DNA of 61,873 nucleotides from an uncultured Candidatus Saccharibacteria bacterium (GCA_964628095.1 CAZVLR010000003.1:1-61873); one strand, 5' to 3'; shown: positions 1 through 61,873, numbered from the stretch's first letter. Translations and numbers: made by a program. Notes: a model not told the origin generated them from the sequence alone.

Positions 1-826
1 TTTCTATTAAGCTATCTGTGATGGTTTCGCCCACCCGTACTTTTTCTGCTTCCTTTACATTGGTGGCCAGATAACCGATTTCCCCAGCTTTTAATTCTTC
101 TTTGGCGGTTTTCTGAGGTAAAAAATAACCCAATTCTTTTACTTCGCCCGGCTTTTGCGCCTGGATTAAATGGATTTTTTTACCCTTTTGAATCCGGCCG
201 TCGATCACGCGCACGTAGGCAATTACGCCTTTGTAAAAATCGTATTGGGAGTCAAAAATCAAAGCGCGCAGCGGTTTTGATAAGTTGCCCTTGGGAGCCG
301 GCACCTTTTCAATCACCGCCTCTAAAAGCTGCTCGATGTTTTTTCCGTACTTTCCAGAAATCTCGTAAATGTCCTCCTTGGATATATCCAACAGCTCAGC
401 CATTTCTTCCTTAGTTTCTTCCACCCGGGCCTGGGGCGAATCGATTTTATTTACCGCCGGAATAATCACGAGCTTTTGCGCCCGGGCCAATTCCAAATTG
501 GCCAAGGTCTGCGCCTGCACGCCCTTGGTGGCGTCCACCAATAAAATCGCACCCTCGACTGCGGCCAAAGAACGAGAAACCTCGTAAGAAAAATCAACGT
601 GGCCGGGCGTATCGATCAAATTTAAAATATAATCTTTATAAATCATGCGCACGGGCTGCATTTTAATGGTAATCCCCTTTTCCCGTTCCAAATCCATCAT
701 GTCTAAAAACTGAGGCTTCATTTTTTCTTTTTTAATGGTGCCTGTCATTTCTAAAAACCGGTCCGCCAGCGTGGACTTTCCGTGATCAATATGCGAAATG
801 ATGCAAAAATTCCTAATGTGTTCCAC
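1..826 (-). CDS. lepA: Elongation factor 4 (LepA), N-terminal ~275 aa; the C-terminus lies beyond the left window edge
   Basis: Reverse-strand translation from GTG at 824-826 reads VEHIRNFCIISHIDHGKSTLADRFLE...[44 protein letters not shown]...PAVNKID. These are translational GTPase G1/G3/G4 motifs in LepA context. The frame stays open to position 1, so it is missing from the ORF track. Confidence 0.85.
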   Translation of the reverse strand, partial: MEHIRNFCIISHIDHGKSTLADRFLEMTGTIKKEKMKPQFLDMMDLEREKGITIKMQPVRMIYKDYILNLIDTPGHVDFSYEVSRSLAAVEGAILLVDATKGVQAQTLANLELARAQKLVIIPAVNKIDSPQARVEETKEEMAELLDISKEDIYEISGKYGKNIEQLLEAVIEKVPAPKGNLSKPLRALIFDSQYDFYKGVIAYVRVIDGRIQKGKKIHLIQAQKPGEVKELGYFLPQKTAKEELKAGEIGYLATNVKEAEKVRVGETITDSLIE

Positions 827-827
827 T

Positions 828-2231
828 TTAATTAACCTTTTTAATCTTTATTCTAAAAATCAAAAACAGAAAGAGAAACTGAAAAACGGCTGAAATCGAC
901 AAAGCCAGTGGCAAAGCCACGATATTTATCTTATCCAAATCCTTGATTGAAAGCAATTTAATAAAAGCCAAACTGAAAATATTCTGAAAAGAAAAAAGCC
1001 ACAAAAACAGAAAAGATAAACCAATGGTAGCCGCCATATCTAAAATACTGGAAAAAGCCGGGGTTTTGGTATCCTGCAAAGCATGAAAGGCTTTAGCTAC
1101 CAACAGATTAAGGCTTTGAGCAAAAAGCCCCAAGGCAAACATGCCCAAACAGGCGGCAGTTAAATTAACATCGGCTAAAGCAAACTTCCCCACTTTAAAA
1201 ATCAAACTGATAAAAAATTCTCTGAAAAAAAACACTACTAAACTGACCGGTACGATAAATATAATTATTTTATAAAAAGCGTCGTAAAATATCTTTAAGA
1301 ACTTATTCCTGTCTTTTTGGGAATTAGCCAGAGAAAGCTGGGGAAAGGCGGCGGTGGAAAAAGAATTACCAATAAAGGTTTGAATAGGCCGGCTCAAACT
1401 GCTGGCTAAATTAAAAACCGCAATACTGCCCGAAGCCAAGGTGGAAGCAATGGCTGTAACCACGATTAGATTTAACTGGTCTGCGGCCAAGCCCAAAGAA
1501 CGGGGTAAAGTTAAAAATGCCACCCGCTTTACGCCCTTATGCCTAAAATCAAGAATCTTTTGGTATTTAAAACCAATGCTAAAAAGCGCTGGAATTTGAA
1601 TTATTAAGTGTAAAAAAGCGCCCAAGACTACGCCCCAGGCCAAACCCGCTAAACCCCAATAAGGAACAAAGAATATAATGCCCAGAATAATGCCCAGGTT
1701 ATACATTACCGGCGCCAAAGAACTGATTAAAAACCGCTGGAACACCCGCAGAATGGCTGAAATAATATTGCTCAGCCCTAAAATAATCGGGCTTAAAAAC
1801 ATAATACGCGTTAGTAAAACTGTCATTTCTTTTTTCTGTTCGGAGAAACCCGGGGCAATGGCCGATAAAATCTGAGGGGTAAAAATTATCAATAAGGCGC
1901 AGATTAAAATTAAAAGGAGAAAAAAGACGTTCAATAAATTGGACAGAAACTGAAACGCCTCTTCTTTAGAGCGCACCAAGTGCTCGCTGAAAATCGGGAT
2001 AATCGCCGCCGAAATGGCGCCGATAATAAAAACCATGCTGATAAAGTCGGGAATGCGAAAAGCGGTATAATAAATATCGAGCTCGCTACTCGCTCCAAAA
2101 CTGCCCGCTAACAACCGATCCCGAAACAAGCCCAACAAGGCCGAAACAAAAGAGGTGGCGGCTAAAATAAAAGCGGCCGAATTTATCGTCTGAGTTTGGT
2201 GGTGCGAAATTTTATTCAAGAAATTTTTCAT
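828..2231 (-). CDS. murJ: Lipid II flippase MurJ (MviN family)
   Basis: 467-aa polytopic membrane ORF. The N-terminal region SAAFILAATSFVSALLGLFRDRLLAGSFGASSELDIYYTAFRIPDFI is typical of MurJ. Confidence 0.85.
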   Translation of the reverse strand: MKNFLNKISHHQTQTINSAAFILAATSFVSALLGLFRDRLLAGSFGASSELDIYYTAFRIPDFISMVFIIGAISAAIIPIFSEHLVRSKEEAFQFLSNLLNVFFLLLILICALLIIFTPQILSAIAPGFSEQKKEMTVLLTRIMFLSPIILGLSNIISAILRVFQRFLISSLAPVMYNLGIILGIIFFVPYWGLAGLAWGVVLGAFLHLIIQIPALFSIGFKYQKILDFRHKGVKRVAFLTLPRSLGLAADQLNLIVVTAIASTLASGSIAVFNLASSLSRPIQTFIGNSFSTAAFPQLSLANSQKDRNKFLKIFYDAFYKIIIFIVPVSLVVFFFREFFISLIFKVGKFALADVNLTAACLGMFALGLFAQSLNLLVAKAFHALQDTKTPAFSSILDMAATIGLSFLFLWLFSFQNIFSLAFIKLLSIKDLDKINIVALPLALSISAVFQFLFLFLIFRIKIKKVN

Positions 2232-2923
2232 AAGGGCCTGATAACAATAATCGGGGTTAACTGGGCTAGTTGGCCGGCCGGATTATCTTTTAAAATGTCC
2301 AAAACTAATTGCGATTTATCTTTCAAATCAAAGCTTTCGCCCAGCACCTTTCCGCCAATATCGTTTACGTCAACAATAACGCAGGAAATATTGTATCTGT
2401 CTTTTAAGTCCTGGCAGATTTTAGAGCAATCTTTAGGGCCCAAAATTCCCATTTGCCCGTATTCTGAAAAAGCCTTGTCGTAAAAACCGTCGATTTCCGA
2501 AATCTGATGCCCGGCTAAACGATAAAAATCCCCTTTCCGGCCAAAAATCTTTGAAACCGTACCGATTAAACCGGCAAACAATATCCGGGGTAAGCCGGCC
2601 AAGTTAATTGCTACCTGCATTTTTAAAGGATTGCCCACTGAAAAACCGTAAGGGGTTTTGCTGGCAAAGCGAGACAAGAAATTAGCCCAAAAGCCGACTT
2701 TTAAATCTTTTTTATAAACAATCCTCTTTTGAAAAATAGAAATTATCTTCTGGCCCAAAACCACAATGTCGCCCGCTTGAACGTTGGGTAGGACATATTT
2801 TTTAACCACTTCATCCAAAGAGTCTTTTTCTAAGATAAAATGGGTTTTTATCGGGTAACGAGCCCATTTTTTACCTCCTACTTCAATGATTAAGTTTTTT
2901 CCGGCATTTGGTTGAAAATCCAT
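2228..2923 (-). CDS. CofE-like (F420-0:gamma-glutamyl ligase family, PF01996-like) protein of unknown role
   Basis: The track ORF 2228..3301 is trimmed to the ATG at 2921-2923 (MDFQPNAGK...) because upstream it overlaps RNase P RNA. Blocks GDIVVLGQKIISIFQ, VIVDVNDIG and TPIIVIR resemble CofE. The stop overlaps the murJ start by 4 nt. Confidence 0.55.
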   Translation of the reverse strand: MDFQPNAGKNLIIEVGGKKWARYPIKTHFILEKDSLDEVVKKYVLPNVQAGDIVVLGQKIISIFQKRIVYKKDLKVGFWANFLSRFASKTPYGFSVGNPLKMQVAINLAGLPRILFAGLIGTVSKIFGRKGDFYRLAGHQISEIDGFYDKAFSEYGQMGILGPKDCSKICQDLKDRYNISCVIVDVNDIGGKVLGESFDLKDKSQLVLDILKDNPAGQLAQLTPIIVIRPL

Positions 2924-2976
2924 ACTATTTAAAGCTGTATGGTTTATTTTAGTATTAAAACGGCCTTTTTTCAAGC

Positions 2977-3006
2977 TTGACAAATGAAGAAACTTCTTGG
3001 TAAAAT
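2977..3006 (+). promoter_or_regulatory. Sigma-70-type promoter for RNase P RNA
   Basis: TTGACA (2977-2982), an 18-nt spacer, then TAAAAT (3001-3006). The predicted TSS around 3013 coincides with the 5' end of the P1 helix. Confidence 0.6.
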
Positions 3007-3012
3007 ATAGGT

Positions 3013-3366
3013 GTCCTGGTAAGCCGGGTGATCGCTCTCTCCTTTGGAGAGGGAGGAAAGTCCGAACTTTCATTTCCGTAAATACGGATCTAAAAAGGTA
3101 GCGGGTAACGCCCGCCGTCCGCAAGGATAGAGGTGCGAGCAGAGACGCCAAGGGCTTGAAAAGGCCCTGGTATCCTAGAAATAGGATAAGCCTTAAAGGC
3201 AACTTTAAGGGTGAAACGGCCAAATCCTTACTGAAAGCAAGAGCAAACCTGGAAAGAATTACATGATTCTTATTCAGTGAAAAGTAGCTCGCTCGAGGCA
3301 ATTGGTAACAATCGCCCCAGACAGATGATCATTTAAACAGAATTCGGCTTATGAGCTTACCGGGAC
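3013..3366 (+). ncRNA. rnpB: RNase P RNA, bacterial type A
   Basis: Universally conserved GGAGGGAGGAAAGTCCGAAC (CR-I, P4 5' strand) at ~3047-3066 and ACAGAATTCGGCTTA (CR-V) at ~3346-3360. P1 pairing is CCTGGTAAGC (3015-3024) with GCTTACCGGG (3355-3364). A promoter lies upstream and a terminator downstream. Confidence 0.92.
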
Positions 3367-3371
3367 AAGAA

Positions 3372-3408
3372 AAAAGAGTTCAGTTTAGTTGAACTCTTTT
3401 TTGTTTTG
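3372..3408. terminator. Bidirectional intrinsic terminator (rnpB on plus, membrane-protein gene on minus)
   Basis: Stem AAAGAGTTCA / TGAACTCTTT with a 7-nt loop. An A-run lies upstream and TTTTGTTTT downstream. Confidence 0.8.
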
Positions 3409-3424
3409 AATCACTTTATTTTAA

Positions 3425-3862
3425 TTAAATAAAAAACATTATTGTACTGAAAATAACCACCATCTCAACCATCAAACTGGCCGCTATCAACAAGCTGTGA
3501 CAATATTTCTTAAACTTATACAAGGGGTGAAAGACAAAGAGAAAAAATAACAAAGCAAATAACAAATCTTCTGCAGATTGGTCTATAAAAAATTTAGCCA
3601 CTATTATTGTTCCGGTTGCCGCTATAATTGGCATATTTCTAAAAAGCCTGATCAATTCAATTTTTCCTCCTATAATAAGTATGCTCAATAAAAAGTTGCC
3701 AATAATTAAGACCATGACTAAAACCATGGATTCGGCTTTCACCACTAATTTACCGTAGAAAAAAGCTGCAATAACAAAAAAGGTTATTGCCAACTCATGC
3801 AGAATAACTGTTTTAGTATTAATCTTTTTAACCTTTTCTATTTCTTCCTGGTTTATTTCCAC
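3425..3862 (-). CDS. Hypothetical integral membrane protein (4-5 TM)
   Basis: 145-aa hydrophobic ORF. GTG start preceded by AAAGGAGG 8 nt upstream. A TTGACA-type promoter lies at ~3940-3950. Confidence 0.6.
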   Translation of the reverse strand: MEINQEEIEKVKKINTKTVILHELAITFFVIAAFFYGKLVVKAESMVLVMVLIIGNFLLSILIIGGKIELIRLFRNMPIIAATGTIIVAKFFIDQSAEDLLFALLFFLFVFHPLYKFKKYCHSLLIAASLMVEMVVIFSTIMFFI

Positions 3863-3952
3863 AATTCACGCCTCCTTTCTTTCCCTATTATTTTTTAAAA
3901 CAGCTTTAAGATTAAATATTGTATAATATGAAGATATTTTTGTCAATGGTGG

Positions 3953-4393
3953 TTAGAATAAGCTTTTCCGACTCCCCTGTTGGTCCAAGCTTTCATTAAC
4001 TAGCCGGTCCGCTTCCTTGTTTTTCTCCCTGGGAATAAGCTTAAATTTCACTTTTTTAAAATCCAGCTTTAAATTCCAAACCTCCATAAACAATTGCTGG
4101 ATATGCGGTTCCATCACTTTATACTCGGCATTCATCTGCCTTACCAATAATTCTGAATCGCATCGAACCTCAACCTCTGAGGTTTCCGCTATTTTCTTGC
4201 CAAAGAGCGCCTTGAATTTTTTCAACCCAAAGATTACCGCTTCGTATTCGGCTTCGTTATTGGTTTTCTCGCCCAAAAACTCTGAATACTCCTTTATCTT
4301 CTGTTCGTTTTCATTGCAAAAAACCACGCCAATAGATGAGGGGCCGGGATTACCCCGAGAACCTCCGTCAGTATAAATAATTATTTGTTTCAT
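3953..4393 (-). CDS. rnhA: Ribonuclease HI
   Basis: IIIYTDGGSRGNPGPSSIGVV...NNEAEYEAVIFGLKK...CDSELLVRQM...NKEADRL matches the DEDD catalytic motif pattern of type 1 RNase H. Confidence 0.8.
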   Translation of the reverse strand: MKQIIIYTDGGSRGNPGPSSIGVVFCNENEQKIKEYSEFLGEKTNNEAEYEAVIFGLKKFKALFGKKIAETSEVEVRCDSELLVRQMNAEYKVMEPHIQQLFMEVWNLKLDFKKVKFKLIPREKNKEADRLVNESLDQQGSRKSLF

Positions 4394-4394
4394 A

Positions 4395-6509
4395 TTATTG
4401 TTTTTTAAGAATCATGCCACTTTTTAAAACTAATTCAATTGTACCCGAAATATCGGAACCGTAAATATCTTCGTAGGTATCCGAACCCAGATTTATGGAA
4501 GCATTACCGCTGGAAATATTCACCAAGATTAGGGCTTTTTCGTATTCGCGCTCATAAACGTTTGGGTTGTCGCTTCTTTGATGGTAGTTTTCAAGCGGGG
4601 CACCCAAAGGCGTATCCCAGTATTCAAAATAGGGGAAGTTTTTATCGCCAAAGGCATAGCCAAAATAGGCATATCTTTCCTTGGCTAAAAGAAAAGAGCA
4701 AAAAGAAAACATGGCGTGCTTTTTTATGGTTTCAGTATAGATTTCTGAAAATCCTCCCTCGGGCACGACCAAAACTATTTTGTTTTGGGAATGGGTTGCT
4801 AATTTATTTACCTGTATTAGCCATTTATCCAAGGCAATATTAATATCAAAAGGCCCTTCCATATAAGCGCCGTCGGCATAGGATAAAAATTCCGGGTCGT
4901 TGTCGACGCCGCTGGTGGTAAAACCATTATAAATTAACAATTTCCCTCCAATTTTACTTTTGGTGCTATTGAGTAGCTGTACGGCCTCGTTCTTTACGTT
5001 GATAGTGGCTAAATTGGCTAAAACCCGGTAATTCACAACCACAGCGACACCTGTTGGCGCGTCGGATGACAGATATATTTTTTTATTCGCAATATCGATA
5101 TTGTCAACAGTGTAAGATTCGCCACTTGCTGAATTTTTTACCGTCGCCACCAAACAGCTAGGGTCGGAATCAGGAGTTTGCAAAATGTTAACGAGTTTCT
5201 GGCCCCCCTGCTCTTGGATTGTGGTATTTTCCAAAACGCCTCCGCAATTGTTGTTAAGATTAATATAGCCTATAAGCTCATCGTAGAACAAGCCGTCCAT
5301 GGTAGGCACATTTATTAAATGGCTTTGATTGTAATCGGTAAACTGCTCCCGCCAGTTAGAATCTGACCAGTTGTAGCGATGAAGCCCATTATAGCCGTTT
5401 CTAAGAATTCTGGTTTCTTTTTGAACCGGTTGCCCGAGCTGGTGCAAAAACCAGTCTTCATGCGTATTGGCTTCCACGTGCCAATTGTAACGCCAATCTT
5501 CTTGGTTTTGGAATAAGGCCAAATATTCTGTCCAGTAGGCAGATTCGGCATAGTCAACCACCGGGATATCAGATAACTGATCAATTAAATAATATCTGCC
5601 ATCGCTTAAAAGAGCGCCGGAAACAGACAAATCAATATGCCCTTGGTCGATAATAAATGTTTTTATGCTGCTGCCCGTGTAAACTGTCGGGGTGCCGGAG
5701 TTGGGATAATAAGTGGCGTGCGTGGTATTGTAATTGGTGTTGGTAATTTTAACTTCTTTGTTTAGGGCCGCCACCAAACAATCAAAGGGGCAGTTATTTT
5801 TGTCTTCTCCTATGCCGCAAACTCCATTACCACAAGTAGACCCTCCCGGTATTGGAACGGACATTACCACCTGCGAATTACCGCACAAAGGAACCGTTTT
5901 TAAGCCTGCTCTTTTAGTTAAGTCCGAAATATCACATTCCAAGCCCAAGTCTTCTGAACAATAACTAATGCCGTAATGGCAGGGACTCTCCTCTGTGCCC
6001 AGATTAATAGAAGTATATCCGTAAATATAGCGGTACTTTGAATTATTAACCGGGTCTTTGGGCGGACCGTCGGGGAACCAATCTTTTAGGATTTCTTTAA
6101 AGCTATTACCCCAGTCAGATCCCCCATTAATGCTGCCGTCTCCTACAGAGGCAGCTGCCAAACAATAAAGATTGTCTGCGTCTTCCAAACAGCTTTGGGT
6201 CGGATCGCAAAGAACATTCCAAAATGCATCTGGCCCGCCTTCCCCAAGGCAAGCTGCCGCTTCAGAACCGTTGGGGTTGGGATAATACCCGTAAAAAGTA
6301 TAATGGGCGTTAAGCGCCAGCCTTAATTGGTTGGTTTCAGCCGCTCTCTTGGCGTCTCGGCCCTCCTTCTTGGCGCTATCAAGCACTATGAAAACAATCG
6401 TGGTAAGAAGCCCGATAATAGCAATTACCACCAATATTTCAATTAAGGTAAAGCTCTTTCTCTTTTTACGCATAAATTGCAAAATTTTATTTTGTTTGGT
6501 CCCTTTCAT
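4395..6509 (-). CDS. Large pilin-signal protein: prepilin-type N-terminal methylation/cleavage motif, Cys-rich middle, large C-terminal globular domain (possibly glycoside-hydrolase-like)
   Basis: The N-terminus has KRKSFTLIEILVVIAIIGLLTTIVF, a class III signal with the conserved Glu at +5. Cys-rich segments include CGNGVCGIGEDKNNCPFDC. The C-terminal ~400 aa have no confident assignment. Confidence 0.6.
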   Translation of the reverse strand: MKGTKQNKILQFMRKKRKSFTLIEILVVIAIIGLLTTIVFIVLDSAKKEGRDAKRAAETNQLRLALNAHYTFYGYYPNPNGSEAAACLGEGGPDAFWNVLCDPTQSCLEDADNLYCLAAASVGDGSINGGSDWGNSFKEILKDWFPDGPPKDPVNNSKYRYIYGYTSINLGTEESPCHYGISYCSEDLGLECDISDLTKRAGLKTVPLCGNSQVVMSVPIPGGSTCGNGVCGIGEDKNNCPFDCLVAALNKEVKITNTNYNTTHATYYPNSGTPTVYTGSSIKTFIIDQGHIDLSVSGALLSDGRYYLIDQLSDIPVVDYAESAYWTEYLALFQNQEDWRYNWHVEANTHEDWFLHQLGQPVQKETRILRNGYNGLHRYNWSDSNWREQFTDYNQSHLINVPTMDGLFYDELIGYINLNNNCGGVLENTTIQEQGGQKLVNILQTPDSDPSCLVATVKNSASGESYTVDNIDIANKKIYLSSDAPTGVAVVVNYRVLANLATINVKNEAVQLLNSTKSKIGGKLLIYNGFTTSGVDNDPEFLSYADGAYMEGPFDINIALDKWLIQVNKLATHSQNKIVLVVPEGGFSEIYTETIKKHAMFSFCSFLLAKERYAYFGYAFGDKNFPYFEYWDTPLGAPLENYHQRSDNPNVYEREYEKALILVNISSGNASINLGSDTYEDIYGSDISGTIELVLKSGMILKKQ

Positions 6510-6512
6510 TGT

Positions 6513-7427
6513 TTATTTTCTGGGTGAAAGCAAATAAATAGGGGAAAATTTAGCGCTAATATAGTCGTTGCTATAGCCCCTTCTCAATATCCGGAAGTGT
6601 TTGTTTAATTCTTTTTCACTCTCCTGTTTTGACAATCCGCTCCACTGAACTGTTTTCATATCATAAAAAGCAGAAATAAAATTTCGGTAAGTTTTTTCGA
6701 TCATTATTTTTTCTTCGGGTTTGGCAATTTTAATCGCTTCCTCTTTAACTTTATTATAATATTTAAACATATTATTAAGCTTAATCGGTTTATTCTCTTT
6801 TTCTTTATAAAACAAACGATACATTGATAAAATTGAAATATTATTGCCTACTTGTTGACCGGTAATTTCCCCTCTTAGGGTGGCTTTAGTTTGTTTTAAT
6901 AAGAATAAGGGTAAGTTAAATTTAATAATCGCCGGAGTAAAAAAATTATGTCGCGTTAGCCAAAAACCAGAATCTTTAAGAATCCGCCTAACCTCAGCGA
7001 ATAATTGATCGTGCCGCTTATTTTCAACATTACAAATTACTTCATCGCCAATAACTAAATCAAAGTAATTTTTTTCAAAAGGTATCTGGAGCCAATTGCC
7101 CTTAACAAACTTTTCTTTCGGATTTTTAACATAAACCAGAGAAGTCATTGCTTGATACATTTCCGGCGTTAAATCCAAACAAAAAACCCTTATCTCTTTA
7201 TTTAATGATAAATCTCTTAAGATGTCCCTGATCCGGGGAGAGCTGCCCATTAGTAAAACTTTTGCGGCTTTTTTATTCTTTAAAATTCTAGCGATATTCT
7301 TAGCGTAAATTAGGCAGTCATCAGAACTAGGACGGTTGGGTGGTAACGCCCTAGTATAAATCTGGGCAACCTTTCTCCATTTTTCTCTTACTAATAATTT
7401 TTCTTTGTTCTGTTTTTTTTGAATCAT
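6513..7427 (-). CDS. Putative class I SAM-dependent methyltransferase
   Basis: Rossmann-like pattern KVLLMGSSP...VFCLDLTPEMY...DLVIGDEVICNV...ILKDSGFW. The similarity is weak. Confidence 0.45.
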   Translation of the reverse strand: MIQKKQNKEKLLVREKWRKVAQIYTRALPPNRPSSDDCLIYAKNIARILKNKKAAKVLLMGSSPRIRDILRDLSLNKEIRVFCLDLTPEMYQAMTSLVYVKNPKEKFVKGNWLQIPFEKNYFDLVIGDEVICNVENKRHDQLFAEVRRILKDSGFWLTRHNFFTPAIIKFNLPLFLLKQTKATLRGEITGQQVGNNISILSMYRLFYKEKENKPIKLNNMFKYYNKVKEEAIKIAKPEEKIMIEKTYRNFISAFYDMKTVQWSGLSKQESEKELNKHFRILRRGYSNDYISAKFSPIYLLSPRK

Positions 7428-7450
7428 AATCTTAAACCTTTAATTTAAAA

Positions 7451-8611
7451 TTATTTGTTTTCTTCAAAATATTCTATTAAGCAGGCTTTTAGCTCCTCCA
7501 GGGTTTCATTCTTGGCACTGCCTCCGCCTGCAGGCGGATGGCCGCCAAAAAGGGTAAAATACTTGGCGCATTTTTTCATGGCCTCCATGCCGTTTTTCCC
7601 CTCGGGCGCCCTAAACACTAAAAAAGAAAGCCCCTCGTTTTTTTTGTAAAGAAAAACCGGCTTTTGATGCTTTTGGCAAACACGGGAAGATACCGCACCC
7701 AATAAAGTTCTCGACCAAGCCGAACTGCCTTCAAAAATAATGGCTTCGGGCTGTTTCATAGAAACAATGCTTTCCACCTGTTCTGTAATTTTTTTAATTT
7801 CCGCCTGCTTTTGCAGTCTTTTTTTTACCAACTCTTCAACTAAATATTTTACTTCTTCGGGAGAACTGGAAGTAAGTAATAAATAGGTTTCATTTTGATG
7901 TTCTGTTAAATCTGAAATATTCAAATTGTAGATTATTTTCTGGGCCGCCTGACGCGTACTCACACTTTCTCTAATTTCATAATTTTCAAACAGGGCTTTA
8001 ATGCCCGGCCGCCAGCTGTTTTCCAGAGAAATCAAGCCCTCGTTAATCATCGATTCGTTTTCATCTTCTTCGGGCATCATATCGGCCAAAGTGGCTAAGG
8101 CCACCAATTCTAAAAAACTCTGCTTTAAAGAGTCGTTTAATTTATCTTTTAAAATCTCCTGGCAAAGCTTAAAAGTTAAGCCGGCTGAAGAAAATAATTT
8201 AAAAGGATATTTATCGCCCGGTTGCTTGGGATCAACGATAATAGAGGCCTGGGGCAGCTTTTGCAAAATTTCGTGGTGGTCCGCCACCAATACTTCAAAG
8301 CCTAAAGTATTGGCCAATTTAATCTCTTCAAAATTGCCAATGCCGCAATCTAAAGTAACAAGCAGAGCCGGGCTAAATTGCTTTAAATACCCCTTGAGCA
8401 CCTTGGGATTTAAGCCGTGGCCTTCGTTCTCGCGGTCGCACAAAGCAACAATCACCTGGCCCGAGCCTAAATTCTGGAGAGTTTCTTTTAAGATAATAAC
8501 AGAAGCGACGCCGTCCAAATCGGCATCGCCAAAAAGTATAATATTCTCTTTTTTCTGGGCCGCTTTGATTATTCTCTTGGCGGCCTTTTTAAGATTTTTA
8601 ATCTCTTTCAT
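7451..8611 (-). CDS. RecJ-like DHH/DHHA1 family phosphoesterase (short form, no OB domain)
   Basis: Motifs GDADLDGV, LDCG, ADHHE and the C-terminal GGHPPAGG (DHHA1) are present. Confidence 0.7.
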   Translation of the reverse strand: MKEIKNLKKAAKRIIKAAQKKENIILFGDADLDGVASVIILKETLQNLGSGQVIVALCDRENEGHGLNPKVLKGYLKQFSPALLVTLDCGIGNFEEIKLANTLGFEVLVADHHEILQKLPQASIIVDPKQPGDKYPFKLFSSAGLTFKLCQEILKDKLNDSLKQSFLELVALATLADMMPEEDENESMINEGLISLENSWRPGIKALFENYEIRESVSTRQAAQKIIYNLNISDLTEHQNETYLLLTSSSPEEVKYLVEELVKKRLQKQAEIKKITEQVESIVSMKQPEAIIFEGSSAWSRTLLGAVSSRVCQKHQKPVFLYKKNEGLSFLVFRAPEGKNGMEAMKKCAKYFTLFGGHPPAGGGSAKNETLEELKACLIEYFEENK

Positions 8612-9652
8612 TTATTTTAACAATTCCAGAGCCGGAAGTTTCTCGCCTGATAAATAGGAAAGCATGGCACCGCCGCCAGTTGAAACATGGGAAAATTTAT
8701 CCAATAATCCCAACTCTTTTAGAAAGTCTGCGGTTTCGCCTCCGCCCACAATAGAAAAAGCCGAACTTTGTGAAATTATTTTTGCCAATTCCGCAGTCCC
8801 CTTTTTAAACTGTTCGTCTTCGGTTAAGCCCAAGGGCCCGTTCCAAAAAACGGTTTTGGCGGTTTTAATTTTCTCTCCGAATAACTTTACGGTTTCGGGC
8901 CCAATATCTTTGCCCCCGCCTGTTTCATCAACCGGACCCAAGATTTTTTCCGGATGCTTTAACTGGATATTTTTGGCAGCCAGCTCTTTTTGAATTAAAC
9001 CGCCCACTAAAACAAAATCGGCAAACTCTGAAATTTTATCGATTAAAGCCGCTTTGGTTTCCACTTTTTTTCCACCAATCATAGCCACCACTGGTTTTAC
9101 CGCATTGTTAATAAAATTATCCAGTACGTAAATTTCCTTTTCTAACAACAAACCATGGCAAGAGGGCAGGTACTTTGGCACACCCACCATAGAAGCGTGT
9201 TTCCGATGGCAGGTACCAAAAGCATCGTTAACATAAATATCGCCCAAAGAAGCCAGCTTTTTAGAAAAAACGTCGTCGTTAGCCTCTTCTTCGGCATGAA
9301 ACCTAAGATTTTCCAATAATAAAACTTCGCCCCACTGCATTACCCTTTCCTGAGCTTCAGGATTATTGCCTACGCAATCAGAAGATTTATAAACCATAAC
9401 TTTTAAAAGCTCCTGCAGTTTTTTCTGCACTGGTTTTAAACTTAATGCTTCCACCACCTTTCCTTCCGGATCGCCCAAATGGGACATTAAAACAGCCTTG
9501 GCATTCTGCTTTATTAAATATTCTATGGTAGGCAAGGTTTTTTTAATGCGAAAATCATCTAAAATGTTCCCGTTTTTATCCAGCGGCACGTTAAAATCGC
9601 ACCGCACCAGCGCTCTTTTATTTTTAAAATCAAAATCTTTTAGGCTTCGCAT
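8612..9652 (-). CDS. pgk: Phosphoglycerate kinase (compact, 346 aa)
   Basis: RCDFNVPLD...MSHLGDP...LLENLRFH..EE...NDAFGTCHR...GGGETA...STGGGA. Confidence 0.9.
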   Translation of the reverse strand: MRSLKDFDFKNKRALVRCDFNVPLDKNGNILDDFRIKKTLPTIEYLIKQNAKAVLMSHLGDPEGKVVEALSLKPVQKKLQELLKVMVYKSSDCVGNNPEAQERVMQWGEVLLLENLRFHAEEEANDDVFSKKLASLGDIYVNDAFGTCHRKHASMVGVPKYLPSCHGLLLEKEIYVLDNFINNAVKPVVAMIGGKKVETKAALIDKISEFADFVLVGGLIQKELAAKNIQLKHPEKILGPVDETGGGKDIGPETVKLFGEKIKTAKTVFWNGPLGLTEDEQFKKGTAELAKIISQSSAFSIVGGGETADFLKELGLLDKFSHVSTGGGAMLSYLSGEKLPALELLK

Positions 9653-9654
9653 AA

Positions 9655-11322
9655 TTATTCTTCTTTTTTAATATTTTTTAAAGATTGCTCCAAGGCCTCT
9701 TTCAGCTCGCCCACATTCACCTCTTTTCTTTTGGGCCTTATCTGCTCTTCTTTATTTTTCCGGGGCGGCGCAAAGGGCATAAGCCCGGCTTGGGCGGTTT
9801 TTTCAAGAGAAATAGAGGGCGACACTACTGGCGCTGGCACCGGTGCCGGTGCCGGTTCTGATACTGATGCTGGCACCGACCCCTGCCTTTCCTGCTGGCT
9901 TTTTTTTAGGCAATTTTTGCAGTAAACCGGGCGCTTGCCATCGGGCGGGAAAACCACCTTGGTGTCTTTGCCGCACGAAGCGCATTTGGCGTCGTAAAGC
10001 TTGGGCGGTGCATTGGGCGTAGGCATTTGGGCCTGGGCAATATTCTCTAATCCGGCCCAACGAATGATTTTTTCTTCCACAATTTGGCGCCTAGTACCAT
10101 AACGCTCTCTTGAAGCTTTGATTATCTTTTCGGCAAAAGTTTGCTCGGGCACGGGAAAAGGCGGCAAAGTTGAAGCGGAAAAAGGCCGGCCGGCCAAACC
10201 GTCAATCATTAATTTTAAATAAATATTGTATTTGGCCAAATTAACCAAATCAGTGGCCATAAACTCCGGATTAAATTCTTTTTCCAGAAATTCGGCATCT
10301 TCAGCGCCAACGCGAAAGCATATCATCGTACCAATGTTGCCAAAAACCGCATCTCTAACTTTTTCATCCATCTGAGCAATATATTGATGCCCTAAAATCA
10401 AATCCAAACGGTACTTTCTGGCTTCTGAAAGTATGTTAACAAAAGATTCTGTGGCAAAGTTCTGAAATTCGTCAACATAAAGATAAAAATCTTTTCTCTG
10501 CTCCTCTGGAACATTCACGCGCGACATAGCGGCCAACTGCAGTTTAGTTATTAAAAGAGCTCCCAATAAAAGGGAGTTGTCTTCTCCAATGCGCCCCTTG
10601 GAAAGATCTAAAATTATAATCTTGCCTTCATCCATCACTTTTCGCATGTCGATATTAGACTGAACCTGACCGATAATGTTGCGGATTAAAGGGGCGGAAA
10701 TAAACTGGCCGACTTTATTCTGAATGGCGGCGGTCGCTTCCACTTCCAAACGCTGGGTATATCTTGAAAACTCGGTAATCCAGAAAGATTTTACCATGGG
10801 ATCGGCAATCTTTTCCACCACTTTTTTGCGGTATTCCGGATCAGCCAGCATACGGTTAACCCCAAGCAAAGTGGCGCCCGGATATTCGAGCAAGGCCAAA
10901 ATGGCATTGTTTAAAATATATTCCATGCGAGCCGACCAGACATCAGGCCAGATTTTTTTAAACACACCCATTAAACCCGAGGCTACCAAGTGCCGTTTTT
11001 CAGGATCGATATTCTCCATTACATTAAAAGCAATCGGGTGCTCCAAATCAGCCGGATTAAAGTAAATAACGTCGTTAACGCGGTGCGAAGGCACAAAATC
11101 CAACAAGCTTTCAGCCGCTTCTCCGTGCGGGTCGACAAAAGCCAGCCCCCGGCCCTGCTGGATATCCTGGATCGCCATGTTTCTCAACATGCCGGTTTTG
11201 CCCATGCCGGTTTTTCCCACAATATACATGTGGCGCCGCCGATCATCAATCTTAATACCAAAACGCTTTTTAATATTGCGGTAGTTGGTTTCGGCGAATA
11301 AATTTATTTCAGAATTTGCCAT
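9655..11322 (-). CDS. VirD4/TraD-like (type IV coupling protein / FtsK-HerA superfamily) P-loop ATPase with a C-terminal zinc ribbon
   Basis: Walker A VGKTGMGKTG and Walker B LYVDEFQNF. A C-terminal CASCGK-x17-CKNC ribbon is followed by a Pro/Ala-rich, Lys-rich tail. Confidence 0.7.
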   Translation of the reverse strand: MANSEINLFAETNYRNIKKRFGIKIDDRRRHMYIVGKTGMGKTGMLRNMAIQDIQQGRGLAFVDPHGEAAESLLDFVPSHRVNDVIYFNPADLEHPIAFNVMENIDPEKRHLVASGLMGVFKKIWPDVWSARMEYILNNAILALLEYPGATLLGVNRMLADPEYRKKVVEKIADPMVKSFWITEFSRYTQRLEVEATAAIQNKVGQFISAPLIRNIIGQVQSNIDMRKVMDEGKIIILDLSKGRIGEDNSLLLGALLITKLQLAAMSRVNVPEEQRKDFYLYVDEFQNFATESFVNILSEARKYRLDLILGHQYIAQMDEKVRDAVFGNIGTMICFRVGAEDAEFLEKEFNPEFMATDLVNLAKYNIYLKLMIDGLAGRPFSASTLPPFPVPEQTFAEKIIKASRERYGTRRQIVEEKIIRWAGLENIAQAQMPTPNAPPKLYDAKCASCGKDTKVVFPPDGKRPVYCKNCLKKSQQERQGSVPASVSEPAPAPVPAPVVSPSISLEKTAQAGLMPFAPPRKNKEEQIRPKRKEVNVGELKEALEQSLKNIKKEE

Positions 11323-11382
11323 AAAAAAATTTCCTGCTTACTCTTCTATTGTAAAACAACTTTTAAAAATATAAAAATTAAT

Positions 11383-12666
11383 TTAAAACTCGATCGGCAA
11401 TTGGGGCGGAGCCTCGCCCTTTTTGGCCTCGATTCGGGCCAAATTGGAAGCCGGCGCCATGGTTTTTCCGGGAAAATGATAAAGCGTAGCCAATTCCTCC
11501 ACGTTAAAAACATAGGTGCCCCCGGAAACCGGGAAATGAGGCGTCATGCGGCGGCAGTAATACCTAAACATTCTCCTTTTCCTAAAATACACCCGTCGGT
11601 TGTCCAAAAGCCAGAAAAAAACCGATTTTACCTTGGTAATGGTATGCTTGTCAGGTTTTAATCCCCCCATGCTTTCGCTGGAAATCGCTTTAAAAAAAGT
11701 GTAGGGAACGCGCGCCATGGGTTTGAAAAAAACATCCCGCTTTCCCAAGTATATAAAGCGAATATTGCAGTCGTATCCGAATTTAGAAATCTTGTTTTCA
11801 ATAGCTGTTAGTACTTCCCGCTCGCCGGGCGTAAGTTTCATTTCTGGCGGCATTACTTCTTTTTTTTCTTCTTTTTTTTCTGGTACCTCGCCCAATACCA
11901 CGATTTCAAAAGCCTCTTGAAGCATTGATTTGGGTTTGGCTTTAGGATTAGTTCTCCGGGCCAGCTGATCTCTAATTTCCTTCCCCCTTTTAATCCAAGG
12001 TTTTTCTTCCCTGATGGGTTTGGCAATAATCTGCATCCATAGCTGCTCGCCCGGCCTTAAGGCCGAAAAACCCTCTAAAAGATTAGATAAAGGATCAATC
12101 CTCTTTTCCTCTAAAGTATTGTCCTGTTCAAAGTTAACGTAGGTTTTTAAAGGATAAACTTCGTCTTTGGTATTCACCAAATCCATGCCAAAAAGATCCC
12201 AATCTTTAGTAGGAATATTCTGGGGCACGCTTTTGGTATAATCGGACACTTCAAATATTTCCGCTTCGGGATACTGGGAATAAACATTAGACTCTATAAT
12301 CTTACGGAAAACTTCGGGCGTTCTGATGTAAAAATGAATGTCGCCGCCCAAGCTTACGATTTCAAAAGAAAAAGCCAATTGATATTGGCCCTCAATCCAT
12401 AATTCCCGCCAGGTAAAAACATCGTGAATGGCATGAATGCCCGCAAACACCGTTTCCATGGCCTTTACCGGTTTTACCACCTCTTTGGGAAGTTTTATCT
12501 CCAGTAAGATTCTTTTTACCGTGGCATCGTACTTTTCAATCCGCGACCAGCGATAAATGAATAAAAAAGGCTCCCATAGTAAAAAAACAGGGAGCACCCA
12601 CCACCAAGATTTAAAAAGCTGCCACAAAATTTCCAGAATTGAATAGATTTGGGGAGGGAAATTCAT
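11383..12666 (-). CDS. Hypothetical membrane-anchored protein, apparent partner of the downstream ATPase
   Basis: 427-aa ORF with an N-terminal hydrophobic hairpin (WWWVLPVFLLWEPFLFIY). No recognisable catalytic motif. Same strand, 60 nt upstream of the ATPase gene. Confidence 0.55.
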   Translation of the reverse strand: MNFPPQIYSILEILWQLFKSWWWVLPVFLLWEPFLFIYRWSRIEKYDATVKRILLEIKLPKEVVKPVKAMETVFAGIHAIHDVFTWRELWIEGQYQLAFSFEIVSLGGDIHFYIRTPEVFRKIIESNVYSQYPEAEIFEVSDYTKSVPQNIPTKDWDLFGMDLVNTKDEVYPLKTYVNFEQDNTLEEKRIDPLSNLLEGFSALRPGEQLWMQIIAKPIREEKPWIKRGKEIRDQLARRTNPKAKPKSMLQEAFEIVVLGEVPEKKEEKKEVMPPEMKLTPGEREVLTAIENKISKFGYDCNIRFIYLGKRDVFFKPMARVPYTFFKAISSESMGGLKPDKHTITKVKSVFFWLLDNRRVYFRKRRMFRYYCRRMTPHFPVSGGTYVFNVEELATLYHFPGKTMAPASNLARIEAKKGEAPPQLPIEF

Positions 12667-12682
12667 TTAATAAATTAAGTTT

Positions 12683-13666
12683 TTAAGCCTCTTTTACCGT
12701 GTATCTGCCCTGATCGTCTTTGATAAAATATTTTTTATTGCTCAAATTTAACAAAATAGTATTTTCTTTTACCAGCCTTTGGGCTAAAACCTGCTCTAAA
12801 ATCTTTTCTTTGGGCAAAGGCTTGCTGGCTAATTTTAAAACTTTTGAAATTACATCTCGCACCTGACCCTCTTCATAGCCCCATTCTTTTAGGGCATACA
12901 AGCCGCGGCCAACTAAAACAAACCTCATATCTTTTATCAGTTCGTTATGCACGGTTTGGGGTAAAGCATCGGAACTTATCATTTTAGCTACCTGCATAAA
13001 ATGAAGGGGTTTTTGCTCCTTTTTAAAAACTAAGTAGGCCCGGTCTTTAATCCCCCGGGGATTAATTTCAGGCCAGTCTTTTAAACCATAAAGGCCTTCG
13101 GAATTCTTTTGTATTTGCTTTGAGATTTCCAAGAAAGACTCTACTGCCCTTGAAGATAAGGCGGACGAAACTTTATAGTCCGACAAGTTAAGTGGTTTTT
13201 TAACTTTGTCTAATTTGGAATAAAAAGCGCTGATGGTTTTTTGCGCCACCGACAAAGCCTTATCGTTTAAGGCCCAAAAGGGATAAAACTCCTTTGTTTC
13301 AGAATATCTTTTAAAGGGTTCAGCTAAAGTTAACAGGAAAAAAACCTGGGGCTGGAATTCCTTGCCGCCCAAGCCGGATAACAAAACATCCTCTCGCCTT
13401 AAGCCGCCGGTTGAATTAATTTCTTGAACAAAGAACCTTAAAGCCTTATCGTGTTCTTGAATTTTGTTTTTTATCTTAGAAAAACCCTCTTCTTCGATCT
13501 GGCGCACCCGCTCCCGGGTAACGTTAAAGCTTTGGCCGATGGATTCCAAGGTTTCCCGCTCCCCGCCTTCTAGCGCAAAACGCCGCACCAGCACTTCTTT
13601 TTGCTTTTGCGGTAAATCTTTTAACAAGTCGCTGCAGATTTTCCGATAATTGAAATTATACTTCAT
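12683..13666 (-). CDS. Sigma-70 region-4-like HTH DNA-binding protein
   Basis: The N-terminal LPQKQKEVLVRRFALEGGERETLESIGQSFNVTRERVRQIEEEGFSKI is a classic region 4.2 HTH. No regions 2 or 3 are visible. The remaining ~250 aa are unassigned. Confidence 0.6.
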   Translation of the reverse strand: MKYNFNYRKICSDLLKDLPQKQKEVLVRRFALEGGERETLESIGQSFNVTRERVRQIEEEGFSKIKNKIQEHDKALRFFVQEINSTGGLRREDVLLSGLGGKEFQPQVFFLLTLAEPFKRYSETKEFYPFWALNDKALSVAQKTISAFYSKLDKVKKPLNLSDYKVSSALSSRAVESFLEISKQIQKNSEGLYGLKDWPEINPRGIKDRAYLVFKKEQKPLHFMQVAKMISSDALPQTVHNELIKDMRFVLVGRGLYALKEWGYEEGQVRDVISKVLKLASKPLPKEKILEQVLAQRLVKENTILLNLSNKKYFIKDDQGRYTVKEA

Positions 13667-13767
13667 AAATAATATTTAAAATATTGAATAATACCTGCTT
13701 TTTAAGCATTGTCTTATTTAAGCATATTTGAAAATATTTGTCAATGGGGATAACCAGGCCTTTGCCC

Positions 13768-14673
13768 TTAACCCTTTTGCCATCTTTTTTCCTTCATTTT
13801 CTGCCAACTAACCAAAAGCGGGCTGGCAATAAATATGGAAGAATAAGCGCCCGAGGTAATGCCAATAATTAAAGCTAAAGCAAAGTACTTTAAAGTGGCT
13901 CCGCCAAAAAAGTAAATGGCAAGGAGCACAATCAGCACCGTTAAAACCGTATTAATAGAGCGACCCAGGGTTTGGTTCAAGCTCCAATTAACCGTTTCCT
14001 CAAAAGAAGGCGCAGTTCTTTTTATTAAGTTCTCTCTGATACGATCGAAAATAACAATTGTGTCGTGCACTGAAAAGCCCAAAATCGTCAGCAGAGCGGC
14101 AATGATCGGTATGGTGATTTCAACGTTATAAAAATGGCCCAATACGGCAAAAACGCCAAAAGGTATTAAAATATCATGGAATAATGCAATTAAGGAAGCT
14201 AAACCGTACTGGAACGAAGACACAGGATGGGAAACCTTGCGGAAAGCAAAAGCAATATATAAAGTAATCGCAATTAAAGTAAGCAAGATGGCAACAATGG
14301 TTTTTTGCTTTAATTCCTGACCGACCACCGGACCGATTAAATCGTACTTTTTTTCCTCCAAGGGGGAAATTTCTTTTAAAGAAGCTAAAATCTTCTGGTG
14401 TGTTTCCTCGTCTACGCCTTTGAAACGCAGCAGCATTTCTTTTTCGGCCAAGGGCTGGATAATAATCTCGCCCAGATTATATTGGTTAAGCTTTTCCTGA
14501 ATTACGTTGTTGGTAGGCCTGTCTCCCTGGAAAGACAGCTCCATTAAAGAGCCGCCGGTAAACTCGATGCCGAATTTTAAACTGAACGCAAAAAGAACAG
14601 TAACTGAGGCCAACGCCAAAAGAATGGACAGCGCATAATATACTTTTGAATATTTGGTGAATCTAAAATTCAT
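13768..14673 (-). CDS. secF: Protein translocase subunit SecF
   Basis: 301 aa. Contains GIEFTGGS and six TM segments, and lies directly downstream of secD. Confidence 0.88.
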   Translation of the reverse strand: MNFRFTKYSKVYYALSILLALASVTVLFAFSLKFGIEFTGGSLMELSFQGDRPTNNVIQEKLNQYNLGEIIIQPLAEKEMLLRFKGVDEETHQKILASLKEISPLEEKKYDLIGPVVGQELKQKTIVAILLTLIAITLYIAFAFRKVSHPVSSFQYGLASLIALFHDILIPFGVFAVLGHFYNVEITIPIIAALLTILGFSVHDTIVIFDRIRENLIKRTAPSFEETVNWSLNQTLGRSINTVLTVLIVLLAIYFFGGATLKYFALALIIGITSGAYSSIFIASPLLVSWQKMKEKRWQKG

Positions 14674-14677
14674 TTTA

Positions 14678-16054
14678 TTACCAAAGCCATTTAAATTTTT
14701 CTAATCGGTTTCCGATAAAAAGCCTCAAGAATATTTCTGTAATGAAAATTGCCGAAAACAAGCTAACGCCAATACCCACGGCCAAAGTTAGGGCAAAGCC
14801 CTTAATAAAGCTGGTGGCAAAAGTGAATAAAATCGCACAGACGATCAGAGAATTAAAATTGCTGTCGCGGATTGAAGGCCAGGCGCGCCTGAAGCCATCC
14901 TCTAGGGCCTGGGCAAAGTTTTTTTGCTCTTTCATTTCCTCCCTCATGCGGGAAAAGATAAGAACGTTGGCGTCTACAGCCATGCCAATGGAAAGCAAAA
15001 ATCCGGCAATCCCGGCTAGGGTTAAAGTAACATCAATCATTTTAAAAATAGACAAAGCTAAAACAATATATATTACCAAAGCCAAAGAAGCCAAAACGCC
15101 GGGCAAGCGGTAAAACAGAATCATGAAAATAATAACACCTAAAAAGCCGATTAATCCGGCTTTTAAGCTTTGCTCCAAAGAAATCTTACCCAAAATCGGG
15201 CCGACCGACTGCTGGGAAATTAATTGAATGGGCACGGGCAAAGCGCCGGCGTTTAAGTTGCGAGCCAATTCCCGGGCTTCAGTTTCGGTAAACTGGCCGG
15301 AAATCTGCGCCTGACCACCAGAAATCTTTTCCTCAACCACCGGGCTGGAAATTAAAACGTTATCAATATAAATTGCCACGGGCTTGCCCACGTTTCTACC
15401 GGTAATCTCTTCAAAAAGCTTGGCGCCCTCGTCGTTAAACTGGAGCGAAACCATGGCCTTGTAAGTATTCTGATCGTAAGTTACCTCCGCCTTTTTTAAA
15501 TACTGGCCGGTTAAAGGGGTTGCCTGAAACGGATCTTCGTAAGCCAGCTGCCAATCAACAATTTGCTGAATTTCTTCAGGTGATTTACCCTGAATTTCAT
15601 TGTATTTATCCTGAATCTTTTTAACTACGTCGTCGGCTTTTAATTCGCGGAATTCCAAAAAGGGCGTCTGGCCGATAAGCTTTATGGCCTCGGCCGGATC
15701 AATTACGCCGGCGATCTCCACCATTAATCTTTCGCTCTGAATCTGCACCTGGGGCTCTTGAACGCCAAAATAGTTAATCCTTCTTTCAATCACGTCCCGC
15801 AAGCCGTTCATGGCTTCATTTTTGGAATCATTGTCAACAGCGGATAAATCCGCTTGGTAAAGCAAATGAGAACCGCCCTGAAGATCCAATCCTAATTTAA
15901 AAGGCTTTGACCAAAAATGAGGTATTTTTAAAGATATTTTGGAATTTAAATTATCAATCCCCTGGTTTAAGTAATCCGGAAAAACAAAATTGCCGGCTAG
16001 AAAAGCCAGAATTAGAATTGAAATAAAGGTAATGTAAACGCGTCTCTTTGACAT
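14678..16054 (-). CDS. secD: Protein translocase subunit SecD
   Basis: 458 aa. Contains LGLDLQGGSHL, a periplasmic domain, and a C-terminal 6-TM RND-like block with GMAVDANVLIFSRMREE. Confidence 0.88.
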   Translation of the reverse strand: MSKRRVYITFISILILAFLAGNFVFPDYLNQGIDNLNSKISLKIPHFWSKPFKLGLDLQGGSHLLYQADLSAVDNDSKNEAMNGLRDVIERRINYFGVQEPQVQIQSERLMVEIAGVIDPAEAIKLIGQTPFLEFRELKADDVVKKIQDKYNEIQGKSPEEIQQIVDWQLAYEDPFQATPLTGQYLKKAEVTYDQNTYKAMVSLQFNDEGAKLFEEITGRNVGKPVAIYIDNVLISSPVVEEKISGGQAQISGQFTETEARELARNLNAGALPVPIQLISQQSVGPILGKISLEQSLKAGLIGFLGVIIFMILFYRLPGVLASLALVIYIVLALSIFKMIDVTLTLAGIAGFLLSIGMAVDANVLIFSRMREEMKEQKNFAQALEDGFRRAWPSIRDSNFNSLIVCAILFTFATSFIKGFALTLAVGIGVSLFSAIFITEIFLRLFIGNRLEKFKWLW

Positions 16055-16140
16055 ACAATAAAAATAGTATAACAGTTTCTTTTAAAAATTCAAGGGTTGC
16101 TCCAACTTGCTACAACGGTTTTAATAACCATCCTCGAAGA

Positions 16141-16611
16141 TCATTTACCAATAGTGCCTCCGTAATATTTTAATTCGTAAACTTTTTCCTCTTTAAAATA
16201 AATCGTTTCTAATCCCTCAAACTTATCTACTGTGCCAAAACTTTCATCACAATAATCCCAGCTTTCTTCTTTAAATTGTTGAGGACCCCTAAATGGCCTT
16301 TCCGAATTGATTAATCGCATTGCTTTTTGAAGAAATTTATAAAGATACTCCGCATCAATCTTATCAGAAATAATCCTACCATAATAATTCATACCCCACG
16401 TTATCTTATTATTAAACCATACAATTTCTTCCCCGATAAATGGATTAAAACCGAAATATCTATCGCGGTATTTCCATCCGCCACTCTCGTAAATCAACTC
16501 CTTGCCACCATCTTCCAATATTTTTTCTCCACCCTCTCCACCACTAGCATATGTGTTGATTTTTGCTTTGACTAAAAAATCTTTTAATTCCATGGCCTTA
16601 AACTGCTTCAC
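16141..16611 (-). CDS. Hypothetical soluble protein (reminiscent of DUF5680)
   Basis: 156-aa ORF lying in a locally AT-rich stretch (about 30-35% GC by eye). The family name is from memory only. Confidence 0.4.
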   Translation of the reverse strand: MKQFKAMELKDFLVKAKINTYASGGEGGEKILEDGGKELIYESGGWKYRDRYFGFNPFIGEEIVWFNNKITWGMNYYGRIISDKIDAEYLYKFLQKAMRLINSERPFRGPQQFKEESWDYCDESFGTVDKFEGLETIYFKEEKVYELKYYGGTIGK

Positions 16612-16632
16612 GCAACATTTTTTAATCTTTAA

Positions 16633-17178
16633 TTAATGGGAAAGCTGATAAATCTGGGTGTCGTACCCGCGAACTTCTTCGTCGTTCCGGGACAGCCCAA
16701 AAGATTCTATTACCCGATATAATTCTTCTTGCGTTCTTTCTGGATCAACATCGTCGCTTGTTAACGTCTCAAGCTCCACAAAGCTTCCCAGCTGCTCAAC
16801 TTGATCCAGGCAAATTTCATACTTGCCCATCCTGCCTTTCTGGCGTACCTTTTTCACTTCAACTATTGGTGTATAACCAAGCGTCAAAAGAATATTGTGC
16901 AAAGCCTCTGGATCTTTCACTTCCGTTTCATACTCAAGATTGTCCAATTCGCTTGATTTTTGCTTTTTAAGAGTAAGCTCGGCACCATTATTAAGATGTC
17001 TAATCCGTATCGTAATATCTCCTTCTTTCGCATTTCCCCATTCTTGAGTATCGCCATCCTTTGAATATATGACATCCCGCTGGCTAATAGGATTAGAAAG
17101 TATGCAGCCTTTTTCTTCTAGTTGTTTTTTTATACTTTCTAAATCTTTTACTTTTATTTTTATTTCTATTTCACGCAT
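16633..17178 (-). CDS. CYTH-domain protein (triphosphate tunnel metalloenzyme / class IV adenylate cyclase family)
   Basis: N-terminal ExExK signature MREIEIKIKV. Its ~180-aa size and alternating charged beta-strand pattern fit the CYTH fold. Confidence 0.7.
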   Translation of the reverse strand: MREIEIKIKVKDLESIKKQLEEKGCILSNPISQRDVIYSKDGDTQEWGNAKEGDITIRIRHLNNGAELTLKKQKSSELDNLEYETEVKDPEALHNILLTLGYTPIVEVKKVRQKGRMGKYEICLDQVEQLGSFVELETLTSDDVDPERTQEELYRVIESFGLSRNDEEVRGYDTQIYQLSH

Positions 17179-17259
17179 TTTATTTTTTTATCCTTAATAA
17201 TTCTTCTATTATTTCTATATCTTTTTCTCGGTTGCTTAATTTCTTCCATTTAGAAAGCA

Positions 17260-17910
17260 CTATACCTCGCCATCAACTTCTTTATTTAACCTGGCAAAAA
17301 ATATTTCCATAAATTTATGACGTCCTTCGGCAATTCTTTTACCTTCATCGGTAAGCATTTTATCTTTTAAATATTTTAATTTTACTTCATGTTCTCTCCA
17401 GGCCGTATCATCAATTGAGTATTGCTCTGCCTTACTTAAATTAGCATCTTTATTATGTACCTTAGCGCCTATGTACCCAGCAAAAGAAAATGCCCTACCA
17501 ATACCTATGGCACCCATCGCGTCTAATTTATCTACATCATATAAAACTTTGGCTTCTTTCGTCTGTGGAATTTTATCATTCCTATATCTGTGTGTTTCTA
17601 TGCAATGTACAATATTTTCTATTTTTTCTTCTAGAAAATTATGTTTTTGTAAAATTTCTTTTGCTAAAATCGCTCCCCTCTCAGCATGATCAATCTTTCC
17701 ATTCGATTCATCTTGTTCTTTTCTGGCAATATCATGCAAAATTACGGCTAGGCCCAAAATCTCCAAGTCGGCATTTTCTTTTCCGCCAACATGCATCGCC
17801 AATTTATAAACCCTCTCTGTATGTTCCCATTCATGACAACTATTTATACCTGACAACTTGTTCTTGGCCTCTTCTTTTATTTTATTAAACAAATCCATAT
17901 TATTTCCCAC
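17260..17910 (-). CDS. HD-domain metal-dependent phosphohydrolase
   Basis: H...HD pattern: WEHTERV...AVILHDIAR...HCIETH...DVDKLDAMGAIG. The start overlaps the secA stop; an alternative ATG lies at 17898. Confidence 0.75.
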   Translation of the reverse strand: MGNNMDLFNKIKEEAKNKLSGINSCHEWEHTERVYKLAMHVGGKENADLEILGLAVILHDIARKEQDESNGKIDHAERGAILAKEILQKHNFLEEKIENIVHCIETHRYRNDKIPQTKEAKVLYDVDKLDAMGAIGIGRAFSFAGYIGAKVHNKDANLSKAEQYSIDDTAWREHEVKLKYLKDKMLTDEGKRIAEGRHKFMEIFFARLNKEVDGEV

Positions 17911-20311
17911 AGCACTTTTTATACTTCTTCCCTGAACCGCAGGGGCAAGGGTCGTTCCGACCGATTTCCTGATTATTTTTTGGCGCGCTCACCTGCTTTT
18001 GAGGCGGTTCTTTTTGAGCCATGCTGGCCTTAAAAAGCGTATTAATGATTAAAGACTCCATAGTTGAAAGCAGAATCTGAAAGCGCTTGTGCCCCTCGTT
18101 TTTATATTCTACCAAAGGATCCTGCTGGCCGTAAGCGCGAAGTCTCACTGAATCCCGAACCTGGTCCATAACTTCTAAATGCTCTACCCATAAAGAATCA
18201 AGTGTTCTTAAGCTGACAACTTTGGCCACCGCGTTAAAATTCTCCCCCAGTTCCTTTTCTTTTGCCTCCAGCAATTTTTTCTCTTCCTCGTTTTGGCACC
18301 AATCCATAATCTTTTCTTTCCAGTCTTTGGTTTCAATCATTTCGATTCTTTTTTTATAAATCACCTCGCGGTGTTTGTTTAAAACGTCGTCAAAATCCAA
18401 TAAATGCTTGCGGATGTCAAAGTTCATACCCTCAATCTTCCCCTGGGCCTGCTCAATGGCGCCAGAAATAATTTTAGCTTCAATGGGCTGGTCTTCGGGC
18501 ACTTTTAAAAAGCCCATCATGGATTTTATCCGGTCTCCACCAAAAACCCTTAACAAATCGTCTTCTAGAGAAAGGAAAAACTGGGTGCTGCCCGGATCTC
18601 CCTGCCGGCCCGATCTGCCCCGCAGCTGGTTATCGATTCTCCGCGCATCGTGCCTTTCAGTTCCTAAAACAAAAAGCCCGCCCAACTCCTTTACCCTTTC
18701 CGCCTCTTTAAGATTTATCGGGTTGCCCCCTAAAATAATATCAACGCCTCTTCCTGCCATATTGGTGGCTACGGTTACCCTTCCCAATCCTCCGGCCTGG
18801 GCGATAATTTCGCCTTCCCGCTCGTGGTTTTTAGCGTTCAAGATTTCGTGGGGAATGCCTTCCCGATCCAGCAATTTCCCCAGGAATTCGTTTTTCTCCA
18901 CCGACCTCGTGCCCACTAACACAGGCTGGCCCTTTTGATGCAGTTCTTTTATCTTTTGGACTGCGGCCTGGTATCGGCCCAATTCTGTTTTAAAAACAAA
19001 ATCAGGCAAATCCTCCCTGATCATTTCTTTATGAGTGGGCACGATAACCACTTCAAGCTTATAAACTTTGAAAAACTCTTCGGCTGAAGTGGCGGCCGTG
19101 CCAGTCATGCCGCTGATTTTTTTATAAAGCCTAAAGTAATTCTGAAAAGTAATAGTGGCTAAAGTTAAGGATTCGGGCTGCACTTTTAAGCCTTCTTTAG
19201 CTTCTACGGCCTGGTGCAAACCGCCCGACCACCTTCGCCCTGGCATTAACCTGCCGGTAAATTCATCGATGATTATTATTTGGCCGTCTTTTACCACGTA
19301 ATCGCGGTCTTTTTTAAAAAGCACCTCGGCTTTCAAAGCCTGCTCTAAATGATGCAAATATTTTATCCCCCGCTCCTCGTAAATGTTCCCCATGCCCATA
19401 ATCTCCTCAATCCTATTTACCCCTGCTTCCGTTAAGGTTACCGAACGCATTTTTTCATCCAGCTCGTAATCGGTTTTGGAATCTAATTTGGGAATGATGC
19501 GCGAAAACTCCTGGTACCATTTGGAAGATTCGGTATCGGGAGCTGAAATTATCAAAGGCGTTCTGGCTTCATCGATTAAAATGGAATCCACCTCATCCAC
19601 AATGGCGTAATTAAAACCCCGCTGCGCTTGCGATTCTAAATCGTAAACCATGTTATCGCGCAAATAATCAAACCCGAATTCGTTATTAGTGCCATAAGTA
19701 ATATCGGCCGCATAAGCTTCGCGCCGGGAACAAGGCCGCAAAAAATCCTGAACCACGTGAAAGCCGCCCAAAATATCTCTGGTTTCCTCTTCTGTTTGTG
19801 TTGGTTTTTTAAAATCCGGGTCGTATAAAAAAGACTGCTCGTGGTTAATGCAGCCCACGCTCTGGCCCAAGAAGCTAAAAATCTGGCCCATCCAAACCGC
19901 ATCTCTCCTGGCCAAATAGTCGTTTACCGTAACCAAGTGGCAGCCTTGGCCAGATAAAGCGTTAAGATATAGGGGTAAAGTGGCAGTTAGGGTTTTGCCC
20001 TCGCCTGTTCTCATTTCTGCGATTTTGCCCTGGTGGAGCACTAAACCGCCGATTAGCTGCACGTCAAAATGGCGCTGCTTTAAGGTTCTTTTACCCGTTT
20101 CCCGAACCAAAGCAAAGGCCTCAACCAAAAGATCGTCCGAGTTCTCGCCCTTTTTGGCCCGGTCTTTTAACTCTTTTGATTTGGCCTTGCATTGCTCATC
20201 GGAAAAACGCTCGAATTCTTTTTCGAGTTTGTTAATCTCGTCAATTATGGGCTGGATGCTTTTTACGTATTTTTCGTTCGCATCACCGAATATTTTATTT
20301 AAGAAAGACAT
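17900..20311 (-). CDS. secA: Preprotein translocase ATPase SecA
   Basis: 803 aa. Contains MRTGEGKTLTATL, DEVDSILIDEARTPLIIS, and the C-terminal zinc motif CPCGSGKKYKKCCG. Confidence 0.95.
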   Translation of the reverse strand: MSFLNKIFGDANEKYVKSIQPIIDEINKLEKEFERFSDEQCKAKSKELKDRAKKGENSDDLLVEAFALVRETGKRTLKQRHFDVQLIGGLVLHQGKIAEMRTGEGKTLTATLPLYLNALSGQGCHLVTVNDYLARRDAVWMGQIFSFLGQSVGCINHEQSFLYDPDFKKPTQTEEETRDILGGFHVVQDFLRPCSRREAYAADITYGTNNEFGFDYLRDNMVYDLESQAQRGFNYAIVDEVDSILIDEARTPLIISAPDTESSKWYQEFSRIIPKLDSKTDYELDEKMRSVTLTEAGVNRIEEIMGMGNIYEERGIKYLHHLEQALKAEVLFKKDRDYVVKDGQIIIIDEFTGRLMPGRRWSGGLHQAVEAKEGLKVQPESLTLATITFQNYFRLYKKISGMTGTAATSAEEFFKVYKLEVVIVPTHKEMIREDLPDFVFKTELGRYQAAVQKIKELHQKGQPVLVGTRSVEKNEFLGKLLDREGIPHEILNAKNHEREGEIIAQAGGLGRVTVATNMAGRGVDIILGGNPINLKEAERVKELGGLFVLGTERHDARRIDNQLRGRSGRQGDPGSTQFFLSLEDDLLRVFGGDRIKSMMGFLKVPEDQPIEAKIISGAIEQAQGKIEGMNFDIRKHLLDFDDVLNKHREVIYKKRIEMIETKDWKEKIMDWCQNEEEKKLLEAKEKELGENFNAVAKVVSLRTLDSLWVEHLEVMDQVRDSVRLRAYGQQDPLVEYKNEGHKRFQILLSTMESLIINTLFKASMAQKEPPQKQVSAPKNNQEIGRNDPCPCGSGKKYKKCCGK

Positions 20312-20350
20312 TGTTTTGTTTGGTTATTATATCAAAATAAAGCCAAATAA

Positions 20351-20372
20351 AAAGGGGGGGCGCCCCCCCCTT
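20351..20372 (-). terminator. Intrinsic terminator after the DUF1893 gene
   Basis: The plus strand reads G7-CG-C8 (20354-20370). On the minus strand the GC stem is followed by TTTTTATTT. Confidence 0.7.
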
Positions 20373-20394
20373 CTGATCGACTAATTAAGACGTT

Positions 20395-20784
20395 TTAAAA
20401 ACTTTTAATAAATTCTAAAGCGGTTTTGCCCTGACACAATTTTTCCATTGGGCATAAACCGCTTCTTTTTTTGTTTAAAATATGATTTACTTTTTTTTGA
20501 TACTTAACTCTTATTTTATTTTTCCTTAAAAAAGAAAGTGCGGAAACGGAAATGGTTGGCGTTAATACTTCCTTAACTTTTATATAATTTAAAATAAGGG
20601 CTGAGGCAAAACCAATAACCTTATCGTAAACCAAAGCGCCCCTTATTAAAGAACGGTGCTTTTTAGCGCAAAAAATTAAGGGCTTTAACCCCTGACTTTT
20701 TGATCGGTATATAATCTTATTATTTTTAACAAGAGCAAAAGATATTTTCTTGGCAGAAAAATATTCCAAACTGTATTTATTCAT
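20395..20784 (-). CDS. DUF1893 (TM1506-like) domain protein
   Basis: Pattern ...SQGLKPL...GALVYDKVIGFASALI...VKEV....IS..AL..L....I.V.Y...V..ILN...SGLCPMEK matches the TM1506 family as I recall it. Confidence 0.65.
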   Translation of the reverse strand: MNKYSLEYFSAKKISFALVKNNKIIYRSKSQGLKPLIFCAKKHRSLIRGALVYDKVIGFASALILNYIKVKEVLTPTISVSALSFLRKNKIRVKYQKKVNHILNKKRSGLCPMEKLCQGKTALEFIKSF

Positions 20785-21304
20785 AACTTAGAAATCGTTG
20801 GCTGATTTTTACCAAAAAAGGAATGAAGGCCAACTGCAGTAAAATACCGGGCCAACCATTAAGTATCGCCGCTTTAAAATAAGGGCTGGGCGCCAGCCCC
20901 GTTGGTAAAACAAAAATTGCCAGCCATAGTAAAAATCTACCCAAGACCATAGTTAAAATTAAGGACAGCCATAAGTTAATCTTTAATTCTTTTCTTAATA
21001 ACCCCGCTAAGAAACCGTAGAATATTAATTCAACCATCACCCAAGGCAATACATTCAAATAAGGCATGCCCGAAACTAAATAACTTAATAGGGCTGCGCA
21101 AAAGCCCGTTAAAATGCCCGCCGGCCAGCCCAGGAGCAAGCCAGAAACAAAAACAAAAATCTGAAGCGGCAAAAACATCCTTCCCAGTTGCGGCCCGGCT
21201 GCAAAATGAAAAAGAAAGGGCGTAAGAACGGACAATAAAGTGAATAAAGAAACAAAGGCAACGGTTTTTATTTGAGGCAAAGATAAGGTTCCTGTTTTTG
21301 TCAT
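20777..21304 (-). CDS. Integral membrane protein (possibly ECF-transporter S-component-like)
   Basis: 175 aa with 5-6 TM segments. Overlaps the DUF1893 gene by 8 nt. Confidence 0.4.
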   Translation of the reverse strand: MTKTGTLSLPQIKTVAFVSLFTLLSVLTPFLFHFAAGPQLGRMFLPLQIFVFVSGLLLGWPAGILTGFCAALLSYLVSGMPYLNVLPWVMVELIFYGFLAGLLRKELKINLWLSLILTMVLGRFLLWLAIFVLPTGLAPSPYFKAAILNGWPGILLQLAFIPFLVKISQRFLSYE

Positions 21305-21312
21305 TTTTTTAA

Positions 21313-22188
21313 TTAGATATTTTTTAAATAACCGATGAATTTGTAAATTAACTTGGCCACCAAAAAATCAGGCGCAATAAAGTTTTTAAGAGGCGACAAC
21401 TCCATAAAATCAGCGCCGATAATCTTTTTTTCTTTGCAGACTTGTCGCAGAATATCAAGGGTTTCCTGCCAAAAAAGACCGCCCGGCTCGGGTGTACCGG
21501 TCGAAGGCATTAAAGAAGAATCAAAAGCGTCAACGTCAAAGGTTAAATAAACCTGATCTTTTAAATTCTTAATAATCTTCCCTATTTCCCATGTTTTTTT
21601 ATCCTTGATCCAGAAAGTTTTAATTCTTTTTTGATTGTTCTCCCAAAAATCCAATTCGTTGTCGGTATTGCTGATATTCCGAATACCCATTTGCACCAGA
21701 TTAATATCGGAAAAATCCAAGCAACGCCTCATGGCGGCGGCATGGGAATATTTCTGGTTTTCATAACCGTCCCGCAAATCAGCATGGGCATCAAACTGTA
21801 AAATGCTAAAATTCTTAAAACCAGATTTTTGATAAGCACCAATAATAAACGGGGTTAAGCTGTGCTCGCCGCCCAAGCTTATAGGGAATTTTTTCTGCTT
21901 TAAAATATCGCCGATTAATTTCTCAACCAATCCTTTGGTTTTTAAAATGTCTTTTGGCAGCTTTAATTCTTCCAAAGTGGCGATTTTTATCTTTTTATCC
22001 GTTTCCTGCCACAACTCTTCATCAAACAATTCCACTTGCGAACTGGCCGAGATTATGGCTTTTGGCCCGTTTTTTGTTCCCCGACCGTAAGTGGTAGTCG
22101 CTTCAAAAGAAAAAGGCGCCACAATAATCTGCGCTTTTTCAAGGGGAATTTTTTCTATGTCTAAAAAATTATTAACCGCCGTCTTCAT
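21313..22188 (-). CDS. speB: Agmatinase (ureohydrolase family)
   Basis: Mn-binding motifs SLGGEHS, FDAHADLRD and LTFDVDAFD. Confidence 0.85.
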   Translation of the reverse strand: MKTAVNNFLDIEKIPLEKAQIIVAPFSFEATTTYGRGTKNGPKAIISASSQVELFDEELWQETDKKIKIATLEELKLPKDILKTKGLVEKLIGDILKQKKFPISLGGEHSLTPFIIGAYQKSGFKNFSILQFDAHADLRDGYENQKYSHAAAMRRCLDFSDINLVQMGIRNISNTDNELDFWENNQKRIKTFWIKDKKTWEIGKIIKNLKDQVYLTFDVDAFDSSLMPSTGTPEPGGLFWQETLDILRQVCKEKKIIGADFMELSPLKNFIAPDFLVAKLIYKFIGYLKNI

Positions 22189-22189
22189 T

Positions 22190-23338
22190 TTAATAATGTT
22201 TGTTTTTACCTTTGCTAAAATACGCCTTTAAGGAATATTTCTTCAGCGCTTTGTCTAAAAAATTCATCGCTTCTTCTCGATAATCAAGCAAATGCCTTGA
22301 TTCTCTTTTTATACCTTCTTGCAATAAAGCGTGGACAATAAAAGGAAAAACTGCGGTAACGTCGGATAAAACATATTGGGAGTTTTTTATGCATTCTTCA
22401 GAGGTTTTGCCCCAAGTGTGCGCCTCTGAAGCGGTGCAGCTGGATAATCCTCCATTCTGCACGTGCGCATCGCAAATTTGAACATCAGTGTCATACCCCC
22501 CAATATCAATATTACAAATCTGGCCCAAATAGGGTTCGGGCTGCAAGGAATAGTTTTTGGGTACGCCGCCGCCTAAAATGATAATCGATAATTTTTTGCT
22601 CCAGCGGTTTTTAGCCAAGTAATGGTAAGAGCCAAATTCATGAATATCTTCTTCCAAATCAATGCTGAATTTGTAGCGATGCCCCATTTTTCTTTTCAAA
22701 AAAGCTAGATTCAGAAAAATCGAACCGTCCTGGGGCGCACCGCAAAAAATCGGAATACGGTTGCGATAGCACTGCACCAGTAAACTACGATTTAAATCGG
22801 CCCGATGAAATCTTCTTTTTCCGAATCTCGCCAAATGGCGACCAAGTAAATAATGAAACTGGGTGGTGGTGAAAGAACGGTTAAAATCTGGCCGCCTAAT
22901 CAAATCAACCACTAAATTATCGGCGGTCCATAAATCATTTTCGGGAAAACCAATATCATAAATCCTGGTCCAGCCGGCTTTCCTTAGTTTTAAATCACCC
23001 TGGTTGGGATTCACTTCAAACCAATTATCGCTTTCCAATCTTTGGATGTCGTGATACAAATTAGCACCAGTAGTGGTAATAATATCCACGTAGCCCGCCT
23101 TAATTAAAGGTATGATGCAAGAAACCGCAAAATCAGCCGGCGTCAAGGCGCCCGAAAAGGCCAATACAATCGTATGATCCTTTTCAATCATCCTTTTAAT
23201 AATTTGATAAGCGGTTCTAACTTCCCGGCCGACATAAGAACCAAAAGCTTTATCAAAAAGCTCAGCGGTCGATTCTTCGCCATTAATCGGCTCGCTTGTA
23301 ACGCGACGCCCGACTAATCTCCTGGTAAGATGTTTCAT
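22190..23338 (-). CDS. Deoxyhypusine synthase family protein (DHS-like)
   Basis: Trimmed to the ATG at 23336-23338 (MKHLTRRL...). The upstream part of the track ORF overlaps pdaD. Contains the NAD-site GGGVPKNY and the catalytic-Lys context SEAHTWGK. Confidence 0.8.
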   Translation of the reverse strand: MKHLTRRLVGRRVTSEPINGEESTAELFDKAFGSYVGREVRTAYQIIKRMIEKDHTIVLAFSGALTPADFAVSCIIPLIKAGYVDIITTTGANLYHDIQRLESDNWFEVNPNQGDLKLRKAGWTRIYDIGFPENDLWTADNLVVDLIRRPDFNRSFTTTQFHYLLGRHLARFGKRRFHRADLNRSLLVQCYRNRIPIFCGAPQDGSIFLNLAFLKRKMGHRYKFSIDLEEDIHEFGSYHYLAKNRWSKKLSIIILGGGVPKNYSLQPEPYLGQICNIDIGGYDTDVQICDAHVQNGGLSSCTASEAHTWGKTSEECIKNSQYVLSDVTAVFPFIVHALLQEGIKRESRHLLDYREEAMNFLDKALKKYSLKAYFSKGKNKHY

Positions 23339-23342
23339 TTTT

Positions 23343-23930
23343 TTATTCTGTTTTTTTCTCCTCTTCTTCTTTTTGCTGTAAATAATGAGGCATAATAAAA
23401 ACGGCGGCAGACAAAACCGTAGTCCAAAGCCCGTCTTTGTTTCCAATGGCCGACTGGGTAATATTGGTTGTTTTTACGATCTTTCCGCTCATTTTATACA
23501 TTTGCTCCCGCTCGTCCCAGGCCGTATCCGGATCGAATTCAATGCCCAAAGTTGTGGCCAACATAGAAGCGGCCAGATCTTCGGCATAATGCCCGGCTTT
23601 CTGCTCGGTTTCGCCAAATGGATGATGCTCAGAAAGATATCCATATTGATTTTCATCGGCGGGTAAAGCGCAACCAATTGAAGAGGCAATTAATCTATTA
23701 GGTTCGTTGGTTGAATTTCGCGCCATTACCAAATAAACAATTTGCCCGGGTTTTATAAACTTTAATCCGTCTTCTTTGGAAATTCTTTTACAGCCGGGCG
23801 GAAAAATACTGGAAACCGTAACCAAATTAAAAGGAGCGATGCCCGCATCCCTTAAGGCCATTTCGAAAGAACTAAGATATTCCTTACTCACACCCACGCC
23901 TTTGGTAAAAAAAACTCTACTTGGAATCAT
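23343..23930 (-). CDS. pdaD: Pyruvoyl-dependent arginine decarboxylase
   Basis: [14 protein letters not shown]...[14 protein letters not shown] contains the self-cleaving Ser-Ser site. The ~190-aa size fits the family. Confidence 0.85.
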
Positions 23931-24013
23931 ATTTTTATTTTTTAATTTTTATTTTTTCTTTTTTTAATTATTTTTATTTTAGTATACAACTTCCATAAAA
24001 AAATACAATGTGC

Positions 24014-24042
24014 AAAAAAAAGAATCCCGAGTAATTCGGGAT
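24014..24042 (-). terminator. Intrinsic terminator after rplM
   Basis: The minus strand reads ATCCCGAATTACTCGGGAT followed by TCTTTTTTTT. Confidence 0.75.
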
Positions 24043-24074
24043 ACGGTAAAGAATTAAATTTTTAAAACGGGATT

Positions 24075-24422
24075 TTATTCAAACTTCAATCTTTTTATCA
24101 TTAGGGGCCGAAGCCTGTTTTTGGGCAACATACCTAAAACTGCTTTTTTAAAAACCTCCTGGGGCTTTTCGGGCCACATAGCCTTTAAGGATTTTTCTTT
24201 CAAATGACCCAAGTAACCAGTATGATGGTAATATTTTTTTTGTTCGATTTTCCGGCCAGTGATTTTTATCTTATCCACGTTTTGAATTATAACAAAAGCT
24301 CCATTGTCTTTATGGGGTAAAAAATCGGCTTTATTCTTGCCCCTTAATAATAAAGCCACTTCCACCGCTAAACGGCCAAGTACTTTATTTGTTGCGTCGA
24401 TTTTATATTCTGCTCTTTTCAT
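24075..24422 (-). CDS. rplM: 50S ribosomal protein L13
   Basis: IDATNKVLGRLAVEVALLLRGK...HHTGYLG. Confidence 0.9.
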   Translation of the reverse strand: MKRAEYKIDATNKVLGRLAVEVALLLRGKNKADFLPHKDNGAFVIIQNVDKIKITGRKIEQKKYYHHTGYLGHLKEKSLKAMWPEKPQEVFKKAVLGMLPKNRLRPLMIKRLKFE

Positions 24423-24436
24423 AAAATTAATAAAAA

Positions 24437-24787
24437 TTATTTTACCAACTCGATAATCGCCATTCTAGCGCTGTCGGATTCGCGGGCGCCGATTTTAATA
24501 ATTCTCACGTATCCCCCTTTTCTTTCTTTGTAGCGGGGCGCGATATCATTGGTTAATTTTTTAACTACGTCGGGCGAAAAAACTCCGGCCAATATTCTTT
24601 TGGCTGCAATATCGTTTTTCTTGGCCCGGGTAATATATTTTTGCGCAATCGAAGAAATTTCTTTGGCCTTGGCTTCGGTGGTTTTAATTTTCTCTACCAA
24701 AAACAGCTCTCGGCACAGAGAACGCAGCAATGCTTTTCGTTGGTCTTTTTTTCGGCTTAGTTTCCGGCCTTTATTTCTTTTGCGCAT
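24437..24787 (-). CDS. rplQ: 50S ribosomal protein L17
   Basis: MRKRNKGRKLSRKKDQRKALLRSL...TT.AKAKE. Position directly after rpoA. Confidence 0.9.
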   Translation of the reverse strand: MRKRNKGRKLSRKKDQRKALLRSLCRELFLVEKIKTTEAKAKEISSIAQKYITRAKKNDIAAKRILAGVFSPDVVKKLTNDIAPRYKERKGGYVRIIKIGARESDSARMAIIELVK

Positions 24788-24794
24788 GAATTAA

Positions 24795-25601
24795 TTATTT
24801 TTTATTTTTTGATTTCTCTTTTTTAACAGCTGTTTTTTTGCTTTTTGTCTTGCTTTTTTCTTTCTTGGCTTTCTTTTTAACAACTTCGTCCTCGGTTGTT
24901 TTTAACTCTTTTGGTTTGAATTCCTGGCAGATTAAATCAAAATGGCTTACTAATATTTCACACGCCTGGCAAAAAGCGGTTTCGGGATTAATGGTGCCAT
25001 CGGTTTCAAGCTCTAAAAAAAGCCGGTCAAAGTCCGTTCGCTCGCCCACCCGCATATTCTCAACCTTACAGGAAACTTTTCTGACGGGTGTAAAAATCGC
25101 ATCGAGCAAAATAGTGCCGATTTCTATCTTTTCTTTTGATTTCTTATGCGAATCTCTCGATTTATAGCCCACACCCTTTTCAATTTTAATTTCCATATCC
25201 AGTTCGGCTGACTTTGAAGTTAAAGAAGCAATGTGAGCGTTTTTATTAATCAGATCAACCTGAGAAGACAGTTCAAAATCGGAAGCCTTCACCTCTTTTT
25301 CTCCTTTAACCTTTAAAAAGCCCGTTTGCGGCTCGTTATCGTGCAATTTAAACCTCAACTGCTTTAAATTAATCATTAACTGAATTACGTCTTCCATAAC
25401 GCCCGGCAGAGTGGAAAACTCATGCTGCACGTTTTTTATCTTAACCTCGGTAACAGCGGCGCCCTGTAAAGAAGAAAGCAATACTCTTCTTAAAGCATTA
25501 CCAATGGTAACACCGTATCCGGGATATAAGGCCTCGATTTCAAAAACGGCTCGGTTTTCCTTTTTTTCGATAACTTTTGGCTGAAGCGGTAAAGAGATCA
25601 T
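24795..25601 (-). CDS. rpoA: DNA-directed RNA polymerase alpha subunit: N-terminal domain only, followed by a Lys-rich tail
   Basis: Trimmed to the ATG at 25599-25601. Contains GYGVTIGNALRRVLLSSLQGAAV and FTPVRKVSCKVENMRVGERTDFDRL. After ~225 aa the sequence becomes KKKAKKEKSKTKSKKTAVKKEKSKNKK, with no alpha-CTD. Confidence 0.88.
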   Translation of the reverse strand: MISLPLQPKVIEKKENRAVFEIEALYPGYGVTIGNALRRVLLSSLQGAAVTEVKIKNVQHEFSTLPGVMEDVIQLMINLKQLRFKLHDNEPQTGFLKVKGEKEVKASDFELSSQVDLINKNAHIASLTSKSAELDMEIKIEKGVGYKSRDSHKKSKEKIEIGTILLDAIFTPVRKVSCKVENMRVGERTDFDRLFLELETDGTINPETAFCQACEILVSHFDLICQEFKPKELKTTEDEVVKKKAKKEKSKTKSKKTAVKKEKSKNKK

Positions 25602-25626
25602 ATTTTTATTAAAATTATTTAATAAA

Positions 25627-26256
25627 TTACCTTGAATAATATTCAAAAATGGAAGAAATTTCCACCGGCGGAGCGGCTTCTTCAAAAGAAGGCAAGCCGA
25701 TTACTTTTCCCTCAAAAGTGCTGGCGTCAATCGTTAGCCAAGCCGGGGTTTTTTGTTTTTTAATTTTCTCGGCTAAATTCAAGAAAGCGCCTTTCTTTAA
25801 TTTATTAGGCTTAATAGTTATTGTATCGCCCTTTTTTACCCTAAAAGAAGGAATGTTAATCGGCCGGCCGTTAACTAAAAAGTGGCCGTGGGAAACCATT
25901 TGCCTGGCTTGGACGCGCGAAGAAGCCAAGCCCAAGCGAAAAACAACATTATCAAAGCGGGTTTCCAAAAGCCCAATTAAAACTTCTGTCGCATCGCCTG
26001 ATTTTTTAGTCAGCAACGTTGCCTCTTCAATATAATTGGCAAATTGCCGCTCTCTTAAATTATACCAGTTTCTCAGTTTTTGTTTTTCCTTTAATTCTTT
26101 CCCGAATTCAGACAAAGCCCGAGTTCTTCTTTTTCCTTTTGGACCGGGAGCGTAAGGCCTTTTAACAATGGAGCATTTTGCACCTAAACACCGCTCGCCT
26201 TTTAAAAAGAGCTTTATTCCTGATCGACGACAAATTTTGCATTTTAGATTGGCCAT
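25627..26256 (-). CDS. rpsD: 30S ribosomal protein S4
   Basis: Trimmed to the ATG at 26254-26256. Contains MANLKCKICRRSGIKLFLKGERC and the S4 domain RLDNVVFRLGLA-like block. Confidence 0.9.
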   Translation of the reverse strand: MANLKCKICRRSGIKLFLKGERCLGAKCSIVKRPYAPGPKGKRRTRALSEFGKELKEKQKLRNWYNLRERQFANYIEEATLLTKKSGDATEVLIGLLETRFDNVVFRLGLASSRVQARQMVSHGHFLVNGRPINIPSFRVKKGDTITIKPNKLKKGAFLNLAEKIKKQKTPAWLTIDASTFEGKVIGLPSFEEAAPPVEISSIFEYYSR

Positions 26257-26260
26257 AATA

Positions 26261-26713
26261 TTATACTCTTCTTGGTTTGGGCGGCCGACATCCATTATGA
26301 GGAATCGGCGTCACGTCTTTTATTGAAATAACTTCCAAGCCCCGGGCAGCCAGCGACCTTATGGCCGATTCTCGGCCCGAACCCACGCCTCGAACAAAAA
26401 TATGTATTTTCTCAATGCCCAGCTTTTTGGCGCCCTCTGAAACAACTTCAGCTACTTTTGATGCGGCAAAAGGCGTAGACTTTTTGCTACCTTTAAAGCC
26501 CAATCGGCCAGCACTATTAGAAAGTAAAACGTTGCCCTTAATATCAGATAAGGTAAGAATAGTGTTGTTGTAGGAAGAGAAAATATAAACGCAACCCTCT
26601 CTTACTCGAATCGGGGTTTCAACTTTAATTTCCTTGCTGGAAGCTTTTTCTATTTTCTCACTCTCCTTTAACAGCTCTTCTTCACTTTGTGTGATGATTT
26701 TCTTTTTTCCCAT
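26261..26713 (-). CDS. rpsK: 30S ribosomal protein S11 (with N-terminal acidic/Lys-rich extension)
   Basis: [18 protein letters not shown]....[16 protein letters not shown]....E......GI..I.I.V.G.G.GRE.AIR.L...[19 protein letters not shown]. Confidence 0.92.
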
Positions 26714-26725
26714 AGCTTAATTATT

Positions 26726-27115
26726 TTATGTTGCTTCTGGCGCCGGTTTGCGGCCCGAACCTACGGTTTTTCTTACATTTCCCCGCACGGTTCTCGTATT
26801 AGTTTTGGTTCTTTGTCCCCTTACAGGCAAACCTTTAATATGGCGCGAACCCCGCCAGGAACTGATGTCTTTTAAACGCTTAATATTCATCATCTTTTCC
26901 CGCCGCAATTCACCTTCTGTTTTATGATTCTTTTCAATAATTTCTTTTAATCTGTTGATTTCTTCTGAATTCAAGTCTTTGGTTTTTTTATCTGGAGAAA
27001 TATTGGCTTCTTTTAAAACTTTTTTGCTTAAAGCCAAACCTATCCCATGGATATAGGTTAAAGAAACGATTATTTGTTTGTTTTCCGGTATTTCGATACC
27101 GACGATTCTTGGCAT
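26726..27115 (-). CDS. rpsM: 30S ribosomal protein S13
   Basis: MPRIVGIEIPENKQIIVSLTYIHGIG...RGSRHIKGLPVRGQRTKTN. Confidence 0.92.
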   Translation of the reverse strand: MPRIVGIEIPENKQIIVSLTYIHGIGLALSKKVLKEANISPDKKTKDLNSEEINRLKEIIEKNHKTEGELRREKMMNIKRLKDISSWRGSRHIKGLPVRGQRTKTNTRTVRGNVRKTVGSGRKPAPEAT

Positions 27116-27121
27116 AATTTT

Positions 27122-27235
27122 TTATCCCTGCCGCTGCTTGTGCTTTGGGGTTTTGCAAATTATATAAACCCGCCCCTTTCGGCGGACCACTTTACAATTT
27201 TTACAAATTTTTTTAACTGACGGCCTTACCTTCAT
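27122..27235 (-). CDS. rpmJ: 50S ribosomal protein L36
   Basis: Too short for the ORF track. Reverse-strand ATG at 27233-27235 translates to [37 protein letters not shown] with a TAA stop at 27122-27124. It sits in the canonical slot between infA and rpsM. Confidence 0.9.
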
Positions 27236-27262
27236 AAATATATTAGATATTTTATACCGGGC

Positions 27263-27487
27263 CTATTTTCCCCGATAAACAATCCTGCCTCTTTTTTGGT
27301 CGTACGGGCTCATTTCAACGGTTACTTTGTCACCCGGAAGTATTTTTATCCTGTGAATCCTCAAACGACCAGCCAAATGCGCTAAAATCTCGTTGCCATC
27401 ATCCAGCTGAATCTTAAAATTCAAGCTTGGAAGGCTTTCCAAAACTACGCCGGCCCGCCTTAGGATATTTTTGTTATTATCAATCAT
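27263..27487 (-). CDS. infA: Translation initiation factor IF-1
   Basis: 74 aa, S1-like OB fold. G.V.E.LP...F.I.LD.G.EILAHL.G.LR...I.ILPGDKV.VEMSPYD..RGRI.YR. Confidence 0.92.
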   Translation of the reverse strand: MIDNNKNILRRAGVVLESLPSLNFKIQLDDGNEILAHLAGRLRIHRIKILPGDKVTVEMSPYDQKRGRIVYRGK

Positions 27488-27526
27488 TAATTAAGCAGTG
27501 TTTAAAGGATAACAAATTTTAATAAT

Positions 27527-28774
27527 TTAGTCAATATTAAGCTTAATCCTAATCTTGGTTTCCTCGGGAATGGTTCTCAGCCAGACGGGAAAGGCCTGAA
27601 TTTGGACTTTTTTGATATTGGGCAGGTTTTCGATCAAAAGCCGGGCTTCATTCAGGGATTTGTCAAAAAGGCTTTTCTTCAACTCCCTAGTATCAATGTC
27701 TGAATATAATTTTGCCGTTATTTTAAGGCTCAAAATGATCTTACCGCTCTCATTATTAAACGATTCAACACTATAATCAACTTTTAAACTGTTATTATCC
27801 AGTTTTTTATCGTTATCCTGGTTTTTAATGCTGATTAATTGCTTTACGAATTCATCCAAATCAGCCTTTTTAAAAACAATGGCTTTGGACTTAACTTTCA
27901 ATTCATAGTCAAATTTATCGGCCAAAACCCCTGAAGAAACTGAAGAAGTTCCGGTTACCTCTTGAAAAACGCTGTCGGGAAAGAAAACATAATCTTGGGG
28001 GATTTTTTTAGCTAAAACCTCCTGGTTGTTTTTGTTTATCTTTTCCATTAAAACCGCCTGAGCTTGAACTAAATCATCGCTGCTCACCTGCGAAGACTGG
28101 CCCTTAAACCCGCCTTTCATGGCCGAAGAAGATTTGCCGTAAATACTGTAATACTGGGGCAGGCCCGATAAACCGGGCAGGGAAAACGTAGAGGGGCCGA
28201 TATTATAATCTTCGCCAGGCATATCAGCTTTTACTTCAACATCAGCAAAGCCTTTAGCCGGAACCACTACTTTGCTTTGAGAACGGAAATAAAGGACTTT
28301 TTCCAAGGGCGGCTGGAACCTGGTAGTGGCTTTTAACGTTTGGGCTAAATGATAATTGTTATAAATCCTAATGGTGCCAGTAGCGTATTCTTTATTTTCA
28401 ACCTTACCACTTGATGTAAATTGCTGGGAAGCCGTTTCTTCGTTTTCAAAAACCTTTCCCGGTATTATCTTGGCCAAAAAATCAGGCTGCTCTAAAGCCG
28501 TATCAACGCTGATTTTCTCCTCAAGGCTCAGATCTTCGGTTTCGGGCCAAATCTGGATTTCCACCCGGGAAAAAACTGCCTGGGAAAAAATAGCCACCGC
28601 CAGCAAGAACAATAGAATAAATATGAATATTTTTAAAAAAGGTTTTTTATGCTTTTTTTCAATTAAAACCGAGGCTTCTTTTTTATCAGAGTCTTTAGGG
28701 GTTTCTGGTATAAAAAAGGTAAAGGGCCTTTTTTTGGGCGGATATATGTCAATTATTTTTTTGGGTTGCGGCAT
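27527..28774 (-). CDS. Hypothetical single-pass membrane protein with a large extracytoplasmic domain
   Basis: 415 aa with a basic N-terminus, MPQPKKIIDIYPPKK, then one TM segment (FLKIFIFILLFLLAVAIF). Its start overlaps the stop of the upstream actin-like ATPase gene by 26 nt. Confidence 0.5.
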   Translation of the reverse strand: MPQPKKIIDIYPPKKRPFTFFIPETPKDSDKKEASVLIEKKHKKPFLKIFIFILLFLLAVAIFSQAVFSRVEIQIWPETEDLSLEEKISVDTALEQPDFLAKIIPGKVFENEETASQQFTSSGKVENKEYATGTIRIYNNYHLAQTLKATTRFQPPLEKVLYFRSQSKVVVPAKGFADVEVKADMPGEDYNIGPSTFSLPGLSGLPQYYSIYGKSSSAMKGGFKGQSSQVSSDDLVQAQAVLMEKINKNNQEVLAKKIPQDYVFFPDSVFQEVTGTSSVSSGVLADKFDYELKVKSKAIVFKKADLDEFVKQLISIKNQDNDKKLDNNSLKVDYSVESFNNESGKIILSLKITAKLYSDIDTRELKKSLFDKSLNEARLLIENLPNIKKVQIQAFPVWLRTIPEETKIRIKLNID

Positions 28775-29969
28775 AAAAAATTAAAAATAGCGGGGTAAAT
28801 TGCGGATTATTTTCGAATGTTTTATTAACTTCTTTAAAATCAAGTTTAAAATCAGGCTTTAGCGAAAATAAATCTTTTGGCGTAAGATAGCTGATTTCGG
28901 GCTCGCTGGAAAAATACATCCCCTGCTTTACCGCATCCTTTATTCCTTTTAATTCAGGCAAAACACTGCTTCCGCCAAAAAAATAAAACTTGCTGGGCAG
29001 CAGCTTTCCCTTGCCAAAGCCTTCCAGACAAAGCTGCAATTCTTTAAACCAGGCGTCGAAACAGGGCTTTAAAATCTCTCTGGCTTTAAAATCTGATTCG
29101 TGGCTCAGCTCCCCGTTGGCATATTTTTCTTTAAACACCCGGGCCTCAGCCTCTAATAAGCCGAGTTTTTCCGAAAAAACTTTGGAAACATCCCGGCCGC
29201 CGGTTTTCAATTCTTCGCTGTTTTCTAGCTTTCCTTTTTGTAAAAGATATACCTGGGTGGTATCTCCGCCAAAATCCAGGAAAATTCCGTTATCGATATT
29301 ATTTAAAAAATAGCTAAATCCTTGGGTTAAATGCAAAATTTCGCTTTCTCTGCTCTTTTTTTTAACCAAGCTCTTTACTGTTTTTACAATTTTTTCCAAA
29401 CGCTCTTTTAGGGCAAAAATCGCAGACACTTTAAACTCTAAATTCTCTCCTTTATAGCCTTTTAAGCCAGGCACCTGATAGCCGTCGATTTCAATGTTTA
29501 AAATTTCATGATTTAAAAAAACCAGGTCTTCTCGCAAAATGCCAAAATTATCAAAAAAGCTTTTGGAAATTTTAACCTTGATACTTTTTAAAGCCTTCTC
29601 TTTAATTTCTTTTTCTTCTTTCTCGGTAATTATCTTTGAAACCGATCCCCTTTTAAAAAATCCTGTTTCAACGCCGTATTTTAGTATTTCAGGCGACAGC
29701 GTTAAAACAATTCTTCCGATATTCCCTGAACGCATTTTCCCCGATCGGCTTAAAAGGCTGTTAAGCGCTTTTAAAAGGGCTTTTTCCAGCACCTCGTGTT
29801 CGAAATCACGGCCCTCAAAAACTCCGTAACGGTCAAAATACTCCAAGGCAAGACTTAATACTTTTATCTCCTTCTCTTTTTTTTCAAAAACAGCGCCTTT
29901 TATCGCTTCCGAACCAATATCCAAAACTAAAAATGTTTCTTCTTTTTTCCCAAAAGAAAAACTTATCAT
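28749..29969 (-). CDS. Actin-fold (ASKHA) ATPase, FtsA/PilM-like
   Basis: Phosphate-1 motif FLVLDIGSEAIKGAVF and phosphate-2-like FLDFGGDTTQVYL. 406 aa. Confidence 0.55.
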   Translation of the reverse strand: MISFSFGKKEETFLVLDIGSEAIKGAVFEKKEKEIKVLSLALEYFDRYGVFEGRDFEHEVLEKALLKALNSLLSRSGKMRSGNIGRIVLTLSPEILKYGVETGFFKRGSVSKIITEKEEKEIKEKALKSIKVKISKSFFDNFGILREDLVFLNHEILNIEIDGYQVPGLKGYKGENLEFKVSAIFALKERLEKIVKTVKSLVKKKSRESEILHLTQGFSYFLNNIDNGIFLDFGGDTTQVYLLQKGKLENSEELKTGGRDVSKVFSEKLGLLEAEARVFKEKYANGELSHESDFKAREILKPCFDAWFKELQLCLEGFGKGKLLPSKFYFFGGSSVLPELKGIKDAVKQGMYFSSEPEISYLTPKDLFSLKPDFKLDFKEVNKTFENNPQFTPLFLIFYAATQKNN

Positions 29970-30013
29970 TATCTTAATTCTATCACAAAGAGCTCTTAAT
30001 GGAAAAATTTAAC

Positions 30014-31825
30014 CTATTTTAAAACGGCTTTAATCCGCCTGACGCCCTGGCTGCAAGCCTCTTCTTTTTGAATTTTAAATTCGCCCAATTCCAGGGTGTT
30101 TTTAACGTGGGGGCCGCCGCAAATTTCCTTGGAAAAACCGCCGATCGTATAAACTTTCACCCTTTCTCCGTATTTGGAATCGAAAACGCCCATCGCGCCC
30201 TGTTTTTTAGCTTCAACCAGCGTCATTTCCTCCATAGTTACAAGCAAACCTTCTTTAATTTTACTGTTTACCAAGTCTTCAACCCTCTTTATCTGCTCTG
30301 GAGTCATTTTTTCATTATGGGAAAAATCAAACCTTAAGCGCTCAGAGGTAATATTGGAACCCTTTTGAAAAACATGAGAACCCAACACCTCTCTTAAAGC
30401 GGCTAATAATAAATGATTGCAGGTGTGATAGCGGGTTACCTGTTCGGAATGATCGGCCAACCCCCCTTTGAATTTTTGATCCAAGTCCGCACGGGAAATA
30501 TCTTGATGTTTGGCCAACTCTTTAAGATATCCTTCCTTATCGATTTTAAGATTTTCTTCACGGGCCAACTCTTCGGTTAGTTCTAAAGGAAAACCGTATG
30601 ATTGGTATAAATCAAAAACGACTTTACCCGAAAGAATGCCTGCTTTTTCTTTCCCAAGTTCGGTTTTGAATTGCTTTAAGCCCCGCTCTAAAGTTTGAGC
30701 AAATTTATCTTCTTCTCCAATCAACTGATTTTTGATAAAATCTTTGTTTTTAACCAGTTCGGGGTAATCGTCCTGATAAATATTAATTACCTTTTCAGCA
30801 ATTTGCGAGGTAAAAGCTTTTTTAATTCCTAATTGCTTTCCGTATCTTACCGCCCGGCGGATCAAGCGCCTTAAAACATAGCCCCGCTCAACATTTGAAG
30901 GCTCCAAATTTTCTGCCAGCATAAAAACTGCGGCTTTTATGTGATCGGCAATAATCCGAAATTCTTTTTCTTTCTCGTTGTAATTAACGCCGGAAATTTC
31001 AGAGATATTTTTAATAAGCGGCAAAAAAACATCGGTTTCAAAAACGTTGGCTTTTTTATTCAAAACCGCCACAGTTCTTTCCAGCCCCATGCCCGTATCA
31101 ACATTGGGCTTTGCCAGTTTTTCATATTGCCCCTCAACGGTTTTGTTAAACTCCATAAAAACGTCGTTCCAGATTTCAATTAATCTAAAGCCATCAACTA
31201 AGTCGGAAAACTTTCCAACCGGCTTCCCTTCTTCTGGCCTGGTATCATAAAACATTTCCGTATCACCGCCGCAGGGACCGGTAATGCCTGCTATCCAAAA
31301 ATTATCTTTCACCCCCAAAGGAATAATCCGCATACCGTCTTTTATAGCTTCATCGTTAGCCACACCAAAAGATAAGCTTTCTTTTTCAAAAATACTTTGC
31401 CAAACAGAAATCGCTTCCTGGTCTCGAGGAATACCCTGCTCTCCTTTAAAAACCGTAACGTAAATCCTTTCCTTGTCCAGGCCCAGCCATTTTTTATCAG
31501 TTAAAAACTCCCAGCTCCATTCGATCGCTTCTTTTTTAAAATAATCTCCCAAAGACCAATTGCCCAACATTTCAAAAAAGGTTAAATGCCGATTATCACC
31601 CACATCATCAATATCCACAGTTCTAATGCATTTTTGGCAATTAGCTAGTTTTTTCCCACCCGGATGTTTCTCGCCTAATAAAAAAGGCACCAATGGGTGC
31701 ATGCCGGCTGTCGTAAAAAGCACGGTGGGATCGTGCTCGGGAATTAAAGGAGCTGAAGGCAAAATGGTGTGGCCTTTTTCCTTAAAAAACTCCAGGTATT
31801 TTCTTCTTAATTCTTTTGAATCCAT
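30014..31825 (-). CDS. alaS: Alanine--tRNA ligase, short form lacking the C-Ala/DHHA1 domain
   Basis: MDSKELRRKYLEFFKEKGH...FTTAGM, GNWSLGDYFK, and the editing-domain motifs HTCNHLL and CGGPHV. The start is uncertain: ATG at 31825, ATG at 31852 or TTG at 31864. Confidence 0.88.
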   Translation of the reverse strand: MDSKELRRKYLEFFKEKGHTILPSAPLIPEHDPTVLFTTAGMHPLVPFLLGEKHPGGKKLANCQKCIRTVDIDDVGDNRHLTFFEMLGNWSLGDYFKKEAIEWSWEFLTDKKWLGLDKERIYVTVFKGEQGIPRDQEAISVWQSIFEKESLSFGVANDEAIKDGMRIIPLGVKDNFWIAGITGPCGGDTEMFYDTRPEEGKPVGKFSDLVDGFRLIEIWNDVFMEFNKTVEGQYEKLAKPNVDTGMGLERTVAVLNKKANVFETDVFLPLIKNISEISGVNYNEKEKEFRIIADHIKAAVFMLAENLEPSNVERGYVLRRLIRRAVRYGKQLGIKKAFTSQIAEKVINIYQDDYPELVKNKDFIKNQLIGEEDKFAQTLERGLKQFKTELGKEKAGILSGKVVFDLYQSYGFPLELTEELAREENLKIDKEGYLKELAKHQDISRADLDQKFKGGLADHSEQVTRYHTCNHLLLAALREVLGSHVFQKGSNITSERLRFDFSHNEKMTPEQIKRVEDLVNSKIKEGLLVTMEEMTLVEAKKQGAMGVFDSKYGERVKVYTIGGFSKEICGGPHVKNTLELGEFKIQKEEACSQGVRRIKAVLK

Positions 31826-31863
31826 AGTATACTTTATCGTACTAAAAAACATGGGTTTTTTCA

Positions 31864-31898
31864 AATAAAAAAGCTGCTCGTAAGAAGTAAAGCAGCTT
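31864..31898 (-). terminator. Intrinsic terminator after the 111-aa membrane-protein gene
   Basis: The minus strand reads AAGCTGCT-(12 nt)-AGCAGCTT followed by TTTTTATTT. Confidence 0.7.
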
Positions 31899-31932
31899 TA
31901 TTTTGTTGTTATCCTATTAATTACAGATAATA

Positions 31933-32268
31933 TTATAATACAAAATTCACCACATACATTGTCGTAATAATAGAGATAATCATACCTGCCATCAACGCAC
32001 CGAATCTGGGAGCTGGAATTTGGTCAGTTACTTCAAAAGCTGTGCCAAGGCCGGTATATTCAACATGGTACGACCCGAAGCCAAAATTTGTTGCTATCAT
32101 TCCAATAAAAGAAAAAAAACATACTATAACAAATATCGGAATAAAAATCATTGTAAACTTTCCCCCATTATGGTTGGCAATAAATGCAAGGGAGAAAAGA
32201 GAAATAACACACCCCAGGGAAAAATAGGTTAACCATTTGGCCAAAAAATCTTTCTGTTCGTATTTCAT
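31933..32268 (-). CDS. Small hypothetical membrane protein (3-4 TM)
   Basis: 111-aa hydrophobic ORF. GGAGGG lies 5 nt upstream of the ATG. It has its own consensus promoter and terminator. Confidence 0.6.
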   Translation of the reverse strand: MKYEQKDFLAKWLTYFSLGCVISLFSLAFIANHNGGKFTMIFIPIFVIVCFFSFIGMIATNFGFGSYHVEYTGLGTAFEVTDQIPAPRFGALMAGMIISIITTMYVVNFVL

Positions 32269-32337
32269 AATGCCCTCCGTAAACCTTCTAGGATTGTTAA
32301 TTTATCTATTTTAAATTGACAATTTTATGCTGTTATT

Positions 32338-32366
32338 ATTATAAGACTATATTTTATTTTTGTCAA
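32338..32366 (-). promoter_or_regulatory. Consensus sigma-70 promoter for the 111-aa membrane-protein gene
   Basis: On the minus strand, TTGACA (32361-32366), a 17-nt spacer, then TATAAT (32338-32343). Confidence 0.7.
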
Positions 32367-32370
32367 TAGA

Positions 32371-32883
32371 TTAAGTGAACCGGTCGGCCACCACTGAAGC
32401 CACGTAGGATTCGGGCTTTATCTTGGGTTCAAAGCCATTACCCCGAATCAGCCCCGCTACTTCTTTAATCATGTCTTTGGTTTGGCCGTTTTCCCCCACG
32501 TCCGCATGGATATAGCGGAAATCAAAATTCAAAACATCTGGCAACTCTTTGGATTTTTTATCAATACTTTCTTTTAAAAATAAGGCGAACTCGCAAGACA
32601 ACATTACTTCGTTTAAAATCCGCTGCCGCCAGCTGTAAAATTTACGTTCAGAAGCATAATGTATTTTCTTGATAAAAAACCGGCCGCCTTCACCCTTTCT
32701 CAAAACCACCACCACCAGGGGGAAACAAGGCTCCTCGCTCGAAGACGAATCGCAGCCTACTACAATATCATAAAAACGCTCGGGCTTTTCTTGAATGTAT
32801 AGAAATATTTCTTCCACTACTTGAAAGATGGTAAGATTTCCTTTTGAAGGATTGTAAAAATGACCATTGATGAATTTTTCCAT
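32371..32883 (-). CDS. Hypothetical protein, possibly a YkuK/DUF458 RNase-H-like fold
   Basis: 170 aa. The FYDIVVGCDSS block resembles the DUF458 family as I recall it. This is a weak call. Confidence 0.4.
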   Translation of the reverse strand: MEKFINGHFYNPSKGNLTIFQVVEEIFLYIQEKPERFYDIVVGCDSSSSEEPCFPLVVVVLRKGEGGRFFIKKIHYASERKFYSWRQRILNEVMLSCEFALFLKESIDKKSKELPDVLNFDFRYIHADVGENGQTKDMIKEVAGLIRGNGFEPKIKPESYVASVVADRFT

Positions 32884-32916
32884 GAATAGTTTAAAATATC
32901 AAAATTGAGGAAATTG

Positions 32917-33651
32917 TCAAAGAACGTTTTTAATTATTTTTAAAAACTCCTCGGCTTTTAAAGAAGCACCGCCTACCAACAAACCGTTAAAATTACCTTC
33001 TTTAATATAAGAAAAGGCATTTTCCGAATTAACGCTGCCCCCGTAAAGAACCGGCGTGTTTTTAGCCAAATTTAAAGAATAAAGCTTTGTCACCACTTCC
33101 CTTATAAAATCAGCTGCTTCTTTGGCCTTTTCTGTTTCGCAGGAAATGCCCGTGCCAATAGCCCAAACCGGTTCGTAGGCCAAAATAATATTCCCAAGCT
33201 CGGCTTCTTTAACTCCATCCAAACCCCTTTCAATTTGAGACAACAATACTTTTTTGGTAATGTTGTTTTCCCGCTCCTCTTTGGTTTCGCCAATGCAGAA
33301 AATCGGCTTTAAATTAGCCCTTAACGCCGCCTTTATTTTTTTATTAATCAATTCATCGCTCTCGCCAAAAATCTTTCTTCGCTCAGAATGACCTAAAATT
33401 ATATATTCGCACCCGGCGTCTTTTAGCATCAAAGGCGATATCTCGCCGGTAAAAGCGCCTTTTTCCTCAAAAAACAAATTCTGGGCGCCCTTTTTAATGT
33501 CTTTAACCAAAGATAAATAAACAAAAGGCGGGCAGATAACCACCTGTTCTCTGTTTTTTACAGTCTCTTTATTAATTGAATCCAAAAGCTCCTTAGTCTT
33601 ATCAGAAGTTTCAGGATTCATTTTCCAATTGGCTACAATTAAAGGTTTCAT
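32917..33651 (-). CDS. tpiA: Triosephosphate isomerase
   Basis: VANWKMN, ILGHSERR, AYEPVWAIGTG and YGGSV. Confidence 0.93.
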   Translation of the reverse strand: MKPLIVANWKMNPETSDKTKELLDSINKETVKNREQVVICPPFVYLSLVKDIKKGAQNLFFEEKGAFTGEISPLMLKDAGCEYIILGHSERRKIFGESDELINKKIKAALRANLKPIFCIGETKEERENNITKKVLLSQIERGLDGVKEAELGNIILAYEPVWAIGTGISCETEKAKEAADFIREVVTKLYSLNLAKNTPVLYGGSVNSENAFSYIKEGNFNGLLVGGASLKAEEFLKIIKNVL

Positions 33652-33663
33652 AATTTAAAATTA

Positions 33664-34701
33664 TTAATATTTTCTCAAATATTCGGCTGCTTTCTCTGGC
33701 TCGATCACGGAAATCTCCATGCGAGTGCCGATTTCAAACCCGGCCCAAATAGAGGTTTTGGGCAATATCGTCCAATGCCAGTGGTAAGCCGGATATTCCT
33801 TACCGTCGCAAGGGGCGGTGTGCAGATAAAAATTATATGGCGGATCGTTTAAGGCTTTATAAAGTTTTTCCAAAGAAGCCTTTAAAGCTTGGGCCAATTG
33901 TATTTTCTCTTCATCGTTAATTTTTTCAAAGTAAGGCGAGTGTTTTTTGGGGGAAACAATTATTTCAAAGGCGGATTTGGAAGCAAAAGGACAAAGCGCC
34001 AAAAACCCTTCGTTTTCAAAAATAACACGCGTCTTTTTTTCCATGTCTAATTTATCCATTTGGCAATATAAACAATGGCCGGTTTTTTGATAGTATTTTT
34101 TAGAATTAACCAAGGCATTCCTTAAATCAACATCTATCAAAGGCGTGGTAATAATTTGGGAATGATTATGCGGCTGGGAAGCGCCGGCTTCGGCCCCAAA
34201 ATTATGGAAAATTGAAATATAGCGGACAAACTTTTTTTCCATTAAGGCCAGGTACCTTAACTGGTAGCAATCAATCACCTCTTTCATTTCCTGCCAGGTT
34301 AACAAGGAAAAAGACTTTTCATGATCTCTAGTCACTACTAATTCGCAAAACCCCACCGCATTCATGGTTTCATACAAATCACCCTCTTTTTTCTTTTCAA
34401 ATTTGGGATTGGGCAATAAAGAAGGAAATTTGTTGGGCACCACAATCGTGGTCCAGTCTTTGGGTATTGTTCCTGAATAGTCTATTTTCTTGCCCGAATT
34501 AAAAATCAAAACCGGCTTTTCCTGCGTTTCGATGTTGCAAAAGGGGCAGTTTTCTTTTGGCACCTGCTGGGTCGCCCTTTTTTCCTGAGAAAACAATTCG
34601 GGCTTTTTCCCCCGGCCCGTGGCGATCACCACCCAGTCTTTTGAAGTTAAATCAAGCCTTAATTCTGAAGGAAATTTAATTTCTTTTTTGTTTTTTGCCA
34701 T
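33664..34701 (-). CDS. galT: Galactose-1-phosphate uridylyltransferase-like HIT-superfamily nucleotidyltransferase
   Basis: Zinc motif CPFC and the active-site HNHSQ (HxHxQ). A duplicated half-barrel layout is suggested by the second-half motif HWHW. Confidence 0.65.
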   Translation of the reverse strand: MAKNKKEIKFPSELRLDLTSKDWVVIATGRGKKPELFSQEKRATQQVPKENCPFCNIETQEKPVLIFNSGKKIDYSGTIPKDWTTIVVPNKFPSLLPNPKFEKKKEGDLYETMNAVGFCELVVTRDHEKSFSLLTWQEMKEVIDCYQLRYLALMEKKFVRYISIFHNFGAEAGASQPHNHSQIITTPLIDVDLRNALVNSKKYYQKTGHCLYCQMDKLDMEKKTRVIFENEGFLALCPFASKSAFEIIVSPKKHSPYFEKINDEEKIQLAQALKASLEKLYKALNDPPYNFYLHTAPCDGKEYPAYHWHWTILPKTSIWAGFEIGTRMEISVIEPEKAAEYLRKY

Positions 34702-35425
34702 ATGCTCTTTTTGTTAAATTCCACCTGATTTTTACCAAATCTAAAGCCATTTTAATCATCGAGCTGAATTTTACCGTGCTGGCCAGATCATTTTTCCAAA
34801 TAATCGGAATTTCTTTTATCTTAAAGCCCTGCCTTTTGGCCACGATTAGAATTTCCGGATCAAAAGCAAAACGGTCGATCAGGCATTTGGGGAATACGGC
34901 TTTAGCCGCTTCTTTGGAAAAAGCTTTAAAACCGCACTGGGTATCCTCCACTCGCCACAAGCCCACCATTATCTTGCGGTATAATTTAAAAACATCGCCC
35001 ACAAAGCGCCGGAAAGCGGGCTGGGGCGGTTCAAGCTTGGCCCCCTTGGCGTCGCGCGAACCAATTACCACGCCAAAGCCTTCTTTAAAATAGGGCCACA
35101 TTTTTTCAACCTGATCTATTGAAGTGGAATTATCCGCATCAGTAAAAAGCCGGTATTTGCCTCTGGCCTCAAGCATACCCTGGCGCACCACATAACCCTT
35201 TCCGTGGTTTTGCTTGTTATCAATAACTTCTAAATTTTTAATTGCCGCCTTTTTCTGGCACACCACTTGGGCGGTTTCGTCTTTTGAGCCATCTGAAACC
35301 ACCAGGATTTCATAAGAATAATCCTGTTTTAACAGATAACTGTTAATCTCGTCCAGAGTTTTTAGAATTCTTTTAGCTTCATTGTAGGCCGGTATGACCA
35401 CCGACAAATAAATTTCTTCTTCCAT
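34676..35425 (-). CDS. Family 2 glycosyltransferase (dolichyl/polyprenyl-phosphate glycosyltransferase-like)
   Basis: LSVVIPAYNE...VVSDGSKDET...TDADNS...QCGFKAF. Confidence 0.8.
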   Translation of the reverse strand: MEEEIYLSVVIPAYNEAKRILKTLDEINSYLLKQDYSYEILVVSDGSKDETAQVVCQKKAAIKNLEVIDNKQNHGKGYVVRQGMLEARGKYRLFTDADNSTSIDQVEKMWPYFKEGFGVVIGSRDAKGAKLEPPQPAFRRFVGDVFKLYRKIMVGLWRVEDTQCGFKAFSKEAAKAVFPKCLIDRFAFDPEILIVAKRQGFKIKEIPIIWKNDLASTVKFSSMIKMALDLVKIRWNLTKRAYGKKQKRN

Positions 35426-35455
35426 ATTAATTTATCTTATCATATTTTAAAGAAA

Positions 35456-35495
35456 ACAAAAAAGGCGCCTTTGCAAAAGCATTGGCGTCTTTTTA
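35456..35495. terminator. Intrinsic, probably bidirectional terminator after the small secreted-protein gene
   Basis: The minus strand reads GACGCCAATGC-TTTT-GCAAAGGCGCC (interrupted stem) followed by TTTTTTG. Confidence 0.55.
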
Positions 35496-35522
35496 TTAAA
35501 ATAGAGCAAGAGAGATAAAAAG

Positions 35523-36041
35523 TTAGTTGCAGCAGAATTCGTTATTGGTTTCTTTTGGGTGTTTCCGGCCCAGATCTTCCCAGCGGAAGTATCTTACATA
35601 ATACTTACCATCGGCTTTCTGGACCACTGTTTTAATGCCCCGGTCATTGTCGTCGATTACCGGAAAATCTCCGCCTTCGTAAATCTTTTCCCGGTCAGGC
35701 TCTGAAATGGCCCAATCAACGTAAGCAACCGCGTGGCGCTTCAAAGATACGCAATAACTGCTTTTGCCGCTATAAAACTCGGCAGAATCTTTTGCGTACT
35801 TTTTGGCGGCCTGCTGAACCTCTTCTTTTGACAGAATGGTCTTTCCTACTTCCGGATTTTTGGTGACATCCACGCCGTATGCTTCTTTAAAGGCTTGCTC
35901 GACGCTATTAACCGGCACCTTGATTTCTTTGCCATCGGGCGTCTTATGGATCACCACGATTTCTGCGCCGCGGGTAATGGAAGCAACCCCTAAAATGAAT
36001 ATGGTTGCCCAGATCAGTATGCAATAAAAATACAGTTTCAT
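35523..36041 (-). CDS. Small secreted protein of unknown function
   Basis: Trimmed to the ATG at 36039-36041, which is preceded by GAGGAGGA 6 nt upstream. Signal-peptide-like MKLYFYCILIWATIFILGVASITRGAE. The C-terminus ends EFCCN. Confidence 0.65.
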   Translation of the reverse strand: MKLYFYCILIWATIFILGVASITRGAEIVVIHKTPDGKEIKVPVNSVEQAFKEAYGVDVTKNPEVGKTILSKEEVQQAAKKYAKDSAEFYSGKSSYCVSLKRHAVAYVDWAISEPDREKIYEGGDFPVIDDNDRGIKTVVQKADGKYYVRYFRWEDLGRKHPKETNNEFCCN

Positions 36042-36107
36042 GTCTATTCCTCCTCTCAATGTTTGTTTTCTCTCTTGCCCTATAATGTTTTATTGTGTGC
36101 TGTATAT

Positions 36108-36136
36108 ATTATACTACAAAATTAGATATCTGTCAA
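36108..36136 (-). promoter_or_regulatory. Perfect consensus sigma-70 promoter for the secreted-protein gene
   Basis: On the minus strand, TTGACA (36131-36136, inside the last codons of map), a 17-nt spacer, then TATAAT (36108-36113). Confidence 0.75.
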
Positions 36137-36892
36137 TATAAGGGGGCTACCGTTGACGATGGCTAAAGTCGCCTCAAAATGGCAGGCTAAAGACCCGTCT
36201 GTAGTCTCAAAACCAAAGCCGTCAGCCGATTTTTTAAGCTTCCAATCGCCTACGGTTACCATAGGTTCAATGCAAAATACCATTCCCTCTTTAATTTCCG
36301 CCCCGGTCTTTCTCTGCCCGTAATTTAAAATTTGGGGGTCTTCGTGCAGCTTTTTGCCAATGCCGTGGCCGCATAGCTCTCGAACCACAGAAAAGCCTTG
36401 AGATTCGACAAATCTTTGAATGGTATTCCCCACGTCTCCAAAAGTATTCCCGACTTTGGCTTTTTTAATGCCTCTTTTTAAAGCTTTTTTGGTTACTTTA
36501 ATTAAGCGCTTGGCTTCCGGATCAATCCCGCCCACGCCAAAACTTTCAGCCATATCGGTATAAAAGCCCTTATAATAAACGCCGAAATCCAAAGTAATAA
36601 TATCCCCCTCTTTTAAAATCCTTCCCGAAGGCAGGGAATGAACGATTTCATTATTAACTGAAGTACAAAGAGAGGCCGGAAAGGGTTTTGAGCTTTTGTC
36701 TTTTTCATCCAAATAATTCAAAAAGGCGGGTTTGGCGCCCAATTTTAAAACAAGGTCGTAAGCGACCTTGTCCAATTCTTTTGTAGTAATTCCGGGCTTT
36801 ACTTTCTTTCCCAATTCCTTCATTGCCCTTGAAAGTATCTGCCCGCCCTCCCGCATTATTAATATTTCCTCCTTGGTCTTAATCTGAATCAT
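36122..36892 (-). CDS. map: Methionine aminopeptidase, type I
   Basis: ITLDFGVYYKGFYTDMA...GHGIG..LHE.P....Y........L..GMVF.IEP. Confidence 0.93.
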   Translation of the reverse strand: MIQIKTKEEILIMREGGQILSRAMKELGKKVKPGITTKELDKVAYDLVLKLGAKPAFLNYLDEKDKSSKPFPASLCTSVNNEIVHSLPSGRILKEGDIITLDFGVYYKGFYTDMAESFGVGGIDPEAKRLIKVTKKALKRGIKKAKVGNTFGDVGNTIQRFVESQGFSVVRELCGHGIGKKLHEDPQILNYGQRKTGAEIKEGMVFCIEPMVTVGDWKLKKSADGFGFETTDGSLACHFEATLAIVNGSPLILTDI

Positions 36893-36895
36893 CTT

Positions 36896-37600
36896 TTATT
36901 TTAAAACCTTGAGAATATTTTCGAAAATTACCGAGGGCGCGGGCGAACCGTTGATTTTTACGACTTTTAAGCCGGAATCTTGATAAAACTTAAGCAATGG
37001 AAAAGTTCTTTCTTGATATTCCTTAAGCCTAACTTTAATAGTTTCTATATTGTCCAAGCCCTTTCTAGCTTGTAGTTTTGAACCGTCCAGGGGGCATTTT
37101 GTCAGTTTTTCGGTCTCTTTTGAATACATGATGGTGTGACGCATTAGCTCGCAGAGTTTTCGATGCGAATTGCGCCAAATTGTTTCTTTGGCCGAAATTT
37201 CCAGCATAATTACCTTGATGTTTTTTAGCCCGTAAAGCCTTTTTAAAAGCGGTACTACCCGTTCACCTTCATAAAGCGTACGGGGCGACCCGGCTAAAAT
37301 AACGCTTTTGTCCTCGTCAAACAAAGTTTTTATTTTCTCTGATACCAAATAAGTAACCAGGGGCGGCGAACATAATTTGCCCGTTAAAAAAAGCTCTTTT
37401 TCTTTTTCAAGAGAATATTTTTTACCATCAACCAAAACCTGCTCGCCTTTTTTGGCTTTTTTAAAGCTTTCTTCCAACACCTTGCTGGTATCAAAATAAT
37501 AAAGGTTTAATTTTTCCGATAACAACTGGCCTTGAGTCCCTTTTCCCGAACCGGGCTGGCCCAATAAAATAACTACTTGTTTTTTATTAGAAGGTGTCAT
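36896..37600 (-). CDS. adk: Adenylate kinase
   Basis: P-loop LLGQPGSGKGTQ. Canonical position between secY and map. Confidence 0.85.
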   Translation of the reverse strand: MTPSNKKQVVILLGQPGSGKGTQGQLLSEKLNLYYFDTSKVLEESFKKAKKGEQVLVDGKKYSLEKEKELFLTGKLCSPPLVTYLVSEKIKTLFDEDKSVILAGSPRTLYEGERVVPLLKRLYGLKNIKVIMLEISAKETIWRNSHRKLCELMRHTIMYSKETEKLTKCPLDGSKLQARKGLDNIETIKVRLKEYQERTFPLLKFYQDSGLKVVKINGSPAPSVIFENILKVLK

Positions 37601-38882
37601 ATTCGCGCATTTGAAGCTGAGATTGTATTTGGCGCATAGTTTCTAATACCACGCTGACCACGATTAATAAAGAGGTGCCGCCGATTAAGAAATCAAAACC
37701 CTGTACGTTGGTTAAGCTTCCTACAATCGTAGGCAAAACAGCAATCGCCCCTAGAAACAAAGCGCCGATTAATAGTACTCTGTTTAAAATAAAATACATG
37801 AAATTAGCGGTGTTTTCGCCCGGCCTAATGCCCGGAATAAAACCGCCCATTTTTTGCAAATTGGTAGAAATGGCTTTGGGATCGAAAGTAACGGCGGTAT
37901 AAAAATAAGTAAAGAGCACTACCAAAATAAAATACATTATGCCGTGGCCCCAGGGATTTAATTGAGGACTGAAAAAATTAGAAACGGCTTTGGCGATATT
38001 TCCTGCCGTGCCGCCCAAACCGGTTAAAAAGCTGGCGATCATGCCTGGAAAAAGAAGTATAGACATGGCAAAGATAATGGGAATTACGCCAGCCGGATTA
38101 ATATTTAAAGGTAGATAAGTTGAAACGCCGCCAAAAATCCGATTACCCCTTACTCTTTTGGCATAAGAAACGGGGATATTCCGACGCGCTTCATTAATTA
38201 AAACCACGCCGGCCACAATTACCAAGGCAGCTAGGACAAAAAAAAGATAAGAAGGAATCTTGCTGGGATTTCCCTGTAAATCCAGAATCGCCTGTCTAAT
38301 ATTAATGGGTAAATTGGTAATAATGCCCGCGAAAATAAGTAGGGAAACGCCATTGCCAATACCTTTTTCCGAAAGCAACTCGCCCAGCCACATTAAAAAA
38401 ACCGTGCCTGCGGTAATGGTTAAAATCGCGGCAGCCAACTGAAAAGGCGAAAGTGCGCCGATTACCTGCTGGCGCTGAAATAAAGAAAGCATGGCAAAAG
38501 CCTGAAGCGCGCCTAAAAAGGGAGTGGCTAAACGGCCGTACTGGTTGAATTTCTGCCGGCCCTGTTCCCCTTCTTCTTTGTAAAGCTGTTCCAATTGGGG
38601 AAAAATCATCGTCAGCAGTTGCAGAATAATTACTGCGGTAATATAGGGGCCCAAGCCCAACATCACAATTGATAACTTATCCATGGAGCCGCCGGTAAAA
38701 GCGTTCAAAAGCCCGAAAATCTGAAACTGATTAAAAAAGGCCTTTAAGTTTTCGGCATTGATTCCGGGAACCGGAATATTGGCCATAATCCGAAAAATAA
38801 TAAAAATTCCCAAGACAAAAAGAATTTTGTTGCGCAAGTCCTTTATTTTAAAAATTTGGCTAACCTTAGAAGACCAACTCAT
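37587..38882 (-). CDS. secY: Preprotein translocase subunit SecY
   Basis: 431 aa with 10 TM segments. Contains LGLGPYITAVIILQLL, and lies after rplO. Confidence 0.95.
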   Translation of the reverse strand: MSWSSKVSQIFKIKDLRNKILFVLGIFIIFRIMANIPVPGINAENLKAFFNQFQIFGLLNAFTGGSMDKLSIVMLGLGPYITAVIILQLLTMIFPQLEQLYKEEGEQGRQKFNQYGRLATPFLGALQAFAMLSLFQRQQVIGALSPFQLAAAILTITAGTVFLMWLGELLSEKGIGNGVSLLIFAGIITNLPINIRQAILDLQGNPSKIPSYLFFVLAALVIVAGVVLINEARRNIPVSYAKRVRGNRIFGGVSTYLPLNINPAGVIPIIFAMSILLFPGMIASFLTGLGGTAGNIAKAVSNFFSPQLNPWGHGIMYFILVVLFTYFYTAVTFDPKAISTNLQKMGGFIPGIRPGENTANFMYFILNRVLLIGALFLGAIAVLPTIVGSLTNVQGFDFLIGGTSLLIVVSVVLETMRQIQSQLQMREYDTF

Positions 38883-38904
38883 ATGAATATTTTACCTTAA
38901 AAAT

Positions 38905-39336
38905 TTATTTAACGTTACCGCCCGCTTTTTCAACTTGCTCTTTAGCCCCTTGAGAAACTTTGCAGCCCCGAATAATGAATTTTTTTGAAATCTTGTTGTT
39001 GCCTAAAATTTTAATCTCGGGTATTTTCCCTTTTATTTTACGAATTATTCCCGCTTTTAGCAATGAGCTGGGTGATACCACCTGCCCGCCTAAGAACTTC
39101 TTTTCCAAAGTTTTTATCTGCAATTCCAATGGCCTCGGACCCTGTATGTTAAAACGGTATCCCCTTAATTTAGGATATCTTTTAATAAACTGGCGGATGG
39201 CCGGTTTTAATTTATGCCCGGCGCGCGATTTCTGGCCCTTTTGACCCTTGCCTGAATAGGTTCCCCTTTTTCCGCCCCGGCCGACGCGCTGGCCTCTTTT
39301 GGTTTTATGAATTGGCTTGATTTGATGTAACTGCAT
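38905..39336 (-). CDS. rplO: 50S ribosomal protein L15
   Basis: KRGQRVGRGGKRGTYSGKGQKGQKSR. Confidence 0.9.
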   Translation of the reverse strand: MQLHQIKPIHKTKRGQRVGRGGKRGTYSGKGQKGQKSRAGHKLKPAIRQFIKRYPKLRGYRFNIQGPRPLELQIKTLEKKFLGGQVVSPSSLLKAGIIRKIKGKIPEIKILGNNKISKKFIIRGCKVSQGAKEQVEKAGGNVK

Positions 39337-39829
39337 TTTTTTCTGTTATTTGATGTTTTATTCTTAATCCTTGCAAAGCTAAAATGGTGGCTTTGGCGTT
39401 ATTCAATTTATTGCCAGTCCGGCCGATGATTTTAGAAGAAATATTCTTAATGCCGCCCAAGGTACAAATTACTCGAACCGTACCGCCGGCTACCAAGCCT
39501 TTGCCCCTGGTTTTAGGTTTTAATAAAACTTTGGCCGCACCGTATTTGGCGTAAACCTCGTGCGGAATCGTATCCCTTACAATTGGAATGTTAATTAAAT
39601 TCTTTTTAGCCATGCGAGTGGCTTTTTCCATAGATTGAGCCACATCAATGCCTTTAGCTACGCCCACGCCGACCCGGCCCTTTTGATTACCCACCACCAT
39701 TACGGCGCGGAATTTAAAACGCTTTCCGCCGGCCGATACCCTGGTAACGCGGGCCAAATCTAAAAGCTTTGAATCGAATTCGTCTTTTTTAATTTCTCTT
39801 GGTCTATTTGATGATCTTTCTCTTCTCAT
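39305..39829 (-). CDS. rpsE: 30S ribosomal protein S5
   Basis: RVTRVSAGGKRFKFRAVMVVGNQKGRVGVGVAKG...V.LKP...G.GL.AGG.VR. The 3' end overlaps rplO by 32 nt, and no rpmD lies between them. Confidence 0.9.
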   Translation of the reverse strand: MRRERSSNRPREIKKDEFDSKLLDLARVTRVSAGGKRFKFRAVMVVGNQKGRVGVGVAKGIDVAQSMEKATRMAKKNLINIPIVRDTIPHEVYAKYGAAKVLLKPKTRGKGLVAGGTVRVICTLGGIKNISSKIIGRTGNKLNNAKATILALQGLRIKHQITEKNAVTSNQANS

Positions 39830-39835
39830 ATATTT

Positions 39836-40216
39836 TTAAAATTTAAGCCCGGCTTCTCTGGCGCCCTCAGCCAAAGCTTTTACCTTGCCATGATATTTGT
39901 AGCCGGCCCGGTCAAAAACAACTTTTTCAATTTTAATCTTCTTGGCTTTTTCGGCCAATAAAGTACCGATTTGGAAAGCTAAAGCTTCTTTATTCCCCAA
40001 AACCCGGCCCGAAGCATCTTTTTTATCTTTAGTTTTTGTTTTTATTTCAAAATCGTTGGCAGAAGCCAAAGTTTTATTCTTTTGGTCATCAATCAGTTGG
40101 GCATATAAATGCCGGCCTGATCTGAAAACACAAAGTCGGGGCGTTTTATCGCTGCCCTTTATTCTGGCCCTTATTCTGTTGTGCCGCCTGGCTCTTTTTT
40201 GCTGTTTTTGTAACAT
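39836..40216 (-). CDS. rplR: 50S ribosomal protein L18
   Basis: RARRHNRIRARIKGSDKTPRLCVFRSGRHLYAQLIDD...FDR.GY.YHG.V.ALA.GAREAGL.F. Confidence 0.92.
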   Translation of the reverse strand: MLQKQQKRARRHNRIRARIKGSDKTPRLCVFRSGRHLYAQLIDDQKNKTLASANDFEIKTKTKDKKDASGRVLGNKEALAFQIGTLLAEKAKKIKIEKVVFDRAGYKYHGKVKALAEGAREAGLKF

Positions 40217-40228
40217 ATTTTTAAAAAA

Positions 40229-40783
40229 TTAACTACCCGAAGCTACGGCTTTCTTGCCCAGTTTTTTACGAACAATTTCGCCAAAATACCTAATGCCCTT
40301 ACCCTGGTAAGGCTCGGGGGGTTTCACCGCTCTAATTTTGGCGGAAATCTGCCCCACTTCTTCTTTATCATACCCAGAAACTGTAATAATGTTTTTTTCA
40401 ACGGTAAATTTAATCCCTTGAGGCGGATTAATTTTTACCGGATGGCTAAAGCCCAATTGCATTACTAAAACTTCGCCTTCCAAATTCACTTTATAACCCA
40501 AACCTTCAATCTGCAGTTTTTTCTGGTAACCTTCGGTAACGCCTTTTATCATGTTGAAAACCAAAACGTTGGTTAAACCCCAAAGCGCATTGATCTTTTT
40601 TAATTGTGATTCTTTATTTTCCAAACTAACCAAAAGCTGATTGTCTTTCATCTCAATCTTAATCTCAGGCGAAAACGAGCGCGATAACTCGCCTTTGGGA
40701 CCCTTTACCTGAATATTATTTCCTTCGATTTTTACCTGCACCTCTTGCGGTATTAAAATTGGTTTTTTGCCTACGCGACTCAT
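40229..40783 (-). CDS. rplF: 50S ribosomal protein L6
   Basis: MSRVGKKPILIP..V.V......I.VKGPKGEL...GYK...EG..L....GFSHPV. Confidence 0.92.
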   Translation of the reverse strand: MSRVGKKPILIPQEVQVKIEGNNIQVKGPKGELSRSFSPEIKIEMKDNQLLVSLENKESQLKKINALWGLTNVLVFNMIKGVTEGYQKKLQIEGLGYKVNLEGEVLVMQLGFSHPVKINPPQGIKFTVEKNIITVSGYDKEEVGQISAKIRAVKPPEPYQGKGIRYFGEIVRKKLGKKAVASGS

Positions 40784-40787
40784 ATTA

Positions 40788-41177
40788 TTACCAAATTTGG
40801 CAGATTATTTCTCCGCCTAATTTTTTTCTTTTAGCTTCTCTATCGGTCATTAAACCCTGGGGGGTAGAAATTATGGAAAAACCAAAACCGCTTTTTATTT
40901 GTTTAATATCCCGATAACCCTGATAAATTCTCTGCCCGGGCTTGGAAACCCTTTTTAAACCCGAAATTAAAGGCAGCTTGTCTTCATATTTTAAAGTTAG
41001 CTCAATTACCTTTCTGGTTTTTCTTTCTTTCTTTTCCACTTTTTCAACCAAGCCCCTCTTTTCTAAGATTTTAGCGATTTCATACTTAAGTTTTGAAAAA
41101 GGAAAAACCACCTCGGCTTTTTGAGCACCTTGGGCGTTTCTAATTCTGTTTAAAAAGTCGGTAATTGGATCAGTCAT
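40788..41177 (-). CDS. rpsH: 30S ribosomal protein S8
   Basis: DPITDFLNRIRNA..A....V..P.SK.K..IA.IL...G...ISTP.G.MTD.EA....LGGE. Confidence 0.92.
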   Translation of the reverse strand: MTDPITDFLNRIRNAQGAQKAEVVFPFSKLKYEIAKILEKRGLVEKVEKKERKTRKVIELTLKYEDKLPLISGLKRVSKPGQRIYQGYRDIKQIKSGFGFSIISTPQGLMTDREAKRKKLGGEIICQIW

Positions 41178-41182
41178 AATGT

Positions 41183-41368
41183 TTACCAGCTTGATTTTTT
41201 AACGCCGGGAATCAAACCTTGGTTGGCCAGCTCCCGAAAACAAATGCGGCAAACGCCGAATTTTCTCATAAAGGCCCTTTTCCGACCACATCTAAAACAA
41301 CGCCGGACCAGGCGTGATGTATACTTTGGTTTTCTATTCGATTTGGCTTCTTGACTGGTCGTTGCCAT
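41183..41368 (-). CDS. rpsN: 30S ribosomal protein S14, zinc-binding type Z (61 aa)
   Basis: [38 protein letters not shown]. Confidence 0.92.
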
Positions 41369-41410
41369 AATGCTTAATCTTAGCTTATTTTTCTAAAAAT
41401 TGCAATATAT

Positions 41411-42364
41411 TTAATAGGAAAGGTTCGAATACTTGCCGCACCTATCATTCCAACGGGAAACCACCTTATCGTCGATTCTGGCCTCAATTACCTCGCACAT
41501 ATTGGGACAACCATTGCACTGAAAGGAGGTGCATTTGATATTTTTATCCGAAACCTCCCAGCCGCGGAACTTGCTCTTTTCGGGCGCGTTTTCCTGGGCT
41601 AAAATCGCCATACCCAAAGCCCCGACTACGGTGTTGTATTGGGGTACTATCACATTGCTGCCAATCACCTCTTCAAAAGCCTTTCTCATGCCTAAATTCT
41701 CTGAAACACCGCCCAAAAAAATAATCGGCGATTCAATCTTTTTACTTTTAGCAACATTAGACAGATAATTCCTTGCCAAACCGTGGCACAAACCGGCAAT
41801 AATATCTTCTCTTGTATGGCCGATCTGTTGCTTATGAATCATATCAGACTCGGCAAAAACCGTGCAACGACTGCCAATAATCGTGGGCTGGCCGGATTTT
41901 AAAGCCAGCTCGCCGAATTTCTCTACGGGAATTCCCATGCGAAAGGACTGAGCATCCAAAAAACTGCCTGTACCCGCCGCGCAAATTAAGTTCATGGCAA
42001 AATCAACCACCACACCGTTTTCCAAAAGAATAATTTTGGAATCCTGACCGCCAATCTCAATTACGGTTCTAACTTCTGGCATTAAAAAACCCGCGCCTTT
42101 AGCATGAGCGGAAATTTCATTTTTAACCAAATCGGCGCCAACAATAACCCCCGCTAAATACCGGGCCGAACCGGTGGTGCCCACACTCGCAATTTCAATG
42201 TTTTCAGATATTTCTTTTTTCAAATGGGATAGGCCCGATTGGATTGATCTAATTGGATCTCCTTCGGTGCGGAAATAGAAGTACTTTAAAACTTCTCTCT
42301 GCTCATTAATTAAAACGAATTTTGTTGAAACCGAGCCAACATCGACTCCCAAATATGTTTTCAT
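41411..42364 (-). CDS. HgdC/BcrAD/BadFG-family ATP-dependent electron-transfer activase (ASKHA fold, bridging [4Fe-4S]) with a Cys-rich C-terminal extension
   Basis: YLGVDVGSVSTKFVLI (phosphate-1). Cluster-ligand contexts NLICAAGTGSFLD and GSRCTVFAESDMI match HgdC-type activators. The extra tail reads CTSFQCNGCPNMCEV...RCGKY. Confidence 0.75.
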   Translation of the reverse strand: MKTYLGVDVGSVSTKFVLINEQREVLKYFYFRTEGDPIRSIQSGLSHLKKEISENIEIASVGTTGSARYLAGVIVGADLVKNEISAHAKGAGFLMPEVRTVIEIGGQDSKIILLENGVVVDFAMNLICAAGTGSFLDAQSFRMGIPVEKFGELALKSGQPTIIGSRCTVFAESDMIHKQQIGHTREDIIAGLCHGLARNYLSNVAKSKKIESPIIFLGGVSENLGMRKAFEEVIGSNVIVPQYNTVVGALGMAILAQENAPEKSKFRGWEVSDKNIKCTSFQCNGCPNMCEVIEARIDDKVVSRWNDRCGKYSNLSY

Positions 42365-42378
42365 AATGTTTTTTAAGT

Positions 42379-43461
42379 TTAAATTTGTTTAATGCCTCTT
42401 TTTGATTTCATTAAATCCACAAAGGCCTCAATTCTGGTTTGAATTCCCGCTTCGCCGCTTTGTTCATCCAAAGAAATGCTTAAAAACGGCGTTTTATTCT
42501 TTTCGCTGATTCTTTGCAAAATCGGCCGTACGGTTACCTCGGGCATGCAGCCAAAGGGCAATAGTTGTATTATTCCATCAAAGCCTTTTTTTGTATAATC
42601 TAAAATCTCGGCAATCGCCTCTCGGCCGTGCCCGCCCACATCGGCTTTTAAATAAGAGCGGATTTTAAACTGCAAAGGCTTTTCTTTCCAAAAAAATCCG
42701 CTAAGCAGATGACCCGACAAATTCAGATCGCGATGGATTTGGACACCCATTTCCCCCAGCTTTTTTTCCATCTCAAAGTTTATCTTGCTGTCCGATACCG
42801 TATAAATCTCCCCCAGTAGCCCCACCTGTAAAATCTTTTTATTTTCATCGAGGGAAATTTGAGAAAATCTTTTCCAGGCGGTTTTTTTAATCTTTAAAAA
42901 ATCTTTGTAGGTTTTAGCTTCTTTAAAATCGGCCAAAGCTAATTTTAAGGTCTTTTCTGTCTCGCCCCGATTTTTTTCCCTGGGCTGATAATACCAAAAC
43001 TTTCTTTCCAGTTTTTCAACAAACATAATTTCCGTTAAAAAAGCCAGGAATAATTTTGCAAACTGGAAATAGGAAACGTTTTTGGGAGAAATCGATTTTA
43101 TCTGCGAAAAAACGTTATGAGCGTTTAAATTGACAAAGCGGATATCGTGGCCGGCATCTTTTAAGATTTTCTCTTGCACTATCCAATAATATCTTAGGCG
43201 GCAAATGCCGTTAACGTTTTCCCACATTAAAATGGTATTGGCCCCCTTTTCAATGGCTTTTAAATAATTTCCCACATTCACCTTAAAAGGAAAGCAAAAA
43301 AGCTCAGGCGAAAGCTTGGAACCGTTCCTGACAGCTTCAGCATTAGTTTCCTCGGGTGCGATAAACTGCAAGCTTAATTTTTGCATTAACTTTTCAAAAA
43401 CCGGCGTGTAATTGCCCCAATAAGGAAAAGTAACAATGGTATTTGAATTGTTTTCTGGCAT
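42379..43461 (-). CDS. Activase-associated protein, second subunit (2-hydroxyacyl-CoA dehydratase / DUF2229-related)
   Basis: 360 aa, with conserved Cys contexts ELFCFPFK, NGICRLRYY and LLPFGCMPEV. The C-terminal LSISLDEQSGEAGIQTRIEAFVD parallels the C-terminus of the upstream paralog (LLIDEHTAEAGLQTRLEAFID). Confidence 0.55.
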   Translation of the reverse strand: MPENNSNTIVTFPYWGNYTPVFEKLMQKLSLQFIAPEETNAEAVRNGSKLSPELFCFPFKVNVGNYLKAIEKGANTILMWENVNGICRLRYYWIVQEKILKDAGHDIRFVNLNAHNVFSQIKSISPKNVSYFQFAKLFLAFLTEIMFVEKLERKFWYYQPREKNRGETEKTLKLALADFKEAKTYKDFLKIKKTAWKRFSQISLDENKKILQVGLLGEIYTVSDSKINFEMEKKLGEMGVQIHRDLNLSGHLLSGFFWKEKPLQFKIRSYLKADVGGHGREAIAEILDYTKKGFDGIIQLLPFGCMPEVTVRPILQRISEKNKTPFLSISLDEQSGEAGIQTRIEAFVDLMKSKRGIKQI

Positions 43462-43465
43462 AAAA

Positions 43466-44356
43466 TTATCTGTTGGATAAAGTATCGATAAAAGCCTCTA
43501 GCCTTGTTTGTAGCCCGGCTTCGGCCGTGTGTTCGTCGATTAATAAGTATAAAAAGGGAATTTTTTGGCCGGTGAATTCCCGCTCTACAAACTCTTTAAT
43601 TACCGCATCGCAACCGCACTGAAAAGCGGAAATCTCTACAGCACCCGATATCTTTTCTCTTGAAGCGCTGTGGGACAAAGCAATCAGTTCCTTGCCAAAC
43701 TCCCAATGAAACCTGTTAGCAAAGGTATTATTATTAATATCACCCTCTGGTATCTGGTCGATAAAAATAACCTCCGCACCCAGTTTTTCCAGCCTTTCTT
43801 TGATATTCAAATTAACGTAGTCATCGTAAAGATTATACGGATGGCTCACCACTATAATCTTTTTTTTATCAGAAGATATTTTTTTAAGATACTCTTCTTT
43901 TTTTTGCCGCTCGCTCTCGTGCATTAAAGCTTGGGCCTTTTTGGCCGCTTCAAAAACAATATTTTCGCTTTTCCCGAGTTTCAAACCGGTGTTCATCAAA
44001 GTCGCCTGCAAGTTGTCTTTGGAAAAATCTACCTGAGGAGAAATAATTTTATTTTTCAAGAATGTTTTGGAAAGATCGGGCAGACCGAAGAATTTTGGGC
44101 AGTATTCGCCCAAAGAGTTTTTTTTATAACGAGGCAGAAAAATCGTATCAACCCTTTCATCCAGCCATAACAAATGGCCATAAAGAATTTTCACTGAAAA
44201 ACAGGTTTCCGAATCGGCGGTTTTTACCCCTTTTTCAACAATTTCCTTATTAGTTTGGGGAGAAAGCTGGATATTATAGCCCAATTCTTTAAAAAAATTC
44301 TCCCATAGTAAGGGATGCTTCCAGTAGAATAAAGCTCGAGGAATGCCAATAATCAT
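43466..44356 (-). CDS. Activase-associated protein, first subunit (DUF2229 'CoA enzyme activase uncharacterised domain'-like)
   Basis: The N-terminal IIGIPRALFYWKHPLLWENFFKELGYNIQLSPQTNKEIVEKGVKTADSETCFSVK is the typical opening of DUF2229 proteins as I recall them. Other Cys contexts are GEYCPKF and FQCGCDAV. Confidence 0.6.
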   Translation of the reverse strand: MIIGIPRALFYWKHPLLWENFFKELGYNIQLSPQTNKEIVEKGVKTADSETCFSVKILYGHLLWLDERVDTIFLPRYKKNSLGEYCPKFFGLPDLSKTFLKNKIISPQVDFSKDNLQATLMNTGLKLGKSENIVFEAAKKAQALMHESERQKKEEYLKKISSDKKKIIVVSHPYNLYDDYVNLNIKERLEKLGAEVIFIDQIPEGDINNNTFANRFHWEFGKELIALSHSASREKISGAVEISAFQCGCDAVIKEFVEREFTGQKIPFLYLLIDEHTAEAGLQTRLEAFIDTLSNR

Positions 44357-44371
44357 ATTGGTTTTTGTTTT

Positions 44372-44932
44372 TTAAGGTTTTATCGGAAAACCCATCAATC
44401 TCAGTAGTTCCACGCCTTCTTGCCGTTTTTTAATATTGGTAGTAATGGTAATTTGAAACCCAAAAATCATTCTTACCTTTTCAGGCAGAATTTCGGGGAA
44501 AATAATATGCTCTTTAATGGCAAATGTTAAATCCCCTTTTTTATCAAAAGATTTGCTGTCCAAGCCCTGAAAATCGCGCGAACGAGGCAAGGCGATATTG
44601 ATCACCCGCTCCAAAAAATCGTTCATTTTACGACCCCGCAGCGTAACTTTAGCGCCCAAAGGCATGCCCTGTCTGATTTTAAAACCTGAAATGGCTTTCT
44701 TGGACAAAGTAATCACGGCTCTCTGTCCGGTAATCTGGGTTAAATCATCAGCAATAGCAATAGCAATCTTTTTTTGCTCATCGTTGGTCTTTCCTACCAC
44801 CTGGCGACCAAAACCGGTATTCACCACCACCTTTTCAATCCGAGGCACGGCCATAATGTTTTTATAACCAAACTTTTCCATCATTTTGGGCACCACCTCT
44901 TTTTTATATTTTTCAGATAAATTGATTGACAT
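44372..44932 (-). CDS. rplE: 50S ribosomal protein L5
   Basis: L...Y...V.P.MMEKFGYKN.MAVPRIEKVV.N.G...ALPR.RDF.G. Confidence 0.92.
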   Translation of the reverse strand: MSINLSEKYKKEVVPKMMEKFGYKNIMAVPRIEKVVVNTGFGRQVVGKTNDEQKKIAIAIADDLTQITGQRAVITLSKKAISGFKIRQGMPLGAKVTLRGRKMNDFLERVINIALPRSRDFQGLDSKSFDKKGDLTFAIKEHIIFPEILPEKVRMIFGFQITITTNIKKRQEGVELLRLMGFPIKP

Positions 44933-44943
44933 GTTTTTTTATT

Positions 44944-45249
44944 TTATATTTCTCCGCCACATTTTTTACAAACGCGCAATTTATTCTTTTCTCCAATTTT
45001 ATAACCAAGCCTTACCGGTTTTTGGCATTTGGAACAAATAATCTTTACGTTGGAAACGTCAAAAGGAGAAGGCAAGTTCACCACTTGTCCCTTTTCGCCG
45101 CTTTTTTTGGGCTTTACATGCTTTTTTCTCAAATTAGCCCCTTCAACCACAATCTTTTTGATCAAAGGAAAAACTTCGATCACTTTTCCTTTCTTCCCTT
45201 TATCCTTACCCGCAATTATTAATACTGTGTCGCCTTTTTTTATTTTCAT
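44944..45249 (-). CDS. rplX: 50S ribosomal protein L24 with a C-terminal CxxC...CxxC zinc-ribbon-like tail
   Basis: The KOW motif MKIKKGDTVLIIAGKDKGKKGKV is followed by CSKCQKPVRLGYKIGEKNKLRVCKKCG. Confidence 0.9.
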   Translation of the reverse strand: MKIKKGDTVLIIAGKDKGKKGKVIEVFPLIKKIVVEGANLRKKHVKPKKSGEKGQVVNLPSPFDVSNVKIICSKCQKPVRLGYKIGEKNKLRVCKKCGGEI

Positions 45250-45259
45250 AAAAATAATT

Positions 45260-45631
45260 TTATACTAATTCTTCGGCCATAGTGGCGATTTTATCAAAGC
45301 CTTTTTCCTTGATTTCTCTCGGTATGGGGCCTAGAATTCTACCGCCTTTTGGCTCTTTGGTTTTAGCTTCCAATACCACACAAGCATTATCATCAAAGCG
45401 AATGTACGAACCGTCCGGCCTTTTATATTCTTTTTTCTGGCGTACGATCACCGCCCGCACCACATCGTGTTTTTTAACCAATTTTCGCGGCTCGGCCACC
45501 TTTACGGTGCCGACAATAACATCGCCCAACCTTGCGTAGCGCCGCCAGCTGCCGCCCAAACAATGAAAACACTGGATCAATTTAGCTCCGCTATTATCGG
45601 CGACTTTTAACATGGTTCTTGGCTGTATCAT
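45260..45631 (-). CDS. rplN: 50S ribosomal protein L14
   Basis: MIQPRTMLKVADNSGAK...RFD.NA.V. Confidence 0.95.
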   Translation of the reverse strand: MIQPRTMLKVADNSGAKLIQCFHCLGGSWRRYARLGDVIVGTVKVAEPRKLVKKHDVVRAVIVRQKKEYKRPDGSYIRFDDNACVVLEAKTKEPKGGRILGPIPREIKEKGFDKIATMAEELV

Positions 45632-45942
45632 ATGTTTTCTTGAGAAATTTCAGAAACTTCATCAATCCCTAAAACTTCGGGTTCTTCTGTAATTTCCCGG
45701 GTATTGCTTTTAATAATCTCTTTTACTTCCCATTTTTTATCCTTGCTCTTGGGCCGGCATTCTTGAATCAAAACAATGTCTCCAGTCTTGCAGGGAAACT
45801 TTTCGTTATGGGCTTTATATTTTTTTGAAACTTTGTATCGTTTCTTGTATTTGGGATGCTCTTTAATATTATCTATCTGAACTACTACGGTTTTTTGCAT
45901 CTTTATTGAAACGACTTTTCCTTTTATTTGGCGTTTTGGCAT
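45628..45942 (-). CDS. rpsQ: 30S ribosomal protein S17 (with an acidic C-terminal extension)
   Basis: GKVVS.KM.KT.VV......HPKY.KR...SKKY.AH.....C..GD.V.I.ECRP.SK.K.W. Confidence 0.9.
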   Translation of the reverse strand: MPKRQIKGKVVSIKMQKTVVVQIDNIKEHPKYKKRYKVSKKYKAHNEKFPCKTGDIVLIQECRPKSKDKKWEVKEIIKSNTREITEEPEVLGIDEVSEISQENI

Positions 45943-45951
45943 AATTTTATT

Positions 45952-46155
45952 TTACTTTTTTTCCTTTTTTTCTTCTTTAAAGCTAATAAATGTCATGATT
46001 CTAGCGATTTCTTTTCTGATCCGCCTGATTTCCCTGACATTCTTAACCTTGCCCGATTTTAAATCAAACCTCAGCTGTCTTAGTTTTTCCCGCTCGTCTT
46101 TTAACATTCTTAAAAGTTCCTGTTTCGGCATTTTACTTAATTCTCTCGTTTCCAT
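45952..46155 (-). CDS. rpmC: 50S ribosomal protein L29
   Basis: 67 aa with L...EL...L.....EL..LRF.L..G...N...IR..RK.IARI.T, in the conserved slot between rplP and rpsQ. Confidence 0.88.
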   Translation of the reverse strand: METRELSKMPKQELLRMLKDEREKLRQLRFDLKSGKVKNVREIRRIRKEIARIMTFISFKEEKKEKK

Positions 46156-46160
46156 GTAAT

Positions 46161-46574
46161 TTAGCTTTTTTTAATGATTTTAGTTTTAATGGGAAGTTTG
46201 GCACCGGCTTTTTTCAAAGCTTCTAAAGACTGGTCTTCCTTTAAGCCGTCGATTTCAAAAATTATCCGGCCCGGCCTTACTGCAAAGACATAATGATCCA
46301 CCGCGCCTTTTCCACCGCCCATGGGCACTTCGGTTCCTTTTTTGGTTACAGGTTTATCCGGAAAAATTCTAACCCAAATCTTGCCGCCTTTTTTCATGTA
46401 GCGGATAATCGCCCGCCGGCCCGCCTCAATCTGGCGCGAAGTAACCCAGCAGGTATCAAGGCTTTTTAAACCGTAGGAGCCAAAATTAAGCTCGGTAGCC
46501 CTGTTTTCTATGCCCCGGGAATGCCCTTTTCTCCATTTCCTGTGTTTTACTTTTTTGGGTAATAAAATCACCAT
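46161..46574 (-). CDS. rplP: 50S ribosomal protein L16
   Basis: LLPKKVKHRKWRKG...FG.YGLK......T.RQIEA.RRAI.RYMK.GGKIW.RIFPDKP.T.K..E..MG.GKG. Confidence 0.95.
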   Translation of the reverse strand: MVILLPKKVKHRKWRKGHSRGIENRATELNFGSYGLKSLDTCWVTSRQIEAGRRAIIRYMKKGGKIWVRIFPDKPVTKKGTEVPMGGGKGAVDHYVFAVRPGRIIFEIDGLKEDQSLEALKKAGAKLPIKTKIIKKS

Positions 46575-46579
46575 ATGTT

Positions 46580-47242
46580 TTATTCAAATTTCTCCCCTTT
46601 GTATATCCAAACCTTAACGCCCACAGCACCGTAGCTGCAAAAAGCTGTGGCCTTGGCATAATCGATATTGGCCCGAATCGTTTGTCGTGGCAACTGGCCT
46701 TTTTTTAACCATTCAGTCCTAGCAATCTCTGAACCGTCGAGACGTCCAGCCACCTCTACCCGACAACCGTGCACTTCTTTTTGCTCAATTATCTTTTCCA
46801 AAGACTGTTTTATAACGCGCCTGAAAGGAATTCTTTTTTCCATCTGCTGGGCAATCCACTGAGCCGATAAAGCGGCTGAGGTCCAGGGGTTTTTTATCTC
46901 CCTGATTTCAAACCTGATTTCTCTTTTTTGATCTTTACTGGAAATTGTTTTTTCTTTTTGCATGTTTTTTTCCAAAGCCTTCTTTATCTCTTCCACGCCG
47001 CTACCGCCCCGGCCGATAATTAAACCGGGCCGAGCGCTGGATAAAATAACGTTTATCTTGCCCGCAAACCTTTCGATTTCTATTTTCTCAATCCCGATTT
47101 TGCCCAATTTATTGTCCAAAAATCTTCTAATAATAAAATCTTCCCTCAGATACTGGGGGTATTTTTTCCTTTCAAGCCATCTTGAATCCCAATCGGCTAA
47201 ATTCTTAACTCTGAAAATTTTTGGATGAACTTTATGTGACAT
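46580..47242 (-). CDS. rpsC: 30S ribosomal protein S3
   Basis: MSHKVHP..FR........W........Y...L.ED..IR, the KH domain ARPGLIIGRGG..VE, and the C-terminal G.LPRQTIRA.IDY......T.YG..GVKVWI. Confidence 0.95.
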   Translation of the reverse strand: MSHKVHPKIFRVKNLADWDSRWLERKKYPQYLREDFIIRRFLDNKLGKIGIEKIEIERFAGKINVILSSARPGLIIGRGGSGVEEIKKALEKNMQKEKTISSKDQKREIRFEIREIKNPWTSAALSAQWIAQQMEKRIPFRRVIKQSLEKIIEQKEVHGCRVEVAGRLDGSEIARTEWLKKGQLPRQTIRANIDYAKATAFCSYGAVGVKVWIYKGEKFE

Positions 47243-47247
47243 AATAA

Positions 47248-47790
47248 TTAAAAGGATTTTCTTCTAAATATTCTTTTTAAACCTTTTTCCATTTTTGGTT
47301 TCCTGCTTTCAAACCGCTGCTTGGCTTTTGGAGTCTTTTCCTGTTTAACCGTATCTTTTTCAACCGTTTCCGCACCTTGAACTTTATCAATTATCTCTTC
47401 CGGTGCCTCTTTGGTTTTTTTGCTTGTTTTTTTAACTTTAACTTTCTTGTCGGATAATCCCAGCACCAAGTTTATATGCGAAGTTTTCTTCTGAATCTCG
47501 TAGGCCTGTCCCCGGGCGCGAGGCATAAATCTTTTGTATTTGGGACCTTCATCCACGGTAATTTTTGCAACATATAAATTAGCTTCTTCTATCTGAAAAC
47601 TGTTTTTAGCGTTGCTAACCGCTGACTTTAAAAGCTTCAACAAAGGTTTAGCAGATCTATTTGTAGTAAAACGTAAAATCGACTGGGCTTGAACCGCTCC
47701 TTTGCCCCTAACTAAATCCGCCACCAATCTTACCTTTCTCGGCGCAATCCTTAAGTATTTAAGTTTAGCTTTAATTTCCATATTTTTCAA
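47248..47790 (-). CDS. rplV: 50S ribosomal protein L22 with a ~65-aa Lys-rich C-terminal extension
   Basis: A.LKYLRIAPRKVRLVADLVRGK....A..IL.FT....A.....LL.SA..NA. An alternative ATG lies at 47781. Confidence 0.9.
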   Translation of the reverse strand: MKNMEIKAKLKYLRIAPRKVRLVADLVRGKGAVQAQSILRFTTNRSAKPLLKLLKSAVSNAKNSFQIEEANLYVAKITVDEGPKYKRFMPRARGQAYEIQKKTSHINLVLGLSDKKVKVKKTSKKTKEAPEEIIDKVQGAETVEKDTVKQEKTPKAKQRFESRKPKMEKGLKRIFRRKSF

Positions 47791-47794
47791 CTAT

Positions 47795-48118
47795 TTATTT
47801 CTTTGCCTCTGGTTTTGTTTTTTCTGTCTCTTTTTGTTCTGTCTTTGTTTCTAAATCACGCTGCATCTTGCCGCCGTGCCGCCAAAACTTGGTAGTAGGC
47901 GAAAACTCGCCCAAGCGGTGCCCAACCATATCTTCGTTTACCCTAACCGAAATGAATTCTTTTCCGTTGTGAACGCCAAAAGTAAAACCAACCATCTCAG
48001 GCGTAATCGTAGAAGACCTGGCCCAGGTTTTAATTTCCTTTGGACCGGGTTTATTGTTCTTTAATTTTTTCAATAATTTTTCGTCCGTATGAGGACCTTT
48101 TTTAAGGGATCTTGCCAT
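47795..48118 (-). CDS. rpsS: 30S ribosomal protein S19 (Lys/Glu-rich C-terminal tail)
   Basis: [11 protein letters not shown]...........IKTW.R.STI.PEMVG.T..VHNGK.F..V.....MVGH.LGEF.PT..F..H. Confidence 0.95.
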
Positions 48119-48123
48119 ATATT

Positions 48124-48897
48124 TTACTTTTTTCTTCTTTTAATTATGTACTTGTCGGTCTGTTTTCTTCTTCTGGTCCGAACGCCCCGGGCGTGCTTGC
48201 CCCAAGGAGTTTTGGGATATTTTAAACCAATAGGCGTTTTGCCTTCGCCTCCGCCGTGCGGATGAGCGGCTGCAATCATGGCTGAACCGCGGACTGTCGG
48301 CCGCCAGCCCTTCAAGCGCGATCTGCCGGCCTTTCCCACGTCTTCAAAACGATGTTCAGGATGAGAAATTTCACCCACGGTTGCATAACAATCGTTAAAA
48401 ACTTTTCTAATTTCCTTTGAGGGCATTTCCAGATGGGTAAATTTCCCTTCTTGGGCTAAAACTTTAGCCGAATTACCCGCGCCCCGAACCATTTTTCCGC
48501 CTCGGCCTGGCATAATTTCAATATTAAAAACCATGGTACCCACAGGAATATTTTTTATCTTTATGCGATTGCCCGGTTTAATGTCGGCGTTTTCAGAACA
48601 AATTATCTCGTCTCCTATTTTTAAATTCTGCGGGGCTAATTGATAGCCTATCTGGCCGTCGCTGTATTCCAAGAGCATAATATGGGCGGTGCGATAGGGG
48701 TCGTATTCAAAAGCTACAACCTTGGCCGACATATCTATTTTACTTTGTCCAAAATCAACCAAGCGATAAAGCTTTTTCACGCCGCCGCCCCGGTGCCGAA
48801 CAGTAATCCGGCCACTAGTAGCTCGGCCGGCCCTTTGCCGTAAATTAACAATCAATCTCTTTTCCGGTTGCTTTTTTGATAAAATGGTTTTAGCCAT
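48124..48897 (-). CDS. rplB: 50S ribosomal protein L2
   Basis: [17 protein letters not shown]....YDP.R.A.I.L..Y.DG...GGRP.VRG.AM....HPHGGGEG. Confidence 0.95.
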
Positions 48898-48913
48898 ATA
48901 TATTAAAATATTT

Positions 48914-49357
48914 TTATCTCGGTAAAACTTCTATTTTCTGCCCTTCTTTTATTCTAACGATCGCTTTTTTGTAACCTTTCTTTATGCCGGTAATCCGCCC
49001 CACCCTTCTTTCTTTAGAAGGAATATTTATTATTCGAACCGCCACTACGTCAACCCCGTATAGATCTTGAATTGCTTTTTTTATCTGAATTTTATTGCTT
49101 TCTGGCCAAACATTAAAAGTGTACTGATTGCTCTGGGCCAGATCGGTGGCCTTTTCTGTAACATGCGGGTGTTTTAAAATTTTATAGGCAATATCGGAAA
49201 CACGGCTCTTGGCCTTGGGAGCTTCTTTTTTAACCGTTTCTTTGGGCGCAGCTGTTTTCTGAACCTTTTCGGTTTTCTTTTCTTTTACTATTTCTTTCTT
49301 TACAGGTTTTGCCTCTTTTTCCGGTTGTTTTTTCTTAAAAATATCGAATATCGCCAT
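48914..49357 (-). CDS. rplW: 50S ribosomal protein L23 with a ~50-aa Lys-rich N-terminal extension
   Basis: The core ILKHPHVTEKATDLAQSNQYTFNV....NK..IK.A......V.V..V...N is preceded by KKQPEKEAKPVKKEIVKEKKTEK. Confidence 0.9.
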   Translation of the reverse strand: MAIFDIFKKKQPEKEAKPVKKEIVKEKKTEKVQKTAAPKETVKKEAPKAKSRVSDIAYKILKHPHVTEKATDLAQSNQYTFNVWPESNKIQIKKAIQDLYGVDVVAVRIINIPSKERRVGRITGIKKGYKKAIVRIKEGQKIEVLPR

Positions 49358-49361
49358 ATGA

Positions 49362-49997
49362 TTATTTTTCTTTAATAAAAGTCTCCTGAATATTTTTTAT
49401 AACCTCTTTGGGGAACAGTAAATATTTAAAAGACAGTACGTCCAGCGCATTTAAATCTTTGGCCTGCAAAGTTTTGGAATCAGGAATATTTCTTGAAGCT
49501 AAAATTATCTTTTTATCGTGTTCGGGCAATAAAATCAAAACTTTCTTGCCGGCTCCGGGCAAATTTTTCAGTATCTGATGCATTTCTTTGGTTTTGGCTT
49601 TTTCCAACTTCAATTCATCTAAGATTAATATAAAACCCTCCCTGGCTTTATCCGACAAGGCCATAAACAGGGCCTTGCGCCTCATTTTCTTTGGAATAAT
49701 CTTGTAATAGCTTCTTTCTTTTCTTGGCCCGAAAGTAACGCCACCGCCCCGCCAAAGAGGAGAACGGTTAGAACCGGCCCGGGCGCGGCCCGTGCCTTTT
49801 TGCCGCCAAGGTTTCTTTCCCCCGCCCGAAACTTCACTCCTATCTTTTGTATGAGCAATCACCTTTCGGCGATTGGCTCTTTGAGATACTAATATTTGAT
49901 GAAGCAAATCCGACTTAATTTTTAAACCAAAAATCTCTTTGGGCAACAAAGCTTCTCCCACTTCTTTTCCTTCTTTGTTAAAAACAGTCGCTTTCAT
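49362..49997 (-). CDS. rplD: 50S ribosomal protein L4
   Basis: Trimmed to the ATG at 49995-49997. SEVSGGGKKPWRQKGTGRARAGS.RSPLWRGGGV.FGP. Confidence 0.93.
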   Translation of the reverse strand: MKATVFNKEGKEVGEALLPKEIFGLKIKSDLLHQILVSQRANRRKVIAHTKDRSEVSGGGKKPWRQKGTGRARAGSNRSPLWRGGGVTFGPRKERSYYKIIPKKMRRKALFMALSDKAREGFILILDELKLEKAKTKEMHQILKNLPGAGKKVLILLPEHDKKIILASRNIPDSKTLQAKDLNALDVLSFKYLLFPKEVIKNIQETFIKEK

Positions 49998-50001
49998 AAA
50001 A

Positions 50002-50595
50002 TTATTTACTAATAATCTCCAATAATGCGCCCTTGGGTCCGGGTAAAGCACCCTTAATTGCTAAAATATTGTTTTCTGCGTCAATTTTAACGATTTTTAA
50101 ATTCTTTACTGACACCCTTTCCGCACCTAAATGGCCAGGCATTTTTTTGCCCTTTATAACTCTTTCGGGAAAGGAAGAACCGATAGATCCCCCTGTTCTC
50201 TGCTCATGCTTGGTGCCGTGCGAAGTTGAACGGCCGCGAAAACCCCATCTTTTCACCCCGCCTTGAAAACCTTTACCCTTATTTATCCCGGAAACCTTTA
50301 CTTTATCTCCTTCAGAAAACAAAGAAACATCGATTTTATCTCCGGCTTTATGTTCAGTTTTTCCTGTGAATTCCCTAATATACCTAAAAGGTTTTTCTTT
50401 TTGCGCCTTTTTAATTTTCTTGTCTTTTAATCCTAAAAAACCGACCTGCACGGCATCGTAGCCGTCTTTACCCTCTTTTTCTTTTATTTTTAAAACCTGG
50501 CAGGGCCCGGCCTCAACCAAAGTCACGGGTATTAATTTACCCTCTTCATTATAAATCTGGGCCATTTGTAATTTTAATCCTAAAATAAACTTCAT
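50002..50595 (-). CDS. rplC: 50S ribosomal protein L3
   Basis: Trimmed to the ATG at 50593-50595. MKFILGLKLQMAQIY.E.G...PVT..EAGPC.V...GKGFQGGVKRWGF.G....HG....R..GSIG. Confidence 0.93.
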   Translation of the reverse strand: MKFILGLKLQMAQIYNEEGKLIPVTLVEAGPCQVLKIKEKEGKDGYDAVQVGFLGLKDKKIKKAQKEKPFRYIREFTGKTEHKAGDKIDVSLFSEGDKVKVSGINKGKGFQGGVKRWGFRGRSTSHGTKHEQRTGGSIGSSFPERVIKGKKMPGHLGAERVSVKNLKIVKIDAENNILAIKGALPGPKGALLEIISK

Positions 50596-50603
50596 ATTAC
50601 TAA

Positions 50604-50627
50604 TAAAAAATGCCGGGGCAACCCGAC
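50604..50627 (-). terminator. Terminator-like or attenuator hairpin in the rpsJ-rplC spacer
   Basis: The minus strand reads GTCGGG-TTGC-CCCGGC followed by ATTTTTTATT, ending 8 nt before the rplC ATG. Confidence 0.4.
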
Positions 50628-50697
50628 ATTCCAGGTTTATTCCCAAATAAAACGCTTTTACAATAAAAATTTCTTGAAAAAAACCATAAGAAATTTT

Positions 50698-51063
50698 TTA
50701 CATTTTAATTTCAATATCCACGCCCGCAGGCAAAGTCAAACCGATTAACGCCTCGATTACTTTCTGGTTCGGATTTAAAATGTCGATCAGCCTCTTGTGA
50801 ATTCTCATTTCAAACTGCTCTCTGGCATCCTTATGGACAAAAGAAGACCTATTCACGGTATATTTATGAATTTCCGTAGGTAGAGGAATAGGGCCTAAAA
50901 TCTCCGAGCCGTGCCTCAAAGCGACGTCGACAATTTGTTTGGCCGAATTGTCGATCACTTTGTGGTCGTAAGCGCGCAATTTTATCCTCAGTTTGGCCTT
51001 TGATTCCTCAGCCTTTACTTCAGCCGAACTTTTTTTCTTTGCGGTTTTTTTCTTGGTTACCAT
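50698..51063 (-). CDS. rpsJ: 30S ribosomal protein S10 with a Lys-rich N-terminal extension
   Basis: [39 protein letters not shown]....YTV.RS..V.K..REQFEMR.HKRLIDI. Confidence 0.95.
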
Positions 51064-51116
51064 CTTTTTGAAAAGGTCTTCAGTTGTTAAAAATTACTTT
51101 CAATAAATTAAGCTGG

Positions 51117-52313
51117 TTATTTGTTTACTTTCACCACAATGCCCGCTCCAACGGTTTTACCGCCTTCGCGAATGGCAAAGCGCTGTTTTTCCTCCATGGC
51201 AATGGGCGCGATCAATTTTATCTTAATATTTACCGTATCGCCGGGCATTACCATTTCAGTGCCCTCGGGCAAGGTTACTTCACCGGTAACGTCGGTGGTT
51301 CTAAAATAAAGCTGGGGTTTGTAGCCGGTAAAGAAAGGGGTATGGCGTCCGCCTTCTTCCTTTGTTAACACATAAACCTCACCTTCAAAATCGGTATGAG
51401 GGGTAACACTGCCTGGTTTAGCCAATACTTGGCCTCTTTCCACCTCTTCTTTCTTTAAGCCCCTTAAAAGAATGCCGACATTGTCGCCCGCTCTGCCTTC
51501 GTCAAGCATTTTCTGAAACATCTCAACCGAAACCACCACGGTTTTAGTGGTTGCTTTAATACCGACCAACTCAACTTCTTCGTTAGGTTTGATAATGCCT
51601 CTTTCGATTCTACCTGTTGCCACGGTACCTCTGCCACCAATACTAAAAACGTCTTCAATGGCCATTAAGAAAGGTTTTTCGGTTTCTCTAACCGGCTCTG
51701 GAATAAAATCATCCAGCGCCTTTACCAATTCTAAAATGGGTTTGGCCCATTCGTCATCAGCAGATTTTGATTCTAAAGCCTTTAAAGCTGAGCCACGAAT
51801 TACAGGCGTAGTATCGCCGGGATATTCGTTTTTAGTTAACAGCTCCCTGATTTCCGACTCAACCAAATCAATCATCTCCGGATCAGCCATATCAACCTTG
51901 TTCAAAAAAACAACCAGCGAGGGCAAGCCCACCTGGCGCGCCAAAAGAATGTGTTCCCGTGTCTGAGGCATGGCGCCTTCGGAAGCAGAAACAACCAAAA
52001 TACCGCCATCCATCTGAGCGGCGCCGGTAATCATGTTTTTAATGTAATCGGCGTGTCCCGGACAGTCAATGTGCGCGTAGTGTCTTTTTTCGCTTTCGTA
52101 TTCCAAATGCGAAATAGAAATGGTTAACCCTCTGGCTTTTTCTTCCGGAGCGGCGTCGATCTGATCAACGGATTTTTCCGTTACTTTAAATCCTTTTAAT
52201 TTCAGCACGTGCAAAATCGCCGCCACTAAAGTGGTTTTACCGTGATCAACGTGACCGATAGTGCCGACGTTAACGTGAGGTTTCTCCCTCAAAAATTTCT
52301 CTTTTTCTGCCAT
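51117..52313 (-). CDS. tuf: Elongation factor Tu
   Basis: [21 protein letters not shown] and NKVD. 398 aa. Confidence 0.98.
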
Positions 52314-52329
52314 ATTTTTAAACTTTTAC

Positions 52330-52392
52330 GGCGCTGTCGCTTGTAGGTTTTGCAATTCATTTGCACTACCGACAATTAAGACAAAACACGCC
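52330..52392 (-). promoter_or_regulatory. Structured 5' leader of tuf (long imperfect hairpin)
   Basis: On the minus strand there are nested pairings GGCG/CGCC, TGTCG/CGACA, GTAG/CTAC and TGCAA/TTGCA around an ATGAA loop. The hairpin lies between the predicted TSS and the tuf ATG. Confidence 0.35.
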
Positions 52393-52419
52393 AATTTTAA
52401 TTATTTAATCAATATTATT

Positions 52420-52447
52420 ATTCTAATAAAATAAAGGAATTTGTCAA
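52420..52447 (-). promoter_or_regulatory. Sigma-70-type promoter upstream of tuf
   Basis: On the minus strand, TTGACA (52442-52447), a 16-nt spacer, then TAGAAT (52420-52425). Confidence 0.6.
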
Positions 52448-52463
52448 TGTTAATAAGGCTGTT

Positions 52464-54569
52464 TTACTTCCTCTTGCCTTCGATTATTTCCTGGGCAATA
52501 TTAGCCGGCACTTCTTCGTAATTGTTAAATTCCATTGTAAACGTTCCCCGGCCCTCGGTCAAGCTTCGTAAGGCCGTCGCGTAGCCGAACATTTCAGATA
52601 GAGGGGTTTTAGCGTCAATCACTTTCATGTTAAGGCGGTCCTTGGTTTCTTCAATTTTGCCCCTTCTGGCCGACAAATCGCCGATAGCATCGCCAAAAAA
52701 GTCTTCGGGCACCACCACTTCCAGCTTCATAATGGGCTCTAAAATCACTGGCTTTGCCCTTTTTACCGCTTCTTGAAAAGCCATCGAACCCGCAATTTTA
52801 AAAGCGATTTCAGACGAATCTACTTCGTGAAAAGAACCGTCGTACAAGGCCGCAGATAAATCCACTATTTGATAGCCGGCCACCACGCCCTTGTCCATGG
52901 CTTCTTTTACGCCTTTTTCAACCGCCGGAATATATTCTCTAGGAATAACGCCGCCTTTAATTTCGTCTAAAAATTCAAAACCCTGTCCCCGATCTTTGGG
53001 CTCTACTCTTAACCAAACATGGCCATACTGGCCTCGGCCACCCGACTGCTTAATGTATTTTCCTTCAGCCTCGGCTTTGGTTTTAATTGTTTCTTTATAG
53101 GCTACCTGGGGCCGGCCAACGTTAGCCTCCACCTTGAATTCCCGCCTCATGCGGTCGGTAATAATTTCCAAATGTAATTCTCCCATGCCCGAAATAACCG
53201 TATCGCCGGTTTCAATGTCACCTTTAACCCGGAAGGTGGGATCTTCTTCGGATAATCTCCGCAAAGCCGTGCCCATTTTTTCCTGATCGGCCTTGGTTTT
53301 GGGCTCGATTCTGATTGAAATAACCGGTTCGGGAAAGATGATTTTTTCCAGCACAATCTGATTGCTTTCATCAGACAGCGTATTGCCGGTTCTAGTATTT
53401 TTTAAACCAACCGTGGCCGCAATATCGCCCGCATAAATTTCTGAAACTTCTTCACGTTCGTTAGAATGCATTCTCAAAATCCGACCGATTCTTTCTTTTT
53501 CTCCAGTAACGGTATTTAATAAATAAGATCCTTTAACCAAACTTCCCGAATAAACCCTAAAATAGGTTAAAGTGCCCACATAGGGATCAGTGGCAACTTT
53601 AAAAGCTAAAGCTGCGAAAGGTTCGGCATCTTCGGGTTTGCGCTCAACTTCCTGTCCGGTTTTAGGATCGCTTCCTTTTACCGGCGGCAGATCAATGGGG
53701 CTGGGCAAATAATTACAAACGCCATCAAGCATTAATTGTACGCCTTTGTTTTTCAAAGCCGAACCACAGAAAACTGGTACCAATTTATAATCTAGAGTTG
53801 ATTTTCTTAAAACTCTGTTTAATTCTTCGATTGAAATTTCTTCCTTGGCCAGATATTTCTCCAGCAATTTTTCGTCTTCAGCCGCTACTTTATCCAAAAG
53901 TTTTTCCCGCCAAGCCTGGGCGTCTGCTTTTAAATTTTCGGGGATCTCTTCCTCTTTAATAATCTGCCCAAAATCTCCCTCAAAATAAATTGCTTTCATT
54001 TTCAAAAGATCGATCACTCCTTTGAAATTCTCTTCTTCGCCAATGGGCAGCTGCAAAGCCACGGCATTAGGAGTTAATTTTAACCAAATAGAATTCAAGC
54101 TTCTCTCAAAGGAAGCGCCCAAACGATCGAGTTTATTGATAAAACACATTCTAGGTACGTTGAACTTATCAGCTTGGCGCCAAACAGTTTCTGATTGCGG
54201 TTCAACGCCCGCCACGCCGTCAAACACCACTACCGCGCCGTCGAGCACGCGCAAAGAGCGCTGCACTTCGGCGGTAAAATCGATGTGGCCGGGAGTATCA
54301 ATTAAATTAAAACGAAACTCATTTTCTTTTTTTTTCTCCAAATCCCGAGGGGTCCAAAAACAGGTGGTGGCGGCCGAAGTAATGGTAATGCCCCGCTCTC
54401 TTTCCTGCTCCATCCAATCCATAATGGCCGCGCCGTCGTGCACCTCGCCTATTTTATGCGACATGCCTGTATAAAAAAGCACGCGTTCAGAAACCGTGGT
54501 TTTGCCCGCATCAATGTGGGCGATGATGCCAAAATCCCTATATTTTTCAATAGCATAGGTTCGAGCCAT
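52464..54569 (-). CDS. fusA: Elongation factor G
   Basis: [35 protein letters not shown] and NKLD. The start is placed at the ATG at 54567-54569, 5 nt after the rpsG stop. The track's upstream start at 54581 would overlap rpsG. Confidence 0.97.
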
Positions 54570-54574
54570 AGTTT

Positions 54575-55042
54575 TTACCAACTAAAATGGGCAAAGGCCC
54601 GGTTAGCCTCGGCCATGCGATGCGTATCTTCTTTTTTCTTTACGGCCCAGCCCTGGTTGATCGAGGCGTCTATTAATTCTTCGGCTAATTTTTGGGCCAT
54701 AGGTTTGCCTTTTTTGGCTTTAGCGCCTGAAATAATCCAACGAAGGGCTAAAGTCAATTTGCGATCGCCCCTTACCTCTCTGGGCACTTGATAAGTGGCG
54801 CCTCCAATGCGCTTGGATTTTAATTCCAATAAGGGCGAGGCGTTTTTCAAAGCCTGATCAAAGACCTCCATAGGCTCTTTTTTAGTTTTTTCTTTAATAA
54901 ATTCAAAGGCGCCGTAAACTATTTTACGGGCGGTATTTTTCTTACCCTGCCTCATAATATGATTGACTAATTTTTCCACAATCACATTATTATAAACTGG
55001 ATCGGGCTGAATTTCTCTTTTTTCTTTCTTTTTACTTCTCAT
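54575..55042 (-). CDS. rpsG: 30S ribosomal protein S7
   Basis: [22 protein letters not shown]......[21 protein letters not shown]. Confidence 0.96.
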
Positions 55043-55051
55043 ATATATGTA

Positions 55052-55462
55052 TTAAGCTTTTCTCTTGGTGCCGTATTTTGACCTCTCCCGCTTCCGGTTT
55101 TCTACGCCGCCGGTATCCAAAATACCCCGCACCACGTGATACCTGACACCGGGCAAATCTTTTACTCTGCCGCCCCGAATCATTACCACAGAATGCTCTT
55201 GCAAGTTATGGCCTTCGCCAGGAATATAAGCGGTTACTTCCATGCCATTGGTTAATCTTACTCTGGCTACTTTTCTCAAGGCCGAGTTTGGTTTTTTGGG
55301 AGTAATAGTAAAAACCTTCAAACATGTGCCTCTTTTAAAAGGAGAGGAAAATTTCCTGGGCCGATTCTTTAAAACATTAAATGCAAAAGTCAAAGCCGGA
55401 GTCTTGGATTTGGCCTTAACTCTTTTTCTTCCTTTTTTAATTATTTGTCTTATTGTCGGCAT
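55052..55462 (-). CDS. rpsL: 30S ribosomal protein S12
   Basis: MPTI.Q.I.KGR...[57 protein letters not shown]. Confidence 0.97.
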
Positions 55463-55505
55463 TTTGAAATTAAAAAAATAATTAAGCGCTAAGCGCTTAC
55501 ATTAT

Positions 55506-55534
55506 AATGTAGCAAAAATATTTTTAATTGTCAA
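55506..55534 (-). promoter_or_regulatory. Candidate promoter of the rpsL-rpsG-fusA operon
   Basis: On the minus strand, TTGACA (55529-55534), a 17-nt spacer, then TACATT (55506-55511). Downstream the leader contains the hairpin AAGCGC-TAA-GCGCTT (~55476-55491). Confidence 0.45.
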
Positions 55535-55545
55535 CTCTATTAAAA

Positions 55546-56175
55546 TCAAAGAAAAGGAAGGGGGAAATTAACGATGAAATTATAAAGCCAGGCTGAAAAA
55601 TTAAAAATCCAGTCCAAGCCAAAGAAAATCAAGAAAAGAAGGATGAAAAATCCATACTGCTGTAAAAACATCTTGAAAGAATAAAAAGACCTATCGGGCA
55701 AAAAAGAAAACAAAATGTGCGAACCATCCAAGGGAGGTATTGGTATTAAATTAAATATGGCTAAAATAATATTATAAATAATAATAATGCTAAATAGCGC
55801 ATATAAAGACTGTGGAATACTAATAAATCTTAATATTAGCCCAAAAAACAAGCTAATTAACAAATTAGTCCCGGGCCCGGCTAAAGAAACCTTCAAATTG
55901 CCCCATTTTTTATCGCGAAAGTTATACGGATTTACCGGTACGGGCTTAGCCCAGCCAAAAATTGGACCTTGGCCAGCAGTCGCCACGAACAAAAGCAAGG
56001 GTAAAATAATTGAACCGAAAGGATCAATATGCTTTACAGGATTTAAAGAAAGCCTGCCGGCCATTTTAGCCGTTGGATCGCCCAAAGACAAAGCCACGCT
56101 GCCATGGGCAATTTCATGGATAATAACTGAAAAGAATAACACCAATAAAGAAAATATCGTTAAAATAATTTCCAT
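55546..56175 (-). CDS. Site-2 protease family (peptidase M50) membrane metalloprotease
   Basis: HEIAHG zinc motif in TM1, LNPVKHIDPFGS, and the distal PIPPLDGSHIL motif. Confidence 0.85.
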   Translation of the reverse strand: MEIILTIFSLLVLFFSVIIHEIAHGSVALSLGDPTAKMAGRLSLNPVKHIDPFGSIILPLLLFVATAGQGPIFGWAKPVPVNPYNFRDKKWGNLKVSLAGPGTNLLISLFFGLILRFISIPQSLYALFSIIIIYNIILAIFNLIPIPPLDGSHILFSFLPDRSFYSFKMFLQQYGFFILLFLIFFGLDWIFNFSAWLYNFIVNFPLPFL

Positions 56176-56232
56176 AATAACTTATTGTACCATGTCTTGA
56201 AAAAAAATAAATAATGTTGTAAAGTAAGCTAT

Positions 56233-56454
56233 ATGGCAAGACACTGCTTAATCTGCGAAAAAAAATCAATCATGACCTGGCGCTTGGTAAAACTTCGGGG
56301 TAAATACAACCCGACTACCAAAGTCAGAAAATATCCCAATCTCCAATGGGTTCGTATTCCTGTTGATATTAAAAAAGAGAGATACAAAGCTTTTGCCGGC
56401 AAAAGAATTTTAGCCTGCGCCAAATGCATTAAAGCTATTGGCAAAAGAAAATAA
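56233..56454 (+). CDS. rpmB: 50S ribosomal protein L28
   Basis: MARHCLICEKKS...VRKYPNLQWVRI resembles the L28 core (MxxxCxxxGK...RxxxPNLQxxRx). 73 aa. Confidence 0.7.
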   Translation: MARHCLICEKKSIMTWRLVKLRGKYNPTTKVRKYPNLQWVRIPVDIKKERYKAFAGKRILACAKCIKAIGKRK

Positions 56455-56464
56455 CTTTGGCCCC

Positions 56465-56535
56465 CGGGCTGTAGTACAGCGGTAGTATACACCCTTGGGG
56501 TGGGTGCGACCCGGGTTCAACTCCCGGCAGCCCGA
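56465..56535 (+). tRNA. tRNA-Pro, anticodon GGG (71 nt, CCA not encoded)
   Basis: Manual cloverleaf. Acceptor CGGGCTG/CAGCCCG. D arm GTAC-AGCGGTA-GTAT. Anticodon arm CACCC-TTGGGGT-GGGTG. 4-nt variable loop. T arm CCGGG-TTCAACT-CCCGG. Discriminator A. Confidence 0.9.
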
Positions 56536-56720
56536 CAAGACAAGTCAAATTTCGGAAGAGGTTACCTCGGGGCTTCGCCCCTCGACGTCTCCGCTTTGCG
56601 CCCTGCGCAAAACGGCAAATCGTCACGGTTCATAAAAATCCATCTGGACTTTCCGGTTTTGGCAAAGATTCGCGCCGACAATTTTAGAAACTAAGAGAAT
56701 AATTTCATAGGATTTTTAAG

Positions 56721-56750
56721 CAGAATCTCGCAAGTGATTCTGTTTTTGTT
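56721..56750 (+). terminator. Intrinsic terminator ending the rpmB-tRNA-Pro transcription unit
   Basis: CAGAATC-(8 nt)-GATTCTG followed by TTTTTGTTT. Confidence 0.6.
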
Positions 56751-56886
56751 TCGGGTCACGCACATTGACTCGTAGGACTGACTATACTATATTTACTGAT
56801 ATTATTAGGCATAGTGCTTGATACTTCTGCGGCACAATATTGCAGAGAACTTGTACATTAAGAGCTGAGAAAGGAAGGTAGATAAA

Positions 56887-57450
56887 ATGAGTGACGATGT
56901 TGATGCAAAGATTCTGTGTAAAAAACCTATCGCGTTTGCTCCACCATGGGCGGGCATGGAAAGTTTCTTTCAGCTGGAACATTGGCGAGTCCGGGTCGGA
57001 AACCGTGAAGATGATCGTATAGTCTGGAAGCGCGGAGATTTTGTTATCGTAGTTGCAATAACAGACTCCGGGAATGTCGTGCTCAACCGTGAATACAAAC
57101 AAGCGGTTGAACAGACACTGCTCTGCCTGCCAACGGGTGGAAAGAAAAAAGACGAAACACCCAAAGCGGCAGCTATCCGTGAACTGCGCGAAGAGTCTGG
57201 CTATACCAGCAGTACAGAGAATCATTGTCATGTTTTCGGGCCGTTTTTCAACTCACCCGATAAGTCCACTGAGCGGCACTACGTTGTAGTGGTGCTCGGA
57301 GCTGTGAGTGAAGGTTCACCTACGCCAGATGAATCCGAGACCATCCTCGGCACCCAGCTTTGTCCGGTAGATAAAACCAAGGACAAACTTATGATCGGCC
57401 TCCATCGTATGGCAATGGACATCGCAAGTGAGTTTCTTGCCAAGCGATGA
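56887..57450 (+). CDS. NUDIX hydrolase (compositionally GC-rich relative to its surroundings)
   Basis: Nudix box GGKKKDETPKAAAIRELREESGY (GX5EX7REUXEEXGU). RBS GGAAGG lies 8 nt upstream. Confidence 0.85.
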   Translation: MSDDVDAKILCKKPIAFAPPWAGMESFFQLEHWRVRVGNREDDRIVWKRGDFVIVVAITDSGNVVLNREYKQAVEQTLLCLPTGGKKKDETPKAAAIRELREESGYTSSTENHCHVFGPFFNSPDKSTERHYVVVVLGAVSEGSPTPDESETILGTQLCPVDKTKDKLMIGLHRMAMDIASEFLAKR

Positions 57451-57719
57451 GACGCTCGAACATGTCTTCTTTAGCGCCTTGCGGAATTCGTAATAAACGG
57501 ATCAATCCATAAGGCGCTTTCTTTTTATCAACTTTCAAAGAACAAGCTTTACGAAAACAAATTTTTTCAGCTATTCTTTACTTGTATTTATTTTTGCAAT
57601 TTCGCTCAAAATGAGCTCGCACTAAATTCAGAATACGCAACCAGATTAAACTTTTAAAAAACACGGAGCGATTAATTTATCGCCTGTTTTGCTTAATTAA
57701 TTAACCTAAAACACTAAAA

Positions 57720-58433
57720 CTACTCTGAGTATCCAAATCGGTATTTGAAAATATCTGATCTGACCGGGCCCTTTAAAATCATGTGCATTTCACACAATAT
57801 ATATTTAGCCGCCACGTTAAAATGACCGTCTCGCTTAAAGCGGCGGACCGAAACTAAAATTGGGTAAGATTTTAAAAATCCTAATTTGGCAACTTTTCCA
57901 GCGCGCTTGGCATAATCATGGTCTTCAGCTAATTTTAAGTCTTCATCAAAACCGTCAATTCTGTCGTGAACCTTTTTACGAATAAAAATACAAAATCCTG
58001 GAGCGTGCGGAAGTAAAAGATTAACTTTTCTTATATAAAAATTAGCCACCTGATGAAAAAGCCGGTCGATAATTTTTTCCGACATGGGACAAAAGGCACA
58101 AGTAGCCATGTCAAACTTATGCCTTTTGAATTCAGATAAGTTCTTTTTTAAAAAATCTGGCGCTGGTAATATAACATCGGCGTCTAAAAATAAAAGGGTG
58201 TCGCCCCGGGCCGCCAAAGCTCCGTTGTTACGGGCCTGAGACGGTGGTCCACCACTAACCACTTTTGCGTCATAAGAAGAAGCGATTTGGCGGGTACTAT
58301 CTTTTGAATTATTATCAGCTACAATTATTTCAAATCTAACGCCCACTTGTTTGTTTATAGATCTTAACAAATTTGACAATGATTTTTCCTCGTTGAGTGT
58401 TGGTATAATAATACTTAATAATTTTTTATTCAT
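57720..58433 (-). CDS. Family 2 glycosyltransferase
   Basis: Trimmed to the ATG at 58431-58433 (MNKKLLSIIIPTLNEE). The longer track ORF would run through the ncRNA terminator. Also contains DNNSKDST and LDADV. Confidence 0.8.
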   Translation of the reverse strand: MNKKLLSIIIPTLNEEKSLSNLLRSINKQVGVRFEIIVADNNSKDSTRQIASSYDAKVVSGGPPSQARNNGALAARGDTLLFLDADVILPAPDFLKKNLSEFKRHKFDMATCAFCPMSEKIIDRLFHQVANFYIRKVNLLLPHAPGFCIFIRKKVHDRIDGFDEDLKLAEDHDYAKRAGKVAKLGFLKSYPILVSVRRFKRDGHFNVAAKYILCEMHMILKGPVRSDIFKYRFGYSE

Positions 58434-58484
58434 ATATTCACGCTTTAATTTAAAACAGGTAAAAAGTGTTTTATGGCGTTTTTT

Positions 58485-58670
58485 AAAAAACCGCCCCAAC
58501 AAGAGGCGGATCTATCTTTTAGCAACTAAATGGCCCTCACGTACCTCTAGAAAGTTCTCTGGAAAAGATTCCAAGTGGGTGTCTAAGGTACGGCCCACAG
58601 GCCATACGCATTTCAGACTCCCCTAATATGTGTTTGTCCCAGAATCTTGCTAGAAGAAGCAGGGGCCACC
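58485..58670 (-). ncRNA. Independently transcribed ~185-nt structured RNA, 6S-RNA-like rod with a central bubble (candidate ssrS)
   Basis: A consensus promoter lies upstream and an intrinsic terminator CCGCCTC-TTGTT-GGGGCGG-TTTTTT lies at 58485-58509. Hand fold, in RNA coordinates: closing stem nt 1-32 with 109-142 (for example GGTGGCCC/GGGCCATT and CTTCTAG/CTAGAGG). Unpaired stretches ~33-47 and ~95-108. Apical hairpin GTATGGCC-TGTG-GGCCGTAC. Confidence 0.5.
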
Positions 58671-58673
58671 TTT

Positions 58674-58701
58674 ATTATATTATAGCGGGTTCGAGTGTCA
58701 A
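58674..58701 (-). promoter_or_regulatory. Perfect consensus sigma-70 promoter of the ncRNA
   Basis: On the minus strand, TTGACA (58696-58701), a 16-nt spacer, then TATAAT (58674-58679). The predicted TSS around 58667-58670 falls at GGTGGCCCC. Confidence 0.75.
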
Positions 58702-58705
58702 TTAA

Positions 58706-59782
58706 TTAAAGCCCTAAAACTTGAACTAATTGTTTAATCATGGCCAGCACTACCGGCGGCGCTAACAAGCTTACCGATTCCACGCCTTGATCGTCTTTTA
58801 TCACCCAAGGCCGTTCTTTAACAACCGCTTTTTTACTCTTTTGGTCCCACTGATAATAATACTCGGGCGTGACTTCGTAATCGTCAACGTATTTTTTAGT
58901 TTCTTTTGCTGGCAAGGAATTTCTCAGATAAATTTTGGGTATACCGTAAAGCGACTGGGCTTGCTGTATCAGTTTTTCGTCTTTTTCCAGCCTATCTTTT
59001 ATAGGAGCGGTGCCCAATTCATCACCTTCTTTCCCCACCATCCGAACTTGCTTACATGAAGGATTATCACACAATAAATAAAATTCTTTTTGCTTTTCAT
59101 CGTATCCCACTTTGGAGGTTGGCAACAATTTCAAATTTCTCGAGGTTTGGCATTTAGGGCATACCCTTCTCCATTTGATTCTTTCATCAATAACCGAGGT
59201 GGGCACGTTGATTAAAATAAAAATGTCTTGGTCTTCCCGGTAACCAATTAGGTCTCGAAAAAATAAAGCGTAGGAAATCTGGTCCATTTCACGGGGAAAA
59301 CCATCAATAAATATTGTTTTTTTGCCTCTTTTGGCAATTTCTCTTTTAGCTAAAGCCAAAACCAATTCAGTGGGCAATAAAGTTTTGGTGCTTCTTTTTT
59401 CCAAAGACTTAATAATGTCTTCTAGAGGCAACCAGCCACGGTAATTCTTTTTTAGAAAATCAATTAGCGCTTTTTTCTTCTTAGGATCAGCTACTTCCTT
59501 GTCTAGCAATCGCACAGTGTCGCCAATAGAGAGATGTTCAATTTTATCGGATGAAACTATTTCAGCCAACATTTTGGCGTAAGTCCCCTTGCCCGAATTC
59601 TTCTTGCCCATTAAGTAAGCAATAAAAGTGTTCTTTTTAAAATAATCCTTTAGTTTTTTTATTTCCTTGCCCGCTTTCAAATTAAAATAGGCGGCCCTTT
59701 CCTTGGGGTCGGCCAAATTGAATTTTTTGTTAAGGCCGGATGTCTTTGTTTTAAAAATTGGGAATTCGTTTTTTGTTGGCAT
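58706..59782 (-). CDS. Adenylate-kinase-family protein, long form (358 aa) with a zinc-ribbon LID and N- and C-terminal extensions
   Basis: P-loop MGKKNSGKGTY, the NMP-binding-like FIDGFPREMDQ, and the LID CPKCQ...CDNPSC. Confidence 0.55.
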   Translation of the reverse strand: MPTKNEFPIFKTKTSGLNKKFNLADPKERAAYFNLKAGKEIKKLKDYFKKNTFIAYLMGKKNSGKGTYAKMLAEIVSSDKIEHLSIGDTVRLLDKEVADPKKKKALIDFLKKNYRGWLPLEDIIKSLEKRSTKTLLPTELVLALAKREIAKRGKKTIFIDGFPREMDQISYALFFRDLIGYREDQDIFILINVPTSVIDERIKWRRVCPKCQTSRNLKLLPTSKVGYDEKQKEFYLLCDNPSCKQVRMVGKEGDELGTAPIKDRLEKDEKLIQQAQSLYGIPKIYLRNSLPAKETKKYVDDYEVTPEYYYQWDQKSKKAVVKERPWVIKDDQGVESVSLLAPPVVLAMIKQLVQVLGL

Positions 59783-59845
59783 ATTATAGGTGTTTAAAAA
59801 ATATATCTTATTCTATCAAAGATAATCATTTTGGCAAGAATGAAA

Positions 59846-60436
59846 TCAAATTTTAAAACCCTGACCTAAAAAATAAAATTCTGAGCTGTTTCTGGTGGTG
59901 GCTCTGGGCCGTATTTTCTTAGTTAAATTAAACTGGGACTCAATATTTTTAATGAATTGGTTAGCTTCTTGGCTCTCAAAAATCTTGCACAAAAAAGCTC
60001 CCTTGGGATTTAAAGCCTCAAGGGCAACCTCAAAAGCTTTTTCGCTTAATTCCAAAGATTTACCCGCATCCAAAGATTTTACCCCGGTGGTCGAAGGCGC
60101 CGAATCAGATACCACCGTATCAAACTTTCCCAAGACAATTACTTCATCCTTATCAAGCTCTAAAATGCTCTTTTTTAAAAAAACCGCGTTGTCGGGAGTT
60201 TTAATCTTTAACTCTTCAATATCAATACCTTTTATTAAACCCGTCGGCCCGATTTTTGAACTAATATAAAGCAACCATGAGCCCGGGCTACAACCTAAAT
60301 CCAAAACCCGATCCCCCTTTTTAAAAAGATGGTATTTTAAATCAATTTCTTGCAATTTATAAACAGACCTGGCAGGATAACCCTCTTTATGGGCTTTTCT
60401 GGTGTAATATTCGTCTTTTTTATCTTTACGATACAT
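59846..60436 (-). CDS. rlmE: 23S rRNA (uridine-2'-O)-methyltransferase RlmE/FtsJ
   Basis: RSVYKLQEID.KY.LFKKGDRVLDLGCSPGSW....VSD.AP..TG. Confidence 0.8.
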   Translation of the reverse strand: MYRKDKKDEYYTRKAHKEGYPARSVYKLQEIDLKYHLFKKGDRVLDLGCSPGSWLLYISSKIGPTGLIKGIDIEELKIKTPDNAVFLKKSILELDKDEVIVLGKFDTVVSDSAPSTTGVKSLDAGKSLELSEKAFEVALEALNPKGAFLCKIFESQEANQFIKNIESQFNLTKKIRPRATTRNSSEFYFLGQGFKI

Positions 60437-60456
60437 TTTGTTATTATAGCATTAAA

Positions 60457-61329
60457 TTATTTAAAACTTTGGCAAAAAACTTCTTGCTCATCGCTAAAAC
60501 AGGAAATATCGCCTGATTCATCTGTACGAAAAATATTAACTCCTTCAAGCGTTTGCAATACTTCAGGTGCTGGATGGCCGTAACTATTGTTTTGGCCCAC
60601 CTGAATTACGGCAATGCTCGGCAAAACCTTACTGATAAAATCGGCTGAACTGGAAAATTTTGAACCATGGTGCGCTACTTTTAAAATATCTGCTTTTAAA
60701 TCAACGCTTTCTAATCTTAATAATTCACTTTCAATTTCTTGGGAAATGTCCCCTGTAAAAAGAAAGCTTTTCTGACCAAAAACCAATCGGCTCACAATTG
60801 AAGTATTGTTACTATCTTCTTTTTGAACACCTTTTAAGTCCTGTAAAGGATATAAAACTTCCAGATAATTTTCAGCTCTTTTTGAAAAGAACACCTTTTG
60901 CCCAAATCTGGCACAATAAATATTAGCCCCCTCTTCTGCAATAACTTTTTCCCATTCTTTAAATTCGGAAGTATCACGCACCACTCCCGTCCATAAAATA
61001 TTCTGCACTTGGTATCGTTTTAAAACCTCGATTAAGCCAGTTAAATGGTCTTTTTCCGGATGGGTTAAAATAAACAGCTCGATGGTTCTATCCCAAAAGG
61101 GCATTTTCTTGCCCAGCTTCTCCAAAATCAATGAAGATGGCCCGCCATCGATCAATATTTGACCGCTCCCAGAAACATTAATTAAGATCGAATCGCCCTG
61201 GCCAACATTAAAAAAATCGACCTCTAGATTTTTAAAACGGTTCTGTTCAAAAGCAATAATTAAAGCCAGGACATTACTTAAAAATAAAAAGGCTAGAATG
61301 TAAAAAACGGCTTTCTGGCTCTTTAGCAT
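60457..61329 (-). CDS. ComEC/Rec2-related MBL-fold metallo-hydrolase (membrane-anchored, beta-lactamase-like domain only)
   Basis: An N-terminal TM segment, then FFNVGQGDSILI, THPEKDH and VAHHGS, as in the C-terminal domain of ComEC. Confidence 0.7.
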   Translation of the reverse strand: MLKSQKAVFYILAFLFLSNVLALIIAFEQNRFKNLEVDFFNVGQGDSILINVSGSGQILIDGGPSSLILEKLGKKMPFWDRTIELFILTHPEKDHLTGLIEVLKRYQVQNILWTGVVRDTSEFKEWEKVIAEEGANIYCARFGQKVFFSKRAENYLEVLYPLQDLKGVQKEDSNNTSIVSRLVFGQKSFLFTGDISQEIESELLRLESVDLKADILKVAHHGSKFSSSADFISKVLPSIAVIQVGQNNSYGHPAPEVLQTLEGVNIFRTDESGDISCFSDEQEVFCQSFK

Positions 61330-61365
61330 TCTCTAATTCTAGCAAAAAAGGGCATCTATTGCGAT

Positions 61366-61394
61366 TTGACAAAAAAATATAAAAATTATATAGT
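61366..61394 (+). promoter_or_regulatory. Sigma-70-type promoter of the terminal NUDIX gene
   Basis: TTGACA (61366-61371), a 17-nt spacer, then TATAGT (61389-61394). Confidence 0.65.
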
Positions 61395-61449
61395 ATTATA
61401 TTAACTAAAACTTGCTCTTATTAATTTAATACAGAAAGAGGTGCGAATA

Positions 61450-61873
61450 ATGAATTTACCGAGAAAAATTAGAGAAGAAATACTTGTTAAAATGTATGGA
61501 AAGACAATAGTATGGGCTTACTTTTTAAACCAAAAAACCAACAAAGAGGATGAATACCTTCTCTGGGGTGGCGCCGATATTGCCACGATTTTACCCATAA
61601 CAGAAAAGGGTAAGGTAATTACCACTGTTGAATTTATGCAGGGTGCCAACAAGCTCATTCACCAATTACCCGGCGGCTTAATTGACCCCAAAGAAACACC
61701 TGAAGCTGCTGTAAAAAGGGAGCTGCTTGAAGAAACTGGATATAAAGCCAAAAGGATTATCCGTCTTGGCAAGCCCGTATGGGAGAACTGCCGGAATTCC
61801 CGAACAAAAACATATCTCTTTTTAGGTCTTGATTGCCAAAAGATCCAAAAACCCAATCCCGAACAAACCGAAC
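61450..61873 (+). CDS. NUDIX hydrolase (ADP-ribose pyrophosphatase-like), 3' end beyond the window
   Basis: ATG at 61450 with AGAAAGAGGTG upstream. Translates to MNLPRKIREEIL...LPGGLIDPKETPEAAVKRELLEETGY (Nudix box). The frame is open to the window edge, so it is absent from the ORF track. Confidence 0.8.
   Translation, partial: MNLPRKIREEILVKMYGKTIVWAYFLNQKTNKEDEYLLWGGADIATILPITEKGKVITTVEFMQGANKLIHQLPGGLIDPKETPEAAVKRELLEETGYKAKRIIRLGKPVWENCRNSRTKTYLFLGLDCQKIQKPNPEQTE

Follow-up and report, generated by a model that had tools for sequence, protein, structure and literature searches.

We found that three genes, here called A, B and C, lie between the ribosomal protein genes rplE and rpsN in the 61.9-kb window (the whole stretch of DNA that was analysed). 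On balance, we lean towards the reading that they encode a complete, fully split and minimal reductase of the PlsA/PlsR–Ger class, which would probably reduce the sn-1 ester of scavenged phospholipids to form ether lipids. The gene order is rplE, A (296 amino acids), B (360 amino acids), C (317 amino acids) and rpsN, with all five open reading frames (ORFs) on the minus strand and 3003 nt and three genes between rplE and rpsN. The original prediction had placed a same-strand insert exactly between L5 and S14; the ORFs and the Pfam matches to these two proteins agree with this, and the predicted gaps of 15, 4, 14 and 42 nt from rplE to rpsN were reproduced exactly from the ORF coordinates. The features are as follows.

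44372..44932, minus strand: rplE, ribosomal protein L5, 186 amino acids, the upstream flank (Pfam Ribosomal_L5 and Ribosomal_L5_C).
44357..44371, minus strand: rplE/gene A junction, 15 nt, AAAACAAAAACCAAT, without a terminator-like site.
43466..44356, minus strand: gene A, 296 amino acids, predicted DUF2229 catalytic subunit, equivalent to Red1 (PlsA/Ger) (Pfam, hhalign, blastp, AF2/Foldseek).
42379..43461, minus strand: gene B, 360 amino acids, predicted DUF2229/HGD-D-like catalytic subunit paralogous to A, equivalent to Red2 (PlsR-like) (Pfam, hhalign, AF2).
41411..42364, minus strand: gene C, 317 amino acids, predicted ASKHA-type ATP-dependent electron activase (Pfam, TIGR00241, PDB matches, hhalign).
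41438..41533, minus strand: Cys-rich tail at the C terminus of C, predicted additional metal or Fe-S site (cysteine conservation).
41369..41410, minus strand: gene C/rpsN junction, 42 nt, without a terminator-like site.
41183..41368, minus strand: rpsN, ribosomal protein S14, 61 amino acids, Zn-ribbon type with a CxxC...CxxC motif in its translation, the downstream flank (Pfam Ribosomal_S14, 1.4e-22).

Composition and codon usage are continuous over both insert junctions. The GC content of the cassette is 0.405, against 0.41 for its neighbours, and its codon usage correlates with that of the other genes of the window at r = 0.96, as expected of native genes. None of the intergenic gaps from rplE to rpsN contains a terminator-like site; two weak minus-strand terminator-like matches occur nearby, both within coding sequence. 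The absence of a terminator and the likeness in composition to the flanking genes had both been predicted, and both hold. The short gaps and the lack of a predicted terminator make it plausible that the cassette is co-transcribed with the ribosomal genes.

Gene C matched ASKHA activase models over its full length and above their curated cut-offs, namely Pfam BcrAD_BadFG (PF01869; 7e-52, 177 bits, cut-off 31.5) and the acyl-CoA dehydratase activase model TIGR00241 (2.6e-63, 213.9 bits, cut-off 125.4). Among solved structures MbdQ was nearest (2.5e-43), followed by HgdC (2.3e-42) and HadI (6e-39). Two motifs, CAAGTGSF (Cys128, 41981-41983) and SRCTVFAESD (Cys167, 41864-41866), align to the same motifs in MbdQ, and both cysteines, which are conserved in 26 of 26 CPR orthologues, are the predicted ligands of a [4Fe-4S] cluster bridging the dimer. 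The C-terminal tail has the pattern C278-x4-C283-x2-C286-x3-C290...C309, and all five of its cysteines are invariant among the 26 CPR orthologues. This tail is missing in HgdC, HadI and MbdQ, whose alignments to C stop before residue 266. Judged by these features, C is an activase of the HgdC/MbdQ type that has the two cysteines for the bridging cluster and a conserved tail rich in Cys; the original prediction of an HgdC-type ASKHA activase with two cysteine contexts and an extra cysteine tail is borne out.

Genes A and B both belong to DUF2229, as predicted, scoring above the Pfam cut-off of 29.4 bits (A, 2e-49, 168.6 bits, profile positions 2-217 of 218; B, 7e-11, 42.7 bits; a Thermotogota fusion scored 165.9 bits in comparison). 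Their matches to HGD-D (PF06050) cover profile positions ~274-342 only and remain under the cut-off of 28.4 bits, at 20.7 bits for A, which matches just the last ~65 residues of HGD-D, and 26.1 bits (8e-6) for B, which matches the HGD-D C terminus. The predicted paralogy of the two proteins is supported by profile–profile alignment (hhalign, 2.7e-23) and by their common C terminus, ...DE..(T/S)GEAG(L/I)QTR(L/I)EAF(I/V)D. Both had also been thought to open with IGIPRALFYW, which is true of A, whereas B starts differently, with TFPYWGNYTPVF. The three conserved-looking cysteines expected in each were found at Cys52 (44201-44203), Cys86 (44099-44101) and Cys247 (43616-43618) of A, and at Cys56 (43294-43296), Cys87 (43201-43203) and Cys305 (42547-42549) of B; Cys249 of A is specific to the CPR clade. 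The AF2 models of A (pLDDT 84) and B (pLDDT 87.6) matched 3o3m_B, 8s02_B, 9gai_B and 7yyl with a Foldseek probability of 1.00 and TM scores of 0.55-0.62. The top matches of A were DCCP, HadC, BzdO and MbdO, and those of B came from the same family. The fold comparison that had been proposed for these partner proteins thus places them with catalytic subunits of the HAD/BCR/DCCP type; A and B are DUF2229 paralogues, and both have this fold. Inteins found in relatives are inserted exactly ahead of Cys305 of B and Cys128 of C, which marks these two cysteines as conserved positions of the active site.

DUF2229 (PF09989) is the reduction domain of the plasmalogen synthase PlsA/PlsR and of the glycerol ester reductase Ger (PMC13159169, PMC8788747, PMC12838417), so the earlier statement that this family has no established substrate is out of date. 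In the literature searched, the function papers naming DUF2229 or PF09989 all deal with ether-lipid synthesis. The domain set of Ger and PlsA is BcrAD_BadFG, DUF2229 and HGD-D (PMC13159169), and the Pfam set of the window cassette, with DUF2229 and an HGD-D tail in A and B and BcrAD_BadFG in C, is identical to it. Module by module, C, A and B correspond one-to-one and collinearly to Act2 plus linker, Red1 and Red2 of Ger-type fusions of ~1400 amino acids. When compared by blastp with a 1420-amino-acid fusion (P0381), C matched Act2 plus linker (44% identity, 3e-88), A matched Red1 at residues 694-1000 (34%, 8e-50) and B matched Red2 (20%, 5e-15); Thermotoga proteins gave the same collinear mapping. 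By hhalign, C aligned better to Act2 plus linker (1.3e-78) than to Act1 (5e-38), A aligned to Red1 (2e-40, 288 columns) and B aligned better to Red2 (1.2e-25 over 343 columns) than to Red1 (1.5e-17). Each protein scored best with its cognate module, and the matches were reciprocal-best by both methods, although sequence identity with the fused enzymes is limited, at 26-34% for A and ~20% for B.

Twelve cysteines, at positions 52/86/247 of A, 56/87/305 of B and 128/167/283/286/290/309 of C, are kept in 42 of 42 Ger-type fusions. Those from the tail of C (C283, C286, C290 and C309) fall within the Act2–Red1 linker, and Cys278 is a conserved extra cysteine particular to the CPR clade. The fusions compared were a Thermotoga-genus orthologue cluster and uncharacterised fusions, a set that left out the validated enzymes Q8XL48, Q8XL47, Q835P9, AGL49404 and SHJ90043 (Clostridium perfringens PlsA/PlsR, Enterococcus faecalis PlsA, and Thermotoga maritima and D. 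alkenivorans Ger). A Thermotogota fusion (L047) bridges to a Thermotoga-genus protein at 63% identity, and the T. maritima member of that genus, Tmari_0479, is a validated Ger according to published papers. We infer that A, B and C are a split version of the known PlsA/PlsR–Ger ether-lipid enzymes; the three genes, originally proposed as a candidate new system, match the modules of known fusions.

Under anoxic conditions, Ger (T. maritima Tmari_0479/AGL49404; D. alkenivorans SHJ90043) turns the sn-1 ester into an alkyl ether. It has the same three Pfam domains as the window cassette, and the four-Cys linker motif of Ger-type fusions is also found in C. By contrast, Ger is one polypeptide of ~1400 amino acids in the order Act1-Act2-Red1-Red2, whereas the window has three genes in the order Red1-Red2-Act, with 20-44% identity to Ger-type fusions; the window host cannot make its own lipids, and its ester-reductase activity is predicted. 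In favour of the ether-lipid reading, published work describes CPR bacteria as lacking lipid synthesis and as scavenging and modifying lipids (PMC7242380); against it, we found no report of CPR ether lipids in the literature searched. Two tandem activase domains ('BB') are reported to be conserved across all alkyl-ether producers (PMC13159169). It speaks against the ether-lipid reading that the cassette lacks BB, having a single activase gene of 317 amino acids, and the ORF list of the window contains no second one; by analogy with HgdC, a homodimer of C could replace the tandem domains. PlsA/PlsR (C. perfringens CPE1194/1195, with PlsA as a single ORF in Enterococcus and Lactococcus) comes from the same BCR/HAD-derived family and is built of Act1, Act2, Red1 and Red2 modules (PMC12838417). 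It is known to occur as two genes, PlsA being Act1-Act2-Red1 and PlsR being Red2, which gives the Red1/Red2 split a precedent; B has the PlsR-like role. Likened by module description, the window differs from it in being fully split into three genes, in its permuted order and in having one activase domain.

The cassette also resembles more distant systems. Like HgdAB/HgdC and HadBC/HadI, it would combine a homodimeric ASKHA activase carrying a bridging [4Fe-4S] cluster with a heterodimer of paralogous cluster-binding subunits, and A and B match HadC in fold (TM 0.57-0.60); unlike HgdAB and HadBC, A and B are DUF2229 proteins whose HGD-D match is partial and below the cut-off, C has the extra tail and the window has no acyl-CoA pathway context. 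DCCP/DCCP-R (PDB 6eno, 7yyl) works on the same principle of an ATP-dependent activase, ranks first or nearly so among the fold matches of A and B, and aligns with them by sequence over the C-terminal ~65 residues, but is a homodimer with an [8Fe-9S] cluster; the NCBIfam double_cubane model (NF040772) gave 18.7 bits against a cut-off of 350. BzdNOPQ and MbdONPQ are similar in that C is nearest to MbdQ and A and B match BzdO and MbdO in fold, but their two ATPase subunits differ from each other and their substrates are aromatic CoA thioesters, and no such pathway genes occur in the window.

In other genomes the neighbours of the cassette vary by lineage and include no partner genes. In CPR they include an EndoQ-like gene, DUF498 and RtcA, and also Elp3 and GreA; a Dehalococcoidia MAG has the cassette within a purine operon, and elsewhere it adjoins metG and ATP synthase, thyX or gyrB. 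No lipid gene consistently adjoins it, a gpsA-type glycerol-3-phosphate dehydrogenase (Pfam NAD_Gly3P_dh) and a choline kinase being near it only sporadically, which counts against the ether-lipid reading. The variable neighbours and the lack of partner genes fit an enzyme that suffices by itself, as expression in E. coli has shown for Ger and PlsA (PMC13159169, PMC12838417). A classical 2-hydroxyacyl-CoA dehydratase or class I benzoyl-CoA reductase, acting in amino-acid fermentation or aromatic-ring reduction, might be suggested by the similarity of C to HgdC (2e-42) and MbdQ and by the fold that A and B have in common with HadC, BzdO and MbdO. However, A and B match only the last ~65 residues of HGD-D, the NCBIfam equivalogs of HadC and DCCP reached 17-19 bits against cut-offs of 350-700 (HadC NF052456, 16.6 against 700), the Cys-rich tail is foreign to the classical activases, and no CoA-transferase, 2-hydroxyacid dehydrogenase or Bcr/Bzd partner genes were found at any locus examined. 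The HGD-D and equivalog profile scores effectively refute this assignment, which we regard as exceedingly improbable. It is possible, though we think it doubtful, that the same machinery of an activase and a DUF2229 heterodimer serves another substrate, the A/B/C clade being a functional paralogue of PlsA/Ger that acts on a different carbonyl or small molecule. The identity of only 20-34% to Ger-type fusions would allow this, as would the cysteines that the CPR clade has of its own (A Cys249 and C Cys278) and the stand-alone form of ~300 amino acids, a very large uncharacterised group that makes up 135 of the top 150 representatives, the part counted of the 2597 scoring E < 1e-3. DCCP, through the top fold matches 6eno and 7yyl, shows that the fold is able to reduce small molecules, and Ger homologues have been reported from DPANN archaea, which have ether lipids in any case (PMC13159169). 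Against a different substrate stand the twelve metal-ligand cysteines and the full module order common to Ger-type fusions, the fact that every DUF2229 enzyme characterised so far reduces lipid esters, and the lack of alternative pathway genes co-localised with the cassette in ~50 loci.

The position of the cassette could instead suggest a low-potential reductase tied to translation or ribosome biogenesis, with a ribosomal, RNA or nucleotide target. In favour of this are its location inside the spc operon with gaps of 4-42 nt and no terminator, the RNA/DNA housekeeping genes next to it in other CPR genomes (Elp3, RtcA, GreA and the EndoQ-like gene) and the purine-operon setting in the Dehalococcoidia MAG. 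However, the cassette is widespread in Patescibacteria and lies away from the ribosomal site in ~45 species genomes. It adjoins L5 or S14 in 0 of 45 GTDB species loci, and in all of the 80 nearest L5 loci (from metagenomes) with readable downstream sequence L5 is followed directly by S14. The canonical L24-L5-S14-S8 order is broken after L5 by the three-gene cassette in three lineages only, namely the window, L001/L002 and L053, and the L5 of the window is 73% and 72% identical to those of L001 and L053. These lineages group in a single clade (bootstrap 200/200) that lies within a wider set of loci of the usual context, and this placement indicates that the ribosomal position is the result of a single relocation in one narrow clade. 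The survey of rplE–rpsN synteny gives no support to the idea of a reductase wired into ribosomal-protein expression as a general feature. Relatives with an uninterrupted rplE–rpsN and the cassette elsewhere, which had been named beforehand as an observation that would refute the original reading, do exist, but there it stands beside unrelated housekeeping genes and not beside acyl-CoA metabolism. Lineage-variable neighbours are expected of compact genomes rather than of a functional link, and the closest characterised homologues work on lipids, so we consider a translation-related role highly unlikely. That the junctions are an assembly chimera has next to no probability: apart from the rarity of insertions at rplE–rpsN, nothing was found in its favour, composition and codon usage run on through the junctions, and the same gene order in independent assemblies from ENA (k141_809312), JGI (Ga0315282_10012198) and Logan (SRR29054609), with 60-85% protein identity, excludes such an artefact.

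The original call of the host as a CPR (Patescibacteria) bacterium was upheld. As a member of the PlsA/PlsR–Ger class, the cassette would encode an oxygen-sensitive, ATP-dependent Fe-S reductase of the benzoyl-CoA reductase/2-hydroxyacyl-CoA dehydratase radical-enzyme superfamily. A homodimer of C would hold the bridging [4Fe-4S] cluster on Cys128 and Cys167, with the tail as an extra four-Cys site, and would be reduced by ferredoxin or flavodoxin; ATP hydrolysis would then drive a very low-potential electron into the A/B heterodimer, in which each subunit would provide one three-Cys cluster site. This pair would most likely reduce the sn-1 acyl ester carbonyl of an intact glycerophospholipid, in a lipid-auxotrophic Patescibacterium presumably a host-derived one, and a dehydration would follow. 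This would yield either an alk-1-enyl (plasmalogen) or an alkyl ether lipid, and sequence cannot tell the alkenyl (Pls) from the alkyl (Ger) outcome. The place of the cassette between rplE and rpsN is no pointer to a role in translation. One intragenomic relocation, in a narrow Paceibacteria-type clade, would have put it there, where transcription of the spc operon probably runs through it and so probably keeps it expressed constitutively.

We mapped the cassette to the minus strand of the window, in the gene order L14, L24, L5, A, B, C, S14, S8, L6, where A, B and C are the three genes between rplE (L5) and rpsN (S14).

Cassette genes and their immediate neighbours, assigned with Pfam
44372–44932, minus strand: L5
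43466–44356, minus strand: gene A, 296 amino acids, DUF2229
42379–43461, minus strand: gene B, 360 amino acids, DUF2229
41411–42364, minus strand: gene C, 317 amino acids, BcrAD_BadFG
41183–41368, minus strand: S14

The spacers L5/A, A/B, B/C and C/S14 are exactly 15, 4, 14 and 42 nt long, and a search for terminator-like sites in the cassette gaps found none. GC content, GC3 and codon usage of the cassette equal those of the rest of the window (r = 0.96 against the non-ribosomal genes). The coordinates, gaps, Pfam assignments, terminator scan and composition thus bear out the original prediction of a three-gene cassette between L5 and S14. Its statement that both A and B open with IGIPRALFYW was correct for A but not for B. 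Co-transcription with the ribosomal genes is plausible from this layout, and operon position would probably place an oxygen-sensitive Fe–S enzyme under ribosomal-protein-level expression. The insert borders show no trace of a mobile element or duplication: they carry only short AT-rich chance repeats, none of which points to a mobile element, and composition and codon usage are native.

The remainder of the window is Patescibacterium-like, with SecA/D/F/Y, MurJ, glycolytic genes and glycosyltransferases, and almost all genes lie on one strand. Among the very few plus-strand features is the sole tRNA in 61.9 kb, tRNA-Pro(GGG) (56465–56536); RNase P RNA (bacterial class A, 127.5 bits) lies at 3016–3367, also on the plus strand. 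A 357-amino-acid open reading frame on the opposite strand (2228–3301, TTG start) overlaps the RNase P RNA with its 5′ part and has no Pfam match, so this call is probably spurious, at least in part. Also on the minus strand, a deoxyhypusine-synthase-family gene (418 amino acids) adjoins an arginase/agmatinase-family gene (291 amino acids) at 21313–23446, a pair that looks polyamine- or hypusine-like, which is unusual in bacteria. A 704-amino-acid protein (4395–6509, minus) combines a type IV pilin-like N-terminal methylation motif with a GHL15 glycosyl-hydrolase-like domain, and a 555-amino-acid protein (9655–11322, minus) joins ATPase domains of the TrwB/TraG coupling-protein type to a treble-clef zinc finger (zf_Tbcl_2); this small finger domain also occurs as a stand-alone gene of 58–60 amino acids near the cassette in two relatives' loci, L003 and L051. 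There are two adenylate-kinase-like genes (58706–59782 and 36896–37600, both minus); one of the two is the adk to be expected after secY within the ribosomal cluster, the other a 358-amino-acid ADK/AAA_17-domain protein elsewhere in the window.

Protein C matched Pfam BcrAD_BadFG at 7e-52 and the NCBIfam acyl-CoA dehydratase activase model TIGR00241 at 2.6e-63. Its nearest solved structures were MbdQ (2.5e-43), HgdC (2.3e-42) and HadI (6e-39), in alignments that span both cluster-ligand motifs, confirming the proposed HgdC-type activase. All five cysteines of its tail are invariant in 26 orthologues from Patescibacteria (CPR). Protein A matched DUF2229 at 2e-49 over the entire model, with a weak HGD-D match in its final ~65 residues, and protein B matched DUF2229 at 7e-11 with the same kind of HGD-D tail; a search of NCBIfam with A and B found no specific model. 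As predicted, the two are paralogous subunits of the DUF2229 family (hhalign 2.7e-23). Because a PDB sequence search reached only their final ~65 residues (DCCP or HadC, E 0.008 to 1), we turned to fold prediction. AlphaFold models from alignments of 25 and 28 sequences were confident (pLDDT 84 and 88 for A and B), and a Foldseek search confirmed that the partner proteins resemble catalytic subunits: top matches for both models were exclusively DCCP, HadC, BzdO/N and MbdO (probability 1.0, TM 0.5–0.62). Four cysteines of A (C52, C86, C247, C249) and three of B (C56, C87, C305) are invariant.

DUF2229 is the 'reduction domain' of the plasmalogen synthase PlsA/PlsR of Clostridium perfringens and of the glycerol ester reductase Ger of Thermotoga maritima and Desulfatibacillum alkenivorans, in which two BcrAD_BadFG domains are followed by DUF2229/HGD-D modules (PMC13159169, PMC8788747, PMC12838417). 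In the literature searched, DUF2229 is tied to bacterial ether-lipid synthesis. The family therefore has known chemistry and is not the orphan without an established substrate for which it had been taken. Our scan of GTDB genomes yielded a Thermotogota MAG (locus L047) encoding a 1411-amino-acid protein with the Ger architecture, 63% identical to the Thermotoga-genus protein of T. petrophila and T. neapolitana; the validated Ger is the T. maritima member of that genus, according to the published papers. Directly upstream of this fusion (L047, 2080–9238) lies a 596-amino-acid HGD-D and BcrAD_BadFG activase fusion, then Sua5, such that two different activase-dependent enzymes adjoin each other. 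We compared A, B and C with the successive modules Act1, Act2, Red1 and Red2 of the ~1400-amino-acid Ger-type fusions, with the L047 fusion serving as the bridge to the validated Ger.

Matches of the cassette proteins to modules of the Ger-type fusions
C to Act2 and the following linker: blastp at most 44% identity, 3e-88; hhalign 1.3e-78 (versus 5e-38 to Act1)
A to Red1: blastp 26–34% identity, best 8e-50; hhalign 2e-40
B to Red2: blastp ~20% identity, 5e-15; hhalign 1.2e-25 (versus 1.5e-17 to Red1)

All of these matches were full length and collinear. Twelve cysteines are kept in 42 of 42 fusions, namely three of A, three of B and, in C, the two cluster ligands and four of the five in the tail. 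Judged from these module-by-module matches and shared cysteines, the cassette is a fully split, order-permuted (Red1–Red2–Act) form of the PlsA/Ger class with a single activase. By contrast, Ger carries a 'BB' double activase, which the cassette lacks, and PlsA/PlsR is an already known split into two genes rather than three. The literature we searched contains no description of a three-gene form, and a search linking CPR or Parcubacteria with plasmalogen, PlsA, Ger or hydroxyglutaryl-CoA dehydratase returned nothing relevant. The CPR clade has two further invariant cysteines, at positions where none of the 42 fusions has cysteine: Cys249 of A (43610–43612), where the fusions have proline or threonine, and Cys278 of C (41531–41533), where they vary. 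Metal sites in the CPR enzymes may thus differ in detail from those in the fusions.

Relatives of A form 693 clusters at 90% identity in a large protein collection, the best being CPR proteins at 54–64% identity. A HMMER pass over 1.84 billion representatives gave 2,597 matches; among the top 150, 135 were stand-alone proteins of 280–400 amino acids, and a few were A–B fusions or fusions of 900–1420 amino acids. Scanning GTDB species genomes with two strict peptide patterns recovered at least 45 loci, almost all from Patescibacteria (labelled Nealsonbacteria, Parcubacteria or Paceibacter-type), with the A–B–C order conserved and neither L5 nor S14 beside the cassette in any of them. The usual upstream block comprises genes for an Elp3-like radical SAM protein, a methyltransferase, LOG-like and MgtC proteins, sometimes an amino-acid permease, and an EndoQ-like protein; downstream come DUF498, a radical SAM protein, RtcA and GreA, preceded in some loci by a metallophosphatase. 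None of these neighbours is present in the window, and we set them aside as functional clues because the block has the look of an inherited run of unrelated housekeeping genes. Among the upstream neighbours, the EndoQ-like protein of ~415 amino acids is the most constant; it opens DFHLHSKYSRATS, carries a CPICG zinc-finger-like motif and matches TIGR00375 and Pfam MJ0043_C; it looks EndoQ-like or PHP-like, has no homologue in the window and, by inspection and Pfam/NCBIfam, is unrelated to A, B and C. Its gene lies directly upstream of A in L003, L006, L009–L018, L050, L052 and other CPR loci. In three divergent CPR loci (L039, 4978–8996; L040; L041), a gene for a 616-amino-acid B12-binding radical SAM protein directly precedes A–B, and no C-type activase was found within 7 kb. 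That protein matched only generic B12–radical SAM models, far below every cut-off, so we did not count it as evidence for a lipid-modifying partner.

Elsewhere the module lies between metG and ATP synthase genes, beside thyX or beside gyrB. In a Dehalococcoidia MAG (L136, JALPWC010000001.1, 4707–11481), an A–B fusion of 690 amino acids and a C-type activase sit inside an operon for purine biosynthesis (purD, AB, C, purB, purC, purS, in that order), a second example of the module lodged in a core housekeeping operon. LAGLIDADG-type inteins interrupt the enzyme of some relatives exactly before metal-ligand cysteines: in gene B of L001/L002 (L001, 6925–9150; junction PFG|C...VHN|CMPEV, immediately before Cys305) and in gene C of L003/L004, L019, L028 and L042 (junction NLI|C...VHN|CAAGTG, immediately before Cys128 of the bridging cluster). 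In the window itself, A, B and C are intein-free.

Across the at least 45 GTDB loci and the best 80 of 584 matches in a converse metagenome scan with the window's L5 as query, the order rplE–A–B–C–rpsN occurred only in the window, in L001/L002 (two independent assemblies, L5 73% identical to the window's) and in L053/L054 (72%). Among those best 80 loci (46–71% identity), S14 directly followed L5 in every one that has downstream sequence. In a neighbour-joining tree of concatenated, tblastn-derived A+B+C sequences, the window, L001/L002 and L053/L054 formed one clade (bootstrap 200/200) nested among CPR loci of the usual context (199/200). The simplest account of this monophyly and nesting is one intragenomic relocation into the rplE–rpsN spacer in the ancestor of this narrow clade, since when the cassette has stayed intact (60–82% protein identity).

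The machinery is well supported by these comparisons: a C2 activase would hold a bridging [4Fe–4S] cluster and use ATP to drive low-potential electrons into an A/B heterodimer with one three-cysteine cluster site per subunit. What it acts on has to be judged by analogy. The only characterized enzymes with this module set turn the acyl ester at sn-1 of intact phospholipids into an alkenyl or alkyl ether, and PlsA and Ger are active in E. coli without partner genes (PMC13159169, PMC12838417), which fits the absence of a conserved functional neighbour around the cassette. Published work describes CPR bacteria as lacking lipid synthesis and as scavenging and modifying lipids (PMC7242380); an enzyme acting on finished phospholipids would make sense in them. 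We put the chance that A/B/C is a lipid ester reductase forming ether lipids at roughly one half. Against it, identity to the fused enzymes is modest, the double activase is missing, and the papers searched report no ether lipid from CPR bacteria; the chance that the same machinery serves a different substrate is about one third.

One specific proposal is that the stand-alone enzymes of Patescibacteria and other carriers act on a housekeeping substrate instead of a lipid ester. It is hinted at by the repeated embedding in core operons (spc in the window, purine in the Dehalococcoidia MAG), by other CPR sites beside the EndoQ-like gene, Elp3 and RtcA, and by the inteins at catalytic cysteines and the additional cysteines found only in the CPR enzymes; we consider it unlikely. 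If true, capture by the ribosomal operon would couple A/B/C activity to growth rate. A translation-linked role is very improbable. The original prediction of a new system coupled to the expression of ribosomal proteins is not supported: the chemistry of the family is known, the cassette occurs commonly elsewhere in the phylum, and the ribosomal site reflects a local rearrangement. A classical acyl-CoA dehydratase, which fails on the Pfam and NCBIfam profile scores, is likewise highly doubtful.

The ribosomal-operon position is thus mainly an evolutionary curiosity, although the clean break of the L5–S14 string is new: a single, datable event in a gene string that ranks among the most conserved in bacteria. 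Also new, as far as the sequences indicate, is that lipid-auxotrophic Patescibacteria conserve a minimal form of the ether-lipid reductase class made up of three genes. Homology screens for Ger in the literature set a minimum query coverage of 30% (PMC13159169), and each split gene covers less than 30% of the ~1400-residue Ger, so such screens would probably miss the split form. If the lipid ester reading is true, the capacity for ether lipids may therefore be underestimated far outside CPR as well; stand-alone proteins of ~300 amino acids make up 135 of the 150 top representatives. On the same reading, bacteria without fatty-acid or phospholipid synthesis could still convert host-derived ester lipids to ether lipids, using a minimal three-subunit enzyme. 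This would add an unrecognized group to the possible bacterial ether-lipid producers of anoxic sediments and groundwater, and would provide a concrete mechanism for the lipid economy reported for CPR bacteria, 'scavenge and modify'.
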